Virus record (IMG/VR): IMGVR_UViG_3300033463_000081
Location: 14,375 to 78,374 of that record
Length of the DNA: 64,000 nt
Source: a virus
Taxonomy: Duplodnaviria > Caudoviricetes
Strand: one strand, 5' to 3'
Shown here: positions 1 to 64,000 of the stretch, one piece after another
How positions within the stretch are numbered: the first letter of the stretch is position 1
Layout of the letters: each line of letters begins with the position of its first letter
The notes under the pieces: generated by a model
Told to the model about the DNA's origin: nothing
What the model saw: the letters and a program-made list of their open reading frames with translations, nothing else
Database searches by the model: none
Position numbers and translations under genes: made by a program

Positions 1-137
1 TTTTGTGTTCGAGAGAATGGATGACGATGGAGAGTGGAAACAGCACATCGTTGATGTCAAAGGACGCAAAACGGCAGAGTACTCAATGAAAAGAAAACTG
101 ATGGCCGACATGGGCTATCGGATTGAGGAAGTGTGAT

Positions 138-551
138 ATGAGAATTATGCTTGACGAGGGAGCGTTCGCTCCGACACGGGCGCATCCTACGGACGCCGGG
201 CTTGACTTGAGAGCCAAAGAGCGTGTGAAGATATGGCCACAACTGTCCGCCACCATAGACACGGGCGTTCATGTCGAACTGCCCCACGGATACTACGGAA
301 AGATTGAGAGCAAGTCTGGGCTGAACGTGAAGCACAACATCGTCAGCTGCGGTGGGACGATTGACGAGCCGTACCGTGGGAGCATCGTGGTGAAGCTCTA
401 TAACCTCGGCGACAAAGCCTATGTCTTTGAACCGGGTGATAAGATAGCCCAGCTTGTAATACAACCGTATATCGCCCCGGAGATAGAGCTAGTTGGCGAA
501 CTCACGGAAACAGACCGTGGGAGCAACGGATTCGGCTCATCCGGGAGATAA
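138..551 (+). CDS. dut: Trimeric dUTPase
   Basis: Motifs AGLDL, IESKSGL, GTIDEPYRG, IAQL and C-terminal RGSNGFGSSG; ATG at 138 preferred over the ORF-track start at 123. Confidence 0.95.
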   Translation: MRIMLDEGAFAPTRAHPTDAGLDLRAKERVKIWPQLSATIDTGVHVELPHGYYGKIESKSGLNVKHNIVSCGGTIDEPYRGSIVVKLYNLGDKAYVFEPGDKIAQLVIQPYIAPEIELVGELTETDRGSNGFGSSGR

Positions 552-572
552 AGAGAAAGGGAGAAATGAGAT

Positions 573-944
573 ATGAAGAAACCGTCAGTGCTGTGGTGGG
601 TCGTGATAGCCGCCTTTGCGCTCGGAGAGGGAATCGTGCTGACCGTACTCGCCGTATGCCAAACGCTGTATGTCAGTGACCCTCTGCTGATATGCGGACT
701 CTGCGCGGGAATCACCATAGCGATAGCCATATTGTTCTCCGGGTTCACGGTGAAGAGCGAAACGGAGCATACATACGCAGAGTATGTTGAACTTGCCACC
801 AATGGCAAGAGGACAGACCGTCCTCTTCTGGACACCGACCCGGAGGACATCACGAAGATTGACGAACTGCTGAGAAAGGAGGACACCCATGTACAAGGGA
901 AAACACCTAAAGGAAAACACGAAGCGAAAGCCGCGAAAGCGTGA
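573..944 (+). CDS. Hypothetical two-TM membrane protein
   Basis: Two hydrophobic N-terminal segments; purine-rich RBS upstream. Confidence 0.6.
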   Translation: MKKPSVLWWVVIAAFALGEGIVLTVLAVCQTLYVSDPLLICGLCAGITIAIAILFSGFTVKSETEHTYAEYVELATNGKRTDRPLLDTDPEDITKIDELLRKEDTHVQGKTPKGKHEAKAAKA

Positions 945-1035
945 GATTCCGAAGACGGCGAACAACGTTGTCACGGTAAAGCGCCCCAAAAGCGTGGACT
1001 ATATCATAGCGGAGGTCAAGTCATGGGATGACTGA
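889..1035 (+). CDS. Small basic hypothetical protein (48 aa, not in ORF track)
   Basis: AAAGGAGG RBS then ATG 889; MYKGKHLKENTKRKPRKREIP...SWDD*. Confidence 0.55.
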   Translation: MYKGKHLKENTKRKPRKREIPKTANNVVTVKRPKSVDYIIAEVKSWDD

Positions 1036-1053
1036 CCCCTCCGAATAAATGAG

Positions 1054-1078
1054 AGCGCCGCAGAAATGCGGCGCTTTT
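1054..1078 (+). terminator. Rho-independent terminator
   Basis: AGCGCCGCA-GAAA-TGCGGCGCT followed by TTT. Confidence 0.8.
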
Positions 1079-1098
1079 CGTCATTTTGAACAAAAGCA

Positions 1099-1127
1099 TT
1101 GACAAACACAACATATTGTGGTATATG
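1099..1127 (+). promoter_or_regulatory. SigA-type promoter of the packaging/structural operon
   Basis: TTGACA-N17-TATATG with an extended -10 TG. Confidence 0.6.
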
Positions 1128-1149
1128 GTAATGTGAACCACAAGATGTT

Positions 1150-2235
1150 GTGTTTATGAGTTTAGCGAGAAAGGTTTTTATGGACGAGAACAGGGCCAAA
1201 AAGAAGTTATGCTGGCACTGCCGACGGGAACTCAACGATAAGAACAGTTGGAATCCTACAGACGGCTTTGACCGTGGTGCGCCCACGTTTTACTGCGTGA
1301 GCTGCCAAAACCAGTATTTCCTGCAACTGGCCAAAATCGTCGGAACCGACCTCGCTTATTTTTATTGCTGTGTTAAGTTCGATGTTCCCTATCTGCCGGA
1401 GAGAATCAAAGAATCCTACAAGTACCGCATAGAGTATGGGCCGTGGGGCGGATACATCGTGGCTCTCAGAGCGGCGAAACTCCACGAACTCGGCGGACGT
1501 TGGGCGGGATTCGCAGACGGAAACGTAGACATCAAGAAATCTTTCAGAGAACTGGCGGACATCGGCGCAGAGAGCGCCATCGAACTGTTGGAATCCAAGA
1601 GCAGGACGGCGGACGAGAACGCTTACTTTTGGGGCGTGTCCTACGGAGAATCCGGGGAAGCCTATACCGAGGCAGACTACGATGCCCTGAACCGTGTGTG
1701 GGATGCCATGACGGAGGGGCGAAGCGGAATCAGTTCTCAGTCTCGCATGGCGATTCAGGACATAGCGCGGTGGACTCTTGAGCGTGACAAGCTCATGGCT
1801 GCGAAAGAGTTCGATGACGCAAAGAAAGTCGATGCCATGATTGAGAAGCTGAAAGAATCCGAACAGCTTCGTAAAAAGGACGAACTCCCGCAAGACCGTG
1901 TTCGCATTGATGACATCGTGAAAGCCGTGGAACGCGCCGGCCTGAACATGATGGACTATGACGAGTTGTGCAGACAGCTTGCGACATACATGTTCCATAC
2001 GCCCTACGGCTATACGAGAGACGCCGCAGACCAAATGCTTCTGCTCATCCGAAACGCCACGGCGTTCAACGAGAACGTGCCGGAGATAGACCGTCTGCCC
2101 GACGAGTTCGCAATGGCAGATCCTCTCGGAGAATTTGCGCAGGAACAGGACGAAACGGAGAAACAGATATACAAAGACCTCGGGCTTGCGCCGCTGCATA
2201 TGAAAGGCGGTGACGCAGATGGCGGTAAACAGTAA
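1150..2235 (+). CDS. Putative terminase small subunit / Zn-ribbon protein
   Basis: Directly upstream of and overlapping TerL; N-terminal CxxC...CxxC; likely start is ATG 1180 after GAAAGG. Confidence 0.55.
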   Translation: MFMSLARKVFMDENRAKKKLCWHCRRELNDKNSWNPTDGFDRGAPTFYCVSCQNQYFLQLAKIVGTDLAYFYCCVKFDVPYLPERIKESYKYRIEYGPWGGYIVALRAAKLHELGGRWAGFADGNVDIKKSFRELADIGAESAIELLESKSRTADENAYFWGVSYGESGEAYTEADYDALNRVWDAMTEGRSGISSQSRMAIQDIARWTLERDKLMAAKEFDDAKKVDAMIEKLKESEQLRKKDELPQDRVRIDDIVKAVERAGLNMMDYDELCRQLATYMFHTPYGYTRDAADQMLLLIRNATAFNENVPEIDRLPDEFAMADPLGEFAQEQDETEKQIYKDLGLAPLHMKGGDADGGKQ

Positions 2236-4003
2236 AGACCGAGAGGGCATCAACTACGATGAGTTCGCAACGCCGACCTGGGCATTGTTGCTCTCATTCT
2301 TTCGCTGGTATCCCGACCTCCTTGAGGATATTTGCAGAGGAGAGAACGCTGAGTTCTCCAACAGCCTGATAAACCGGGTCATGAAGAGATACATGGCTCG
2401 ATATCAGGAAACTTTCACCACGGGTTCCCGCGGCATTGGCAAGACCACCACTGTGGTGGCCGACAAGTGCGACAAGGGAATCCTGTGGCCGGGAGAGATA
2501 ACCGGGTACTACGCCCCGGTCATGACGCAGGCGGCTCCCCTTGCGTCCAAAGCCTACGCCACTTATAAGCGGAACGTTCCGATACTGGCAGACCACTGGA
2601 TTAAGAACAGTGACACACGAGACCGTTTCAGAGTGACCACTCCGCACGGCTCCATGTTCATCATGAACATCGACCGCGGTATCGACACATCCGGCGTTGT
2701 GGCGGAAGAGTGTGCGCAGGAAGACCGCAATCCGTTCGACTGGGAAGATTTCAATCAAATCGTCCTCGGAACGAACCGACTTGCTTATAAGGTCAACGGG
2801 CGGGCGGACGAATCCCACGTTGATTCTCAGATACACTACATCACATCCGCCACTCGGCGTGAGAACGAAGCCTACGGAGTGTACATCAATCTGCGCAAGG
2901 CTATGCAGGACGGAGAAGACGCTTACGCCGTGAGTATGCCGTGGCAGGTTCCCGTCCTGGCGCGGATGAAATCGGTGAGCTACTACCGAATGCTGCGCAA
3001 GAAACTGACATCGGAACAGTTCATGCGTGAGTGTGAAGCAAAGTGGACGGGAAGCATAGAAAACCCCATCATCCGAGACGATGTACTTTCTGCAAGCCGA
3101 AAGCTGAAGGTGATGGAGGACAAGCACTGCGGTGACCCGGAATGCTTCTACATCATCGGCTATGACGTTAGCTCCCGTGACGTGATGAACAACGCCCTGA
3201 CCGCAATGGCTGTGGTCAAGTGCGAACGGCAGTATCACACGGATCTGGCAGACGAGTACCGCAAATCGCTCGTCTATGTGGAAGACCGAAAGCCACCGAA
3301 GACAGCAAGGGAACATGCCGCCATCATCAAGCGGCGTTGGAGAGATTACTGCATCGAAGAGGGGCGTCCCGCTTTCGTGGTGGTGGACGCAAGAAGCTAC
3401 GGTCTGAGCGTAATCGAGCATCTGCACGAAGACCTTGGAGATGGGCTCCCCCCCTTCCGCACGATGAACAATGACCTCACGTTTGCGGAGCTGGTACAGC
3501 CGGACGCCATCCCGTGTCTATACGCATTGCAGGCATCGGGAACGTCGGGCGCAGATCCGAACGCCGTCATGCTCGACTACATAGAGCGGGAGTTTGAGAG
3601 AGGGAATCTCCGCCTGCTTACATCGAACCTTTACGAGGGACTGCAGGCGTACAAACTCAAGCACGAAATCAAGGACGATATCCGAGACCCGGAGATACAG
3701 GCTCCCTACGGAGCAACGAACCGACTTGCGAGGCAGATAGGAAATCTGCAAAAGAAATACGGTGCGGTCGGATGGACAGAACAGCAGATAAACAAGAACA
3801 TCCAAAAGGATATGTGGTCTGCCCTGCTCTACGCCTGCCGGATAGCGCAAAGGTTGGAGAAATCCGAACTGTATGCGCAGAACCGCAGAAAGAACGAGTG
3901 GGAAGAACTTGCCCAAAAGTATGATGGTTACACCGGGGACTACGCACCGAACTCAAAGTTGGCAAAGCAGAGGCGCAGCGGAAGGCTGGGCGTGAAACGA
4001 TGA
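2210..4003 (+). CDS. terL: Terminase large subunit
   Basis: Walker A GSRGIGKT, Walker B-like VVAEE, RNase H-like nuclease acidic motifs IIGYDVS and KDMWSAL. Confidence 0.9.
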   Translation: MTQMAVNSKDREGINYDEFATPTWALLLSFFRWYPDLLEDICRGENAEFSNSLINRVMKRYMARYQETFTTGSRGIGKTTTVVADKCDKGILWPGEITGYYAPVMTQAAPLASKAYATYKRNVPILADHWIKNSDTRDRFRVTTPHGSMFIMNIDRGIDTSGVVAEECAQEDRNPFDWEDFNQIVLGTNRLAYKVNGRADESHVDSQIHYITSATRRENEAYGVYINLRKAMQDGEDAYAVSMPWQVPVLARMKSVSYYRMLRKKLTSEQFMRECEAKWTGSIENPIIRDDVLSASRKLKVMEDKHCGDPECFYIIGYDVSSRDVMNNALTAMAVVKCERQYHTDLADEYRKSLVYVEDRKPPKTAREHAAIIKRRWRDYCIEEGRPAFVVVDARSYGLSVIEHLHEDLGDGLPPFRTMNNDLTFAELVQPDAIPCLYALQASGTSGADPNAVMLDYIEREFERGNLRLLTSNLYEGLQAYKLKHEIKDDIRDPEIQAPYGATNRLARQIGNLQKKYGAVGWTEQQINKNIQKDMWSALLYACRIAQRLEKSELYAQNRRKNEWEELAQKYDGYTGDYAPNSKLAKQRRSGRLGVKR

Positions 4004-4323
4004 ACAGACTATGGGTATGCCGGTCTACGGCAGAAAATATAACGCGGGCGGAGAAGTACGAATACTTCAAAGCCAACGATAAATACTGCCTTGTCATTAC
4101 GGATGAAACGCCTGAGAAAATGGCGGAAGTCACGAGTGACGCCGCCCGTTCTCTTACCATGCAGGATTGGGAATGGATACAGACGGTCGGCGCAAAAATC
4201 AAGGCAGAGCAGGAGTATAAGGCGTTCACCGAGAAACAGAAAGAGTTCTTGGTACGCTTCGAGGAAGAGTTGAAAGGGAGAATGACCGATGGCAGAAACC
4301 CCGATGGTGACGGAACAGGTTAA
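4000..4323 (+). CDS. Hypothetical protein
   Basis: ATGA overlap with the terL stop; in-operon. Confidence 0.6.
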   Translation: MNRLWVCRSTAENITRAEKYEYFKANDKYCLVITDETPEKMAEVTSDAARSLTMQDWEWIQTVGAKIKAEQEYKAFTEKQKEFLVRFEEELKGRMTDGRNPDGDGTG

Positions 4324-6103
4324 TACCGACACTTGGGCGGAGCTTGCCAAGGGCATCAAGCGCCTGAACGGTCAGTACGGCTCTCTCGGAATGGGTTCCA
4401 TCTTCTCCGCGTGGACAGCGGCTGGAGGAATGAGCCTGTTCACCAGTTGGCCCCAAATCCAAAACTCAAGGATAAAGGGAATCAACACAAGAGCGGCCGA
4501 TTACACCAAAGACCAAATCGCCGAGATGGTTCAGAATCCATCTGCGAACGAGCGTCCGCTCCGCGCCGTGTCCGCGGCGTTGGACACTTCGGCGATGACC
4601 TATGCCATCATCCTCGATGCCTATCAGAATATCCCAACCTATGACTGGTACGTTTATCCCTCTGAGGGATTGGACGAGGTTGGGTTCAAACAGATGCTCC
4701 GTGATTTCGTGCTTGTGCAGAAACTCGCCGACAAGATGAACCCGAGCGCTACGGCTCGGAAAATCAACGGCCAGTGCGCCAAGTACGGAAAGGTTTTTTA
4801 CACGCCGAGATATGACGTGGATAAATCCCACAGCAAAGTGAAGTACGCTTTCCTGCAACAGCTTCCTACCGACTGGTGCATGATTGTCGGAGAGAACAAC
4901 GGACCGGGGAAATACACCGTGGCGTTCAATCTGATGTATTTCTGCACTCCCGGCACTGACCCGCGCCAATTTGGAGACCTCTTCCTCCCCTACATGGATG
5001 CGTTTGGCGAAGTCATTGAGGAGAGAAGCAGTTACATATACACATCGAAGGGGCAACGATACGGAATCAACGCCGAACGGTTCCGTGCCAACGAAACGGG
5101 AGCCACGGTGGGAAATCCCACTTGGTATCAGGTGGGAACAGTTAATTATTACTGGGTCAACCTGCCTGCGGATAAGGTCATCGTGTTTGAGCGCAATGAC
5201 CGTGTGGTGGACAACATCCCTGAAACAACGGGCATGATGGTGAGCATGGCGCAGATACCCGCGTATGAGGCTGCGCAGTTGGAGATAATCCTAAACCCGC
5301 TGACCTCCATCATGACGGGCGAACTGCCGATGTACGATACGCAAGGAGTTCCCGGAGCAGACCCCATAGCCATATCCCCGGCGCAGAGGGAACTGTTCGA
5401 GTCTTTTTGGTATCAGATGCTTTCGGCGAACAATACGTCCGGCATTGGGCTTTATCTCGCTCCGGCGAAGAACATGAAGCTGCAGACGATAACGGACTCC
5501 GTGAGTTCCACGTCCATTGCGGAACACGCCTATTCCGATCAGGTGCAGAAAGCCGGACTCGCTTCCGTGATACCCACATCCGAAGACCCAAAGGTCGGCG
5601 TTGCGGAACTGTCCGCCAAGATAGCGGCGCGGAAAGTACAGCCCATATACAGTACATTCGCCACCATGATGAACGCCATTTTTGAGAGCCTGAATCTCAA
5701 GACCACAATGCGGTTCAATATGTTTGGCGATGTGTTCAGCCGTGAGCATGAGATGGAGCAAGCCCGCAAGGACATGACGCTCGGACTCATGGAGGCTACG
5801 TTCAAATATAACGCCATGATGGGACACAGCCTGCTTGACGATTTGGCAATCAGCAAGTTCGTGGTCGAAAGTGGCATCATGAACCGCAGACAGCCGCTCA
5901 TCTCCACATATAGTGCAAGGCAGAGGGACGGTACGCTTCCTCCGCAGGCGGCGCAGGAACTCAATCCGGGCGGAAGACCGCCGGAAGACGGCAGCGAATC
6001 CGGGCAGAAACAGAGAGACCTTCTTCCCGGTGGCGGTGGGGGCGGAGATGTCGCTCCCACGCATAGGGTAGACCCCAGAGACCATTGGGATGATTTCGAT
6101 TAA
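4289..6103 (+). CDS. Portal protein
   Basis: 604 aa, located between TerL and protease/scaffold; assigned by synteny and size. Confidence 0.75.
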   Translation: MAETPMVTEQVNTDTWAELAKGIKRLNGQYGSLGMGSIFSAWTAAGGMSLFTSWPQIQNSRIKGINTRAADYTKDQIAEMVQNPSANERPLRAVSAALDTSAMTYAIILDAYQNIPTYDWYVYPSEGLDEVGFKQMLRDFVLVQKLADKMNPSATARKINGQCAKYGKVFYTPRYDVDKSHSKVKYAFLQQLPTDWCMIVGENNGPGKYTVAFNLMYFCTPGTDPRQFGDLFLPYMDAFGEVIEERSSYIYTSKGQRYGINAERFRANETGATVGNPTWYQVGTVNYYWVNLPADKVIVFERNDRVVDNIPETTGMMVSMAQIPAYEAAQLEIILNPLTSIMTGELPMYDTQGVPGADPIAISPAQRELFESFWYQMLSANNTSGIGLYLAPAKNMKLQTITDSVSSTSIAEHAYSDQVQKAGLASVIPTSEDPKVGVAELSAKIAARKVQPIYSTFATMMNAIFESLNLKTTMRFNMFGDVFSREHEMEQARKDMTLGLMEATFKYNAMMGHSLLDDLAISKFVVESGIMNRRQPLISTYSARQRDGTLPPQAAQELNPGGRPPEDGSESGQKQRDLLPGGGGGGDVAPTHRVDPRDHWDDFD

Positions 6104-6109
6104 GAAAGG

Positions 6110-7591
6110 GTGAGGCAGATGGAAAAGAACAGAGCGTTTACCGGGCAGCTCAAGGTAATGGAAACTGCCAACCCAAAGCTCTACGCCGTGGAAATCATGG
6201 CGCTGAACTCACTGGTGAACAGAAACAACTGGCAGTATGTGAACCTTGAGAAGCACCTGAATGAATTTCTGGATATCCCCATTCTGACCGCCTATGTCGG
6301 CGGCGGGATGGTTGTCGGGGACGGCCACAACTACAACATGAAGACCGACCCGAACACGGGAGAGCAGTATGCGTCCTTTACCGCGTCAGATGCCGAGCGC
6401 ATCGTGGGATGGATTCCAAAAGACCCTGAGAACGTCCGACTGGAAGTCGTTGACGGAACGGAATGGGTCATCGTCAAAGGGAATCTCTGGGCGTGGTACG
6501 CAAAAGAACTCGTAGACCAAATTGCCAGACAGGGTGGCATGGAGGTTTCGATAGAAACATTGGTGACGGACGAGCGCCAGGGAGAGGACGGAGTGGATAT
6601 CGAGGAGAAATATTTAGTCCTCGGAATCACGATACTTGGCAACGGCGTTGAGCCTGCCGTAGCCGGGGCGAACATCAAGACCCTCTCCGAACTTTCGGAA
6701 CTGCGGAGCAACATGGCGGAAAACATTTTGAAAGCCGCCAGCTACGCAAAACCGAATGACGTCCGAGAGGAAGACGAGCCGGAAGACGAACCGACCGAAG
6801 ATGAGCCGGAGGAGCCTGACGAGGAGCCTTCCGAAGAATCCCCCAAAGACAATGAAAACAAAGGAGTGAAAAAGTCCATGACCTATTTCAGCCGCAAGCA
6901 GCTTGCGGAACTGGGCAAAAAGTTCCCGGACTATAAGGTTCTTGCCGCCGTGCAGACGGAGGCGGGAGATATCCGGGTGTGCCTGATGTCGAAGGACGCC
7001 AACACTTCTGTCTACAAGATGGATAGCATCGACGAAACCATCGTGCCGGAGAAATTCCGCAGTTCTACCACCAAGGTCAACTTTGATATCGGTGAGGACT
7101 GCGACAACGCCGAGGTCGATACCTGCGAGGTCATCGACTCTCTTTCTGCGGAACTGGCCGAGGCTTGCAACAATGCGTCCGACATGGAGCAGAAGCTGAA
7201 CGCAGCCAACGAGCGCATCAAGGCGATGGAAACCGCCGAACGCGCCCGCCGTGTGCAGGCCGCCAAGGACAAGGCTCATGCCGTCCTGAATGGTCTGAAT
7301 GCCAACCGCGCCGCCAAAGCGCAGTTTGAGGACTCCATCCTCAATTCCGTCATCTCCGACATCGACGCCGGTAAATACACTGAGCGCGTCAACTCCGACG
7401 GCCTGTGGGTCGGCGATGCCGAAGTCGAGCGTGACGTTTCCTTCCTCTGCATGAACGAGCAGAAGGAAATGGACAGAAAGGCCAAGGAAGCCGCTGAGAC
7501 CACCTTCGCCTACAATAAGTTCCTCAATGATAAGGGCGACCAGCCCGACAGCATCGAGGGCCTGCTGTCCGATCTGGACAAAATCATCTAA
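6110..7591 (+). CDS. Prohead protease-scaffold fusion
   Basis: Globular N-terminus, acidic E/P linker, coiled-coil C-terminus; precedes the head genes. Confidence 0.7.
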   Translation: MRQMEKNRAFTGQLKVMETANPKLYAVEIMALNSLVNRNNWQYVNLEKHLNEFLDIPILTAYVGGGMVVGDGHNYNMKTDPNTGEQYASFTASDAERIVGWIPKDPENVRLEVVDGTEWVIVKGNLWAWYAKELVDQIARQGGMEVSIETLVTDERQGEDGVDIEEKYLVLGITILGNGVEPAVAGANIKTLSELSELRSNMAENILKAASYAKPNDVREEDEPEDEPTEDEPEEPDEEPSEESPKDNENKGVKKSMTYFSRKQLAELGKKFPDYKVLAAVQTEAGDIRVCLMSKDANTSVYKMDSIDETIVPEKFRSSTTKVNFDIGEDCDNAEVDTCEVIDSLSAELAEACNNASDMEQKLNAANERIKAMETAERARRVQAAKDKAHAVLNGLNANRAAKAQFEDSILNSVISDIDAGKYTERVNSDGLWVGDAEVERDVSFLCMNEQKEMDRKAKEAAETTFAYNKFLNDKGDQPDSIEGLLSDLDKII

Positions 7592-7609
7592 TAGGAGAGT
7601 GAGACAATA

Positions 7610-8191
7610 ATGGCTTTTATTGCTAACACCGCGTTCGAGGCCCGCATCGTAAACGACCGTTTCGATGACCTCGCCAATATCGCCGGGAAGTATTTTGTCT
7701 CCACGACCGCTACCGATTGCTCCGCCGGTCAGCTGTGCGTCCGCGACAGCCTGCTGGACTGCGAGGGCTTCAGCGGCGTGAAGAATGAAAACACTTGGAA
7801 GATGGTCAAGGCGACCAACTCCACCACCGCCGGTACGCCCATCTACGCCTGCGACCCCCACGACTGGCCGCTTGCCTCCGTTAAGGGCGAACTTTATGCC
7901 GTCGGGACTGAGACCCTCGGCCTCGGCATTCCCGCCGGACGCTACGGCTCCTTCCGCCGCGTCCACTTCGACGGCGAATCTGTCTATCGCTTCGGCGTGG
8001 GCAACCTGAGTGCTTCTCTGAGCACCAACACATTTTTCACTATCAGCGCCGACGGCCTGCTGACTCCCGCCGCCTCCGCTCCCGTCACTGCCGGAACTCC
8101 CTATTTCAAGCTGATGGGAAGCGGCAACTTTACCGAGGGTACGAGCGCCAGCTTCGGCTACGTCGATTGCTTGGCCTGCGTCGCTGAATGA
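7610..8191 (+). CDS. Head decoration/cement-like protein
   Basis: 193 aa, small-residue rich, strongly biased codons, immediately before MCP. Confidence 0.55.
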   Translation: MAFIANTAFEARIVNDRFDDLANIAGKYFVSTTATDCSAGQLCVRDSLLDCEGFSGVKNENTWKMVKATNSTTAGTPIYACDPHDWPLASVKGELYAVGTETLGLGIPAGRYGSFRRVHFDGESVYRFGVGNLSASLSTNTFFTISADGLLTPAASAPVTAGTPYFKLMGSGNFTEGTSASFGYVDCLACVAE

Positions 8192-8206
8192 GGGAGGTAA
8201 CGAATA

Positions 8207-9442
8207 ATGAAACTTTCTCTTAACAGCATCAACCCCGGTGTGTTCAAGGTTTCCGCCGAGGACACCGTAGATAACAGCAACGCCCGCGCCACTATCGTTG
8301 GAACCGGCCGTATGCTCGCTTACGAGTACGCCCGCAAGGGTGCTATGGCTGTCCGTGCCGCTATGGGCAACAAGGACAACGAGATTGCCTCTGTCCTGTC
8401 TGCCGAGAAGTACAAGGAAGCCAACACCAAGTTCCAAGCGGCCCACCTGCTGTACGCCGCTCGTCAGGCTGACGCCGTGCTCGGTCGCAAAGGCCCCGCC
8501 GACTTCGAGGAGTTCAAGCGCAACGGCAAGAACTACGTCAACAACGACCTGTTCCTGAAGGTTCTGATGGGCATCTATCAGGAGATTCTGACCCCCATCC
8601 TGCCCCGCGTCTACAGCGAGGCCGTTGGTGTGTTCGCCGAGGTCGTGGAAGTTCCCTTCGGTGAGACCCACATGATTAGCATCACGTCGAATGATATTGT
8701 CTGCTTCCAAGACTCCGCTTGGGGCGCTTCCCGTAGCGTTCCCCGCAACCGTTTCTACAGCAAGGACGTTGTGCTGAATCCCCAGCCCCGCACCGCGCAA
8801 ATCAATGCGAAGTGGACTCAGCTGGTCGGCACGAACACCGACTTCGGTCAGTTCTTTGCGAACATCACCGCCGGTATGTACGCCAAGACGATGGGTCTGT
8901 GGAATGCCGCTATGTCTGCCGCCATTCTGGACACCTCCCTTGTCCCCTCTAATCTGAGCGTGACCTTCAGCACTCAGAACTGGGTCAAGCTGGCGAACCG
9001 TCTGAGCGCCGTGAACAACACGCCCATCAGCAACGCTATCGCTTGGGGTTCCTATCCCGCACTGGCGCAGATTCTTCCCTCTGACGTGACCGGCTCCACC
9101 AACGTGAACATGGATGCCGCCATCGCCACTCTGCTGGGCGCTGACTACACCCGTGCCGGTTATCTGGGCGAGTTCATGGCTGTGCGTCTGATGCCTCTGG
9201 TCGATGTCATCATCCCCGGCACTCAGAACACCACTGTGTCCACCATGCTGTCCGACTCCACCGCTTATATGATGAGCGGCAACGGTCGCAAGCCCCTGAC
9301 CATCGGCTATACCGAGGGTACTCCTATCACCCTTGAGGTTGACCCCTCCAAGGCTGGCGATATGGAGATTGCCATCAACATCACGATGGGCGTCGATTCT
9401 GTGGCAGTTTTCGCTGACCACATCGGTGTGATTAATTTCTAA
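8207..9442 (+). CDS. Major capsid protein
   Basis: 411 aa, strong codon bias, GGAGG RBS, followed by a hairpin terminator; synteny. Confidence 0.8.
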   Translation: MKLSLNSINPGVFKVSAEDTVDNSNARATIVGTGRMLAYEYARKGAMAVRAAMGNKDNEIASVLSAEKYKEANTKFQAAHLLYAARQADAVLGRKGPADFEEFKRNGKNYVNNDLFLKVLMGIYQEILTPILPRVYSEAVGVFAEVVEVPFGETHMISITSNDIVCFQDSAWGASRSVPRNRFYSKDVVLNPQPRTAQINAKWTQLVGTNTDFGQFFANITAGMYAKTMGLWNAAMSAAILDTSLVPSNLSVTFSTQNWVKLANRLSAVNNTPISNAIAWGSYPALAQILPSDVTGSTNVNMDAAIATLLGADYTRAGYLGEFMAVRLMPLVDVIIPGTQNTTVSTMLSDSTAYMMSGNGRKPLTIGYTEGTPITLEVDPSKAGDMEIAINITMGVDSVAVFADHIGVINF

Positions 9443-9446
9443 TTTC

Positions 9447-9471
9447 ATAGGGGCGGGCAATCCGCCCCTAT
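9447..9471 (+). terminator. GC hairpin after MCP
   Basis: ATAGGGGCGG arm pairing with CCGCCCCTAT across a short loop; no long U tract. Confidence 0.6.
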
Positions 9472-9477
9472 CCATAT

Positions 9478-9548
9478 GCTGACATAGCTCAGTGGGAGAG
9501 CGGTAGATTTCAATCTACAGACGTTGGTTCGATTCCAACTGGACAGAG
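9478..9548 (+). pseudogene. Pseudo-tRNA / tRNA-like RNA
   Basis: Intact D arm (GCTC/GAGC) and T arm (GTTGG-TTCGATT-CCAAC); 6-nt anticodon loop TTTCAA; broken acceptor 3' strand; no CCA. Confidence 0.65.
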
Positions 9549-9645
9549 GGTGCAACGCTAGACCAAAAGCGGAGGGCCGGTAGGAAACGGTATGAATCCG
9601 GCAGTAGAACTGGAAATGCGAATGTAGTACGGGACCGGCCCAACT
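9549..9645 (+). ncRNA. Structured intergenic RNA fused to the pseudo-tRNA
   Basis: CGCT/AGCG hairpin; 8-bp GGGCCGGT/ACCGGCCC stem enclosing CGG/CCG and CAGT/ACTG hairpins. Confidence 0.4.
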
Positions 9646-9690
9646 TAAAAAATGAATAACAATAGCTAAAAAGGAGAAAGTTAGACGGCT

Positions 9691-10485
9691 ATGGCAAATT
9701 ACGCGACAATGAAGAAGGATGACCTTATTGCCCTTGCGAAAGAACAGGGCATTGATGCGGACAGCACCATGACAAAGGCGGAAATCATCGCCGCCATCGA
9801 GGGCGAATCGGCAAAACGTGAGGAAATTGCCGAAAGTCCCTCAGAAAACGTGGAAGAGCCTGCGGTTGACCCGGCCGTGGAACTACTCAAGGCACAGAAC
9901 GAACTGCTCCAGAAACAGATGGAAGAACTCCAGAGGCAGTTGCTTGCGCTTCAGCGCCCGCAGGTGATTCAGGTAGCCGCCGACACCGAGCGTGTGCATT
10001 TTCTGTGGCAGGCGGAAGTTGCGGACTACAACCTCGTGACATTCGGCCCCGGAGGTATGTACGGTTCCATCACGGGCAAGACGGGAACGTTCTCCGTTCC
10101 GAAGAACGAACTGAGCCGCATCCTCGATGACAAGAATCGTAGATTCCTTGCGAATCGTTGGCTCATCGTACTGGACGGACTGGACGATGACGAGAGAGTG
10201 AGCCTCGGCGTTGACTACAAAGAGGGCGAAATCATCGGACGGAATGCGTTCATGCACCTCGTTGATATGCCCAAGGAAGAAATCTGCGAGGTCTACGAGA
10301 AACTGTGTCCGAGCCACAAAGAGATGGTAGGACAGCGTTTCTATGACGCATGGCAGAACGGGAGCCAGTCCGTGACCCGCGATAAGGTCATTGCCCTTCG
10401 CAACATCACCCGCGACCAAGGTCTGGATATTAAGGCGTTCCAGCAAATCGTGCAGGAAATGAACGCCGCTGACGAGGAGGAATAA
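9691..10485 (+). CDS. HeH/LEM-like N-terminal domain virion-associated protein
   Basis: N-terminal MKKDDLIALAKEQGI...MTKAEIIAAI pattern, then coiled coil; AAGGAG RBS. Confidence 0.6.
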   Translation: MANYATMKKDDLIALAKEQGIDADSTMTKAEIIAAIEGESAKREEIAESPSENVEEPAVDPAVELLKAQNELLQKQMEELQRQLLALQRPQVIQVAADTERVHFLWQAEVADYNLVTFGPGGMYGSITGKTGTFSVPKNELSRILDDKNRRFLANRWLIVLDGLDDDERVSLGVDYKEGEIIGRNAFMHLVDMPKEEICEVYEKLCPSHKEMVGQRFYDAWQNGSQSVTRDKVIALRNITRDQGLDIKAFQQIVQEMNAADEEE

Positions 10486-10488
10486 GAG

Positions 10489-10662
10489 ATGATTACGCTT
10501 GGAAACCTGAGTGACGTATTCATCGGGCTTCACGATGATGAGAAACCTACCGGGTGCTACAACGGAAGTGCCTTTCTTGAGATGGATACCGGCGCTATCT
10601 ACCTGTTTGACGCGGCGTCTCAGGAGTGGCTTGCCACCTTTGCGCCCCCGGAGGAGGAGTAA
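10489..10662 (+). CDS. Small hypothetical virion protein (57 aa, not in ORF track)
   Basis: MITLGNLSDVFIGLHDDEKPTGCYNGSAFLEMDTGAIYLFD; fills the operon gap exactly. Confidence 0.65.
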   Translation: MITLGNLSDVFIGLHDDEKPTGCYNGSAFLEMDTGAIYLFDAASQEWLATFAPPEEE

Positions 10663-10665
10663 TCC

Positions 10666-11079
10666 ATGAGAGAAGCAATCATTGAGGTGGCCGTGCAGGT
10701 CATCGGCGCTATCCTGATGGGCGTTGTAAGCATCGCCTTTGCCTATGTCGGAAAGTGGATGGGACAGAACAAAAAGCTGGACACCCTTTCCGCCGCTATG
10801 GAACAGCTTGAGTTCGTGGTAAAGAACGTGGTCGGCGAACTTCAGCAGACGATGGTAGAGGGTCTGAAGGAAGAGTCCGTGGACGGAAAACTTTCCGCAG
10901 AGGACATCTATGACCTCGGCAAACTGCTCGTGATGAAAGCTACCGAACAGCTTTCCGACCCAGCCTCTACTACGCTGGAGGCCGCAGGCATCGATATCGA
11001 GGGAATGATTCATTCTATCGCCGAAGCCTATATTGAGAAAATCAAGCGCGGTGACGCTTTCCTCACCGTAGCCCCTTGA
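10666..11079 (+). CDS. Holin-like protein (LL-H type architecture)
   Basis: Single N-terminal TM followed by an amphipathic region; GGAGGAG RBS. Confidence 0.55.
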   Translation: MREAIIEVAVQVIGAILMGVVSIAFAYVGKWMGQNKKLDTLSAAMEQLEFVVKNVVGELQQTMVEGLKEESVDGKLSAEDIYDLGKLLVMKATEQLSDPASTTLEAAGIDIEGMIHSIAEAYIEKIKRGDAFLTVAP

Positions 11080-11107
11080 TGGGGCATTAAGCAAGCATAG
11101 GAGGACG

Positions 11108-11416
11108 TTGACTATGGCTATGTCACTGGAAGACCAAGCAGTTCTGCTGAAGGAAGTGGAAGACCGAAGCAAGGGGAATACCCGCCGCATCGAGACGCTT
11201 GAAAAGAAGGTGGATAACTTGGCCGATGTGGTCAGCGTCCTCCAAGCCATGCAAAAAGACTTGGAGCACCTGTCCACGGACGTAAGGGAAACCAAGGAGG
11301 ACGTAAAGGAACTCAAGGACAAGCCCGCGAAGAGATGGGAGGGCGTGGTAGAGAAAGTCATATACGCCGTAGTCGGCGCTGTGGTGGCTTTCATCCTCGC
11401 CAAAGGCGGATTGTGA
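11108..11416 (+). CDS. XhlA/holin-associated coiled-coil protein with C-terminal TM
   Basis: Coiled coil then VIYAVVGAVVAFILAK. Confidence 0.55.
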   Translation: MTMAMSLEDQAVLLKEVEDRSKGNTRRIETLEKKVDNLADVVSVLQAMQKDLEHLSTDVRETKEDVKELKDKPAKRWEGVVEKVIYAVVGAVVAFILAKGGL

Positions 11417-11568
11417 TGTTCGTTCCCCTGTTCTTCCTCGCAATAAGTGTCGCTTACCTGCTCAACGGCGTGTGGGAATACTGCGTGTTCCGGGCAATCA
11501 ACTGGGACTATATCGTTATCATCGTGTCCTTTGCGGTCATGGCGATAGTCACGGCACATAAAAGATAA
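11416..11568 (+). CDS. Small two-TM membrane protein
   Basis: TGA/ATG overlap at 11414-11418; MFVPLFFLAISVAYLL... Confidence 0.5.
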   Translation: MFVPLFFLAISVAYLLNGVWEYCVFRAINWDYIVIIVSFAVMAIVTAHKR

Positions 11569-11642
11569 ACGGACTTGGTGTAAAGGTAGCACACGGGACT
11601 TTGACTCCTGCGGTGGTGGTTCGACCCCACCAGTCTGTGCCA
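11569..11642 (+). tRNA. trnQ: tRNA-Gln(UUG)
   Basis: ACGGACT/AGTCTGT acceptor, CGGGA-CT TTG AC-TCCTG anticodon arm, TTCGA T loop, encoded CCA. Confidence 0.9.
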
Positions 11643-11645
11643 TAT

Positions 11646-11721
11646 TGCGGGTGGGAGGTCAGTATCTCGTCCGGCGTCATAAGCCGGAGAAACACGGTGC
11701 GATTCCGCTGACCCGCAACCA
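11646..11721 (+). tRNA. trnM: tRNA-Met(CAU), non-canonical
   Basis: TGCGGGT/ACCCGCA acceptor, CCGGC-GT CAT AA-GCCGG arm, T loop TGCGATT with bulged stem, encoded CCA. Confidence 0.7.
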
Positions 11722-11741
11722 TAAAAAGGAGATGATGCCTG

Positions 11742-12437
11742 ATGGGAACATCCTTTGAGCAAATCGAATGTCAGGCTTTGACATATATAAAGAACGATAT
11801 GTCCCTTGACTGGGACTTGCAGAACAGACTGCCCGTGTTCTATAGGCGCATGTGGAACTACATGCTGTCGGCTATCCCCCTGTTCAACAAGCCGCCCGTG
11901 ATGCTCTCACGGCTCCACGCCTACACCGAGCCTCAGTTCTCCGACATGATATTCACCGTGTCGGAAGAACCGCTTGGGCCGCTGTCGGTTGACACGGGAA
12001 TCACCGACATGGACATCTGCTCCGCCGGAATCGTGCGCAACGATGAATTCGGCAACCCCGAATACCTTCCGCTGAACGTGGACAGCTACGATGCGGAAAC
12101 GGGAGAGGTTGTAATTTCCGGCACTATCGCCATCGGCGATGAGATTGATATCGACTTCTACAAGAGCGGCTCTTTCAACGTTGACCTGAACGCCACAGAA
12201 TGCGACATCCTCGCGTTCTGCATCTATGACGTGTGGGAGCATAGGTTCGACAACAACGCCCTTGAGCGGTCTTCCAAGATTCGTGACGCCAACTTCACAA
12301 CTATAAGTGAGGCATCGCAGACGGCGGCGGGAACAGACCGCCAGCGTGAGGTCGATTCCCAGCTTTTCGACAAGCTCCGCATGTACGAGCAGACGGCGGC
12401 TTACATGAAGACCGTTGTAAATAATCCCCTCTTTTAA
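11742..12437 (+). CDS. Head-tail adaptor/neck protein (putative)
   Basis: Synteny after the head genes; AAGGAG RBS. Confidence 0.5.
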   Translation: MGTSFEQIECQALTYIKNDMSLDWDLQNRLPVFYRRMWNYMLSAIPLFNKPPVMLSRLHAYTEPQFSDMIFTVSEEPLGPLSVDTGITDMDICSAGIVRNDEFGNPEYLPLNVDSYDAETGEVVISGTIAIGDEIDIDFYKSGSFNVDLNATECDILAFCIYDVWEHRFDNNALERSSKIRDANFTTISEASQTAAGTDRQREVDSQLFDKLRMYEQTAAYMKTVVNNPLF

Positions 12438-12460
12438 CAACGAACAAAGGAGTGTAGCCG

Positions 12461-13846
12461 ATGGCCGACATCACCACATACGCCAAGACCGCCGGAACAC
12501 TCATCGGCGGGATGCCGAGAGGCAAATCCAACCGAATCAATAAAGACGGTAGCCTGCGGACTCAGTTCTTCCAAAACGAAACGCAGGCGTACACGCAGGA
12601 GATGGGCATCTACGCCTCCAACGTATACGCCGCCGACTGCCAAGGGCTGAACCCGAACGACTTCTACGGATGGGATAGAATCAAGATTCGGTCTATCCGT
12701 GCGGCGCAGGCTCAGACGGGCGAAACGATGCCCGACGATTGGCAGAGGATATACATCATAGACCCGGCGCGGTACACCTACATCCCACAGGGGGCGATGT
12801 TGAAATACGCCGACAATACTTGGGTTGTGTACAAGGGCAAAAACATGGAGGCTATCCTTGGAGCCGCCATCGTTCGCCGTTGCAACGCAGTTATCAATGT
12901 CCTCGACTGGTATGGCAATGTCGTGACCGTTCCCATGTCCTACTCAAAAATGGGTACGCTGGGAAACGCCCCTCACACCACAGAAAACACCATTACCAGT
13001 AAGAACTATATCGCCTGTATCTGCCAGTTGAACGAATACAGCAGGCAGTTCCACGAGAATACGAGAATCATCCTCGGTGACACGGCCTACGCAATGCGGG
13101 GCATGGATGACTTCACACGGGAATTCACCGATGACCCGAACTCCGTACATCTGCTCACGTTCACTATCGAAAGAGTCGAGGTTCAGCCCTTTGATAACAT
13201 CGAACTGGGCGTGGCAGATTACGGAGGATTCAGTTGGGAACTGCATATCGACTGGAACAACTCCATGCGGACGGGGATGACGCAGACTCTGAACGTGACG
13301 AGCAGGCGGAACAACGTTCCTGTGGAGAACGGAGAGGAACATCCCATTTCCTATCTGTATGAGAGTTCCGATGAGTCCGTTCTGACCGTGGACGAACACG
13401 GCAACGTGACGGCGGTCGGAGAGGGCGAAGCCGAGATAACGGTAAGCCTCGCGCAAAATCCGGGCATCACGCAGACGGTGAATATCGAAGTGCCTGCCAC
13501 GGAGAACGAGTACGTTGCGTTCACCACGACTCTTCCGAAGACGCTCCACGAGGGCGAGAGCATTGAGATAGGCGCTACGTTCTTCCAAAACGGACTTGCC
13601 ACAAACTTCCCCATCACCATCACGTTCAGCGGCGTGGAAGCCGGGGTGGTCGGTTTCAACCGGGTATATTCCTCCGAGAGCATTGCTCTTTCCAACACGG
13701 TATACAGCGGCGAAGCGTACTCCGAAGTCATAGACGCCGACAGCCGAGTAAAGCTGAACGTGTACCACGCCTCACAGAGACCGCTGACCGTAACAGCCGA
13801 ATACAACGGCTATACCGCCACGGAAACAGTGTGGCTTGTGACTTAA
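12461..13846 (+). CDS. Head closure-like protein with Ig-like (Big_2-type) domain
   Basis: YESSDESVLTVDEHGNVTAVGEGEAEITV is a typical Big_2 signature. Confidence 0.6.
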   Translation: MADITTYAKTAGTLIGGMPRGKSNRINKDGSLRTQFFQNETQAYTQEMGIYASNVYAADCQGLNPNDFYGWDRIKIRSIRAAQAQTGETMPDDWQRIYIIDPARYTYIPQGAMLKYADNTWVVYKGKNMEAILGAAIVRRCNAVINVLDWYGNVVTVPMSYSKMGTLGNAPHTTENTITSKNYIACICQLNEYSRQFHENTRIILGDTAYAMRGMDDFTREFTDDPNSVHLLTFTIERVEVQPFDNIELGVADYGGFSWELHIDWNNSMRTGMTQTLNVTSRRNNVPVENGEEHPISYLYESSDESVLTVDEHGNVTAVGEGEAEITVSLAQNPGITQTVNIEVPATENEYVAFTTTLPKTLHEGESIEIGATFFQNGLATNFPITITFSGVEAGVVGFNRVYSSESIALSNTVYSGEAYSEVIDADSRVKLNVYHASQRPLTVTAEYNGYTATETVWLVT

Positions 13847-13929
13847 TACGATGTAACTACGGTTTCTTGTGGGTACAGCTTCGCATTAAATGGCCGGGGT
13901 GGGAGCCAGCGTCGCAGAAAGGGATATAG

Positions 13930-14997
13930 GTGTTTATGACTATCCCTCTTGAACTGAAACGAAGATGCGTAGAGATGCGCAACAACGGATGTTCACACTT
14001 GGAGATTTACAATGAGGTATTCAAGAAAGAACATCCCGGAATGGGCTTTGAAACGTTCCGTCACAAAATCAGAAAGTGGGAAAAACTGGCTTTCGCTGAC
14101 GAAAAAACGCTCGGAGCCGGAACGTATCCCGGTTTCACGGCGCACGGAGCCACCGTTCAGGTCAACGGACACGGCGAAGTGGTGCAGGCTTGGATTAAGG
14201 AACACACCGATGAAAACCAGCTTGCCGAACTCATCGAGGCTATCAAAGAGCATACGCAACCCATCGTAATCGAGCGGGCGGAAGAGGCTCAGACCGAGCC
14301 TGAGATGCTTGAGATTCCGCTTTTTGACCAGCATTTTCCCCAAAATGACCACATCGACACGTTCGTTGCCATATCCCGCATCATCGAGTCGAAGCATTGG
14401 GAAGAGATAAATGTCATCATCGGTCAGGATTTGTTCCATAACGATGACATGCGGGGACGCACCTCATCGGGCAGACCGATAGAGAAAGTGGACATGGTAA
14501 AGGCGTGGGAACTCGCCCGGATATTCTATACTTCCGTGCTTTCTCTGTGCGTAAAACAGAGCGAGAAAGTAAAAGTGGTCTATTCCAAGGGAAATCATGA
14601 CGAAAGCATGGCGTGGGCGTTCGTTCAAATGCTCAAAGCCATGTTCCCACAGGCCGAGTTCGATGATTCCCTCAAGCAGAGAAAGATAATCTTTTGGCGT
14701 GAATGCTTCATCGGAGTGACCCACGGAGCCTATAAGAAATCCTCGTTGGATGACCTGAGAGGACAGTTCACGATTCAGTTCCCCATCGAATTTGCCAACG
14801 CCAAAGTGCGTGAGATACACGCCGGACACCTCCATCGTGAGGAAGAGAGAGATATTTACGGCGTCATGTGCCGCAGACTGGCCCACAAGGGCATAGAAGA
14901 TGAGTGGACGGACGATGAGGGACTTGTCGGTGCGTCCAAGAGATTCATGATATTCAGATGGAAACCCGGCCGTCTTGCCGGGATAGATTATGTGTAA
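13930..14997 (+). CDS. Calcineurin-like metallophosphoesterase with N-terminal HTH-like region
   Basis: Motifs FDQH, GQDLFHND, KGNHDE, THG, IHAGHLH. Confidence 0.75.
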   Translation: MFMTIPLELKRRCVEMRNNGCSHLEIYNEVFKKEHPGMGFETFRHKIRKWEKLAFADEKTLGAGTYPGFTAHGATVQVNGHGEVVQAWIKEHTDENQLAELIEAIKEHTQPIVIERAEEAQTEPEMLEIPLFDQHFPQNDHIDTFVAISRIIESKHWEEINVIIGQDLFHNDDMRGRTSSGRPIEKVDMVKAWELARIFYTSVLSLCVKQSEKVKVVYSKGNHDESMAWAFVQMLKAMFPQAEFDDSLKQRKIIFWRECFIGVTHGAYKKSSLDDLRGQFTIQFPIEFANAKVREIHAGHLHREEERDIYGVMCRRLAHKGIEDEWTDDEGLVGASKRFMIFRWKPGRLAGIDYV

Positions 14998-15008
14998 GGA
15001 GCAGAAAT

Positions 15009-15311
15009 ATGGATTGCAAATACGCATACATGAAACAGAACATTGACTACGTTCTGTGCCGAAAAGAGCCTGAACCTAGCAGACATGACCGTGAAAAGCT
15101 GTTTCACGCCCTGTGCGGACATCAGGTCAACTGTCCGAAGCAGAGTTGCCACAAGCTGTCGGCAACGTGGAGGCAGTGCGTGAAGCTCATCGAGCCTGCC
15201 GAACCTACCTATGAGGATGTGTTCCCGGACGCGGGTGAAGACCCGAAACTGGTTCAGCCGAAGCCTGCGAAAAAGCCGGTTAAAGCTAAAAAAACTGCGG
15301 AATCCGCATAA
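15009..15311 (+). CDS. Cys-rich hypothetical protein
   Basis: GGAG RBS before ATG 15009; several Cys; Lys-rich tail. Confidence 0.55.
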   Translation: MDCKYAYMKQNIDYVLCRKEPEPSRHDREKLFHALCGHQVNCPKQSCHKLSATWRQCVKLIEPAEPTYEDVFPDAGEDPKLVQPKPAKKPVKAKKTAESA

Positions 15312-15355
15312 ATTATACGGTTTAACGCCGATATATCCGCCAAAGGAGAAGTTAT

Positions 15356-15919
15356 ATGGCCGAATATGCGATTACGATAACCGAGAAAGACATCATGGAC
15401 GCCGGTTCCTATGTCAATATCTCGACCAAAGAGCAGTACACGAGGGCTGTAGCCTACCTCTGCCTTGAGCCTGTGACGGTGCAGGTGGATGACAGCGAAA
15501 CGTTGCCAACGATGTTTCGGGAGAACAAAAAAATCAAGGCTCAGTACCTGATGGGGATGCTTGCCACCCTGCTTCAGAGGCCGTTTGAGTCAGAAAAGCT
15601 GACTACCGGGGAGGAACTGACCGGGTGCATGGCGGAAGCCGACTATGACATGTGGGCGGGAAGCCATGTCATGAACCAGTTGGAGCGCCTGAAAAAGACA
15701 AAGGACAGCGAACTGGTGAACAAGCTGTTCGACCTGCTCTATGACTACAAAGCCTTTGAGCTTATGCTGACGGGAGCCATCCGTGACGAACTGGAAGTGC
15801 GGAATGACCCATTCAACCGGGCGATTCAGTGGTTCTCGCTCACCGCTGCGGACGCTGCCGTGAAAGAAGTAATCGGCGGAGAACTGCGAAACATGATAAA
15901 GGGTGATTCCAATGAGTGA
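15356..15919 (+). CDS. Hypothetical tail-module protein
   Basis: AAAGGAG RBS; in-operon. Confidence 0.6.
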   Translation: MAEYAITITEKDIMDAGSYVNISTKEQYTRAVAYLCLEPVTVQVDDSETLPTMFRENKKIKAQYLMGMLATLLQRPFESEKLTTGEELTGCMAEADYDMWAGSHVMNQLERLKKTKDSELVNKLFDLLYDYKAFELMLTGAIRDELEVRNDPFNRAIQWFSLTAADAAVKEVIGGELRNMIKGDSNE

Positions 15920-16592
15920 CATATGGACGGGAGCGCAGCCTGAACACGCCTCCCCCTACTGGCCGTATCGCAAGGTAGTCGAGGCGGACACCCTGGCGGG
16001 AATGGAGCAGATGCCGTACATCGTGTGCCGTTATCTGATGGATTTGCCGGACGGCACCGGGTATATCCCCCCTACCGACAACTCATTCCCCCGTGTGCGG
16101 CTGAAAAAACTGCTGTATTACGATACGCCTCTCCCTCTGAATCAGCCCTGTCCAACGCCGGAGCAAATCCGAAAGTTGTTTTATGACCCGGAAAACCCGG
16201 ACAGACCGCCAGACCAGGAACACGGCTACCGCATCTATCCGCAGAACATGGTGGAGCAGAGTGTGGCCGCAAGTAAGTCCTTTATCCGTGCATATATATC
16301 GGATGCCACCGCACTGGAGAGCAAAGGCGTGTTTATCACGCGGCAGTACATGATATTCGATGTGCTCGTGAACACGTCCATCGAATCCAACACGGGCATG
16401 ACGGCATCCTCCCGCTCATATGACATAGTTCAGTGCATAAGGGAAGCGACGGCCGGGGTGAATTTCGGCGGAGCGGGGCCGATGACCTTGAGCCGCATCA
16501 CGAAGATAGACGATGAGCGGTTCAATCTCGGATACAAGATATATGTCTATCAGGATTGGTGCGCTGACGCACCGAATCCCTACTTTTCATGA
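15903..16592 (+). CDS. Putative tail terminator/completion protein
   Basis: Synteny before the tail tube; likely start ATG 15912. Confidence 0.45.
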   Translation: MIPMSDIWTGAQPEHASPYWPYRKVVEADTLAGMEQMPYIVCRYLMDLPDGTGYIPPTDNSFPRVRLKKLLYYDTPLPLNQPCPTPEQIRKLFYDPENPDRPPDQEHGYRIYPQNMVEQSVAASKSFIRAYISDATALESKGVFITRQYMIFDVLVNTSIESNTGMTASSRSYDIVQCIREATAGVNFGGAGPMTLSRITKIDDERFNLGYKIYVYQDWCADAPNPYFS

Positions 16593-16663
16593 AAGTACAG
16601 TTATATGAAAAAGGCTCTTTTCATATAAGTATGCTTTGCATCTGAATGCCAAAGGAGTTTTAT

Positions 16664-17470
16664 ATGGCATCGGTGAAATATTACCAGCGCCTCGCCCAAG
16701 GAGATGCCCCTGTCATCTACGAGGGCTTGGAATTTCACCCGTTGCTGGTGCGGGACTATCAGATATACGCAAGGGCAAAGCAGGCGTTCGAGTTGATGCT
16801 TGCCTCTCTGTCACCGAAGCTGGCTCGGCTTCCTTGGTGTGCGTGTCTGTGGGCAATCGACCACGAGTGCGAAAAGCAGACGGGAGAGATAGGAGAATAT
16901 TTGGTCTCCGTACTCTATGTCCTCGCAAAGTCATTGCGGCTCGATGATTTTGCTGAGAACGGAACTCTTCCTCTGCGCCCTGTATTCGCGCAGGACGGTT
17001 CGCTCACAGCCGTCATGATAGGAGAGGCATACGGAAACTACACGTTGCTCAATATGCAGCAGATGGACGAGGTGCGGAAAATCATAGCCGCACAAAATGG
17101 GTATGACATCCCGGATGAGAGTTGGAACCCCGAACTCGTCCGCGCCGCACAGCAAAATTCCGAACGGAACAGCATGGCGTTGGATATGGATTTAGAAACG
17201 CTTCTGTACTCCGTTGCTGTGAACGCCCATTGCAGAGCAAAAGATATCTACGATTGGTCGATACGGGAATTCCACGGTATGCAGAGTGCCATCGACAGAA
17301 GCTACGGTCATCTGATTTACACGTTGGCGGAAGCAAGCGGTCAAGTGACATTCAAGCAAGGGAATCCCTATCCGTCATGGAAATTCGACCGTAAAAATGA
17401 TATGCCGTCGGGCTTTGTCACCATATCCGAACTGGATGCGGGTGCTAAAGGTCTGGTGGCAGGAACCTAA
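16664..17470 (+). CDS. Putative tail assembly chaperone
   Basis: AAAGGAG RBS fits ATG 16664 better than the track start 16646; next to tail tube. Confidence 0.45.
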   Translation: MASVKYYQRLAQGDAPVIYEGLEFHPLLVRDYQIYARAKQAFELMLASLSPKLARLPWCACLWAIDHECEKQTGEIGEYLVSVLYVLAKSLRLDDFAENGTLPLRPVFAQDGSLTAVMIGEAYGNYTLLNMQQMDEVRKIIAAQNGYDIPDESWNPELVRAAQQNSERNSMALDMDLETLLYSVAVNAHCRAKDIYDWSIREFHGMQSAIDRSYGHLIYTLAEASGQVTFKQGNPYPSWKFDRKNDMPSGFVTISELDAGAKGLVAGT

Positions 17471-17498
17471 CTTAACTTACAAGGAGTGAATTACGACT

Positions 17499-18635
17499 AT
17501 GGCTTTCACTTTTAAGCCGGAAGAGCTTTTCAGCAAAGGGATTGTCTACGGCGAGTTCTTTGACCCGGCCACGGATGACCTGTTGGGCTACTCCCGCTAT
17601 GTCGCCGACTTCGGTCTTGCCGGTGCTATGAACAACGGCGAGGTCGAGGCTGGTCCGGGTAACGCCCTCGTAATGATGATTCCCGACTCCGCTCGGCTGA
17701 ACATCACCGCTACCACCGCCGACTCTGCCCTGAACAACATGGCGCTTGCGGTGGGCGGAACGATTTCCGGCAGTGGCGTTGTGGAAACCACCATCGCTAT
17801 CACCGCCACGGGCACGTCTCTCGCTCTGGCGAACGCCGCCGCGCCCCTCGGTGGGCAGAACGGCGCTGTGTGCTACATCCTCACGTCCACCGGCTCCGAC
17901 CGCGCCGAGGTCGAAGCGGCAAGCGGTATCGCTCATGCCGTTGAGGGCGGCACGATTCAGGACTTCGAGGCCGTGAACGGCAACACATACTGCGTGAAGT
18001 ATTTCTACGAGAACTCCTCCGCTCAGAAGCTCACCGTTCCCTCGATGTTCGCCCCCAAGGTTGTCCGCGCCCACTTTGCGGTCAACTGCTACGCCAAGAA
18101 GACCGGCGGCGATGTGCTGGCGTCAAGCCTCTACAAGATTCGCCACTATGTCTTCCCCTATTACTTCTTCACCAACCCGATGGAGGGCAGCCTGTCTCAG
18201 ACGGCGACCGGCACGGTCAACCTCTCCGGCACTTGCCTGACCTATCAGGAAGCCGCCGCCGAGGGCATCTGCAATGTGGATACCAACGGAATCTACGGCT
18301 ATGTGGTGGACGAGTATGTAGGCGATGACACCTCCACCTCCGCTGTGGACGGCATCTACTTCATCGGCCTCGGCGCTGGCGTCAGCCTCGTCAAGAGCAC
18401 CAAGATGGTTCTGCCCGTCAAGTACAGCGTGAACGGAATCCTCACCAACGTTTCCGACTGGAGCAAGGTGACGTTTACCGCTGCCTCCGCTGTGGTCAGC
18501 TTCGCCGACTCTCATGACCCTGAGATGACCGCTGGCGGTTCCGCCGGGAACACCACGGTCACGGTCAGCGTGACGAACAGCCGCACGAACAAGACCTATA
18601 CCGACACTATCCCCGTGACGGTAACGGCGTCCTAA
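17499..18635 (+). CDS. Major tail tube protein with C-terminal Ig-like domain
   Basis: 378 aa, Ala/Thr/Gly rich, strong codon bias, followed by a hairpin. Confidence 0.7.
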   Translation: MAFTFKPEELFSKGIVYGEFFDPATDDLLGYSRYVADFGLAGAMNNGEVEAGPGNALVMMIPDSARLNITATTADSALNNMALAVGGTISGSGVVETTIAITATGTSLALANAAAPLGGQNGAVCYILTSTGSDRAEVEAASGIAHAVEGGTIQDFEAVNGNTYCVKYFYENSSAQKLTVPSMFAPKVVRAHFAVNCYAKKTGGDVLASSLYKIRHYVFPYYFFTNPMEGSLSQTATGTVNLSGTCLTYQEAAAEGICNVDTNGIYGYVVDEYVGDDTSTSAVDGIYFIGLGAGVSLVKSTKMVLPVKYSVNGILTNVSDWSKVTFTAASAVVSFADSHDPEMTAGGSAGNTTVTVSVTNSRTNKTYTDTIPVTVTAS

Positions 18636-18645
18636 AGACGCATAC

Positions 18646-18673
18646 ATGCCCCGGCCCATCCGGGTCGGGGCAT
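18646..18673 (+). terminator. Hairpin after tail tube gene
   Basis: ATGCCCCGGCCC-ATCC-GGGTCGGGGCAT. Confidence 0.65.
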
Positions 18674-18737
18674 ACCCCTATATGTTTTCCAAAGTGCCAT
18701 TCCATGTGACATTTTGGAATGTGTATAGAAAGGCGGT

Positions 18738-19154
18738 GTGAAGATGGCGGGATTCACAGAAGAATACCTTGGCTCCGTAAAACCAAGGCTTGACGCCGCG
18801 GTGTCTATGGCTGTGGAGGCTATGGGATACCGACTGATCACCGCCCTTGAAGCATCCGCCCAGGTGAGAGTATACGATGCGCACACGCCTCCCCCTTACT
18901 TTATGGCGAAACGGCGCGGTGAACTGCTTAATGACGCCAACTACATTGTGATGAAACAAGGTGACCGTTCCGTCATGGTGGCGAACGTGACCGTTACTCA
19001 AAGCGGAAGCGGCGGAGAGGTAAACTGGGTGGAATCGGGCTTTCGGCAGCACTCCGCCGGCGCTCGTCCGTTTATGGAAGAGGGTCTGCAGGACTATGTA
19101 GCCACGATGGCAGAGGCGGATCTTCAAGCCGCAATGGCAGCCCAGGGATTCTGA
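18738..19154 (+). CDS. HK97 gp10-like tail completion protein
   Basis: C-terminal ARPFMEEG resembles the gp10 PF(L/M) motif; precedes TMP. Confidence 0.5.
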   Translation: MKMAGFTEEYLGSVKPRLDAAVSMAVEAMGYRLITALEASAQVRVYDAHTPPPYFMAKRRGELLNDANYIVMKQGDRSVMVANVTVTQSGSGGEVNWVESGFRQHSAGARPFMEEGLQDYVATMAEADLQAAMAAQGF

Positions 19155-19178
19155 TAGGAAAGCGAGGAACGCATTGAT

Positions 19179-22100
19179 ATGGCGGCTACCGTAGTCCTAA
19201 ACGTAGATGTAAATGACGCTCAAGCGTTAGCAAAACTGGCAAAGCTCGATGCCGATGTCAAGGCGCTTGAGGGCAAAAAACATGTCATAACCCTCGAAAT
19301 AAAAGGCGCGGCTCAGATTCAAAATGTGACCAAGGAAATGGTTCAGTACGCCAAAATCCAGGCACAGATTCAAAAAGAGGAGCTTGCCTTACAACGTGCT
19401 GCTGAACAGAGAAAGAAAGCGGAAGCCAATGCGGCTGCCGCAAAAGAGAGAAACGCCGCGGCTGAGAAGAATCTTCAAACAGCTACCGAACGCCGCATTG
19501 CGGCTGAACAGCGTGGACAGAATCTGAGCAGACAGCGCACCCTTGAGCTGGAAAAACAGCAGACTACTGCGGACAAACTTGCCGCGTCCGAAAAAAACCA
19601 TGAAATGCAACTGGAGCGCACGGCCGAGCGCACCAGAGAACTCATGCAGTTGGAGGAGCAACGCTCGAACAATCGGCTGACGCTTGAAAATGCGAGATCC
19701 GACGGAAAGGCAAGAGTCCAAGAGTTAAAAAATGAGGGCGCGGCGGCAAGGGACGCCGCGGGAGGATACAACGCCCTACAAGTTGCCCTCGGAAACTTGG
19801 CTTCAAGAGCCATTCATGCGGTTTTCCGCAAGATAACTCAGGCAATCCGTGAAGCTGTCACGGAGATGAAAAGCGTAGATACCGAATTGACGAACATCTC
19901 AAAGGTCAGCGGAAAGACTGGAGATGCGCTTGAGTCAATCGGCGAAAAAGCTTATGACACCGCCGCAAAATACGGAGTTGCCGCGTCCGAGTATCTGCAG
20001 GCTGTATACGCCATGCAGAAAGCGGGCATGGGTGACAACTCCGAAGCGATGGGCGAACTGGCCGTCAAGACCATGCTTGTCGGCGATACCACGCAGGAAG
20101 TCGCCACCAAATTCCTGCTTGCCACCAATGCGGCTTGGAAACTTGAGGGCAACATGGAGCGCCTCGGACAGATTGTTGACGAGGCGGACTACATCAACAA
20201 CAACTATGCGACCAGCTTGGACAAACTGGCCGCAGGTATGCCTATCGTAGCGTCCGTAGCTGAGAACGCCGGGATGTCCGCCGAGGAAACGATGGCGGCA
20301 CTCGGAACGATTACCGCGGCTACCCAGGAATCTGGAACCAAGGCGGCAACCGCACTCCGTGCGCTTATACTTAATATCTCCAAGGAAGTCGGAACATTCA
20401 TCACCGATGAAGGCGAAGAGTTTGAGGTTACCGAGGAAAGCGTAAAGACCGTACAGGGGCTTCTTGAAAAATACGCCAAGACTGAGGTGGATGCGGCAAA
20501 GGCTGCCGGAGAACTGCTCGACCCAATGACCGCCATCCGAGCCTTGTTCAAAGGAATGGCGGAAGATGACCTCAATGACGTAGAACTCTTCAACCTGCTG
20601 TCCGGCATGGGCGGAAAGCTCCGTACCAACCAACTGACTGCGTTGGTAAAGAACTTTGATACCCTATACACGGACATGATGGGCAATATCGCAAACGCCG
20701 CGGGAACGGCTGACAGCGAGATTGACCTCATGATGAACTCCTGGGAGAGGAAAACAGCACAACTCAAAAACTCGTGGACAAGGCTGATTGCAGACATCGT
20801 AAGTTCTGACCTTGTCAAGGACGGCATGGACTGGCTTACCCAAATGGTAGACAAAGCCGACGAGTTTGTTGATAAATTTAAAGACCCTTTTTATGAGAGC
20901 AACAATCTCCTTGATACGATAAAAGACCTTGAGGATGAATACGCAACCCTAAACGAAAAAGCCCAAGGAACCGACCTGACAAAAGCCGAGCAGGAGCGCT
21001 TGGCGCTTATAGAGAAACAGCTTGAACTGAAGCGGCTCATCCAAAAAGAGGAAGAGGAAGCGGCCGCGAAAGAACTTCAGGCATCGCTTACCAGAAAAAC
21101 AGGCCCAACAACTCTTGACGCATATAATGCCCGCAGTTTAAGGGAAGCGGCACAGGGTGTAGAGTTCACGGGAACGGCGGAAGAATACCGCCAGTCCCTC
21201 GCAGGAATCGTAAAAGAGTATCAGGATTATTACGATGCCGTCATCCAAGTCCGAGACGCGGGCGGACAGCTTACAGAGCATCAGAAACAGTTCATATCGG
21301 ACTTTGAAACCATAAGCGATGTTTCGGGTGATACGTCTCTCACCATAGGGAACCTCGTTGACGGATACCGTGAACTGGTAGACGCAGAGGGGAACGTAAG
21401 GGCGAAAGCGGTAGATGCTACCGAGGCTCAGAAAGCAGAACTTGAGGATCTGCTTCAAAAGTATCAAGAGTATCAGGACGCATTCGCTGCGAACGAGGCG
21501 GCTCAGACAGAAGACGCCAACAGACGCGCCGAAGCGTTCGATGCCCTCGATAAAGCGCAGGTTGCCCTTTCGGACGCCTATTATTCCGCAGGCGAGGACA
21601 CAAGAAAAGCATTCGACCAAATAACTTCCGGCGAGGAGGACGCCACGAGCGCCGCCGGAGATGTGGCAAGCGCGGCTGGTGCGATTGGCCCAGAGGTTGA
21701 CTCCGTTATACCGGCTGTGCAACGGCTGACTGCCGCATTCCAAGAGGCGGCGGCGGCAGCAGGGAGTGTGTCGGTAGGCCCCATAAGCGCGGGAGTCGGC
21801 GGACATGCCGCAGGCACACGAAACGCACCCGGAGGCCCATCGCTTGTAAACGAACTCGGCCCGGAGCTTATCTCAGATAACGGAAGAGCATACATTGCCA
21901 ATGGCGGACGCCCCGGAATCGTCAATCTTTCCCGTGGCGCAATCGTACTTAACGCAAAAGAAACACAGCAGGCTCTGAGCGGAAAAGGTGGACGAGGGAA
22001 AAGCATCCCTGCGTTTGCCACTGGAACCAATTTACCGACCAATGTCCTCGGCGGAAGCCTCTATGTAGTACACACCAACAACACGCCGGAAGACCTAGCC

Positions 22101-23294
22101 GAGTATCGCACAAGCAGAACCACTAAGCCGACAAACACAGGCGCAAAGTTAGTCGTTACATCGACAAAAGGAAAATCCGGCAAAGGTTTAGGCTCCGGGA
22201 GTGGCGGAGGCGGAGGGTCTACCGCCAAGTCCGTAGAGGAACTCGCAAAAGAAACAAAGGACATCCTGTCCAATATAGAGAAGCAGGCGAAACTGGCCGA
22301 CAACCGCAAGCAGTACGATAAAGAAGTATCGCTGTGGGAAAAGGGTCAAAAGGAAATCGACAAGATGGTAGCCCAGTACAAGAAAGCTGGGTACAAAGAG
22401 ACCGATGACGAGATTCTCGACCTGCTCAATAAGCGGTACGACTACGAGAAGAAGAAAGAAGCCGCCAGTAAGAAGACCATAGAGGAAGCGGCGTCCGAAC
22501 TCAAGGACAAACTCAGCAACCTCGACAAGCAGGCGAAGCTGGCGGACACCAACGGAGATTACGAGAAGGAAGTCCGCTTCTACGAAGAGGCGCAGGAAGC
22601 CATCGCCGAGATGGTGGAGCGGTATCGGAAAGCGGGATACTCCGATGACTCCGATGAAATCGTAGACCTGCTCCAAAAGAACGTAGACTACGGCGAGAAA
22701 CAAGTCAAAGTCTACAAGGACAGATGGAATGACCTCATCGACGCTCTTGAGGCGGACACGGACGCACAGGAAGCCGCCAACGCTCTGGCTGAGAAAGAGC
22801 AGGCTCTTGCGGATGCCCGTCTTGCGCTTGAGAACGCCACAAAGAATAGGACGGTGCGGACGTACAACGCCGCAACCGGGCAGTGGGAATGGGTAGCAGA
22901 CCAAGCCAAGGTCAAGTCTGCGCAGGAAACTCTGACCAAGGCGGAAGAGAACTACTCCAAGGAAGTCAAAGACCAAGCCATCAGCGAACTGGAACGGCTC
23001 CGGGATACGGCTACCGACTTGAACGAGGTCATCCTTGGGCCTGCGCTGTCGGCAATCATGTCTCAGGCGGAATCGTCCGATGTATTCCAGAACTTTGCCC
23101 GCGCCTTGAACGGCGTGTACGGAGTAGGCTCGTTCCTCGCCTCCACAGAGGGTTCGTCCAAGGTATTGAGTTCGTCTTCCGACAGCCATGACACGTTCTA
23201 TACATTCGGAAACGTCACTCTGACAGAGGACGAGGCGTCCTCCATGAGTGTGGCGGAACTGGCAAGCAGACTACAAGTGCTGAAGATATCGTAA
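19179..23294 (+). CDS. Tape measure protein
   Basis: 1371 aa, helical and Ala-rich; TP901-type core (MKSVDTELTNISKVSG, AGMSAEETMA); GHAAGTRNAPGGPSLVNELGPE motif. Confidence 0.9.
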   Translation: MAATVVLNVDVNDAQALAKLAKLDADVKALEGKKHVITLEIKGAAQIQNVTKEMVQYAKIQAQIQKEELALQRAAEQRKKAEANAAAAKERNAAAEKNLQTATERRIAAEQRGQNLSRQRTLELEKQQTTADKLAASEKNHEMQLERTAERTRELMQLEEQRSNNRLTLENARSDGKARVQELKNEGAAARDAAGGYNALQVALGNLASRAIHAVFRKITQAIREAVTEMKSVDTELTNISKVSGKTGDALESIGEKAYDTAAKYGVAASEYLQAVYAMQKAGMGDNSEAMGELAVKTMLVGDTTQEVATKFLLATNAAWKLEGNMERLGQIVDEADYINNNYATSLDKLAAGMPIVASVAENAGMSAEETMAALGTITAATQESGTKAATALRALILNISKEVGTFITDEGEEFEVTEESVKTVQGLLEKYAKTEVDAAKAAGELLDPMTAIRALFKGMAEDDLNDVELFNLLSGMGGKLRTNQLTALVKNFDTLYTDMMGNIANAAGTADSEIDLMMNSWERKTAQLKNSWTRLIADIVSSDLVKDGMDWLTQMVDKADEFVDKFKDPFYESNNLLDTIKDLEDEYATLNEKAQGTDLTKAEQERLALIEKQLELKRLIQKEEEEAAAKELQASLTRKTGPTTLDAYNARSLREAAQGVEFTGTAEEYRQSLAGIVKEYQDYYDAVIQVRDAGGQLTEHQKQFISDFETISDVSGDTSLTIGNLVDGYRELVDAEGNVRAKAVDATEAQKAELEDLLQKYQEYQDAFAANEAAQTEDANRRAEAFDALDKAQVALSDAYYSAGEDTRKAFDQITSGEEDATSAAGDVASAAGAIGPEVDSVIPAVQRLTAAFQEAAAAAGSVSVGPISAGVGGHAAGTRNAPGGPSLVNELGPELISDNGRAYIANGGRPGIVNLSRGAIVLNAKETQQALSGKGGRGKSIPAFATGTNLPTNVLGGSLYVVHTNNTPEDLAEYRTSRTTKPTNTGAKLVVTSTKGKSGKGLGSGSGGGGGSTAKSVEELAKETKDILSNIEKQAKLADNRKQYDKEVSLWEKGQKEIDKMVAQYKKAGYKETDDEILDLLNKRYDYEKKKEAASKKTIEEAASELKDKLSNLDKQAKLADTNGDYEKEVRFYEEAQEAIAEMVERYRKAGYSDDSDEIVDLLQKNVDYGEKQVKVYKDRWNDLIDALEADTDAQEAANALAEKEQALADARLALENATKNRTVRTYNAATGQWEWVADQAKVKSAQETLTKAEENYSKEVKDQAISELERLRDTATDLNEVILGPALSAIMSQAESSDVFQNFARALNGVYGVGSFLASTEGSSKVLSSSSDSHDTFYTFGNVTLTEDEASSMSVAELASRLQVLKIS

Positions 23295-23309
23295 GGGAGG
23301 GAGAAACCC

Positions 23310-24053
23310 ATGATAAGCGAAGCCCAAAGATTTTGGGACGCCATCGTAGGCAAAGTCCGCAAGGTAGCGCAGGACGAGTCCAAGAACGCATTCAAATGCG
23401 AAAGGTACGAGGTCACGACCGCACCGAACGGCTCCAAAATCGGCGTCACGCTTCCGTTGGGTACGAAAGAAATCTTCCTCCCCTACTCCGCCGAGGTCGC
23501 CGGAGCGACCGTGGGCAGTCAGGTGCTTGTGGTATGGTGGGGCAGTATGTCCAACGCCAAGGTATACTACTACGCCAACGGATACCGTGGCGGGCCGCTT
23601 GATGTTATGCCGATAGGATATATCTACACGAGTACATCAAGCACAGACCCCGGAACACTCTTCGGCGGGACGTGGCAACCGATTGGAGAGGGACTTGTCC
23701 TCATCTCCGCAGGTACGCACTACACGGCGGGTACTACCGTAGGCTCGTCCTCTGTTACTCTGACGGAAGACAACATCCCGGCGCATACGCATGGTAGCGC
23801 ATCTCTTACCGGCTCATGGGAATTTGATACGAAGCGCATAGGCGGAACAACGACTCCGAGCGGAATAATCAGCAACAGGAGCAAATCAACATCGGCATAT
23901 TTCTCCACCACCTCGTCAAGCGATGTTTCCAATACAGTTGGTTTCGATGTTGATGCTTCGCATACGCACACGAGTTTCGGCAAAGCGACGCCCAACGCCG
24001 TAAGCACCATACAGCCATCGCTTGTCGTTTATATGTGGGAAAGAATCGCCTAA
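23310..24053 (+). CDS. Baseplate protein with gp53-like C-terminal domain
   Basis: PIGYIYTSTSSTDPGTLFGGTWQPI...QPSLVVYMWERIA pattern. Confidence 0.6.
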   Translation: MISEAQRFWDAIVGKVRKVAQDESKNAFKCERYEVTTAPNGSKIGVTLPLGTKEIFLPYSAEVAGATVGSQVLVVWWGSMSNAKVYYYANGYRGGPLDVMPIGYIYTSTSSTDPGTLFGGTWQPIGEGLVLISAGTHYTAGTTVGSSSVTLTEDNIPAHTHGSASLTGSWEFDTKRIGGTTTPSGIISNRSKSTSAYFSTTSSSDVSNTVGFDVDASHTHTSFGKATPNAVSTIQPSLVVYMWERIA

Positions 24054-24070
24054 TTGTGAGGTGAAAGTAT

Positions 24071-25699
24071 TTGCTTTATCAGCCCTCCAACATAACCCCC
24101 GATGAACTGAACGGCACGGGAACGGTGGACGTGACCGAGGACGTGGTGGTTTCGTGGATAGTCAACGGAACCACCCCCATGCGGGCTTACCAGATAACGT
24201 TCTATCAGAACAACGCCGCGTCCACTCAGGTATATACCACCGGGCAAGTACCGATTGCCCCATTTTGGGGAACAACATATGACGGCACAACAACGCCGTT
24301 CAGCGTCACACTGAGCGGACTCGCGTCCCACGGTCTTGCCAACGGGAACGAGTACAAGATGGTAATCACCCAATGGTGGTCACAAAACCAATATGTATCC
24401 CAAGTCACGGCGTCCATCATCGTGGCGAGAGCCAATCCCGTGGTGACTTTGGGTTCTTATGATGACCCTCTGACAGACAAGGAAGCCACGTTCACGGCGT
24501 CCTACTATCAAGCACAGGGAGACGGCATCAAGTGGGTGCGCTGGCAGATAGCCTACGCAGACGATACCGCCAATCCCTTCGTGGACACGGGATATATCTA
24601 CGGCACAGGCCAACTTCAAGTGGGCTATGACGGATTCCTCACGGACAACACCTACGCCGTCAAATGCACGGTGGAATCGCAGAACGGAGTTCAGGGTACT
24701 ACCGGGTGGGTGGACTTTGATGTGTCCTATACCCTCGCGGCGGCGGCGGGCGGAGCTACAGCCTGTCAGCTTGCGAACTCCTCCTCCGTGTGGGTCAGCT
24801 GGGATATGGTGCAGTCGGCGGACGGCTACTCCATCATGCGTCAGACGGTGGGAGAGAACCGCCTCATCAAGATAGCGGACGTGGAAGCCACAACGGGTCA
24901 GCTTCGTGACTACTCCGCACGGTCGGGCCAGACCTACATCTACTACGTCTTCCCAGAAGGTGCTTTGGCGTATCTGACCGAACCCATGATGACAGACCCC
25001 GTGAAAGTCCAATACTGGTATTGGAGCATCGTAGAGGCGGAGCCTGTGGAGGGAGAGAAGAACACCTACTCCGTCATCGCCGCCTACTACTTCAGATACA
25101 ACGCATCCGAGGGTCAGTTCTCCAATAACAACAACCCTCAGATATCTCAGAACTTCACACGGTATCCGACACGCCAAGGCTCCACCGCGAACTACAAGAC
25201 GGGTACTTTGGCGGGATATATCGGAACAATAGACCGCACGTCCGTGGAATATTCCGACACCATCTCCCAAAGCGAAGCTCTGTTCGCCCTATCCAATACG
25301 GAGAACGCCCTGTTCCTGCTCGACCCCAAGGGTCACTTCATGAGGATACACACGGCGGCGGCTACCACGCTACAGATAGACCACAAGAGCAGAGTTATGC
25401 CTCAGACGGTGACGGTATCGTGGGTGGAGACGGGCAGTACGGACGGAATACACCTCATCATGTACCCCGGCGGAGACTTTTACCCCATCGACCGCGTGAT
25501 ACTGACCACGCTCAGAGTCGATACGTCCACGGGAAAGCTGATATGGACTACCCCCAACGATTACGAGGGTACAGGCTCGGCTTTGTCGGTGAACGCCAAC
25601 GGCGTTCTCGTGCAGAACACAAGCGGTTCGTACAACGCCGCCACCATGACGCTCGACAGCGCCACGGGCATCGTAACAGCCACGCTTCCCGACTCGTAA
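24071..25699 (+). CDS. Tail/baseplate protein with FnIII-like beta domains
   Basis: Beta-rich composition; synteny; TTG start after GAGGTG. Confidence 0.55.
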   Translation: MLYQPSNITPDELNGTGTVDVTEDVVVSWIVNGTTPMRAYQITFYQNNAASTQVYTTGQVPIAPFWGTTYDGTTTPFSVTLSGLASHGLANGNEYKMVITQWWSQNQYVSQVTASIIVARANPVVTLGSYDDPLTDKEATFTASYYQAQGDGIKWVRWQIAYADDTANPFVDTGYIYGTGQLQVGYDGFLTDNTYAVKCTVESQNGVQGTTGWVDFDVSYTLAAAAGGATACQLANSSSVWVSWDMVQSADGYSIMRQTVGENRLIKIADVEATTGQLRDYSARSGQTYIYYVFPEGALAYLTEPMMTDPVKVQYWYWSIVEAEPVEGEKNTYSVIAAYYFRYNASEGQFSNNNNPQISQNFTRYPTRQGSTANYKTGTLAGYIGTIDRTSVEYSDTISQSEALFALSNTENALFLLDPKGHFMRIHTAAATTLQIDHKSRVMPQTVTVSWVETGSTDGIHLIMYPGGDFYPIDRVILTTLRVDTSTGKLIWTTPNDYEGTGSALSVNANGVLVQNTSGSYNAATMTLDSATGIVTATLPDS

Positions 25700-25711
25700 G
25701 GGGGCGATGAA

Positions 25712-27019
25712 TTGTCAGATTATCAGAAATATCTCACGCAACTACGCGGGGAATTTACCAAGATAGCACGGCTTGAGTTCCTCAACCCTGACGGCACGGT
25801 GGCGTATGTCCTCGACAACAACGCCACCAACCGAAGGTCTGGAGCGTTTCTCCAGTCGGGAACCATCTCCTGCAACAGACAGAACGGCAAGCGCCGCCAA
25901 GCATCCGTGACCCTCGTGAATCTCGACAGTGAGTACGAATACGCCGTCAACCACATTTGGTTTGGACAGCAGATACGATTGTCAGAGGGAATCATACTCG
26001 ATGACGGAACGGAGTATTACATCCCCCAAGGCGTATTTGAGATAGAGAATCCGCAGGAGGCATTGAAGCCTAGTCAGAACACCGTGACCTACAACCTCGT
26101 GGACAAGTGGGCGAACCTTGACGGTACGCTCTTCGGAAACCTTGAGGACGTGTACGAGGTGCAGGCGGGAACCAACATCTTCTCAGCCATAGCCGCCCTC
26201 CTACGCCTCGACAAATACACGATGGAGAACAGCGGGACGCACCCGGTTGACCCCATCGCTCCCCTGTTCACGGACTACTACAATGACAAGTCCCAGACGC
26301 TGACGGACGGCACGGTGGTATCGCTCATAGAAGCGCCCTACGATTTCCTATCCGAAAGCGAGGGGACTATGGCTGATGTAGTCCTCGGACTCAATGAGAT
26401 GATAGCCGGGGACATAGGCTACAACCAAGTCGGACGGCTCGTCATCAATCCCTCTCAGGACGATATCCTCGACAACGATAAGCCTATCCTGTGGCAGTTC
26501 GAGGAAGGGGACAAGACATTCCTCAATATCGAATCTTCACCCAAACCCACGAACGTATACAACGACGTTATCGTGGTGGGAGCCACATCGGACACCAACG
26601 AGACGGCAAAGGGCAGAGCGCAGAACAGAGACCCGTCCTCGTCCACCTGCATCAGCCGTATCGGTCTGAAGACCATTCGCATCCCCATGCCGAACTACTA
26701 CTCAGACCAGATGTGTCAGGACTACGCAGAGTGGCAACTGAAGAGATACTCGGTACTGTCCAAAGAGGTCACGATATCCTGCACACAGATGTTCCACATA
26801 GTCGAGAACGAACTCATCACGCTACAGAGACCAGACAAGCCCGGAAACCCGGCGGAACGGCATCTCGTCACGGGCTTTTCCCGACCGATAGGACAGACGG
26901 GAGCCATGACCATCAACTGCGTGTCGGTCAATGACATACCGCTGACTCTGATGCCGAGTACACAGACGGTCGTGTATTTCCTCTCCGATGAGATTTACGC
27001 TGCTGAAGCATACGCATAA
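25712..27019 (+). CDS. Tail hub/baseplate protein (DUF5048-like)
   Basis: WFGQQIRLSEGI...YYIPQGVF and VYNDVIVVG motifs; synteny. Confidence 0.55.
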   Translation: MSDYQKYLTQLRGEFTKIARLEFLNPDGTVAYVLDNNATNRRSGAFLQSGTISCNRQNGKRRQASVTLVNLDSEYEYAVNHIWFGQQIRLSEGIILDDGTEYYIPQGVFEIENPQEALKPSQNTVTYNLVDKWANLDGTLFGNLEDVYEVQAGTNIFSAIAALLRLDKYTMENSGTHPVDPIAPLFTDYYNDKSQTLTDGTVVSLIEAPYDFLSESEGTMADVVLGLNEMIAGDIGYNQVGRLVINPSQDDILDNDKPILWQFEEGDKTFLNIESSPKPTNVYNDVIVVGATSDTNETAKGRAQNRDPSSSTCISRIGLKTIRIPMPNYYSDQMCQDYAEWQLKRYSVLSKEVTISCTQMFHIVENELITLQRPDKPGNPAERHLVTGFSRPIGQTGAMTINCVSVNDIPLTLMPSTQTVVYFLSDEIYAAEAYA

Positions 27020-27033
27020 AAGGGGGAAAAATT

Positions 27034-27588
27034 ATGATAGATTCCGTTATCGCGGGAACCGGCAACAGCCGATACCTGCGAACAAGCATCTCCGCAAGCA
27101 CGACATGGGAAGACGCCCTGACGATGCTTCGTGCAGGCACGTTTCCCATCGACCTCGCGGGGATAAACCTCGCTGGGTTCACCACGCTCGGCACGGCACT
27201 GAACTCCGATACTCTGCTGAAAAGCGCCGTCATCACAGCACTTGGATTGGATGCAGACGCTACTCCCAGCGACGCATGGGAAGCAATCATCGAAATGATA
27301 GAGAACATGAGTACGATGACTGCTTCAATCACGCTATCCTCCGCATCATGGAGCGGAAGCAACCCATACGCTCAGACCGTGACCATATCAGGCTACACGG
27401 TGACGGCAAACACGAGGGTGGACATCACCTGCAACTACTCCACAATAAACTCGCTGGCGCAGGACGGTGTGAGTGCCATCTACGCAGAGAACAACAGTGG
27501 GACAATCACAGTATATGCGGTCGGTGCGGCCCCAACGTCTAACATTACCGTAACGGCCACGATATATGAGACCAAAGCGGTAAGTTAA
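27034..27588 (+). CDS. Tail fibre-associated beta-sandwich protein
   Basis: C-terminal domain paralogous to 27609-27968. Confidence 0.55.
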   Translation: MIDSVIAGTGNSRYLRTSISASTTWEDALTMLRAGTFPIDLAGINLAGFTTLGTALNSDTLLKSAVITALGLDADATPSDAWEAIIEMIENMSTMTASITLSSASWSGSNPYAQTVTISGYTVTANTRVDITCNYSTINSLAQDGVSAIYAENNSGTITVYAVGAAPTSNITVTATIYETKAVS

Positions 27589-27608
27589 AAGGACGGTGAT
27601 GACAACAT

Positions 27609-27968
27609 ATGGCTTACACTAAGGACATTTCCCTTATCACGCTCCTGATGGCGAAGAACTATACGGAGAGATATGTCGAAGACCATCAGGGCATAGCGGC
27701 ATCCGCAAAGGTAGGAACGCTGACAATAGGAACCACATGGAGCGGAACCGACCCGTTTACGCAGAGCGTGACCACATCGTACACCACTACTGATAAGACG
27801 GTCGTGGACATTCAGCCAGACCCAACCATCGTAGAACAACTGGTCAAAGACGGCGTATCCCAAATCATCATCAAGAATGACAACGGTGCGCTGACCGCCT
27901 ACGCATTCGGCGCAAAGCCAAGCACATCCCTTACAATATCTGTACTTTATTCGGAGGTGACTACTTAA
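27609..27968 (+). CDS. Tail fibre-associated beta-sandwich protein (paralog)
   Basis: WSGTDPFTQSVT...DGVSQI..NDNG.LTAYA.GAKP mirrors the previous gene. Confidence 0.55.
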   Translation: MAYTKDISLITLLMAKNYTERYVEDHQGIAASAKVGTLTIGTTWSGTDPFTQSVTTSYTTTDKTVVDIQPDPTIVEQLVKDGVSQIIIKNDNGALTAYAFGAKPSTSLTISVLYSEVTT

Positions 27969-27969
27969 T

Positions 27970-30012
27970 ATGTCTACTTTTGGCAACCCCATTGTAGCAA
28001 GCCCCAACCTGCTGCCGTCTATGGCTGATGTGTTCTCTACATCGACGGCGTACAGTGCGGGTCAATATGTATATTACGGCGGTAAACTGTACCAGTTCAC
28101 GGCCAATCACGCAGCTGGTGCGTGGGTAGGAACGGACGCCACGGCGGTCAAGCTGGCGAACGACGTAAGTAACTTAAAGAGCGCAATTAGTGACCTTGAC
28201 ACCGCAGTAGACAACCTTGAGGCCACTAAAGCAGACAAAGGCTCCGATGACCCCGAAGCGGCGGTCGGCACGGCTGAACAGGTCATGTCCGATGCGGGAG
28301 TGACCGACAAGGTGCCGTATCTGTTCCGCAAGTCGGCGGGTGACGGTGCGAACCGTGAGCGGGATTCCATTGTCGGCGGCACGGTGGCGTGGAATCAGCT
28401 TCTGCAAAAAAGCACCTTCTCTTATACGGGCGGTGATTGCACAACGGACGCAGACGGGGTTGCGACCTTTACTGCTTCTGCGAGTGGGCAACAGGCATAC
28501 AGAAGTGTTACATGTTACGCAACCCATGTGATACTTGTATCCATTACCTTCAAAACAACTACAGCATCGAGCTACGTTAGGATGAGGGCGTTCGCCAACG
28601 ATGTTGCTAGTATCGCAACGACATCTTGGCAGACTGGTTATTCCATGTATAAACCACCCAATAGCGGGAACCAAACTGTTGGCGTGATTGACCGCCGAGA
28701 AAGCGGGTGGGATGCAATAACCATCGACCCGCCAATGGTGTTTGACCTCACCCAAATGTTTGGCTCCACCATAGCCGACTACATCTACACGCTTGAATCG
28801 ACCGAAGCGGGTGCGGGAGTGGCCCTGTTCCGTTCCCTGTTCCCCGCCCCGTACTACGCCTACAACACAGGAGAACTGAAGTCCGTCACGGGTCTGTCGG
28901 CTCATGTCATGCGTGGGTTTAACCAGTGGGATGGTGAGTATGAAAAGGCCACAATCAACTGGACAACATACATCTTCACTCCCAACGCATCGGGGAGATG
29001 GTCGTCGAAGAATTATATCCCTGTAATTCCCGACACCGCATATTATATCACCCATACGTCCAATAATGTTGTCTGCGGCTATACCGACAATCAAGGCAAC
29101 GGTGGCAGGGCGTTGACCGTAAGCTCCCATCTTTTCACCGTTCCGTCCGATGTGCATTTCATCAAATTCGGCATCAATGAAACCGCACAGCCGACAGACG
29201 TTTGCATCAACATCTCCAACGCCGCTTTGAACGGCACATACGAACCCTATGACGGTCACAGCTACCCGCTTGACTCCGACCTTACTCTCCGTGGTATCCC
29301 CAAACTGGACGCAAGCAATAACCTGTACTATGACGGCGACACCTATGCCGCTGACGGTACGGTGACAAGGAAGTATGCCATTGTTGATTTGGGGAGTTTG
29401 AGTTGGTCAACCACTTCTTCAGGGAATCATTATGCGGGAATAGATAACCCACAAAAACTTGGAAATGCCGTGATTGCACACGCTGTATGCGGGAGGTATG
29501 TTGCGTCATCTCCAAGCGGATATGGGTCTATTGACAAGGCGTTTGCGATAGGAATGAATGGAACCAACAGCGTGTACATTCATGACAGCACATATGATAA
29601 TGTCGATGCCGCCACATTCAAAACCGCAATGAGTGGTGTGTACCTTGTCTACGAACTCGCAACCCCGACAACCGAATCCGCTGACCCGTACAACCCCATT
29701 CAGATTGTAGACCCCAACGGAACGGAAGAATACGTTTCCACAGGCATCGTTCCTGTCGGGCACGATACGTTCTACCCCGAAAATGTGGCGGCGAAGATTG
29801 CGGGTCTACCTTGGAACTTTGCGAATCTGATTGCCTACACCGAATCGGGATTCACTGCAAGCAAAGCCTATTCCGCAAACGATTTCCTTATCATCAACAA
29901 TCAGCTTTACAAGGCCACAACGTCCATCGCAAACGGTGCGACTATCACCGTAGGAACGAACGTCACGGCAACAACCATCGGTGAGCAAATCACCGCAATC
30001 CTTAATTCTTAA
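27970..30012 (+). CDS. Tail fibre/receptor-binding protein
   Basis: N- and C-terminal CBM5/12-like repeats (FSTSTAYSAGQYVYYGGKLY; ASKAYSANDFLIINNQLYKA). Confidence 0.7.
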   Translation: MSTFGNPIVASPNLLPSMADVFSTSTAYSAGQYVYYGGKLYQFTANHAAGAWVGTDATAVKLANDVSNLKSAISDLDTAVDNLEATKADKGSDDPEAAVGTAEQVMSDAGVTDKVPYLFRKSAGDGANRERDSIVGGTVAWNQLLQKSTFSYTGGDCTTDADGVATFTASASGQQAYRSVTCYATHVILVSITFKTTTASSYVRMRAFANDVASIATTSWQTGYSMYKPPNSGNQTVGVIDRRESGWDAITIDPPMVFDLTQMFGSTIADYIYTLESTEAGAGVALFRSLFPAPYYAYNTGELKSVTGLSAHVMRGFNQWDGEYEKATINWTTYIFTPNASGRWSSKNYIPVIPDTAYYITHTSNNVVCGYTDNQGNGGRALTVSSHLFTVPSDVHFIKFGINETAQPTDVCINISNAALNGTYEPYDGHSYPLDSDLTLRGIPKLDASNNLYYDGDTYAADGTVTRKYAIVDLGSLSWSTTSSGNHYAGIDNPQKLGNAVIAHAVCGRYVASSPSGYGSIDKAFAIGMNGTNSVYIHDSTYDNVDAATFKTAMSGVYLVYELATPTTESADPYNPIQIVDPNGTEEYVSTGIVPVGHDTFYPENVAAKIAGLPWNFANLIAYTESGFTASKAYSANDFLIINNQLYKATTSIANGATITVGTNVTATTIGEQITAILNS

Positions 30013-30031
30013 TTTTACGGAGGGTTAAACA

Positions 30032-30286
30032 ATGAAACTTGCCATTATCGAGTGCGTAAACGGGAACTATGTTGTGCGGGCCGAGGGCATCGCTTCTGTC
30101 GAAGCCGCCAAGACGCAGTACCACGGGAGAGCGCAGGCTCTTTGGAACGCTCCCGATGTGCTGACCGCCTACATCGCCATTGTCGATGAGCAGTTGGATG
30201 TGGTCGAGGGCATGAAAGAGTACATCCATCATGACCCGACTCCTGCTCCCGAACCCGAAGAGGAAGAGCCTGTCGAGGGAGAGTAA
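30032..30286 (+). CDS. Fibre-associated small protein
   Basis: GGAGG RBS; follows the fibre gene. Confidence 0.6.
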   Translation: MKLAIIECVNGNYVVRAEGIASVEAAKTQYHGRAQALWNAPDVLTAYIAIVDEQLDVVEGMKEYIHHDPTPAPEPEEEEPVEGE

Positions 30287-30474
30287 TGGACTACACCGAA
30301 CTGGTGCAGGAATTGCGGGGCAACAATTCCCCGCTTACCGACAAGGCCGCTGACGCAATCGAAGAACTGATTGCTGACCTTGAACGTGCGGAAGACTATG
30401 CCGAAGCATGGGAAGGGCTTGCCAACGATTGCAAGGAAAAGTTTGTGGCGTTTGTCGAGAAGATGAAGCGGTAA
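30286..30474 (+). CDS. Hypothetical, AADAIEEL family
   Basis: TAATG overlap; MDYTELV...AADAIEEL resembles 41742-42074. Confidence 0.55.
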   Translation: MDYTELVQELRGNNSPLTDKAADAIEELIADLERAEDYAEAWEGLANDCKEKFVAFVEKMKR

Positions 30475-30777
30475 CGATTTGGCATGATAGTAAAACAGAT
30501 TTCATGCTATCTATACGGAATCACGCATAAACACTTTCGGAATTTCTTTATAGAAAAAGGGAAGTGTTGCGGGCTTGGATTCGCAGTATGTGACGGGTGC
30601 AGATTCAAGCGCAAGTAACGATTCGGCCCATATTAGTGACCATCCATACGCATACATACACACTTGTTTAATAGCGGTCTGACAAGTGTTTCCCCACGAT
30701 TCGGGGAGTGACCGAGTGCTGACCGCTAAGTTGAACTCGTCATTGGGCGTGACGAGGGTAATATAAATAAAGCCCAT

Positions 30778-30814
30778 AAGAAGAGAGGGACTACCCTCAA
30801 TAGTCCCTCTTCTT
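30778..30814 (-). terminator. Terminator overlapping RHH-1 stop
   Basis: GAGGGACTA/TAGTCCCTC hairpin followed by a pyrimidine run on the minus strand. Confidence 0.65.
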
Positions 30815-30994
30815 CAGAAACTCATCAACAGCCCTCTGAATCACCCATGACCTTGGACGATCCTCTTCCTTGCAGAACTTGTCCAGTCGGGTGAGGATAC
30901 TGGGCGGCATCGTGATATTGAGCCGCAGGAAAAGACCCTCATCTTCCTTGCTGACCTCAATGCCACGGAGCGACCTACCTCCGTTGATTCCCAT
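30797..30994 (-). CDS. Ribbon-helix-helix (CopG-like) protein 1
   Basis: RLNITMPPSILTRLDKFCKEEDRPRSWVIQRAVDEFL; AGGAGGT RBS. Confidence 0.8.
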   Translation of the reverse strand: MGINGGRSLRGIEVSKEDEGLFLRLNITMPPSILTRLDKFCKEEDRPRSWVIQRAVDEFLKKRDY

Positions 30995-31050
30995 ACAGAC
31001 ACCTCCTTATTGATAGATTAACATCCATGTCAATGGAGATGTATGCGGAC

Positions 31051-31071
31051 TCAACTTTACGAGGCCCAAAT
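31051..31071. repeat. Conserved site copy 1 (TCAACTTT-AC-GAGGCCCAAAT)
   Basis: 19/21 identical to 31756-31776. Confidence 0.75.
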
Positions 31072-31103
31072 TAATAACCACTGACTTACACTGGTGTACA
31101 CCG

Positions 31104-31430
31104 ATGGAGAAGAGCAACATGGCAGAGTACGTCAACCGTGAAGAAATTCTTGCAGAGTATGACCGACAGCATCAAGGGCCTGCGGGCGGGGCAAGAAAGA
31201 TAATGGCAGAATGGCCCGCCGCTGACGTTGCTCCTGTTCATCACGGAAAGTGGATACCCGCAAAAACGAGATTTGCCTCATTGGGTGGTGACCCAGTATG
31301 GCAGTGTTCAGAGTGCGGTAAAGGCATCCACACTTACGGAATCGAACACGCATTATACAACGCCAACATCGCAGACGGACAATGGAAATACTGCCCCAAT
31401 TGCGGCGCAAAGATGGACGGTGAGAGGTGA
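31104..31430 (+). CDS. Zn-ribbon hypothetical protein common in Bacillota phages
   Basis: ADVAPVHHGKWI...CSECG...YCPNCGAKMD. Confidence 0.7.
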   Translation: MEKSNMAEYVNREEILAEYDRQHQGPAGGARKIMAEWPAADVAPVHHGKWIPAKTRFASLGGDPVWQCSECGKGIHTYGIEHALYNANIADGQWKYCPNCGAKMDGER

Positions 31431-31467
31431 TGCTCAGTGTACCCGGACTCGTTCCCCGTATGTGAGT

Positions 31468-31504
31468 AGAAGAGAGGGGCTACCCCTCAGTAACCCCTCT
31501 TCTT
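31468..31504 (-). terminator. Terminator overlapping RHH-2 stop
   Basis: Same layout as 30778-30814 with compensatory changes. Confidence 0.65.
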
Positions 31505-31678
31505 CAACCATTCATCAAGCGCACGTTGGATAACCCACGAGCGGTTGCGATCTTCCTCTTTCATGAATCTCTCCAATCGCTCACGGATGGAATTAGGCAA
31601 AGAGATATGCAAATCGGTAAACCCCGACATATCTTCGATGCCCCTCAGATTGCGGCCTCCATTGATGCCCATCGGCAA
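31487..31678 (-). CDS. Ribbon-helix-helix (CopG-like) protein 2
   Basis: LHISLPNSIRERLERFMKEEDRNRSWVIQRALDEWL; paralog of RHH-1; likely start ATG 31672. Confidence 0.8.
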   Translation of the reverse strand: MPMGINGGRNLRGIEDMSGFTDLHISLPNSIRERLERFMKEEDRNRSWVIQRALDEWLKKRGY

Positions 31679-31718
31679 ACACCTCCTACCACTATTGTAC
31701 GGCGGCTGTCAATGAGTG

Positions 31719-31754
31719 CCAGTGATAGCCAGTGAAATCCAGTGATAGCCAGTA
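31719..31754. repeat. 10-bp tandem repeats CCAGTGA(T/A)A(G/T)
   Basis: CCAGTGATAG CCAGTGAAAT CCAGTGATAG CCAGTA. Confidence 0.8.
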
Positions 31755-31755
31755 T

Positions 31756-31776
31756 TCAACTTTGAGAGGCCCAAAT
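31756..31776. repeat. Conserved site copy 2 (TCAACTTT-GA-GAGGCCCAAAT)
   Basis: See copy 1. Confidence 0.75.
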
Positions 31777-31811
31777 AAATTACTTGTGTTCAACCGAAAG
31801 GGGAGCTTTTT

Positions 31812-32309
31812 ATGGGTAATGATGAGAAGAAAATCGAATCTGTAAAGCTCCCCTCCGGCTGTGTTGGGCTGTGGGAGACTCCGACTATCGGAACAAAATC
31901 CTACCTGTACACGTCACCGGCAAACACGATGGCGCAGAACCAAAAGGTCGTAGACCGAGAGAACTGCGCACTGTGGTGGCCATATGGGAAAGGTCACGCC
32001 GTCTGCGACCATGCGGACTCTGTTCTCCCCGGAGGGCTGTGGCGTGTTCAGGATATAACCGTAGAGGACAACGCCACGCTCACACTCCCAGACGGAACGA
32101 GGAAATACTACACCTGCATGGGCCTGCTCAGATGCAGACGGAGACCTCGTGACTACGCATGGAACAATGCGCCCTTCGCCCCAGTCGCAAAGGAAGACGT
32201 GGTGTGCATCTGCTGTGCCAACAACAGCGGCAGTGAAGTGTATGTCGCCTATTTCAAACACAATTTCACAATAAAATCAAGCTCAACCATTGAGAGTATA
32301 AAAAAATAA
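31812..32309 (+). CDS. Hypothetical, possibly sortase-like fold
   Basis: AVCDHAD and VVCICC motifs spaced like the sortase His/Cys; GAAAGGGGAG RBS. Confidence 0.4.
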   Translation: MGNDEKKIESVKLPSGCVGLWETPTIGTKSYLYTSPANTMAQNQKVVDRENCALWWPYGKGHAVCDHADSVLPGGLWRVQDITVEDNATLTLPDGTRKYYTCMGLLRCRRRPRDYAWNNAPFAPVAKEDVVCICCANNSGSEVYVAYFKHNFTIKSSSTIESIKK

Positions 32310-32330
32310 GGGGAGGGTTCCCCCTCCCCT
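32309..32330 (-). terminator. Terminator of the recombinase gene
   Basis: AGGGGAGGG/CCCTCCCCT stem followed by a T run on the minus strand. Confidence 0.75.
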
Positions 32331-32331
32331 C

Positions 32332-33318
32332 TCACGCATACTTACGATAGGCGTTGCGCACGTTCTCCTTGCTTTGGTAGACGTATTCCATTGTGGTGTC
32401 CAGCTTGTCATGGCCGAGTACCGCCGCTACGTCCTGAATGGGCATACCGTTGTTGATGAGGTTCGTGGCCAACGTCCGGCGGAACTTATGCGGATGGACG
32501 CGCTCTACCCCGGACTCCGCGCCTAGCTGTCTGAGCATCCTTCGGACTCCACCGGGTTGTATACGCGCATCGGAACGGTTGATGAACAGCGCCTCGCAAT
32601 CGTCTTTTCTCTTATTCAGATAGCGTTCCAGCATCATGGCGGTCACGCCGTCGAAGAACACCACGCGCTCCTTGTTGCCTTTGCCTCGGACTTTGCATTC
32701 AAAGTTCACAAGGTCGAGGTCGGAGCGGTTGAGGGAACACGCCTCGGAGATGCGGCATCCAGTAGCCAAAAGAAAGAAGATGATAGCCTTGTCTCTCGGA
32801 TTACGGCATTTCTCTTTCAGCTTTTCTATTTCCGTATCGGAATACGGGGTCTTCACCTTCTTGGCGCATTTGATGGGTGCGAGATTAGCGCACGGATTAT
32901 CTTTGAGCAGGCCCTCTTTCTGACACCATCCGAAGAAAGAACAGTATACGCTCCTGTTCCCTTCCAATGTGGAGTCTGCAATCCCGCGCTCTTTCTCCTT
33001 GCCGAGATAAGAGCGGATGTGGAACACGGTGATTTCCCTTACGGGGACATTGAGAGCGGAGAACAATCTTCTTAGCGTGTAGACAGACCTCGTGATGCTC
33101 TTTTCCGAGCATCCCTGCAATCTCTTCGTATCGCAGTATATGTCGAGCATTTCCTGCGCATCATTTGAGCCTGACTCGTTGGGGTGTTCCTCAACGGCAT
33201 ATGAGGACAGGTTCGCGGAGAGGATATCAAGTACGGAGTTGATATCTTTCTCCAATAAAAAAGTCTTTAATTGTCTCTCTGTTTCTTTCAGCAATCGCTG
33301 TTTGGCAGTTACAGACAT
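32332..33318 (-). CDS. XerC/D-like tyrosine recombinase
   Basis: GCRISE, KGNK, HKFRR and LGHDKLDTTMEY catalytic motifs. Confidence 0.92.
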   Translation of the reverse strand: MSVTAKQRLLKETERQLKTFLLEKDINSVLDILSANLSSYAVEEHPNESGSNDAQEMLDIYCDTKRLQGCSEKSITRSVYTLRRLFSALNVPVREITVFHIRSYLGKEKERGIADSTLEGNRSVYCSFFGWCQKEGLLKDNPCANLAPIKCAKKVKTPYSDTEIEKLKEKCRNPRDKAIIFFLLATGCRISEACSLNRSDLDLVNFECKVRGKGNKERVVFFDGVTAMMLERYLNKRKDDCEALFINRSDARIQPGGVRRMLRQLGAESGVERVHPHKFRRTLATNLINNGMPIQDVAAVLGHDKLDTTMEYVYQSKENVRNAYRKYA

Positions 33319-33363
33319 TTTTCATACAACCTCCAATCTTAGTATTAGGAAAGGACAGACAAC

Positions 33364-33849
33364 ATGGCATCTTATGAACTCGGACAAGTCGCAATCGTGA
33401 ATAAAGGTGCATGGAGCAGTGCCACAAGCTATGTTCTGCTCAATACGGTGACGCACAACGGTGGCTCGTTCATGTGTATCTCCGCCAACACCAACAAGGA
33501 ACCGGGCGTGGCTTCGGGATGGGCTACTTACTGGGTAAACATGGCGAAGGGCATTAAGACCGTGAGCATCGTGGCTGATTCCACATCGACCGCTCATGCG
33601 GTGTTCACCATGTCGGACGGCATGACCATTACGGGAACCACGTTCACCACATCTCCCGTGGCTGCTGGCTCCATCACGGATACGGAGATAACAAGCAACG
33701 GCATCTCACGCATAGCCAACGGAGCGGTGACGGCGGCGAAGCTCGGCTCGGACATCCTGCCTGCCAACGTGGGCATCAAGCATGGAAACCACAATCCTCC
33801 GACCACATCGGACATCTCTGACGGACAGATATATCTGTACCACGCATAA
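33364..33849 (+). CDS. Minor tail/fibre protein
   Basis: KGAWSSATSY...VTHNGGSFMC CBM-like repeat; AGGAAAGG RBS. Confidence 0.55.
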   Translation: MASYELGQVAIVNKGAWSSATSYVLLNTVTHNGGSFMCISANTNKEPGVASGWATYWVNMAKGIKTVSIVADSTSTAHAVFTMSDGMTITGTTFTTSPVAAGSITDTEITSNGISRIANGAVTAAKLGSDILPANVGIKHGNHNPPTTSDISDGQIYLYHA

Positions 33850-33862
33850 GGTGGTGTAGCTC

Positions 33863-34855
33863 ATGGGATGGCAGACTAACGACCCAGGCGGCTCGTATTC
33901 GTCCGTAGCCAGTATCACAAAAGCCATGAACAAATACACCGTGGTCATCACGGTGAGCATGGCGCGGCTTACGAACAACGGCATTGCGTTCAAGTTCGTG
34001 CAGACCACATCCAAAGGCTCCTCCTCCACATACAAGCCCCCGGACTATATGGATTTCCGCGTGGGGAGCGACACCCGTTCTGAGAACTGGGGAACCGGCG
34101 GCGGAGAGCGGTACTATGTGAAAAACTTGACGCTCTACTGGAGGGGTACACTCAACAAGAACTCGACCGTGAACGTGAAAGTGGGCGCTCACGATGCGGG
34201 AGACTCGGCGTTTGACCACGCTGTATACATCAACAAGGATGTGACAGGCCCGGACTACACATCCAAATACTCGCTGACTTTTAACGGCAACGGGAACAAC
34301 AGTGGTTCCACAAGTTCCTTCAACGATAAGACCTACGGCACTGAGATAATTATGCCCGAATGTGGGTATACAAAGACGGGCTACAACTTTGTAGGGTGGA
34401 ACACAAACCAATCAGCAACAACGGCGCAGTATCAGCCCGGAGATTCCTATACCATCACAGCGAATGTCACGTTCTACGCCATATGGTCACAGATAACCTA
34501 TACCGTCAGCTACAACGGCAACGGAGCGGACAGCGGAACAACAGAAGAACAGACGAAATACTGGGGCACACCCCTTACCCTTCAGAGCAACGGCTATACC
34601 AAAGCCAACTACACGTTCCAACACTGGAACACGGCGGCGGACGACAGCGGAACGTCCTACGCCGCAGGCGCATCGTACATAGACAACGCCGCCGTAACGC
34701 TCTACGCCATATGGAAGAAAAACAATATCCCCGTGTTCATCAGAAGCGGCAACGCCATCATCCAAGTGGAAAAGGCGTTCATAAATGTCGGCGGAACGAT
34801 AAAGGAATGCACCGTGTATCAGAATCTCGGTGGGAATATCATCGTTTACCAGTAA
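33863..34855 (+). CDS. Protein with two InlB B-repeats (Listeria-Bacteroides repeat)
   Basis: YSLTFNGNG...GYNFVGWNT...FYAIW and YTVSYNGNG...YTFQHWNT...LYAIW. Confidence 0.8.
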   Translation: MGWQTNDPGGSYSSVASITKAMNKYTVVITVSMARLTNNGIAFKFVQTTSKGSSSTYKPPDYMDFRVGSDTRSENWGTGGGERYYVKNLTLYWRGTLNKNSTVNVKVGAHDAGDSAFDHAVYINKDVTGPDYTSKYSLTFNGNGNNSGSTSSFNDKTYGTEIIMPECGYTKTGYNFVGWNTNQSATTAQYQPGDSYTITANVTFYAIWSQITYTVSYNGNGADSGTTEEQTKYWGTPLTLQSNGYTKANYTFQHWNTAADDSGTSYAAGASYIDNAAVTLYAIWKKNNIPVFIRSGNAIIQVEKAFINVGGTIKECTVYQNLGGNIIVYQ

Positions 34856-34866
34856 GGGGTGAGTGA

Positions 34867-35742
34867 ATGCTCAATGTAATCGACATATCCTCGTGGCAGA
34901 CGGGCATGAACCTCGACACGATGTATAAGCGGAACCCGGATTTGAACGGAGTCATCGTCAAGGTGACGCAAGGCACGTCCTATGTGAATCCCCCCGCAAA
35001 GGAATGGCTCGAATGGCTGATGTCCAAGAACAAGCCTTTCGGCGTGTATCATTTCCTTGACCTCTACGGAGGCGTGGCTGAAGCACAGCACTTCGTCAAC
35101 ACCATCCAGCCGTATATCGGCAAGGGAATCCTCGTCATAGACTACGAGGGCAACGCCGTCCGCAAGGGCGCAGGCTACCTCAAAGAATGTCTCGATGAGG
35201 TCTATCGGCTGACCAACGTCAAGCCGTTCGTCTACTGCTCACAGAGCATCACGCAGACCAACGGATTTGACAAGATAGCGGCGGCGGGATATCCGCTGTG
35301 GATGGCGCAGTACGCAGATTACAACCCCGTACACGGATTCTTGGAGAAGCCGTGGCAGAAAGGCTCGGTCAAACCGTTCGACAAATACTGGATGCACCAA
35401 TATACTTCCTGCGGATATCTGAACGGATGGGATGGGCGTCTGGACTTCGACCTCTTCTATGGAACGGAACTGGACTGGCGCAAGCTGGCGTACAGTGACA
35501 TCGAACCCGACGTTCCCGTTACGCCACTGAAGAAAGCCGACCCAAGCATATGCCTGCGTGTACTCAAGAACGAGTTTGGAGTTGGCACGGACAGAATCAT
35601 ACGCCTGCGTGAAGAGGGCTACGACCCAACCGATGTGCAGAAGACGCTGAACAGGCTGTTCATAGAGGCGAAGAACGCAAGAACCGCCATAGGCGATGAC
35701 ATGAGCTACCTGAACTCTATCCTTTGGATAATGAAATCTTAA
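34867..35742 (+). CDS. GH25 muramidase endolysin with CW_7-like C-terminus
   Basis: VIDISSWQ, VKVTQG, GVYHF, VIDYE, LWMAQY, HQYTS, LDFD; tail GEFGVGTDRI.RL-like (NEFGVGTDRIIRLREEGYDP). Confidence 0.9.
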   Translation: MLNVIDISSWQTGMNLDTMYKRNPDLNGVIVKVTQGTSYVNPPAKEWLEWLMSKNKPFGVYHFLDLYGGVAEAQHFVNTIQPYIGKGILVIDYEGNAVRKGAGYLKECLDEVYRLTNVKPFVYCSQSITQTNGFDKIAAAGYPLWMAQYADYNPVHGFLEKPWQKGSVKPFDKYWMHQYTSCGYLNGWDGRLDFDLFYGTELDWRKLAYSDIEPDVPVTPLKKADPSICLRVLKNEFGVGTDRIIRLREEGYDPTDVQKTLNRLFIEAKNARTAIGDDMSYLNSILWIMKS

Positions 35743-35758
35743 TGAGGAGGAATCATAT

Positions 35759-36040
35759 ATGGCATACGAAATCAAATCCGTATCTTATCCCGCCCTGAAG
35801 CCAATCATGGAAATCGAGGCGGACGCACTGTCCGATATCGAATCCCTTACAGGCATGGCGGAGGGAAGCACCTGCAAGGTCAGTTCCACAACCTATGTCT
35901 ACGATGAGGTCAACGGCTGGGCCGAAGCGGGAACTCAGGGTCAGGAACTCCCCGCGTTCCCTGAAGAGAACGGCAACTACCACCTCAAATGCGCCGTCAC
36001 CAACGATGGAGCAACGCTCAGTTGGGTGGCTCTCACCTAA
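35759..36040 (+). CDS. Hypothetical virion-associated protein
   Basis: GAGGAGG RBS; last plus-strand gene before the terminator. Confidence 0.6.
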   Translation: MAYEIKSVSYPALKPIMEIEADALSDIESLTGMAEGSTCKVSSTTYVYDEVNGWAEAGTQGQELPAFPEENGNYHLKCAVTNDGATLSWVALT

Positions 36041-36057
36041 ACACCAAAACACAAAGA

Positions 36058-36101
36058 ATGCCGTCAGACGCAACAGAATGCGTTCTGACGGCATTTTCTT
36101 T
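36058..36101. terminator. Likely bidirectional terminator at the convergence of late and early arms
   Basis: ATGCCGTCAGA...TCTGACGGCAT stem then TTTCTTTT. Confidence 0.75.
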
Positions 36102-36112
36102 TCGGAGTATAG

Positions 36113-37129
36113 TTATTGCGTAAGTTGACGAAGTTGCGCCACAGCCCGTCTGAGGGCGTCTGCAACGTAATCGTAGTCTTCCTTGGGAGTTTCGGGGCAG
36201 AAAGACAGACGGATGGTGGAGAGAGCCTGCTCCACGGTAAGCCCGGACGCAAGCAGAACGGGGGACGGTGCGTCAGAATCGGAGGAGCAGGCCGCGCCTG
36301 CCGAAGCGTACACGCCGAGGGCGTCAAGGGCAACGAGCAGTTCACGGGCGTTCACGCCATCGAATCGGACGGACAGAATACTGTGCACGGCATGGATGGG
36401 CGTGTTGATATGCGCCCCCTCAATCTCCATGATGGAATGACCGAGACCGTACAGACGCTCCGCCATTCTGTCACCGTCTTCGTACATATACTCCGTTCTG
36501 TACACGAGGGCGTCCGCCATAGCACTGACAAGAGCCACGGGCGGAGTGCCGGGGAACGTATCGTCATCGGATATCCCTCCCTTCATATAGAGAAATCCGA
36601 TGCCGGGGTATCCCCCGAACTTGTGCGCTCCTGCGGCGAGGGCTTCCACGCCCAGCTCTTTGACGTTCACGGGAATCTGACCGACAGCGGCGGTGGCGTC
36701 CGTGAAGACACGGTTGTGAGTGGAATCCTTTTTCACCTCGTAATCATACCGTTCCCCGGTCTCGTTGTTGACGAGCATGTGGGCAACGGCATTCCCGTCC
36801 ACAACGCCGAACGAACGGATAGACTCCACGGAGTCACGGACAGCCTTATGCTCGTAGGGCGAACACCATCCGATGTTCATGACGTTGACGGCGAAACGGC
36901 AGGCGGCTGTGGCGGACGGCGTGAACGCTATCTCCGTGGGAAAATCAGCGCCGATACACTCGGCGATATCCGCACGGGCTTTCTCCAACAAACTCCTTGC
37001 CACACGCCCATACTGGTGCGTACCGTTGGGGTTGGCGAGGAGGCCGTGCATATTGGTTTCCGCTATGGGAAGCACGGGGGCGGAGGCGGCGCAGTCGGCG
37101 TAGACTCTCCGCCATTCCATATCAGACAT
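36113..37129 (-). CDS. iscS: Cysteine desulfurase (IscS/NifS group I, shortened)
   Basis: YADCAASAP, EHKAV, VNNETG, DATAAVGQ, PLP lysine AHK, catalytic GAACSS, IRLSF; GAGGAG RBS fits ATG 37129. Confidence 0.9.
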   Translation of the reverse strand: MSDMEWRRVYADCAASAPVLPIAETNMHGLLANPNGTHQYGRVARSLLEKARADIAECIGADFPTEIAFTPSATAACRFAVNVMNIGWCSPYEHKAVRDSVESIRSFGVVDGNAVAHMLVNNETGERYDYEVKKDSTHNRVFTDATAAVGQIPVNVKELGVEALAAGAHKFGGYPGIGFLYMKGGISDDDTFPGTPPVALVSAMADALVYRTEYMYEDGDRMAERLYGLGHSIMEIEGAHINTPIHAVHSILSVRFDGVNARELLVALDALGVYASAGAACSSDSDAPSPVLLASGLTVEQALSTIRLSFCPETPKEDYDYVADALRRAVAQLRQLTQ

Positions 37130-37436
37130 CGGCAATCTCCTCCTCAAACATTTCTATGGCGATGTGCGCCTTTCGTTGGTATCTGTGCTGTGCTTCGGAT
37201 ATCTTCTTATTCCGACAGTTATAACAGCATGTGGAGCGGCCCGACTTGAGGTTGCTCCCTATCACAATGTCCTCCGCACCGCAGTCGCAACGGCAGTGCC
37301 AACGTGGGGTGCTGTGCGAGACTATCATGCCGTTGCGGAAGTCCACGGACGTACTGGTGTAGTCGGCGTAGGAGCGGCCCAAGACCGTCCACGAACCGAA
37401 TCTTTTCCCGGTCAGGTCAAGGGCGTGTCTGCCCAT
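37122..37436 (-). CDS. AP2/HNH-associated small DNA-binding domain protein
   Basis: DLTGKRFGSWTVL...WHCRCDCG...NLKSGRSTCC signature; no HNH nuclease part visible. Confidence 0.7.
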   Translation of the reverse strand: MGRHALDLTGKRFGSWTVLGRSYADYTSTSVDFRNGMIVSHSTPRWHCRCDCGAEDIVIGSNLKSGRSTCCYNCRNKKISEAQHRYQRKAHIAIEMFEEEIADV

Positions 37437-37792
37437 CAGAAGAACTCCTCGTCCGAGAATCGGTAGCCGTCTATGTTTTTGACCCGATAGTTGAAGTTGT
37501 CCGGGTTGTCCCGCGTTTCGGGGTCGTTCTGCTTGGTTTCCACGAGGTCTACGAAAACATCGTAGGGGATGATTTCATCGTACTCGTCCATGATGACGAA
37601 CTCCGTGGAATCGACCGTGTGATTCTTGAGCCACGTCTTCACCTGCGGCCATGTGTGCCATGTTACTGGCGGCTCAGACCATGTGTCGGACTGCTCCTGA
37701 AAGTGGAACAGCCAGCCGACAGAACTCTTCCCGATATGATGGGGAGATTCCGTGGTGGGTCTGTTCCGCACGGCGTAGTAGTTAGTTCCCAT
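37436..37792 (-). CDS. Hypothetical protein
   Basis: HIGKSSVGWLFHF pattern; coupled to neighbours. Confidence 0.6.
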   Translation of the reverse strand: MGTNYYAVRNRPTTESPHHIGKSSVGWLFHFQEQSDTWSEPPVTWHTWPQVKTWLKNHTVDSTEFVIMDEYDEIIPYDVFVDLVETKQNDPETRDNPDNFNYRVKNIDGYRFSDEEFF

Positions 37793-38087
37793 CTTTCTTC
37801 CTTTCTCCGTGGGCGCAGTAGAAATCTTTCTTCACGCACCCGTCTATCATGGGGCAGATAAGGTACGCCTGACCAATGTCCATTGCGTTCTCGCATTCGG
37901 CGCACCGCACGACCGATTCAAGAACAGGTGTTGTACGCACAATGTCCATACAATTGGTCACAACTTTGGCATACGAATACATAAGGGCATCATGCACGGC
38001 GTCCTCGCCACACGTCCCGTCCAAATAATCAATGCGGAGTTGCGTCAGCTTTTCGATTGTATCATCACGGTCAATCAATGCGCTCAT
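37782..38087 (-). CDS. Hypothetical Cys-tail protein
   Basis: VVRCAECE...FYCAHGERK. Confidence 0.6.
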   Translation of the reverse strand: MSALIDRDDTIEKLTQLRIDYLDGTCGEDAVHDALMYSYAKVVTNCMDIVRTTPVLESVVRCAECENAMDIGQAYLICPMIDGCVKKDFYCAHGERKKDGN

Positions 38088-38211
38088 GGTTTACTCCTCA
38101 TCATCCTCGGCGGTGAGTTCGTTGTACAGCTGGGTGAACCGCCTGTTCCAACTGCGCATACCACAGAATAAGACGATTCCGAGGACAAGCCATTCTATAC
38201 TCACAATAATC

Positions 38212-38439
38212 TCAAGCATCTTTTACCTCCGATTTCAGCCAGTCCAAAACGCACTTTACGCACTCCTTATGCGGAGGGCATTCCTCTTTCGGCGGAACGG
38301 TACACCACATGGCGTCACAGCAATGCTCGTCAATGTACACCGCCAATTCCTCGTCTGTTAATTCCCGAATAAATTCCGCATTCGTGCGTGTGCCGATGAC
38401 TTCATCGTGACCGCACACGGGGCATTTACCTATGGTCAT
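38212..38439 (-). CDS. TN(A/G)D-x-IR family paralog 1
   Basis: TNAEFIRELTDEELA...CVLDWLKSEV. Confidence 0.6.
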   Translation of the reverse strand: MTIGKCPVCGHDEVIGTRTNAEFIRELTDEELAVYIDEHCCDAMWCTVPPKEECPPHKECVKCVLDWLKSEVKDA

Positions 38440-38654
38440 TCAGACACCTCCAGTCCGAGCCATCCTTCGATGTTGTCCGTGGGTTGGTCATTACAACAGC
38501 AGTACAGTGGGCATTCCTTGTCGCAACATTCGTCATAGACTTTCGCATATCGCACATGAAATGTCAGAACCTTTGCTATCCACTCCGCAAGGTCATAGTC
38601 GGACAGAGAGCGGATGACATCGCCGTTGGTCATTCGGATACCTCCTCCAACCAC
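38436..38654 (-). CDS. TN(A/G)D-x-IR family paralog 2
   Basis: TNGDVIRSLSDYDLA...WLGLEV. Confidence 0.6.
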   Translation of the reverse strand: MVGGGIRMTNGDVIRSLSDYDLAEWIAKVLTFHVRYAKVYDECCDKECPLYCCCNDQPTDNIEGWLGLEVSE

Positions 38655-38893
38655 TTAATCCAACATTTGTCGCAAGAATCTTCTTCGCATCCATATATGC
38701 CGCTAATAACACAAGTTATCTCATTGCGGATGTTTGCCAAAAACCTGCCAAGTTCTTCATCGTCCATACTGCGGAGCTTGTCAGCGTTGGTAGGTTCAAC
38801 GGTTCTCGTTTCGCGGCAAGAAACACTGTCAAAATCCAAAAGGCAGGAATATTTCTCTCCGCATCTATCACAAACGGTAATTGGTCTATTCAT
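38630..38893 (-). CDS. TN(A/G)D-x-IR family paralog 3
   Basis: TNADKLRSMDDEELG...CWIKWLEEV. Confidence 0.6.
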   Translation of the reverse strand: MNRPITVCDRCGEKYSCLLDFDSVSCRETRTVEPTNADKLRSMDDEELGRFLANIRNEITCVISGIYGCEEDSCDKCWIKWLEEVSE

Positions 38894-39084
38894 TTTCGCA
38901 CACCGCCTATCAATTTCTTAATCTGCTCCGCACATTCGGGGCATATCCACGTTGCCTTTGATGCCACCTTGCTTCCGGGATTTTCATAGCATCCGCAAAT
39001 GGAACAGATATGGGACGGAACGACATCATCTTTTGCGTCCGGGCAACGAGGACAATAGTAATACGGCCCACAGTCAACTCTCAT
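38890..39084 (-). CDS. Small Cys-rich protein
   Basis: CPRC, CSIC, CPEC; overlapping start/stop. Confidence 0.55.
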   Translation of the reverse strand: MRVDCGPYYYCPRCPDAKDDVVPSHICSICGCYENPGSKVASKATWICPECAEQIKKLIGGVRK

Positions 39085-39356
39085 TCTCCCGCCTCCTCTA
39101 TCAGCCAGTCAAGCCAACAGCCCGCGCACCCACTCTTACGGCATTTGCAGTTTGAATCGGGGCATAGACCGTATTCACCATCGTTTGTGATTTCCCCCAA
39201 GAACTCGGACATCTCCGCCGGGGTCATGGAGATGAGCCTATCATAATTGGTCGGCTTCTTCGGCTCCCAGTAATCACAGTTGGCCCGATTGCAGATATAG
39301 GCGTGATGGTAACTGTCATAGTAGGCAATGCCGCCGCACTTAGGACATATCTTCAT
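39081..39356 (-). CDS. TN(A/G)D-x-IR family paralog 4
   Basis: TNYDRLISMTPAEMS...CWLDWLIEE. Confidence 0.6.
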   Translation of the reverse strand: MKICPKCGGIAYYDSYHHAYICNRANCDYWEPKKPTNYDRLISMTPAEMSEFLGEITNDGEYGLCPDSNCKCRKSGCAGCWLDWLIEEAGE

Positions 39357-39550
39357 AATTCATCCTCGCTTGGCATGAACTCATAACAATCCAACGGATT
39401 GTCGCAGTATTCGTGACCGACAAAGCAATCGGCGCACGGGATACAGTCTTTTGGACAGGCGTAGTTGTATGCGTCATTGTCCTCATTGTGTGCGCATACA
39501 CGGCAGATGCAGTCGGCGCAGGATTCATCGCCCATAACGATATTACTCAT
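39353..39550 (-). CDS. Small Cys-rich protein
   Basis: CADCICRVC...CIPCADC. Confidence 0.5.
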   Translation of the reverse strand: MSNIVMGDESCADCICRVCAHNEDNDAYNYACPKDCIPCADCFVGHEYCDNPLDCYEFMPSEDEL

Positions 39551-39755
39551 GTTTCTTCCTCCATGTAATACTCGATATGTTTATCCATGTGGCAGTCCCA
39601 CTCATTCCGATATCTCCTTTGATACATTGGAAAATCGAGCCATATCAAACAATTTTTGGAGTCTTTCGATTTCCTCATTCCACTCTTCAACGAGCCTATT
39701 AGCCTCTGCCTCATCATGGCACAGAATTGCGGAGAGAAATAAATCCCTTAATCCG

Positions 39756-40031
39756 TCAAGCATTGGATACCTCCTCTTTCAGCCACTTAATCCAACATTC
39801 ATGGCACTCAATATTCGGGCATTCCCATTTCGTCCATTTCACCCACGATGGACAAATACCAGCCGAATTAAGTGTCTTCGCAATATCTTCATCAGAAAGA
39901 GAACGGAGCCGGTCGCCGTTGGTCTTGACCACATGATAGGAAATCGTTCCAGACTCCAAGTCGCAATCATAGTGGTCAATCTTACCGTGGATAGGCGCAG
40001 GATTCGTGGGGTTGGGATATTCGTTACTCAT
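39756..40031 (-). CDS. TN(A/G)D-x-IR family paralog 5
   Basis: TNGDRLRSLSDEDIA...CWIKWLKEEV; start ATG 40031. Confidence 0.6.
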   Translation of the reverse strand: MSNEYPNPTNPAPIHGKIDHYDCDLESGTISYHVVKTNGDRLRSLSDEDIAKTLNSAGICPSWVKWTKWECPNIECHECWIKWLKEEVSNA

Positions 40032-40239
40032 TACGGCACAGCTCCTTTGGATGAAAATCAAAGCAGTTTTCCGAGTGTTCATACTTCAGGTCTTCATCGT
40101 CAAGGTGTCCATACAAGACGCAGTATGGTTCGGCATTGTAATCTCTAACGCAGCTAACACAGTCCAAGCAAGTCATGTTCTTCTTTTTCCTTTCTTCATG
40201 TTCCATCCATGCAATCATTAATTCAGCAAAATCATTCAT
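40024..40239 (-). CDS. Hypothetical protein
   Basis: Coupled small ORF, CLDC motif. Confidence 0.5.
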   Translation of the reverse strand: MNDFAELMIAWMEHEERKKKNMTCLDCVSCVRDYNAEPYCVLYGHLDDEDLKYEHSENCFDFHPKELCRNE

Positions 40240-40448
40240 TCGCCCTCATCCACTGCACACGCATTACTCGCCCAAGCCGGACAACAGATGCACTTACGCT
40301 CGTATTCGTCATACATTCTGTTCCATATGCCGGTACAAAAGCACCGCTTATCTTCAGGGCCAAACTGTCCGCTGTCGGGACGACCGTACTTTTTACAATC
40401 ATCGTCAAGAGGTTTCCCCCGCATCTGCGCTCTTGTTTTTCGCTTCAT
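40236..40448 (-). CDS. Hypothetical protein
   Basis: Coupled small ORF. Confidence 0.5.
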   Translation of the reverse strand: MKRKTRAQMRGKPLDDDCKKYGRPDSGQFGPEDKRCFCTGIWNRMYDEYERKCICCPAWASNACAVDEGE

Positions 40449-40738
40449 TCATCTACCTCTTTGGGAACAACAACAGGAGATTCTCGATATATCTTTTGCA
40501 TCTCCCGTGCCGCTTCCCACTGACTGCCATACGCTCTATCAGATGCAATCGCCAAAATATCATAAGCGTATTCATCAGCCACATCCCTGTCTATCAAATC
40601 CCCATGCGGCGGGAGTTCAACGGACTCATATTTCTTATAACCATTTTTCCATGTGGTGCTTACAGTTCCGTCGGGATTGATTTTCACCAACAAAGGTTCG
40701 TCTTTCGGCATTTTTATGTTTTTAATCAGTATGCTCAT
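40445..40738 (-). CDS. Hypothetical protein
   Basis: MSILIKNIKMPK...PHGDLIDRD pattern. Confidence 0.6.
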   Translation of the reverse strand: MSILIKNIKMPKDEPLLVKINPDGTVSTTWKNGYKKYESVELPPHGDLIDRDVADEYAYDILAIASDRAYGSQWEAAREMQKIYRESPVVVPKEVDE

Positions 40739-40897
40739 ACTTTTTCCTCCATCCTTACCGGGTTAATCGTGTTCGCCCACAGAGATACGCCACACACGGG
40801 GCATGTGATGTGACAGAGACTTACCTCACACGCTTTGTATTGGATGCGTGACCCACACTCACGGCAAGTGACCTCGTACACGGGGACGGGTTTTCTC

Positions 40898-41251
40898 TCA
40901 ATCACTTCCATCGTTCACCTCTTCCGGCCGCGCGGGAATGGGCATCCAGTAGATAACAGTTCCCTCCCAATAATCGCCGTTGTTATCATCAAATATAGGC
41001 TCTCCATCTCCATCAAGCCCATAGTACGTTGCGAGAAACATATCATACGCATCCGTAAAGCACAGAACATCGTGGAACTCTTTGGGAAGTTCCTCGCTTA
41101 TGGATATCCACTTGGGAATTTGCGTGGTCAGTTCCTCTATGGCGTCTGCGGCCTCATACATAAGGTCTGTCCAACATCCGTCCGTGTCTCGCTCATTGCA
41201 TTTACCGCCCGCACATACACGGAGCTTTTCCATCAGTTCCTCGTTGGTCAT
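40898..41251 (-). CDS. AADAIEEL + DUF551-like protein
   Basis: AADAIEEL...WISISEELP...VLC...VIYWMPIP. Confidence 0.7.
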   Translation of the reverse strand: MTNEELMEKLRVCAGGKCNERDTDGCWTDLMYEAADAIEELTTQIPKWISISEELPKEFHDVLCFTDAYDMFLATYYGLDGDGEPIFDDNNGDYWEGTVIYWMPIPARPEEVNDGSD

Positions 41252-41745
41252 TCTTCTCCCTCCTCTACCTCTTTCTTTTCGTACCGGCTACAGGCGGCTG
41301 TGTTCTCATAGCAGAGGTCGTGCTTCAGGTCACAGCAGAGGCTCCAGTCACCCATGCCCATGTAGTGTTTGCAGGACGCACAGTAACGGGGGAAACCGGG
41401 GAGTTTCTGCCAGTGCGTGACAACTCCATCCCACTGATACTCATCGTTCTCGAAGATGGGTACTCCGTGCTGAAACCCGACAAACCATCCGATGTAGATT
41501 TCATCGTCATCGGCGTAGAGCAGGACGTGTTCGCCCTCTACCGGGAACTTCTCGCTGACGGGAATCCAACGTGGGACGTTGTTCAGGTAGTGTTTCCACG
41601 CCTCCTGCGCCTCACCAACGGCGGACTCTATTGCTTTCGCCGCCTCGACCATCAGACTGTGGTCTTCCAATCCGCCCGTCTCCTGTATGCACACACGGCG
41701 GTTACGGAGCCTTCGGCAGAGGGCGGCGTAGTAGGTATCTGTCAT
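41248..41745 (-). CDS. DUF551-like protein with Cys tail
   Basis: WIPVSEKFP...VLL...VTHWQKLP. Confidence 0.7.
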   Translation of the reverse strand: MTDTYYAALCRRLRNRRVCIQETGGLEDHSLMVEAAKAIESAVGEAQEAWKHYLNNVPRWIPVSEKFPVEGEHVLLYADDDEIYIGWFVGFQHGVPIFENDEYQWDGVVTHWQKLPGFPRYCASCKHYMGMGDWSLCCDLKHDLCYENTAACSRYEKKEVEEGEE

Positions 41746-42074
41746 ATGATTCGGTCATCCCTTCCGTTGATAACGTCCGAGATGGCGTTCATGCTCCGGG
41801 TAAGACCGTTGACGATGTGGCCGAGCATGACATCACGGTTCTCCAGCTTAGTCTGAAGAGCTTCTATGGCATCGGCGGCGGCGAGAACCATAGCCGTTTC
41901 ACAGGTGGTGTAGTCCGTGTAGATTTCTTCACCGTGCTCATCACGGACAACCTTTATCTTGTCCTTGAACATGCAGTGGTCACAGTCGCAGATGGTGGCA
42001 TCTTCGACACGCTCTCCAACGCTTTCATCCCAGCAGTCACGGATACACCGTACCAGTTCAGAATAGTCCGTCAA
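41742..42074 (-). CDS. AADAIE family hypothetical
   Basis: MTDYSELV...AADAIEAL. Confidence 0.6.
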   Translation of the reverse strand: MTDYSELVRCIRDCWDESVGERVEDATICDCDHCMFKDKIKVVRDEHGEEIYTDYTTCETAMVLAAADAIEALQTKLENRDVMLGHIVNGLTRSMNAISDVINGRDDRII

Positions 42075-42433
42075 TCCTTATCTCCTTTCTTTTCACGGCG
42101 GCGCAGGACAGCCCTGTGCGCCCACACATATTCACAGAACGGCTCCCAGTTCATGCGAACCTGAGAGTACACGTCCACCTTCTCGGAATTAAACTTATCC
42201 CAGTGCGGCCAGTGGTCGATGACGACTTCCCACTCGCACTTGCTCCAGTAGTAATAGAGCAGGTCTTTGCGCATCTGTTCGCAGAAGAGGTCACGCTCGG
42301 TATCCTTATATTTCCGGGCGGCTTTCTTCAGACACTCCAAGAAATACCCATGATTGAAGACGTTGTGGATTTTTATCGTCTTTGCGTTGGAGTCACCGAT
42401 GTAGACGTTCCATGTGAGTTCAGTTCTGTCCAT
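42071..42433 (-). CDS. Hypothetical protein
   Basis: YYWSKCEWEV...KVDVYSQV pattern; start ATG 42433. Confidence 0.6.
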   Translation of the reverse strand: MDRTELTWNVYIGDSNAKTIKIHNVFNHGYFLECLKKAARKYKDTERDLFCEQMRKDLLYYYWSKCEWEVVIDHWPHWDKFNSEKVDVYSQVRMNWEPFCEYVWAHRAVLRRREKKGDKD

Positions 42434-42623
42434 AATTCTTTTCCCACCATTCCTTTGCTTTCTCCGGGGTGTCGAACTTGAGGTCATCCATGTACAACGC
42501 CTGCGCTACCCACGGCTCTCCGTAGGCGTAGCCGTCAGCCAACATGTTTCCCTCTTCGTCCTGAATGTAGTTGACGTAGAGCATAAGCTCGGTGCTGTTA
42601 TCTCCGTATGTATTCTTGGGCAT
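42420..42623 (-). CDS. Hypothetical protein
   Basis: TAATG coupling to the ASCH gene. Confidence 0.5.
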   Translation of the reverse strand: MPKNTYGDNSTELMLYVNYIQDEEGNMLADGYAYGEPWVAQALYMDDLKFDTPEKAKEWWEKNYGQN

Positions 42624-43102
42624 TATTCGTCCACCTCTTCCACATAAAACCATGACTGTGGGGGTCTTGTAATGCTCACCAAATGTGACCACATTCCACT
42701 TTCCTCCCATCTCTTTAGGCTTTCCAAGGGCTTCATTTCTTCGTATATCTTCAAGTCCGAAATGTGCCAGCCGTAGAGCGGCTTCCCCTTGGCGTACTCA
42801 TAGAGTTCTTTCGGCTTGACAAGGCTTCCAGCGGAAAGTTCAGCAAAGTCGGTGCGGCACGGCATATACTGTTCGCACCAATCACACACGAACTCGCCAA
42901 TAACATAACCCGAAAGGAATTGTGTTGCCGAATCTGCGCCGTCTTTCGTACAGTAGATGTAGCACTTGAATGGACGCTCCGCTTTAGGCCCGGTCTTCCG
43001 CACCTCCATGCTCTTTTCCCCGGAGGCAATCAGTGCGCACCACTTTGGCTTGATACTGATGAGAACCGCATTATTCATGGTCATATCTCTTTCCATCTGC
43101 AA
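42623..43102 (-). CDS. ASCH/PUA-like domain protein
   Basis: VLISIKPKWCALIASGEKSMEVRK signature. Confidence 0.8.
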   Translation of the reverse strand: MQMERDMTMNNAVLISIKPKWCALIASGEKSMEVRKTGPKAERPFKCYIYCTKDGADSATQFLSGYVIGEFVCDWCEQYMPCRTDFAELSAGSLVKPKELYEYAKGKPLYGWHISDLKIYEEMKPLESLKRWEESGMWSHLVSITRPPQSWFYVEEVDE

Positions 43103-43311
43103 CTGTCACAGCTTCCAACGTGCGCCTGCCTGTACAGACCGCATTTCTCGCACAGGAAATTGCGGCAGTCCAAAAGTTTCTCGTACAGTTCGCTGATGGC
43201 ATCGTCAGCCGTCATAAGGAGCGCAACGGTTTCTGCGTTCTCGGAGAACTTGAACGGCATAGCCTGCGCTTTTCTGCGACAGCTATCCGCCAGACCTATG
43301 TAGTCTTTCAT
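43081..43311 (-). CDS. AADAIE-like hypothetical
   Basis: LLMTADDAISEL...CEKCG. Confidence 0.55.
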   Translation of the reverse strand: MKDYIGLADSCRRKAQAMPFKFSENAETVALLMTADDAISELYEKLLDCRNFLCEKCGLYRQAHVGSCDSCRWKEI

Positions 43312-43544
43312 GCGTGTGCCTCCATAGCGGAATAAATCTCGTCGGGCAACTCTTTGACCATGACCGAGCCGTTAGTAAGGCAGACGAGGGAGACTGGAAT
43401 AGCTTCTGTCACTGGGGCGCTCGGATGCTTTTTCAGGCGCTCAACGGATACGATGTGGTTGGGGTTGACGTAGACCTCTTTCGGCCCGTACATCTTTTGC
43501 TGGGCATCGTAGTAGAATGAGTGCAGGAGAATCAGCGGCGGCAT
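43308..43544 (-). CDS. FlbD-like small protein
   Basis: VYVNPNHIVSVE...VCLTNG..MVKELPDEI resembles the FlbD pattern. Confidence 0.45.
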   Translation of the reverse strand: MPPLILLHSFYYDAQQKMYGPKEVYVNPNHIVSVERLKKHPSAPVTEAIPVSLVCLTNGSVMVKELPDEIYSAMEAHA

Positions 43545-43741
43545 CAGGGTTCCTCCTTGGGGCGGAAAGCGCCCAAAAAATCCTCCGTGGTCGTGACCAC
43601 CGTGACGAAGAACGCCTCGTCCGGGGTGATGTTGGAGATGCCAATGGAATCGTACTGCTCATGTACGAACTTGGCGATGATGTCGAACGCTTCCGCCTTT
43701 ATCTCCTGCGAGGACGCTCCGAATGTGAACTCCTTATTCAT
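43544..43741 (-). CDS. Hypothetical protein
   Basis: Coupled small ORF. Confidence 0.5.
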   Translation of the reverse strand: MNKEFTFGASSQEIKAEAFDIIAKFVHEQYDSIGISNITPDEAFFVTVVTTTEDFLGAFRPKEEP

Positions 43742-43839
43742 TTTCTTCCTCCATTTCTTTTTCTTCCATGTGTCTGATGTGTATGTTGATGAACACGGTT
43801 GTGCAGATTCCTATATATGCTATGAGATATTTGCCGAAC

Positions 43840-44154
43840 TCAATCAGCCACCGCATCGGATTCCCCCTTCTTCATCATGCCGTTGGCACGGTTCCTGTAC
43901 TTCTGCGGCAGGTCAAGCACCGTGATGAGGATGTAGTCCTCGGAGAAGACCCACACCTTTTCGCTCCAGACCCGGATGATGACCGGGCGTGAGTTGCGGT
44001 GCGAAACGTAGTCGAGGTAGCGGCGCAGACCGCCGTGGGTATCGTCACGGGCTATTCCGTTGTCCAACGCTTTCCTTGCCAACTTCTGTACGGCGCTTCG
44101 GTTGACGCCCACACGCTTCCGTGCGCGTTTGTCACCGTGGCGTGTGATTATCAT
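43840..44154 (-). CDS. Possible RelE/BrnT-like fold protein
   Basis: MIITRHGDKRARKR...WVFS...LITVL pattern. Confidence 0.4.
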   Translation of the reverse strand: MIITRHGDKRARKRVGVNRSAVQKLARKALDNGIARDDTHGGLRRYLDYVSHRNSRPVIIRVWSEKVWVFSEDYILITVLDLPQKYRNRANGMMKKGESDAVAD

Positions 44155-44696
44155 GAATCACCCACCGCCTTGTTGATGCGGTCGGCAAGGGCTTGCAGTT
44201 CCGCCAACTTTTCCAGCGGCTTGTACCATACTGCATCGTCATTGTCCCATGCCCATACATCGCCCTCGTGAAGCTCTCCGTACAGACCGTCACAGTCCAT
44301 ACCGCACCATAATTTAATCCACCGCACAAACCGCTCGGCTTTCTTACCGTCGAGTATTTTCATGTACATGATGGATTCTTCCCACTGTTCCGCGGTGGGT
44401 TTCTCTATGAAATTCAGGTTATCGTCAAAGGCGGCGACAGCGCCCATGTTTCTGTAGCATTCGTCCTCATAGGCAATGCAATCCGCCTCATTGTCGAACT
44501 CCGTTTCGTCAAAGGCGTAATATGTTTTCTCAACTCTCATGGCATCTTCTCCCCTCTTATCTCGGAATTTGTGTGTCCTGTTCTCTATGCACCACGGACA
44601 ACTGCCGTGGTTTCTGCATGTGCAGTCTATGGCTTTCGCCCCACGGTAGGGCTTGCGCTTCTCCTTGCCATGCTCTATGGCTTTGTCAAGGCTCAT
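44151..44696 (-). CDS. Hypothetical protein
   Basis: CRNHGSCPWC N-terminal module joined to an acidic module. Confidence 0.55.
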   Translation of the reverse strand: MSLDKAIEHGKEKRKPYRGAKAIDCTCRNHGSCPWCIENRTHKFRDKRGEDAMRVEKTYYAFDETEFDNEADCIAYEDECYRNMGAVAAFDDNLNFIEKPTAEQWEESIMYMKILDGKKAERFVRWIKLWCGMDCDGLYGELHEGDVWAWDNDDAVWYKPLEKLAELQALADRINKAVGDS

Positions 44697-45031
44697 TTGG
44701 CATACCTCTCATCCGTATATGGATAGAGCGGCTGTCCGCAAAACGGGCAGAATGCCCAGTTCTCCTGCCCTCGGCATTCGTCATCATCACTGAACAGAAA
44801 AGCGCCACAGATTGAACACGCATAGCTCTGCACGTTGTTGATGACGAGTACGATTTCAAGCATCACGCCGCCCTCCTTTCATTTGTCCAACTCTTCCAGC
44901 TTTGCAAGGATGAGACAAGCCGTTGTCAGTTCTACCGCGTGTCTCGCACCGCTGATATCGCCCTTGATAAGCAACACAGTCGCAAAGATGAGTTCCGCCA
45001 CCGCCCAAATCGTGTACCATGTCTTCATCAT

Positions 45032-45241
45032 TTACGCCGCCCTCCTGTTCCACTTGGCAATCGCTCCCGCCGGGTCATGGCTCCAGTTGATGTAGCATCC
45101 ACAGGGAACGCACCCGACCCATCCGTGGCGGAACATTCCCCGGAACTCTCTGACCTCAGACTTTCCGCCACAGTGCGGGCAGTTTTCTACATGTTCTCCG
45201 ACGAGAACGAACGATGTGTCCTGTTTCTTTTTCTTGGACAT
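45032..45241 (-). CDS. Lar-family restriction alleviation protein
   Basis: CPHCGG...VGCVPCG...AIAKWNRR; start overlaps the recombinase stop. Confidence 0.7.
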   Translation of the reverse strand: MSKKKKQDTSFVLVGEHVENCPHCGGKSEVREFRGMFRHGWVGCVPCGCYINWSHDPAGAIAKWNRRAA

Positions 45242-46179
45242 CACTGTGCCTCCTTTCTGTTGAACACGTTGGCCACCGCCATTGCCGGAGCGTTCACACT
45301 GAAGCGGGCGGCGTATATTTTCGTTGTCGCAACACTGCTGTGGCCCATCGTCTCGGAGATAAGCTCCATCGGAACATCGTTCTCCAAGAGGACGGATGCG
45401 TAGCAGTGACGTGCTGCGTGGGATCTGCAGGATTTCTCCTCGCCCAGGACAGCCTTGGTGTAGTGCTTGATTCGCTCGGAAAGTTCTATTCTGGACATCG
45501 GATTCCATCCGCCCTGGGCGTTCACCGATCCGAACAGCCAATCATCATCGGAAACCCAAGAGGGACGAAGACCGCTCTCAAGGTACTCACGCACGGCGTT
45601 CTGAGATGCCTCGGAGAAGACCACGGCGCGGGGCTTGTCTCCCTTGGTGTCCTGCGGATACGCCACACCGTTCTCCCAGTCCAGGTCGCACAGCCGGAGC
45701 GAACGAATCTCGCTGTTCCGCAACCCGGACTGGAGAAGCATGGTGACCTCGGCTTTCTCACGCAGCCACTTGGAAGACCGTCTTCCGAACTTGGGCTTGT
45801 CGCAGGTGATCAGGGCTTCGGCGTCCTCGTCCGTGAGGACGTGTTCATAGGGTTTGTTGCGCTCCACGTTCAGCTTCTTCTTGGGAGGCATCAGGGTGTC
45901 CAGGAAGAACGGCTTGTCCACGATGCCACACGCTACGGCGAAGTTCGACAGGCAACGGATGTGCGTGAGGTAGAGAGCCATAGTGGTTATCTTCACATCG
46001 GTGTCAAGCTTGAACCGCATCACGGCTTCCACGCCGATGTCTTCCGCACCGCTGCGCTCCATGCTCTCTCGGAGCATTCGGTACGTCCGGGCGTAACTGC
46101 TGATGCTGTTCTCGGACAGCTCGTTACGCTTCATGTTGTCCATGTACAGGCTCACAGCCCTGTCATACTTTTCAAACAT
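45241..46179 (-). CDS. Tyrosine recombinase/integrase 2
   Basis: GLRNSE, KGDK, HAARH, MGHSSVATTKIY; AAGGAGG RBS fits ATG 46179. Confidence 0.9.
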   Translation of the reverse strand: MFEKYDRAVSLYMDNMKRNELSENSISSYARTYRMLRESMERSGAEDIGVEAVMRFKLDTDVKITTMALYLTHIRCLSNFAVACGIVDKPFFLDTLMPPKKKLNVERNKPYEHVLTDEDAEALITCDKPKFGRRSSKWLREKAEVTMLLQSGLRNSEIRSLRLCDLDWENGVAYPQDTKGDKPRAVVFSEASQNAVREYLESGLRPSWVSDDDWLFGSVNAQGGWNPMSRIELSERIKHYTKAVLGEEKSCRSHAARHCYASVLLENDVPMELISETMGHSSVATTKIYAARFSVNAPAMAVANVFNRKEAQ

Positions 46180-46206
46180 CTTCTCGATGCCTCCTTTCTT
46201 CGTCAC

Positions 46207-46238
46207 TTAATAGTGAATAACAAGCCCAAAATATCAGA
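46207..46238 (-). promoter_or_regulatory. Phage early motif copy 1
   Basis: TCTGATATTT-TGGGCTTGTT-ATTCACTATTAA. Confidence 0.75.
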
Positions 46239-46414
46239 GCGCATATTGCACAAATTTCATCCGCCGTTTATGGCTGAGTTGACCAGACGAATGGCCTCAC
46301 GGATGCTCTCCGCGCTGACGGTCTGACTGAATACCTCTTGGTCTCCATATTCGGTGGTAAGGAATACTACTATGGTGTATTCTTTCTTCACCGTCTGATT
46401 CTTCTGTAGTCCTT

Positions 46415-46738
46415 TCAAAATGGCATGAACATCTCCTCTCCGTCAAAATTCTTTATGATTTCCTGCGAAACCGTGATAGTCCTCTTCTCCACAGTGCCGA
46501 TGACTTTGGCGGGCGGATAGTAGCCGCCGTTGGCAACGCAGAGGATTTCGGTAAAGCTGTCAAGGCTGTACCAGTTGTCGCAGAACGCCGTGACGATGTG
46601 CTCACCCCTACGGTCTTCCACGCACAGCTTATCTCCGGCGGTCACCTGCACGTTGGCGGGAAGCTCGTACAAGAACGCACGGCTGTCTGACTCGTGATGC
46701 TTGCAGTACACAAGGTTGTGGTGCTTCATTCTCTCCAT
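46415..46738 (-). CDS. Hypothetical protein
   Basis: GGAGG RBS; coupled. Confidence 0.55.
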   Translation of the reverse strand: MERMKHHNLVYCKHHESDSRAFLYELPANVQVTAGDKLCVEDRRGEHIVTAFCDNWYSLDSFTEILCVANGGYYPPAKVIGTVEKRTITVSQEIIKNFDGEEMFMPF

Positions 46739-47109
46739 ACCTCCATTTGTTTTTGTTCCAGATATTCTTCAATCTGACGCTGCAGCTTGACTACGGATGA
46801 ACCGTGACGGCGCATACACGCAAGGTCTGCCAGTATCTCCAGCTCGTCCTCGGAACCTCGAAACTTGACGTACAACTCAGCCAGTTCTTCCAAGGTGTAT
46901 CCGCCAAGCTTTGAGGAGAATGTCCGTGCGGTGCTGCGTCTTTCCGATGGGGTTTGTGACAGCGGAGCGAACATGTCCTCGTTCCGTTGGGCGCGACCGC
47001 GGAGCGTGTTGTATCTCACCCCAATCATGCGGGCGAAATCCGCAAGGGTCATGAGTGTTCCGTTGTAGTTCACCCAGTATTTGTTCTTGAGTGTGCTGAT
47101 GTTACTCAC
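46726..47109 (-). CDS. HTH DNA-binding protein (NUMOD/HNH-associated-like)
   Basis: YNGTLMTLADFARMIGVRYNTLRGR; GTG start at 47109. Confidence 0.55.
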   Translation of the reverse strand: MSNISTLKNKYWVNYNGTLMTLADFARMIGVRYNTLRGRAQRNEDMFAPLSQTPSERRSTARTFSSKLGGYTLEELAELYVKFRGSEDELEILADLACMRRHGSSVVKLQRQIEEYLEQKQMEVWRE

Positions 47110-47159
47110 CGTCCTTTGGCGGCATATAATAACATCCCGTGTCAAGTGGATTTGGGCAT

Positions 47160-47191
47160 AAAAAAAGAACCGCACGTTTCCGTGCAGTTCT
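47160..47191 (-). terminator. Terminator after 47213-47809
   Basis: GAACTGCAC-GGAAAC-GTGCGGTTC then TTTTTT on the minus strand. Confidence 0.7.
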
Positions 47192-47212
47192 CGATGATTG
47201 TTGTGTGGATTT

Positions 47213-47809
47213 CTACTTGAGGTCTATCTTAAACATGCCATATCCTATGCCGTGTTCCGTTTTGAACTTTACCCTGTCGGACAGCAGACGAAGGTCATAT
47301 ATTTTTTTCTCTTCCTCTTCCGTAAGCTTGTCGGTGAAGAACGCAATCTTCAGCTGCGCAAAACTCCATGACAGATCTGCGGGGATTCCCATGAGAACGA
47401 TGTCTTTGTTTCCATCGGACAGTTCCTTGCCTATCCTCGTCATCTCCACGGCCCTAGCCACGTCCGTCATCTTCGGCTCTTCCGGCCTGTTCTGCTCTAT
47501 CTCTTCAAGACTCTTTTGCACAAGCGAAAACAACGCCTCGTCCGAACCCAAGCCAATCTCGGCCAGGTGTTCCTTTATCTCCGCCCCGGTCGGCACTGGG
47601 TCTTTCTCTTTATTGAGGCGCAGCGCATTGTCCACGCTCAGTTTCACTCCGTCTCTTTCACATTCTTCCATCGTGCAGGCGGCGAAATCTATGTCAAGTT
47701 CATCCGTAATATCCGGGCGCTCTTCCATAATCTGATTCACATATTGGCGAATCCCGTCATATCTCGGATGTGCAAAATATTTCTTCAGTTCTTTCTTTGT
47801 CATTTTCAT
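47213..47809 (-). CDS. Stand-alone hypothetical protein (moron-like)
   Basis: Own promoter and terminator; AAGGGGAG RBS. Confidence 0.7.
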   Translation of the reverse strand: MKMTKKELKKYFAHPRYDGIRQYVNQIMEERPDITDELDIDFAACTMEECERDGVKLSVDNALRLNKEKDPVPTGAEIKEHLAEIGLGSDEALFSLVQKSLEEIEQNRPEEPKMTDVARAVEMTRIGKELSDGNKDIVLMGIPADLSWSFAQLKIAFFTDKLTEEEEKKIYDLRLLSDRVKFKTEHGIGYGMFKIDLK

Positions 47810-47824
47810 CTCCCCTTTTATATA

Positions 47825-47859
47825 ATAATAGTGCCTTGACTCAAAAGAATCAAGGCACT
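47825..47859 (-). promoter_or_regulatory. SigA-type promoter embedded in a 10-bp inverted repeat
   Basis: TTGATT-N17-TATTAT; AGTGCCTTGA-N10-TCAAGGCACT. Confidence 0.65.
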
Positions 47860-47861
47860 TT

Positions 47862-48095
47862 TTAAATCTCTATGGTATACCCAAGCATGGACAGCTTGCA
47901 AATCTCCGTGACCAGACCGTAGCTCACGAAGTTCTTTCCGGCGTCTGGGTGTTCCGCATCCGCCACGAACCTGGTCGAAAGGTCAAGTGACCAGCTGTTC
48001 GTTTCCTCGTCCCACAGCACGAGTTCGTATTTCTCCTCGCCGCTTTCCGTGCCGTCATCGTAGCGCACCCACGCTTTCTTCACAGCTTTTGCCAT
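47862..48095 (-). CDS. Hypothetical protein
   Basis: GGGGA RBS; coupled. Confidence 0.55.
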   Translation of the reverse strand: MAKAVKKAWVRYDDGTESGEEKYELVLWDEETNSWSLDLSTRFVADAEHPDAGKNFVSYGLVTEICKLSMLGYTIEI

Positions 48096-48352
48096 TATAT
48101 AATCCCCTTTCTCATAAATGTTTCGAGGGACATCTCCCTCGGTTTTTTACAGCGTTTCCAAAAGAAATGACCGTAGGTATCCTCGTCATACCCACGGGCG
48201 TTTTTCTCAAGCAGATATTTGTCGATGGTCTTCTTGTCCTCTTCTGTGTGGAGCGTTACACGGTGCAACGGTGTAGCTCCAAGAGGATTGAACATCTGGT
48301 TGTTCGTTTCCACCACGATGCAGATGCACTCGGCGGATTTCTTCCTACTCAT
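48095..48352 (-). CDS. Hypothetical protein
   Basis: GAGGAG RBS before ATG 48352. Confidence 0.5.
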   Translation of the reverse strand: MSRKKSAECICIVVETNNQMFNPLGATPLHRVTLHTEEDKKTIDKYLLEKNARGYDEDTYGHFFWKRCKKPREMSLETFMRKGII

Positions 48353-48605
48353 TGCAGTACTCCTCGCGGTAGAAACGGATGTACTCCTCAATGTTCGCCT
48401 CAACCAGTTCGATGAATCCCTCCAGGGTATTGGTTTCCGTAGGAACTCCGAACATGTAGTCCTTGATGCCGTAGCCCTTTCGCTGAAGATACGCATCGAA
48501 AGACTCATTCCCATCGAAATCAGTTTCTTTGCAGATCTCGATGATGTAGTTGCCGAAGCGATACGTTTCAAGCAGACTGTTCTGCGCCTTTGTGAATCGT
48601 TTCAC
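48345..48605 (-). CDS. Hypothetical protein
   Basis: GAAAGGAG RBS before GTG 48605. Confidence 0.5.
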   Translation of the reverse strand: MKRFTKAQNSLLETYRFGNYIIEICKETDFDGNESFDAYLQRKGYGIKDYMFGVPTETNTLEGFIELVEANIEEYIRFYREEYCNE

Positions 48606-48722
48606 AGCAATTCTCCTTTCCTTTTTCTTTCGGCTCAAAGTCGGCGTAGCAGAAGCCCCAGATGAAGCCGATGTCTTTTTTGCAGGTCTCCTCTTTCCTG
48701 CAGTCCTTGCAGTAGCCCTCCA

Positions 48723-48905
48723 TTAGGATTTCCCCCTTCCGCACAGTTTCAGATTAAGGTCTCCCAGTTTTTCGACATATCTGTCCAACTCTTCTACGAT
48801 GTCATTGTCATAGATGAGGTCAGCCGCTTTCTGTGCATTCTCTGCCAACACGTTCAGCCCACACAAGAGCGTGTTGATTTCTTCCTGAGTCAGTTCGATT
48901 TTCAT
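48723..48905 (-). CDS. Hypothetical protein
   Basis: AAGGAGGAATCTGC-ATG leader. Confidence 0.55.
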   Translation of the reverse strand: MKIELTQEEINTLLCGLNVLAENAQKAADLIYDNDIVEELDRYVEKLGDLNLKLCGRGKS

Positions 48906-49555
48906 GCAGATTCCTCCTTTCCAAGGTATACAGCGTGTTGATTTCCCTTTACATAGAGATTGATAACGCTACGACCGTCCTCACGCCGATGACGCCACAC
49001 ATCTCCGATGTCCTCAAGGTGTGCGGTCTTGCACCTGGGCAGACGGCGCACGAGCGGAAGGAGCTTTCTCTTTGCGGAATCCCGGTACTCATAGAACTCA
49101 CCGAACGGACGTAAGATGCGCTTGGCTTCCCGGCGCTTGGCGTGAATTCTCTCGGCGTTTATCACCGCATCGAAATCCGGGGTATACCACGCATCCCGCA
49201 CGGTTTCATGGTTGGATCGGTTTGGCATCCTATAGAAATTATCCTCTCGGATGATTTCTCCCTCATAGTTCCACAGCCCCCAAACCAGCCTGGAGTGCAA
49301 CTCCTTTACCTCATGACGGTGAATGCTGAAACGGATACCGTCAATGTAGAGGTAAACGTTTGGGTCAGGGTCATCATAATGCTCGTGAGTTTCCTCAAGA
49401 AGAAAACGGTAGATGTCCTTGCCGTCCGTGAGGTCAACCTTGCAGATTTCGTAGGAAGACATGCCAGTCATGGTTTGGGCATTCACGATGAACCCCTTGT
49501 CCATGTACTCTCTCAGAGTATTCGTGAACAGTTCGTTGATGTCTTTTTTTCTCAT
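48902..49555 (-). CDS. Hypothetical protein
   Basis: 217 aa, coupled. Confidence 0.6.
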   Translation of the reverse strand: MRKKDINELFTNTLREYMDKGFIVNAQTMTGMSSYEICKVDLTDGKDIYRFLLEETHEHYDDPDPNVYLYIDGIRFSIHRHEVKELHSRLVWGLWNYEGEIIREDNFYRMPNRSNHETVRDAWYTPDFDAVINAERIHAKRREAKRILRPFGEFYEYRDSAKRKLLPLVRRLPRCKTAHLEDIGDVWRHRREDGRSVINLYVKGNQHAVYLGKEESA

Positions 49556-49749
49556 GCGTTCTCACCCTCCTTAATAAACGCAACAGCTTTCTCACGACTG
49601 TCGAACCAGTCGCACCAAATGTCAGCCCTCCGTGTGGATGTCATCGTTGACTCGGGGCACTCATCGGCGTCCCTATGTTCTGTGATTACGCCGTGGCAAC
49701 TTCCATCATCCTTGACCGTGGTCATCACGCACCAGTATGTCTGCGCCAT
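49552..49749 (-). CDS. Hypothetical protein
   Basis: First gene after motif copy 2; AAAGGGGGG RBS. Confidence 0.55.
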   Translation of the reverse strand: MAQTYWCVMTTVKDDGSCHGVITEHRDADECPESTMTSTRRADIWCDWFDSREKAVAFIKEGENA

Positions 49750-49766
49750 CGTTTCCCCCCTTTCGC

Positions 49767-49798
49767 TATAGTAGTGAATCAGAAGTGCAAAATATTAC
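49767..49798 (-). promoter_or_regulatory. Phage early motif copy 2 (GTAATATTT variant)
   Basis: GTAATATTT-TGCACTTCTG-ATTCACTACTATA. Confidence 0.7.
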
Positions 49799-49850
49799 TG
49801 TACACTTTGCACAAATTTCTGTGGATTTTATTGGTGAATAGGATTGGATA

Positions 49851-50111
49851 TTATTCATCGTCCAACTCACCATATTTCTCATCGCAGAGTTTCGCCAACT
49901 GCATCCACGCCATCCGCATGATGTGGGTGAAACAGCCGTCACCCAGGTTTCCGTAGACACATCCATGACATGAGCCGTTCGTGCATCTCTGCATGGACTG
50001 GATCAGGTGCATGTAGTCTTCCGATTCTTCCTTGTCGGTCTGCCCGGCAGGGAAATACTCCGTGGAAACGATGACGGAGTTCCCTTCGATTTTCGTTGTG
50101 ATTCTCGCCAT
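49851..50111 (-). CDS. Hypothetical protein
   Basis: GAAAGGAG RBS. Confidence 0.55.
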   Translation of the reverse strand: MARITTKIEGNSVIVSTEYFPAGQTDKEESEDYMHLIQSMQRCTNGSCHGCVYGNLGDGCFTHIMRMAWMQLAKLCDEKYGELDDE

Positions 50112-50126
50112 GATTTTACTCCTTTC

Positions 50127-50372
50127 TCAGTAGACCCACAGATAACTGCGTGTATCGCAATCCCAGTAACGGTCTTCCGCTTTCCATGTATTGTTCCAGG
50201 CGGATGCAGTTTCCACGGCTTCTTTCTTTGAGCCGAGGATCAGTACACTCTCAAGATTTGCGATGGCGGACAGAACATCCCACGCATTATCGTGTCCGTT
50301 TCGGATGCCAATCGCATAGGCGCAGCGCTTTCCGTCACGTTCCACCGTCACGGCCATGTAGGTCTTCTTCAT
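50127..50372 (-). CDS. Hypothetical protein
   Basis: GAAAGGAGAATCTGC-ATG leader. Confidence 0.55.
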   Translation of the reverse strand: MKKTYMAVTVERDGKRCAYAIGIRNGHDNAWDVLSAIANLESVLILGSKKEAVETASAWNNTWKAEDRYWDCDTRSYLWVY

Positions 50373-50385
50373 GCAGATTCTCCTT

Positions 50386-50751
50386 TCAATCTTTGTCCAG
50401 TTCTTCCTCATTCAGAGTCAGCCAACAGGATTCGTCCTCAATCAGAGGACGGATGCTGTTGTAGGTATACTGTGCAATGAAGCGATTGATACTTCTCAGA
50501 TATCGCCAAGATGCCGTAGGGATGCACTCTACCATCTTGCGGTAGCTTTCCAAATCTTCTGGGTAATACTCGGAGAGAAAGTCTTCTGTGCTGTCATCCG
50601 TGTCGGCAAAGACATGGTACATGTGGTCATCGTCTTCCCACACGGTAAACTCAACTTCAGGCCCAGAGTTGCTGTGCAGCTTGATGGTGATTTCGTCCAG
50701 TGCATCTCCGTTATAAAGCCCTACCACGTTTTTGTCGGTCTTGTTAGCCAT
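50386..50751 (-). CDS. Hypothetical acidic protein
   Basis: GAAAGGAG RBS. Confidence 0.55.
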   Translation of the reverse strand: MANKTDKNVVGLYNGDALDEITIKLHSNSGPEVEFTVWEDDDHMYHVFADTDDSTEDFLSEYYPEDLESYRKMVECIPTASWRYLRSINRFIAQYTYNSIRPLIEDESCWLTLNEEELDKD

Positions 50752-50753
50752 GA

Positions 50754-51278
50754 TTATTCTCCTTTCATCAGTTCCCAGGGCTTGTAGTCCTCGGTAATCT
50801 CACGCCAACCAAGCTGTTCTTCTTCCTCGTAGGATAGGCGATCTGCCACCACATATTCATCGGTATCCGGGTCATACTTATATATTTCTACACCGCAGTT
50901 CCAAATCATGTAGTTCCAGTCATCAATCTGCTCTTCGGTAGGAACTCCGTCTGCCCATTTGGAGATTTCCTCCATCTGCCACTCAATAAGAGTATCCTCT
51001 GCCTGACATTTCGCCGCCTCCAGGCTTTCGCAGTCGATGCTGTCGCAGCAGTTGTCCGTATCCCACACCATGCGGAACGGAGCCTTGTGAATCTGCTTGG
51101 GTCTGCTGATGGCAAGGATGGCGTTGGCCACGTCGATGTATGGGAAATCCATGCCGTCAGGATAACCCTCCTTTAAGTCCTCAAGGACGTGCTTGCTGTC
51201 CTCACCACCGTAGGTGTAGCAGTCACACCCGTGGTCTGACAGAATCTTCAGAGCGTAGCTTTCAACTGTCATCAGCAT
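50754..51278 (-). CDS. Hypothetical acidic protein
   Basis: GAAAGGGG RBS. Confidence 0.55.
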   Translation of the reverse strand: MLMTVESYALKILSDHGCDCYTYGGEDSKHVLEDLKEGYPDGMDFPYIDVANAILAISRPKQIHKAPFRMVWDTDNCCDSIDCESLEAAKCQAEDTLIEWQMEEISKWADGVPTEEQIDDWNYMIWNCGVEIYKYDPDTDEYVVADRLSYEEEEQLGWREITEDYKPWELMKGE

Positions 51279-51287
51279 TTCCCCCTT

Positions 51288-51587
51288 TCAGCCACACTCA
51301 TATTCGGAGTGCGTGATCTTGTTGAAATTCTCTCGGACATTAACATCAAGTTCGCCGACAAATTCATTGACCTCGTTATCCCAAACGTGGATGACGTCAG
51401 GGAAAAATTCGCTATTGTCCTGAACAACGCCACCCTGGTAATTGCTGTACTTGCGCTTGAGTTCCATGAACGCGTCGAAATCTTTCGCCTCGATGGCAGC
51501 GGCCACCTTCTTGGCATCTCCGTTGTAGCGGAGAACCAAGTGGTCATACCAGTAGTAGATGTACTCAAACCGTTCTTCGGTCTTCAT
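51288..51587 (-). CDS. Hypothetical protein
   Basis: AAAGGAG RBS; first gene after motif copy 3. Confidence 0.55.
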   Translation of the reverse strand: MKTEERFEYIYYWYDHLVLRYNGDAKKVAAAIEAKDFDAFMELKRKYSNYQGGVVQDNSEFFPDVIHVWDNEVNEFVGELDVNVRENFNKITHSEYECG

Positions 51588-51606
51588 GTGTATCACTCCT
51601 TTCGTA

Positions 51607-51637
51607 TTAATAGTGAATAAGTAGGCAGAAATATTAC
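51607..51637 (-). promoter_or_regulatory. Phage early motif copy 3 (GTAATATTT variant)
   Basis: GTAATATTT-CTGCCTACTT-ATTCACTATTAA; adjacent GGCAGAGTAA/TTACTCTGCC hairpin. Confidence 0.7.
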
Positions 51638-51669
51638 CGGGCAGAGTAACCAAAAATTACTCTGCCTTT

Positions 51670-51933
51670 TTATGCAATTGTTACAACTACGTCATCCAGT
51701 ATGGAGCCAGGCGTCAGCTTGTTCCACATCAGCATAGCTATGTGTTCGCCGCATGTGAAATCTTCTACGCCGCCGTAGAGCCACACCAACCCGGCATCGT
51801 CCTCGATGATGTAGAGGTCATTGTCATACTCCACGCCGACTATCGTAGCGGAGCGGATATAAAAAGTGGCCGCGCACATCAGCATGAACGCAGCCACAAA
51901 AAATATCAGAGCAATTGTCTTGCAGATTTTCAT
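51670..51933 (-). CDS. Secreted/membrane hypothetical protein
   Basis: N-terminal signal or TM segment. Confidence 0.55.
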   Translation of the reverse strand: MKICKTIALIFFVAAFMLMCAATFYIRSATIVGVEYDNDLYIIEDDAGLVWLYGGVEDFTCGEHIAMLMWNKLTPGSILDDVVVTIA

Positions 51934-52205
51934 GCGGATTCATCCCTCCGTTTCCACTCGCGCATCTTCTGACGGTCGCGCAGCATCTCCGCAATGCCGG
52001 TTGCTTTTTTGAGGATTTCCTTGTCAGCACCACGGACTTCCCAACGGATCATTTCCAATGCGCTGACTACCAACTGGTAGGACGCAGCCGGGATTTCCAA
52101 CAGACCGTCCTCAGTATCAAAGTCAGTTCCATTGAACAGCACGGAGAACACATCGTCAGCCACCTCACGGTCATACGGCTTGAGCGTTACGGTTTTCTCT
52201 TTCAT
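51930..52205 (-). CDS. Hypothetical protein
   Basis: GAAAGGAG RBS. Confidence 0.55.
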   Translation of the reverse strand: MKEKTVTLKPYDREVADDVFSVLFNGTDFDTEDGLLEIPAASYQLVVSALEMIRWEVRGADKEILKKATGIAEMLRDRQKMREWKRRDESA

Positions 52206-52391
52206 CTGAATCTCCTTTCAGTTTTTGTACCCCTCAATGTAAAGGGGAGAGTCTTCGTCTGGGCAATTGAAGTCTAGGTCTTCGTAGATTTTTCCGTCCG
52301 TGCATAAGGCAACATCCATGTCACCGTTCACGGCCGCCACATCGTTGAGGATGCATATCAAATCGCTGATTCTCATGGGCAACTCCTTTCT

Positions 52392-52709
52392 TTATTCGTA
52401 CCCAACCATGCATGTGATGAAATCAAACTCATCATCCGTGAAGAGATTGTGCAGTTTTTCTGAGCACTGCTTTTCAATCTCCCACCATTTTTCTGCCTGT
52501 TCACGGTTGCTATACTCGCCAACCACATCCTCAAATTCGTTGTCCTCATAGTGCTTGGCACAATCAATGATACTGGTGACGATGTCGAGCGCACCCCTAA
52601 ACGGAGCATAGTTGTAGAAGATGAAGCTTTCTGCTCTGTCACCAAAGACGATGGTGCAGATTCCAGTTGATTCTTTGGTATCAAGACCATCCCAGTCAAT
52701 GTGAAACAT
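52392..52709 (-). CDS. Hypothetical protein
   Basis: GAAAGGAG RBS before ATG 52709. Confidence 0.55.
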   Translation of the reverse strand: MFHIDWDGLDTKESTGICTIVFGDRAESFIFYNYAPFRGALDIVTSIIDCAKHYEDNEFEDVVGEYSNREQAEKWWEIEKQCSEKLHNLFTDDEFDFITCMVGYE

Positions 52710-52725
52710 TTGTGCAGTTCTCCTT

Positions 52726-53022
52726 TCAATCCCAATCGACATACCAGTACCCGGTATGGTCATCGACCTCTCCGCTGCGCTCGTCCTCTTTGGGATCATA
52801 GTACCCAGTATGTGAGATGGGGTAGCCAATCATAGCGTCAATGAAATCGGCAATGACGTCAGCCTGGTGTTCAGTAGGGCAGAGAATCTCCGACCCATCC
52901 GACCAGATCCCATGATAACGCTGATGACCACGGTAATCGTACTGCACACCATACGGCATCTTCTCGAAGATTTTGCTGAGAGTGTGCGGAATCCACAGTT
53001 CCTCTTCCCAAGGATTGCTCAT
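52726..53022 (-). CDS. Hypothetical protein
   Basis: GAAAGGAG RBS. Confidence 0.55.
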   Translation of the reverse strand: MSNPWEEELWIPHTLSKIFEKMPYGVQYDYRGHQRYHGIWSDGSEILCPTEHQADVIADFIDAMIGYPISHTGYYDPKEDERSGEVDDHTGYWYVDWD

Positions 53023-53038
53023 GCGGAAATCTCCTTTC

Positions 53039-53284
53039 TTAGTCGATATACTGTTTAATCTGCGTCACGATTTCACAGCTTTTGTCATCCGCTATACCAA
53101 TGGCATCAGCCAAGTCGGAAAGCATATCCTCTGCGTTCTCCGGCCAGTTCGTATACGCATCACCATAGCAATATGCGTGGCTGAGTTTCTCCCTAAGTTC
53201 CTGCGTTTCCTTGAGCATCGTGGTAAGGGAGAACTCGCAACGCTCCAGCTGATAGGACAGTTCCTCATAGGTTTTGTCAGACAT
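53039..53284 (-). CDS. Hypothetical coiled-coil protein
   Basis: AAAGGAG RBS before ATG 53284. Confidence 0.5.
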   Translation of the reverse strand: MSDKTYEELSYQLERCEFSLTTMLKETQELREKLSHAYCYGDAYTNWPENAEDMLSDLADAIGIADDKSCEIVTQIKQYID

Positions 53285-53313
53285 TCGCAACACTCCTTTC
53301 ATGGAAAACTTTT

Positions 53314-53526
53314 TCAGTTTTCGATAAAGACCAGGAGACAAGGCTCATCATCTTTCATGGTGACAGAAAATGCCCCCACGTCCAAGTCTACGAACCTCTT
53401 CCCATACACAACAGTATCGAAAATTTCCTTTTCATTCGTGTATCCGTAGAATGCCGTTCCCTCTGCGCTGTAGATTTCTACTGGAACATCCACATCATAA
53501 TAGCCCAGAAAGTCTTCCAGTTTCAT
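53314..53526 (-). CDS. Hypothetical protein
   Basis: MKLEDFL...; GAAAGGAG RBS. Confidence 0.55.
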   Translation of the reverse strand: MKLEDFLGYYDVDVPVEIYSAEGTAFYGYTNEKEIFDTVVYGKRFVDLDVGAFSVTMKDDEPCLLVFIEN

Positions 53527-53542
53527 GCGCAGTTCTCCTTTC

Positions 53543-53734
53543 TCAGTCGATGTTGAGGGTCATGCGGTCTGCCTTGGAGGGGATGTCGAACGAGCCGAGT
53601 TCCGCATACTCATACTCTTCGGGAATTTCATCTCCGTACCCAACCCACACGGTTTCACCCTTGTCGATGCTGAAGAGTTCCACCGTGAGCATTCCCTTGT
53701 CGATGCACCAGTCAAGAAAATCGTAGACAGTCAT
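53543..53734 (-). CDS. Hypothetical protein
   Basis: MTVYDFL...; GAAAGGAGAAATCTGC-ATG leader. Confidence 0.55.
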   Translation of the reverse strand: MTVYDFLDWCIDKGMLTVELFSIDKGETVWVGYGDEIPEEYEYAELGSFDIPSKADRMTLNID

Positions 53735-53752
53735 GCAGATTTCTCCTTTCTT

Positions 53753-54109
53753 TTAGTCAAGGTAGGGGAAGAAATCCCAATCTCCGAACACGGCAACCTT
53801 GGGGTATCCGTAGCGGTTGGGGGATTCCTGCCACCTCTGTTTCTTCTCCGACCAACGGAACGTCATGCGCTCACCGTCGGGGTCATCCTCGATGTAGTCC
53901 GGCATGGTATCGTAGTACCTCACGCCAAGGAATACTGGTCTTGCAGCTCTCGCCACCATGACGTTGCCCTTGACGGACTCGACCGTGTAGGGATCACGCA
54001 CGGCATTGACATAGTAGGAATTGCAAGGGGTGTAGGTGTACATCTTTTCACCTACGGTAGGAATGTGTTTCATTCTCATGCTCCTTTCTGTGGCTCTTGC
54101 CACTCGCAA
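53753..54109 (-). CDS. Hypothetical protein
   Basis: GAAAGGAG RBS (start likely ATG 54079); follows motif copy 4. Confidence 0.55.
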   Translation of the reverse strand: MRVARATERSMRMKHIPTVGEKMYTYTPCNSYYVNAVRDPYTVESVKGNVMVARAARPVFLGVRYYDTMPDYIEDDPDGERMTFRWSEKKQRWQESPNRYGYPKVAVFGDWDFFPYLD

Positions 54110-54110
54110 C

Positions 54111-54140
54111 TATTAATGAATGAGATGGTCAAAAAATTAC
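54111..54140 (-). promoter_or_regulatory. Phage early motif copy 4 (degenerate GTAAT variant)
   Basis: GTAATTTTT-TGACCATCTC-ATTCATTAATA. Confidence 0.6.
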
Positions 54141-54168
54141 CATCATTTTGAAAAAAGTTTTACGGATT

Positions 54169-54543
54169 TCAGTATCCGTAGTGGACCAGGCGGATGTCCT
54201 CGTCAGCCCAGTCTTTCGGCTTGAACGAGGTCAGCAACCCACGCAAGACCTTTGCTCTTCTGTAGGTCTTCAGTTCAGCATTGGTCTTGAGGAACTCGAT
54301 GACCGCATCTATGGGGATCTGGGTAAGCGCAGCCCCATACTTGTCTTCCGTTGTGGGGCCGTCTTCCTCATCGATGTAGACATCAAAGTCGATGGGCGTA
54401 CCGTTCTTCTTGACAAAGTCATAGAACTCATGCCCCATGACAGCGCAGTTCACCTCTGCCACAACCTCGGCGTAAGGTCTTTTACGCCAATAGGCATTGG
54501 CATTCAGTACGTTCACCACTACCAATTTGCTTTCGTATCCCAT
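54169..54543 (-). CDS. Hypothetical protein
   Basis: GAAAGGAG RBS before ATG 54543. Confidence 0.55.
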   Translation of the reverse strand: MGYESKLVVVNVLNANAYWRKRPYAEVVAEVNCAVMGHEFYDFVKKNGTPIDFDVYIDEEDGPTTEDKYGAALTQIPIDAVIEFLKTNAELKTYRRAKVLRGLLTSFKPKDWADEDIRLVHYGY

Positions 54544-54566
54544 GTTGTTCTCCTTTCTGTGGAGCG

Positions 54567-55205
54567 TCAGCCCCATTGTTCAGCCATCGCAAGAGCCACA
54601 CCGTGGAACGTCTTGCTCCGACTTCTGCTGTTCCTCTTGCTACCGCCGGGATGCTTGTGCGTGGGCATCCAAGGGTAATGCTCTTCTACCACCTTGGTAG
54701 GTTTGAGAGTCGGCAGACCCTTAATCCAAAAGCAAGTGCGCTTGCTCCAAGGTTCACCGAACTCATACGGCTGAATGGCTTGCGTGTACTGCGGAAGACC
54801 GTAGATGCTGTTGGGCGTAGGATTCTCCACTACGATTCTGTCGCACTTGGCATTGAGGAACTGCATGAAAAAAGCCTTGGCTTTTACACCAAGGCTGTAC
54901 CGTTCTTCATTGATGCCCCCACCCTTGCCGTTGGGATAAAGCCAACGGTTACCGCAGTTCGTGAGATAGGTGCAAGGGGGATGCGCAATCAGCATATCCC
55001 ATTGACCCACGATTTTGTGGGTCTTGCCATCCTCTGTGGTGAACTCGGCGTCACCGTTGATGATGGGCAACACATCACCGTGGATGTGCCACTCAGGATG
55101 CCCCCCACTACTCTCTTGCAAGTCAGCGGAAAAGGCACGATGCCCTTTCTCTCGCATAGCCTTGCAGATTTCTTGTGACTCCTCGCAAGCAATGAGAATA
55201 TTCAA
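54567..55205 (-). CDS. C5-cytosine DNA methyltransferase-like protein (short phage type)
   Basis: ILIACEES motif I-like, DMLIAHPPC catalytic PC, IVVENP; target-recognition region very short. Confidence 0.65.
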   Translation of the reverse strand: MNILIACEESQEICKAMREKGHRAFSADLQESSGGHPEWHIHGDVLPIINGDAEFTTEDGKTHKIVGQWDMLIAHPPCTYLTNCGNRWLYPNGKGGGINEERYSLGVKAKAFFMQFLNAKCDRIVVENPTPNSIYGLPQYTQAIQPYEFGEPWSKRTCFWIKGLPTLKPTKVVEEHYPWMPTHKHPGGSKRNSRSRSKTFHGVALAMAEQWG

Positions 55206-55240
55206 TTGTTTTGCTCCTTTCTTAAAGCAATGGCCAGGGA

Positions 55241-55462
55241 TTAGACCCCGGCCAGTTTCTTGATGGCAGCGATGGCGTTGCGGATAGCCGTCAGATGGTT
55301 CTCCGCATATTCCCCCTCATCGTCTACCAGTTCACCAGTTTCATCGTCTGTGTGCATGTGCCACCGTTCCTGAGACTTGAGATTCTCAAGCACATCGGCG
55401 TAGGCGTTCATCATGTCTGCCTTTTTCTTGATGGCAGAGATTGCGGTTTCGGCGTTGGACAT
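55241..55462 (-). CDS. Hypothetical protein
   Basis: GAAAGGGG RBS; first gene after motif copy 5. Confidence 0.55.
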   Translation of the reverse strand: MSNAETAISAIKKKADMMNAYADVLENLKSQERWHMHTDDETGELVDDEGEYAENHLTAIRNAIAAIKKLAGV

Positions 55463-55492
55463 GTTTCATTTCCCCTTTCTTTTGTTGTCCAT

Positions 55493-55524
55493 TTAATAGT
55501 GAATGAGATGACCGAAATATCAGA
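55493..55524 (-). promoter_or_regulatory. Phage early motif copy 5
   Basis: TCTGATATTT-CGGTCATCTC-ATTCACTATTAA. Confidence 0.75.
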
Positions 55525-55541
55525 TTATATAAAAATATTTT

Positions 55542-55769
55542 TCAGTTCTCCGTGTACTCGATAAGACCATAGGCATCAAGGATATCAGACACACCCTCTT
55601 CCAGCTCTGCATAGTCCATGCCATAGATGTTGGACGCATCCGCATCCTCTTCCTTTTCATCGTTATCGATGACGATGCCACGCTTATCAAGGAAATCCTC
55701 AAAGGTTTCGATGATATCCATGCAGATTTTCATGAGTTCGCTCGGATCATTTTTGCTTACCTTAATCAT
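55542..55769 (-). CDS. Hypothetical acidic protein
   Basis: AAAGGGGAG RBS before ATG 55769. Confidence 0.55.
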   Translation of the reverse strand: MIKVSKNDPSELMKICMDIIETFEDFLDKRGIVIDNDEKEEDADASNIYGMDYAELEEGVSDILDAYGLIEYTEN

Positions 55770-55783
55770 GTGGTTCTCCCCTT

Positions 55784-56167
55784 TCAGATATTGAACTCGC
55801 ACCATGACCGACCGTGTCGGATTGCATCCTTGGGCAAAGCATAAGGTTCGCAACGCTCGGCTCCGTTCAGACAGTAGCACCACTTGCCCTTACCATGAAT
55901 ATCGTACTTGCTCCCCACTGGAATCAGAGTGCAACCTCTTAGGAGGTCAAACAGTTGGGCGTTTGCAAACAGCTTGCTATTGATGGTCACATAGCCCACG
56001 ATTGTGGGCATCTTCCCACGCACCGTTTTTATGACAGCAACATGCTCCCCCACACAGTGAGAGAGCATGTCACGGTTGCGTGTTTCAATTGTTTTGTATC
56101 CGCTCACAATAGCGTCAGCATACGGCACTCCGCTTGCCGACAACTGATTGACAAAGATGCCTTTCAT
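55784..56167 (-). CDS. ASCH domain protein
   Basis: GIFVNQ...PYADAIVSGYKTIETR. Confidence 0.8.
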   Translation of the reverse strand: MKGIFVNQLSASGVPYADAIVSGYKTIETRNRDMLSHCVGEHVAVIKTVRGKMPTIVGYVTINSKLFANAQLFDLLRGCTLIPVGSKYDIHGKGKWCYCLNGAERCEPYALPKDAIRHGRSWCEFNI

Positions 56168-56553
56168 ATGGCAGCCCATAAATCCTTTCCACCGCAACGG
56201 ACAAAGGTGTCCTTGGAGATGACATATCTCTTCTTGTTGGACATCTGCTCGATGACGATGCAGTTCTTCCTGGCCTTGGGCTTGATGCCCACCACCTTGT
56301 AGAGGTCACCGTTGAGCATGATTTCCTTTCCGTAGTCATCGGCATACAGACCAAGGTACTTGCTATGCTCTGCCCACCGCTCACGCTCGTTGTCCTCTCC
56401 GGCTCCCACGATATCCACCTTAAAGTGGATTTCGGTATCGTTGTAGGTTGCGTTTCCGAACGTGATTTTGATTCCACGCTCCGCAGCAAACTTGTCCAGT
56501 TCTTTCTCAAGCTCCTCACGCATCAGCTTGACATCATTGCGAGTAAAAGTCAT
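56164..56553 (-). CDS. Hypothetical protein
   Basis: GAAAGGAG RBS; KVVGIKPKARKN motif. Confidence 0.6.
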   Translation of the reverse strand: MTFTRNDVKLMREELEKELDKFAAERGIKITFGNATYNDTEIHFKVDIVGAGEDNERERWAEHSKYLGLYADDYGKEIMLNGDLYKVVGIKPKARKNCIVIEQMSNKKRYVISKDTFVRCGGKDLWAAI

Positions 56554-56876
56554 TTGTATATCTCCTTTCAGCAGTAAGGTTCAGATTCATCGATTGCATC
56601 GTTCCAATCCGCAAAAGCTTTCGCCTCATTTGCAGAAGAGAACTCCCACTTATGACCGACCCTTTCATCGGTTAAGGTAGCCTTGCCATCGGCATCATCT
56701 ACGCAGATGGTATAGTGTTTGTAGCTTACTTTCATATGGCACTCTCCTTTACAGTTCTCTCACCAGTTCTCACGTTGTACACCAACCGCAGACCAGTGAA
56801 TTTGTTTTCCATCTCTATCCGTCCGTCACCAAGGTCACGGAAGAAAGAGAATCCGCAACGGTACAGAACGTCCATA

Positions 56877-57230
56877 TTACAGCACCCCCTCGTCTAGGTT
56901 CTGCCGTACCTTGTCCATGTCGAACTGGTACTCGGGATAGGTCACCCATCCACTCTGAGCAAACCGTCCAGTAGGCTTGGCCAATCCGTTCTGTTTCAAG
57001 AACTTGGTAATCGTGGGATCATTATTGATGTCCACGAACGCACAGTTCTCTCTGTCGGTAAGCGGAGTCATAGGGATGTTCACCGTGATGTCGCACCACG
57101 GTTCCCAGTACTCCATCTCTTTGTCGAATGTCAGCAGACCGATATAAATCCGTCCGTTGTTGGTGTAGCTGTCCAAGCAGAGGACAGCATCATTCTCTTC
57201 ACCGCTCCATTCGTTGATGTGTTTAAGCAT
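56877..57230 (-). CDS. DUF4313-like protein
   Basis: YTNNGRIYIGL...CDITVNI...AFVDINN...SGWVTYPEYQF. Confidence 0.7.
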   Translation of the reverse strand: MLKHINEWSGEENDAVLCLDSYTNNGRIYIGLLTFDKEMEYWEPWCDITVNIPMTPLTDRENCAFVDINNDPTITKFLKQNGLAKPTGRFAQSGWVTYPEYQFDMDKVRQNLDEGVL

Positions 57231-57251
57231 TGTTCATTTCTCCTTTCGGTA

Positions 57252-57282
57252 TATAAGTGAATGAGAGAGCCAAAATATCAGA
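57252..57282 (-). promoter_or_regulatory. Phage early motif copy 6
   Basis: TCTGATATTT-TGGCTCTCTC-ATTCACTTATA. Confidence 0.75.
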
Positions 57283-57323
57283 TTCAAATCGAAAATATTT
57301 TTTGACCTTGTTTGCGCAGCTCT

Positions 57324-57698
57324 TCACCTTGCCCATGAGTCATAAGCATCGACAGTATCCCCACGGACGAGCCACGCATCCGCAAAACTGGACAGCTTGA
57401 ACTGAGGCAACGGTTCTCCAGTTCTGTAGTTCTTCAGACGCTTGACCGCACCCTTTTCATTGTCTTTGATGAAGACGCTGAACGCCTTAGGGGGCAGAAT
57501 CTCGTTCACGATTCTGCACGTCTTGTTAGAGGACAAGAATCCTTGTACCTCTGTCACGATGGGCAGACAGACCTCACGCACACGGACGGATTGCTCCCCC
57601 ACCAGTGCAATGACTTGGAAGAAATCCGTGTTCGTGTCATCGTATCCCCACGATGCCTTGAAGATATCTCCCACCTTTACTCCGTACTTGTTTTCCAT
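57324..57698 (-). CDS. Hypothetical protein (SWGYD motif)
   Basis: VKVGDIFKASWGYDDTNTDFFQVI. Confidence 0.6.
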   Translation of the reverse strand: MENKYGVKVGDIFKASWGYDDTNTDFFQVIALVGEQSVRVREVCLPIVTEVQGFLSSNKTCRIVNEILPPKAFSVFIKDNEKGAVKRLKNYRTGEPLPQFKLSSFADAWLVRGDTVDAYDSWAR

Positions 57699-57873
57699 TG
57701 TTGTACACTCCTTTACAGATTCTCGTGTGTTGGCACACGTTAAAGGGGCAGATAAACTCTGCCCCTTTGGCTCATGTCAACTCACACCACCTTTATATGG
57801 ATTTGCCGGACACTATAGCCGTCTTTTACATCGGCAGACGGATGCCATCATTGTGTAGACCTCTAGAAGATAA

Positions 57874-63643: not shown

Positions 63644-64000
63644 AGGCCGGGTAGCGCCCGGATAAGTGGTTGGTGGCGGACTCCCCACCGAAAATAAAAA
63701 ATGCCCACGCCTTTATAAGTTGGATGTCTGACGGATAGCATGGCTACAACGGCAGATGTCGCTTTGGCGAGAACGGGAATCGCACAATATAGTTTATTCT
63801 CCGTGGACACTGATATTCTTTCCAAAGGAATGTCTATGAAGTCGGATGGGTTAGGAAGTCCTGAACGATACCTCTCAAGCCTCGATTGCGTAATTGCGGA
63901 TATGAGGATTACCCTAAAGCGAGGCATCTTCCTCCGTGGGTACTACGTCAGTGCCAACAATATAAAAGACTGCGAAAGACCTTCATATCTTATCCTCCCT
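63644..64000 (+). ncRNA. Hairpin-dense non-coding region, possibly the start of a large ornate RNA
   Basis: Stems CCGGG/CCCGG, TCGC/GCGA, ATTCTTT/AAAGGAAT, GCCTCG/CGAGGC enclosing GTAAT/ATTAC; no convincing ORF with RBS. Confidence 0.35.

Follow-up and report, generated by a model that had tools for sequence, protein, structure and literature searches.

Tandem Ribbon-Helix-Helix Cassettes in the Tail-to-Lysis Region of a Phage of Rumen Clostridia: A Probable Pair of Autoregulated Repressor Morons

The DNA between the tail-fibre genes and the genes cargo2-g161-g330-lysin of a phage of rumen Clostridia (genome of 78,374 bp, ca 78 kb) is a hot spot for accessory DNA. It contains two tandem cassettes, each with a gene for a small ribbon-helix-helix (RHH) protein, and a separate integrase gene, located 5′ of the g161-g330-lysin block. 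We will show that the portable entity is the RHH cassette, and not the "cargo" that follows it. The region is probably best read as a tandem pair of autoregulated RHH-repressor morons, comparable with the immI or "ant moron" region of phage P22. An initial annotation had proposed an integron-like system, in which a Xer-like recombinase captures cargo at a repeated 21-mer. That proposal is not supported by the present results, while two alternatives that it also named, a mini mobile element and an RHH protein acting as a repressor, are close to what the data show.

The features are collected in Table 1. The window is the whole stretch of 64,000 nucleotides that was analysed, and all positions refer to it.

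Table 1. Features of the region, with positions in the window.
Feature	Position	Strand	Description
6A-like small RNA motif	30732–30782	+	Rfam RF02925; directly 5′ of the unit 1 hairpin
Unit 1 hairpin terminator	30780–30815		−20.8 kcal mol−1 (+), −23.1 kcal mol−1 (−); z −4.6, −3.2
RHH1	30797–30994	−	65-aa CopG/Arc-type ribbon-helix-helix protein, N-terminal arm MGINGGRSLRG
RHH1 control region	30995–31050	−	RBS, promoter-like TTGACA, subtype words GATG/GCGGAC
Site 1	31051–31077	+	21-mer (31051–31071) plus 6 nt; family end-box
Cargo 1	31104–31430	+	108-aa zinc-ribbon-like protein
Stub	31430–31465	+	start codon in overlap with the stop of cargo 1; 3′ end 2 nt short of the unit 2 hairpin
Unit 2 hairpin terminator	31469–31505		−22.4 and −27.8 kcal mol−1; z −4.4, −5.5
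RHH2	31487–31678	−	RHH1 paralogue, 65% identity
RHH2 control region	31679–31755	−	−10-like TACAAT, TTGACA, three 10-bp repeats
Site 2	31756–31782	+	21-mer (31756–31776) plus 6 nt; family end-box
Cargo 2	31812–32309	+	165-aa protein, no family assigned
Shared hairpin	32309–32331		convergent cargo 2 and int328; −18.7 kcal mol−1, z −4.4
int328	32332–33318	−	Xer-like tyrosine recombinase, SAM-like core-binding and catalytic domains

Results and Discussion

The two diverged units of ca 300 bp are confirmed to consist of a hairpin terminator, an RHH gene on the minus strand, a control region and a 21-mer that is identical at 19 of its 21 positions. They belong to a virus-only family of cassettes of ca 350 bp, each of which comprises a terminator hairpin, a gene for an RHH protein of 60–65 amino acids that reads against the late operon, a putative promoter of its own, and an end-box at the edge. 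The final five codons of the gene make up one arm of the hairpin, and this design is common to all of the ca 50 family units. Each unit carries a single box at one of its ends, and its opposite edge is the hairpin. The promoter-like elements TTGACA and TACAAT are conserved among the units, and in the proteins the N-terminal arm of 22 amino acids, with a G/R-rich motif, is invariant. The three hairpins of the region have energies of −19 to −28 kcal mol−1 (z −3.2 to −5.5).

In unit 1, the 5′ arm of the minus-strand hairpin consists of the last RHH1 codons (KKRDY and the stop), and a consensus scan calls this hairpin a terminator on the minus strand only. With 28.6 and 23.9 bits against Pfam RHH_1 (gathering score 20.5), RHH1 and RHH2 both exceed the cut-off and are members of the RHH superfamily (CopG/Arc/MetJ). 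Both proteins also have Arc-like matches in PHROG (E 1.7e-5 for RHH1). RHH1 has 172 homologues, the matching Atlas clusters being 100% viral. In its control region, a short palindrome, CCAT..ATGG, encloses the TTGACA at 31028–31033 of the minus strand, and L025, L026 and L028 have the same subtype words in their RHH1-type units.

The unit 2 hairpin is likewise built on the last codons of its gene (KKRGY and the stop). RHH2 carries D/H/S in the β-strand triad, where RHH1 has R/N/T, and its close relatives are found in L153 (97% identity for the protein, 94% for the DNA), L156, L149, L159 and L160. Since the N-terminus MGINGG is conserved in the family, the true start of RHH2 is, judging from the sequence, probably the ATG at 31672. 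Upstream of the gene, a scan finds a promoter-like site at 31722–31694 on the minus strand, and three 10-bp repeats (CAGTGATAGC/CAGTGAAATC, 31720–31749) lie within repeat family D1 (31710–31749). These repeats at the RHH2 promoter are likely to be the RHH2 operator; the same kind of repeat is found in the RHH2-type units of L153, L156 and L159, and other subfamilies have other words.

Ahead of RHH1, a 6A-like RNA motif represents a forward-strand "cargo" of its own. The match to the model is full-length, at 38.4 bits against a gathering score of 41.2 (E 9e-6). The stem covaries, the loop/3′ pseudoknot pair is GGGC..GCCC in place of the consensus GAGC..GCUC, and the motif together with the following hairpin has a fold z of −4.2.

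The 21-mer (TCAACTTTNNGAGGCCCAAAT), present on the plus strand at 31051–31071 and 31756–31776, was said to be far better conserved than the DNA around it, and it is indeed an island of identity: the rest of the control regions does not align, and the similarity around it extends to 24 of 28 positions (repeat family D2). No third copy with up to three mismatches occurs in the window (0.02 expected; two copies in none of 100 shuffles), and none with up to two mismatches elsewhere in the whole 78,374-bp genome. It is, however, this phage's version of the family end-box, a bipartite element of ca 27 nt, AACTTTG-N8-CWWTAAnTCA, that stands at a fixed place in 41 non-redundant RHH units. At site 1, the AACTTT core is at 31053–31058 and the A/T box at ca 31069–31077. 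The second half of the end-box is conserved independently of the anchor, with TAA in 35–38 of the 41 units, and conservation is nil right after it. A strict box pattern yields 29 matches in 244 kb, every one of them just upstream of an RHH gene and in the same orientation. While the repeats adjacent to the RHH promoters vary with the β-strand subtype of the protein, the end-box does not. Being family-wide and invariant across the subtypes, it is a functional part of the cassette and not a site private to the recombinase of this phage. A weaker site-like sequence noted earlier at 32283 is not a site, because it does not have the invariant AACTTT core; it lies within the coding sequence of cargo 2 and is kept as such in L028.

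Our leading guess is that the end-box is a forward promoter or operator. Several observations weigh against this reading. The next ORF in the forward direction lies at a distance that varies from 22 to 379 nt. In our own reading of the alignments, the box fits no sigma-A −35/−10 geometry on either strand, and a scan found no forward promoter. In L028, an RBS and a start codon follow directly after the first half-box, which leaves no room for a start site there, and in L013, L014 and L018 the neighbouring genes are co-directional with the RHH gene, such that there is no forward gene to control.

That the cassette is portable is seen from its surroundings in other phages. Units that are 96–99% identical sit in unrelated flanks, with the homology running from ca −129/−150 to +33/+35 around the gene. 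Units with 82–94% identity to those of the window are followed by a scaffold/capsid operon in L025 and L153, by a glycosyltransferase-holin-lysin block in L026/27 and by cargo 2 in L028, and in L160 a tRNA gene begins 14 nt past the box. Across phages, the contexts include positions ahead of head genes, lysis genes, integrase and tRNA, and the cassette appears to have spread over at least 40 of them; tandem RHH arrays are also present in L010, L011 and L150. The homology of unit 1 ends at 31064–31075 in comparison with L025, L026 and L027 and at 31054 with L028, while that between unit 2 and the L153 unit (94% identical) is lost at 31773, inside the box. Sharp and reproducible edges in many contexts could also indicate a dedicated mobility mechanism.

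In an alternative reading, the cassettes are mainly linker DNA, landing pads for homologous recombination that swaps the neighbouring modules. Any regulation would be secondary, and the box would be no more than the outermost stretch of the RHH promoter region under constraint. The units retain 60–99% nucleotide conservation beside hypervariable tail-fibre and accessory genes, they come directly after tail-fibre genes in most loci, and at one and the same position, similar phages can have different RHH subtypes (L025 vs L153; RHH1 of the window vs the RHH2-type unit of L156). The promoter-side breakpoints of near-identical units vary (−129, −149, −234, −253), which looks like homologous exchange and not like a fixed crossover. 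On the other hand, the intact ORFs, the strong purifying conservation of the proteins, the matched operators and the built-in terminator indicate that the RHH gene is used and not just carried. We consider linker DNA unlikely as the main explanation; it concerns evolution, and is compatible with the regulatory reading.

In L034, a close relative of the phage (95% nucleotide identity over 44035–47280, with the second recombinase 99% identical), an upstream gene is followed after a short spacer by cargo2-g161-g330-lysin, without RHH gene, box or int328. In L028, the same genes are preceded by a single RHH unit, and the integrase is absent. The comparison with related phages that had been suggested at the outset thus gives two RHH units for the window, one for L028 and none for L034. 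As is the case for morons, the units lie between genes that are adjacent in relatives, and the view of them as accessory DNA within the tail-to-lysis operon, differing in presence and number, is borne out.

A plus-strand ORF does follow each site, as annotated, but the view of this DNA as captured cargo does not hold for cargo 2, which is a resident gene of the late operon. It is found with 80% amino acid identity in L028 and 69% in L034, in each case directly followed by homologues of g161, g330 and lysin, and this linkage leaves capture by a recombinase unsupported. No family, structure or Atlas match was found for it. Cargo 1 might instead begin at 31119, where the RBS is better. The Pfam zinc-ribbon matches are all below threshold; there is a match to PHROG 22543, of unknown function (E 5e-6), and a weak Lar-like one (E 0.003). 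Its homologues, at 43–45% identity, are found in five phage contigs without a family RHH gene nearby. The stub after cargo 1 has 11 codons and a stop (31430–31465), and not the 13 codons first given. No homologue of the stub was found. In L029–L031, too, the stop codons of the cargo 1 homologues overlap the start of a downstream gene. It is important to point out that the novel joint between the units, where the cut stub meets the terminator (31465/31468), has no site, and was hence not made at one.

The recombinase beside the units is confirmed as a tyrosine recombinase. int328 scores 130 bits against Pfam Phage_integrase, its closest solved relatives in the PDB are XerC-like, XerA and XerD proteins (1e-25 to 4e-20), and the catalytic set R189, K213/K216, H277-x-x-R280, H303 and Y312 is invariant in six homologues. 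Together with a leader of 30 nt (32330–33348), the gene constitutes an exact single-gene indel relative to both L028 and L034, with no flanking site found, and the hairpin that it shares with cargo 2 is also present in L028, which is without the integrase. The gene is read as an independent acquisition from a large phage integrase family (452 relatives in IMG/VR), and is probably not linked to the box.

Another possibility is that the RHH protein is a partner of the integrase, either its directionality factor or the repressor of int/xis, with control exerted at the box. Such an arrangement is suggested by L004, L009, L019 and L021, where RHH gene, box, a small ORF and an int328 homologue reading away from the RHH gene follow one another as in repressor-int/xis modules, and by L013, where the integrase and RHH genes are co-directional neighbours. 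In the window, however, the integrase faces the wrong way and cargo 2 lies between it and the boxes. Most RHH units have no integrase nearby (those of L025–L028 are without an int328-type gene), most integrases have no RHH gene, and to our knowledge none of the known excisionases is an RHH protein. We regard a partnership as quite unlikely.

Very unlikely, in our estimate, is the integron-like scheme in which the recombinase captures, excises or reorders cassettes of site, cargo, terminator and RHH gene at the box. The region resembles integrons in that an array of short repeats, here two well-conserved direct copies, separates unrelated genes next to a tyrosine recombinase. Furthermore, the DNA from site 1 to site 2 (31055–31799) accounts exactly for the difference between L028 and the window, unit homology between phages breaks in or just past the box, an int328 homologue lies within ca 1 kb in 6 of 21 RHH loci, and the half-sites of site 2 (TTTG..CAAA, 7-nt spacer) loosely resemble a core-type site. 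Yet L028 is a relative at 80–88% and not a recent deletion product. The single box at one end of each unit, the joint without a site, the resident cargo 2 in relatives without sites and the clean indel of int328 all argue against capture at the 21-mer. An RHH gene is found within 4 kb in only 7 of the best 80 of the 452 int328-family loci, so that integrase and array are not stably linked. An attC-like single-strand fold is absent as well, 61-nt windows at both sites and on both strands giving DNA fold z values of −1.06 to +0.93, and the 64 metagenome matches to this flavour of the box are all due to chance, with no RHH or phage gene nearby. The cassettes of integrons are for the most part single genes without a promoter that share one orientation, whereas in each unit here a reverse gene comes with a promoter-like region and a terminator of its own.

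Shufflons and tail-fibre invertases (Rci, Gin/Cin) also place a recombinase among tail-fibre genes. Here the sites are direct repeats and there are no alternative fibre C-termini. Between 25500 and 37500, no convincing invertase-type inverted repeats were found (the best, 70–88% over 16–30 nt, are scattered), and since none flank any segment, an invertion-type switch was rejected.

It is highly improbable that the RHH protein is an orphan antitoxin or antitoxin mimic directed at host toxins as an anti-defence function. In favour of this role, the N-terminal peptide, which would be the toxin-binding part, is invariant, the family is phage-only and located in a hot spot for accessory genes, and there is a weak HicB-like antitoxin match (E 3.6e-4, below cut-off). 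However, no toxin gene is co-transcribed, the neighbours being divergent or convergent and varying from phage to phage, and the RHH domain occupies nearly the whole protein, with only the 22-aa arm left.

We return to the preferred reading, a pair of autoregulated repressor morons. In P22-like phages, the "ant moron", a variable moron adjoining the tailspike gene, codes for two repressors, Mnt and Arc, together with an antisense RNA; some of these phages have only mnt and an unknown gene in it (PMC2629481). Both this region and the one studied here are variable, non-essential inserts in the late operon beside a tail (spike or fibre) gene, both hold genes for small RHH repressors (putative ones here), one of which is oriented counter to the operon and away from the gene that it controls or would control, and both include a small RNA or, here, a candidate for one, with a content that varies among phages. 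The likeness is one of anatomy: divergent RHH gene, predicted operator in between, late operon and tail gene. The proteins themselves are related only at the level of the RHH fold or superfamily, as in the Arc-like match above, the host is enterobacterial in one case and belongs to the Clostridia in the other, and no Ant-like antirepressor family was found in cargo 1 or cargo 2. Compared to immI, the cassette is also more compact and stereotyped (ca 350 bp), with a terminator at the coding end and a conserved end-box, and it occurs both in tandem arrays and in at least 40 contexts, among them positions ahead of head genes.

Morons of lambdoid and other tailed phages have a promoter, gene and terminator of their own and are inserted between the genes of an operon. 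The units here would likewise be self-contained; they are located between genes that are adjacent elsewhere, are present or absent among relatives, and read against the operon. Morons usually carry genes of benefit to the host, while a predicted DNA-binding repressor is the payload here, and one and the same cassette, with sharply defined ends, is found at many sites. RHH autorepressors of the CopG, Arc, Mnt and omega type are similarly small, with an RHH_1 domain and tandem repeats of ca 10 bp or a palindrome over their own promoter. The window proteins differ from these by the 22-aa N-terminal arm with its invariant G/R-rich motif, and the units by an extra invariant DNA box, 19–72 nt from the operator.

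Conclusion

Recombination between phages would have given rise to the array, one of the joints, at the boundary of stub and terminator, being illegitimate; site-specific capture would not have built it. In the mechanism that we propose, each RHH protein binds to the repeats or the palindrome at its own promoter and thereby regulates its own expression. From there, it would also gate whatever assembles on the end-box, in a manner similar to the gating of Pant by Mnt and Arc in P22 immI. Most likely, the end-box would serve the next gene (cargo 1, and cargo 2 onward) as a start or control site in the forward direction, and late transcription would read through the cassettes during lytic growth.

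Genomic setting and anatomy of the two units

The window, bases 14375-78374, belongs to a 78,374-bp IMG/VR virus record that is rated complete, and the features discussed here are collected in the table. The initial annotation described two units of terminator, RHH gene and site, and these are real. Both proteins, RHH1 and RHH2, score above the Pfam RHH_1 threshold and share 65% identity, and the terminator hairpins are strong predicted folds. The true start of RHH2 is probably the ATG at 31672 and not the listed TTG at 31678, since in the family alignment every member begins MGINGG. The conserved 21-mer was likewise confirmed: it has two copies and no third anywhere in the genome (0.02 expected), and it is better conserved than its surroundings, as the control regions around it otherwise do not align. 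A weaker third site had been suggested at 32283, which turns out to be coding sequence of the 165-aa gene, kept as coding in a relative.

Coordinates and order of the features discussed (window positions unless a related locus, L-number, is named)
Feature	Position	Strand	Remark
Tail genes incl. 680-aa fibre	27970-30012	+	first in local gene order
Two small genes	30032-30474	+	3' of 680-aa fibre
ORF-free stretch			~300 bp, before unit 1; RHH units 1 and 2, then cargo 2, follow
13-nt direct repeats	30471-30483, 30615-30627
Site B	30612-30640		rejected candidate
6A RNA motif (Rfam)	30732-30782	+	full-length match
RHH1	30797-30994	-	unit 1
Site 1	31051-31077		end-box copy
Cargo 1	31104-31430	+	108 aa
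Stub	31430-31465	+
RHH2	31487-31678	-	unit 2
Site 2	31756-31782		end-box copy
Cargo 2	31812-32309	+	165 aa
int328	32332-33318	-	tyrosine recombinase, 3' of 165-aa gene
161-aa gene		+	fibre-like, 3' of int328
330-aa protein		+	Listeria-Bacteroides repeats, 3' of 161-aa gene
Endolysin		+	GH25-type, 3' of 330-aa repeat protein
Aminotransferase-like gene	36113-37147	-
Second tyrosine recombinase	45241-46206	-	Phage_integrase 97.7 bits
Ten promoter-like motifs	46207-60764	-	ahead of minus-strand genes
tRNA-Gln(UUG), tRNA-Ile(GAU)	11569-11642, 62820-62890	+
DUF3800-VIII RNA	L025:8387-8451	-
tRNA	L009:5557-5628	-
tRNA	L160:2826-2896	-	starts 14 nt past end-box
GP20-b motifs	L153:1731-1785, L025:6741-6799	-	further along forward operon
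500-aa protein	L026:4786-6288	-	convergent with RHH unit

A further candidate, site B, can be aligned to site 1 by hand if a 2-nt gap is allowed, and about 19 of 27 positions then match. Since the invariant AACTTT core is missing, it is treated as a non-site, at most a relic. It overlaps the second copy of a 13-nt direct repeat, GTAACGATT(T/C)GGC, and within the 144 bp bracketed by the two copies is a Cys-rich ORF of 44 codons that has no RBS. Elsewhere, the phage encodes a class-V aminotransferase or cysteine-desulfurase-like protein.

The cassette family and its end-box

RHH protein searches gave 21 and then 45 IMG/VR loci, together with metagenome contigs. Nearly all of the relatives come from rumen viromes, and among 185k reference genomes just two MAGs, one a rumen Clostridiales and one a Eubacteriales, contain the family, at three loci in all. 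A readable prophage junction was not obtained from these loci, and attP was not located. A blastn search of GenBank phages with positions 30000-33400 returned no match.

Every family locus has a hairpin at the gene end, the 5' arm of which is formed by the last codons (K-K-R/K-G-Y, stop). Upstream of the gene follow, in order, an RBS, a promoter-like TTGACA and a bipartite box. The TTGACA is set in short repeats or in a TCAATG..CATTGA palindrome, which differ by RHH subtype, and the end-box, AACTTTG-N8-C-W-W-T-A-A-n-T-C-A, lies 19-72 nt beyond the promoter-like element; the 21-mer corresponds to its positions -2 to +18. The second half-box shows conservation of its own among the 41 non-redundant units (T 38/41, A 35/41, A 36/41), and directly past it the information content is zero. 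The strict pattern has 29 matches in the 244 kb of related loci, all of them immediately 5' of an RHH gene and all in the same orientation. No exact 21-mer was found in IMG/VR. A relaxed 19-mer gave 64 matches in JGI metagenomes; since neither an RHH nor a window protein lies near any of them, they are attributed to chance.

Over about 50 RHH units (L118-L162, L025-L028 and the window), the 160 nt past the RHH terminator show a mild excess of the motif CTTTAA, which occurs in 10 of 50 flanks compared with 8% of random windows. Several of these flanks read GGTCACTTTAAGT, which is the second half-box in inverse orientation. The enrichment could reflect a second end element, or chance.

Unit pairs 96-99% identical occur in unrelated surrounding DNA, with homology extending over about -129/-150 to +33/+35, counted from the gene. 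Relatives 82-83% identical to unit 1 cover window positions 30774/30779 to 31064/31075; the one in L025 precedes genes for 141-aa and 224-aa proteins and then scaffold and capsid genes, and that in L026/L027 precedes a glycosyltransferase, a holin and a lysin. The L153 unit, 94% identical to unit 2, matches window positions 31497-31773, divergence beginning inside site 2, and it heads a block with a GP20-b RNA motif, which in L025 precedes the scaffold gene. L010, L011 and L150 have tandem arrays of 2-3 RHH units, in which a forward gene sometimes separates the units. Since near-identical units are found in such differing settings, we take the RHH cassette to be the portable, conserved part and the DNA past the box to be incidental.

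In L026, a 500-aa protein with reverse-transcriptase and CBM_5_12 matches adjoins tail and lysis genes, and may be part of a diversity-generating retroelement.

Small RNAs are also found in this region. The 6A match lies directly before the RHH1 hairpin, which suggests that the ORF-free stretch probably encodes a small RNA; it scores 38.4 bits against a gathering score of 41.2, with a pseudoknot pair altered on both sides. The 6A motif is absent from the main text of PMC5737381. The same relative position, beyond the terminator side of an RHH unit, is occupied by the DUF3800-VIII RNA in L025 and by the tRNA in L009. The RNA genes beside RHH units thus point to a region common to small RNAs, small genes, RHH cassettes and integrases in this phage group.

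Origin of the neighboring genes

Two relatives, L028 and L034, bear on the proposal that the genes following the sites are captured DNA. In L028, an RHH gene (88% to RHH1) and its box are followed directly by a homologue of cargo 2 (80%), the 161-aa gene (88%) and the repeat protein. This locus is without window stretches 31055-31799 (cargo 1 and unit 2) and 32330-33348 (the integrase and a 30-nt leader), the integrase gap being bounded cleanly by the common hairpin on one side and the following gene's RBS on the other. L034 is a close relative (lysin 97.6% identical, second recombinase 99%, about 95% nucleotide identity to window 44035-47280), in which the upstream gene is followed by a cargo 2 homologue (69%) and then the same downstream genes; nowhere in its 35.9 kb is there an RHH, a box or an int328 homologue. 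Cargo 2 is therefore a resident late gene, heading the same late genes in both relatives and in L034 without any site, and its capture is not borne out. It has no usable match in PDB, Pfam, PHROG or Atlas.

The same comparison means that the RHH units with cargo 1 form one accessory stretch and the integrase another. The suggestion of an inserted accessory module with a repressor is thus supported, the RHH units being portable, absent from L034 and single in L028.

Homologues of cargo 1 (43-45%) occur in other phages, with no RHH of this family nearby. The truncated stub reported after cargo 1 is present, its ATG overlapping the preceding stop, and has 11 codons instead of 13. Its truncation shows that an illegitimate event brought cargo 1 and the unit 2 hairpin together; this joint was not made at a site. 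No parent gene of the stub was found among the neighbors of the cargo 1 homologues.

Mechanism and role of the end-box

On the basis of their architecture, we read the units as RHH-repressor morons. Each would be a small autoregulated repressor module, consisting of a gene, an operator over the promoter and an outer-edge element facing the neighbor gene, and is inserted against the late operon, beside tail genes. This layout is shared with the immI region of P22, which belongs to the 'ant moron', a variable and dispensable region in rapid flux; Mnt and Arc, both RHH repressors, are encoded there along with an antisense RNA (PMC2629481). What is new here is a family, within the known kind of moron with an RHH repressor.

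For the end-box, a forward promoter or operator is our tentative choice, with a little less than an even chance of being correct. The distance between the box and the RHH promoter is variable, which fits an independent forward-facing element and speaks against the box being an activator site upstream of that promoter. In L028, there is insufficient room for a start site after the box. Two specific versions were rejected: a target of a phage sigma factor, as the whole phage genome has no Sigma70_r2 or r4_2 domain, and a general late promoter, as the phage has no further intergenic CAACTTT context. To our knowledge, the box has no convincing fit to sigma-A, ECF (AAC..TCA), sigma-D or sigma-54 promoters, or to T4 MotA-type, boxA, LexA or IHF patterns. 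The phage also carries ten copies of a minus-strand early-type promoter-like motif, CTGATATTT-N10-ATTCACTATTAA, which differ in sequence from the end-box; given the lack of sigma-factor domains, a phage ECF sigma factor proposed in connection with them is unsupported.

A somewhat smaller, though still appreciable, likelihood goes to an outer operator or another component of RHH control. The box is constant across RHH recognition-strand types and is therefore probably not a subtype-specific operator; alternatively, the invariant G/R-rich N-terminal arm of the RHH protein would contact the invariant A/T-rich end-box. What these readings and a recombination site leave over falls to something else.

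The recombinase and integron-type capture

The Xer-like recombinase int328 has its catalytic residues and resembles XerC/XerA/XerD, and an alignment-based scan of IMG/VR gave 452 relatives. In several of these, the integrase is 3' of tail-fibre genes and co-directional; in the window it is inverted, and no inverted repeats hinting at an invertible segment were found. The second recombinase is the conserved one of the lineage and int328 the extra, because the former is 99% identical in a relative without int328.

The integron-like capture system envisaged in the initial annotation is not supported. Sites 1 and 2 show no attC-like hairpin folding, the stub joint has no site, and an RHH of this family lies within 4 kb in 7 of the best 80 of the 452 int328 loci (45-55% identity), five of the seven being contigs first found through the RHH search. 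That the end-box is a recombination site we regard as very unlikely.

Implications

It is improbable, taken as a whole, that the RHH units represent an undescribed class of mobile regulatory cassettes of rumen Clostridia phages, in which spread takes place at the end-box and the cassette acts as a lock on late genes. The element, of about 350 bp, would then comprise the terminator-in-gene, repressor, operator and 27-nt end-box, and would spread by a dedicated end-box mechanism, which could be targeted gene conversion or a recombinase supplied by the phage or the host. In a lysogen it would keep late or lysis genes locked, in the resident phage and possibly also in incoming phages that share the box (late-stage heteroimmunity); the box, itself invariant, would be read by the invariant N-terminal arm.

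The results remove the lead of an integron-like capture machine from this tail operon, and the pattern of cargo next to a site is that of a repressor cassette dropped ahead of resident or stray genes. They reveal that highly compact RHH cassettes form a virus-only family, which recurs in 40 or more phage contexts of rumen metagenomes. Its members have sharp reproducible ends, carry the terminator within the coding end, and combine operators matched to the RHH subtype with a 27-nt box that is invariant. If the box is a portable promoter/operator, the cassettes would supply ready-made expression units for Clostridia that are both insulated and repressible, and would offer a handle on late-gene silencing by temperate rumen phages.
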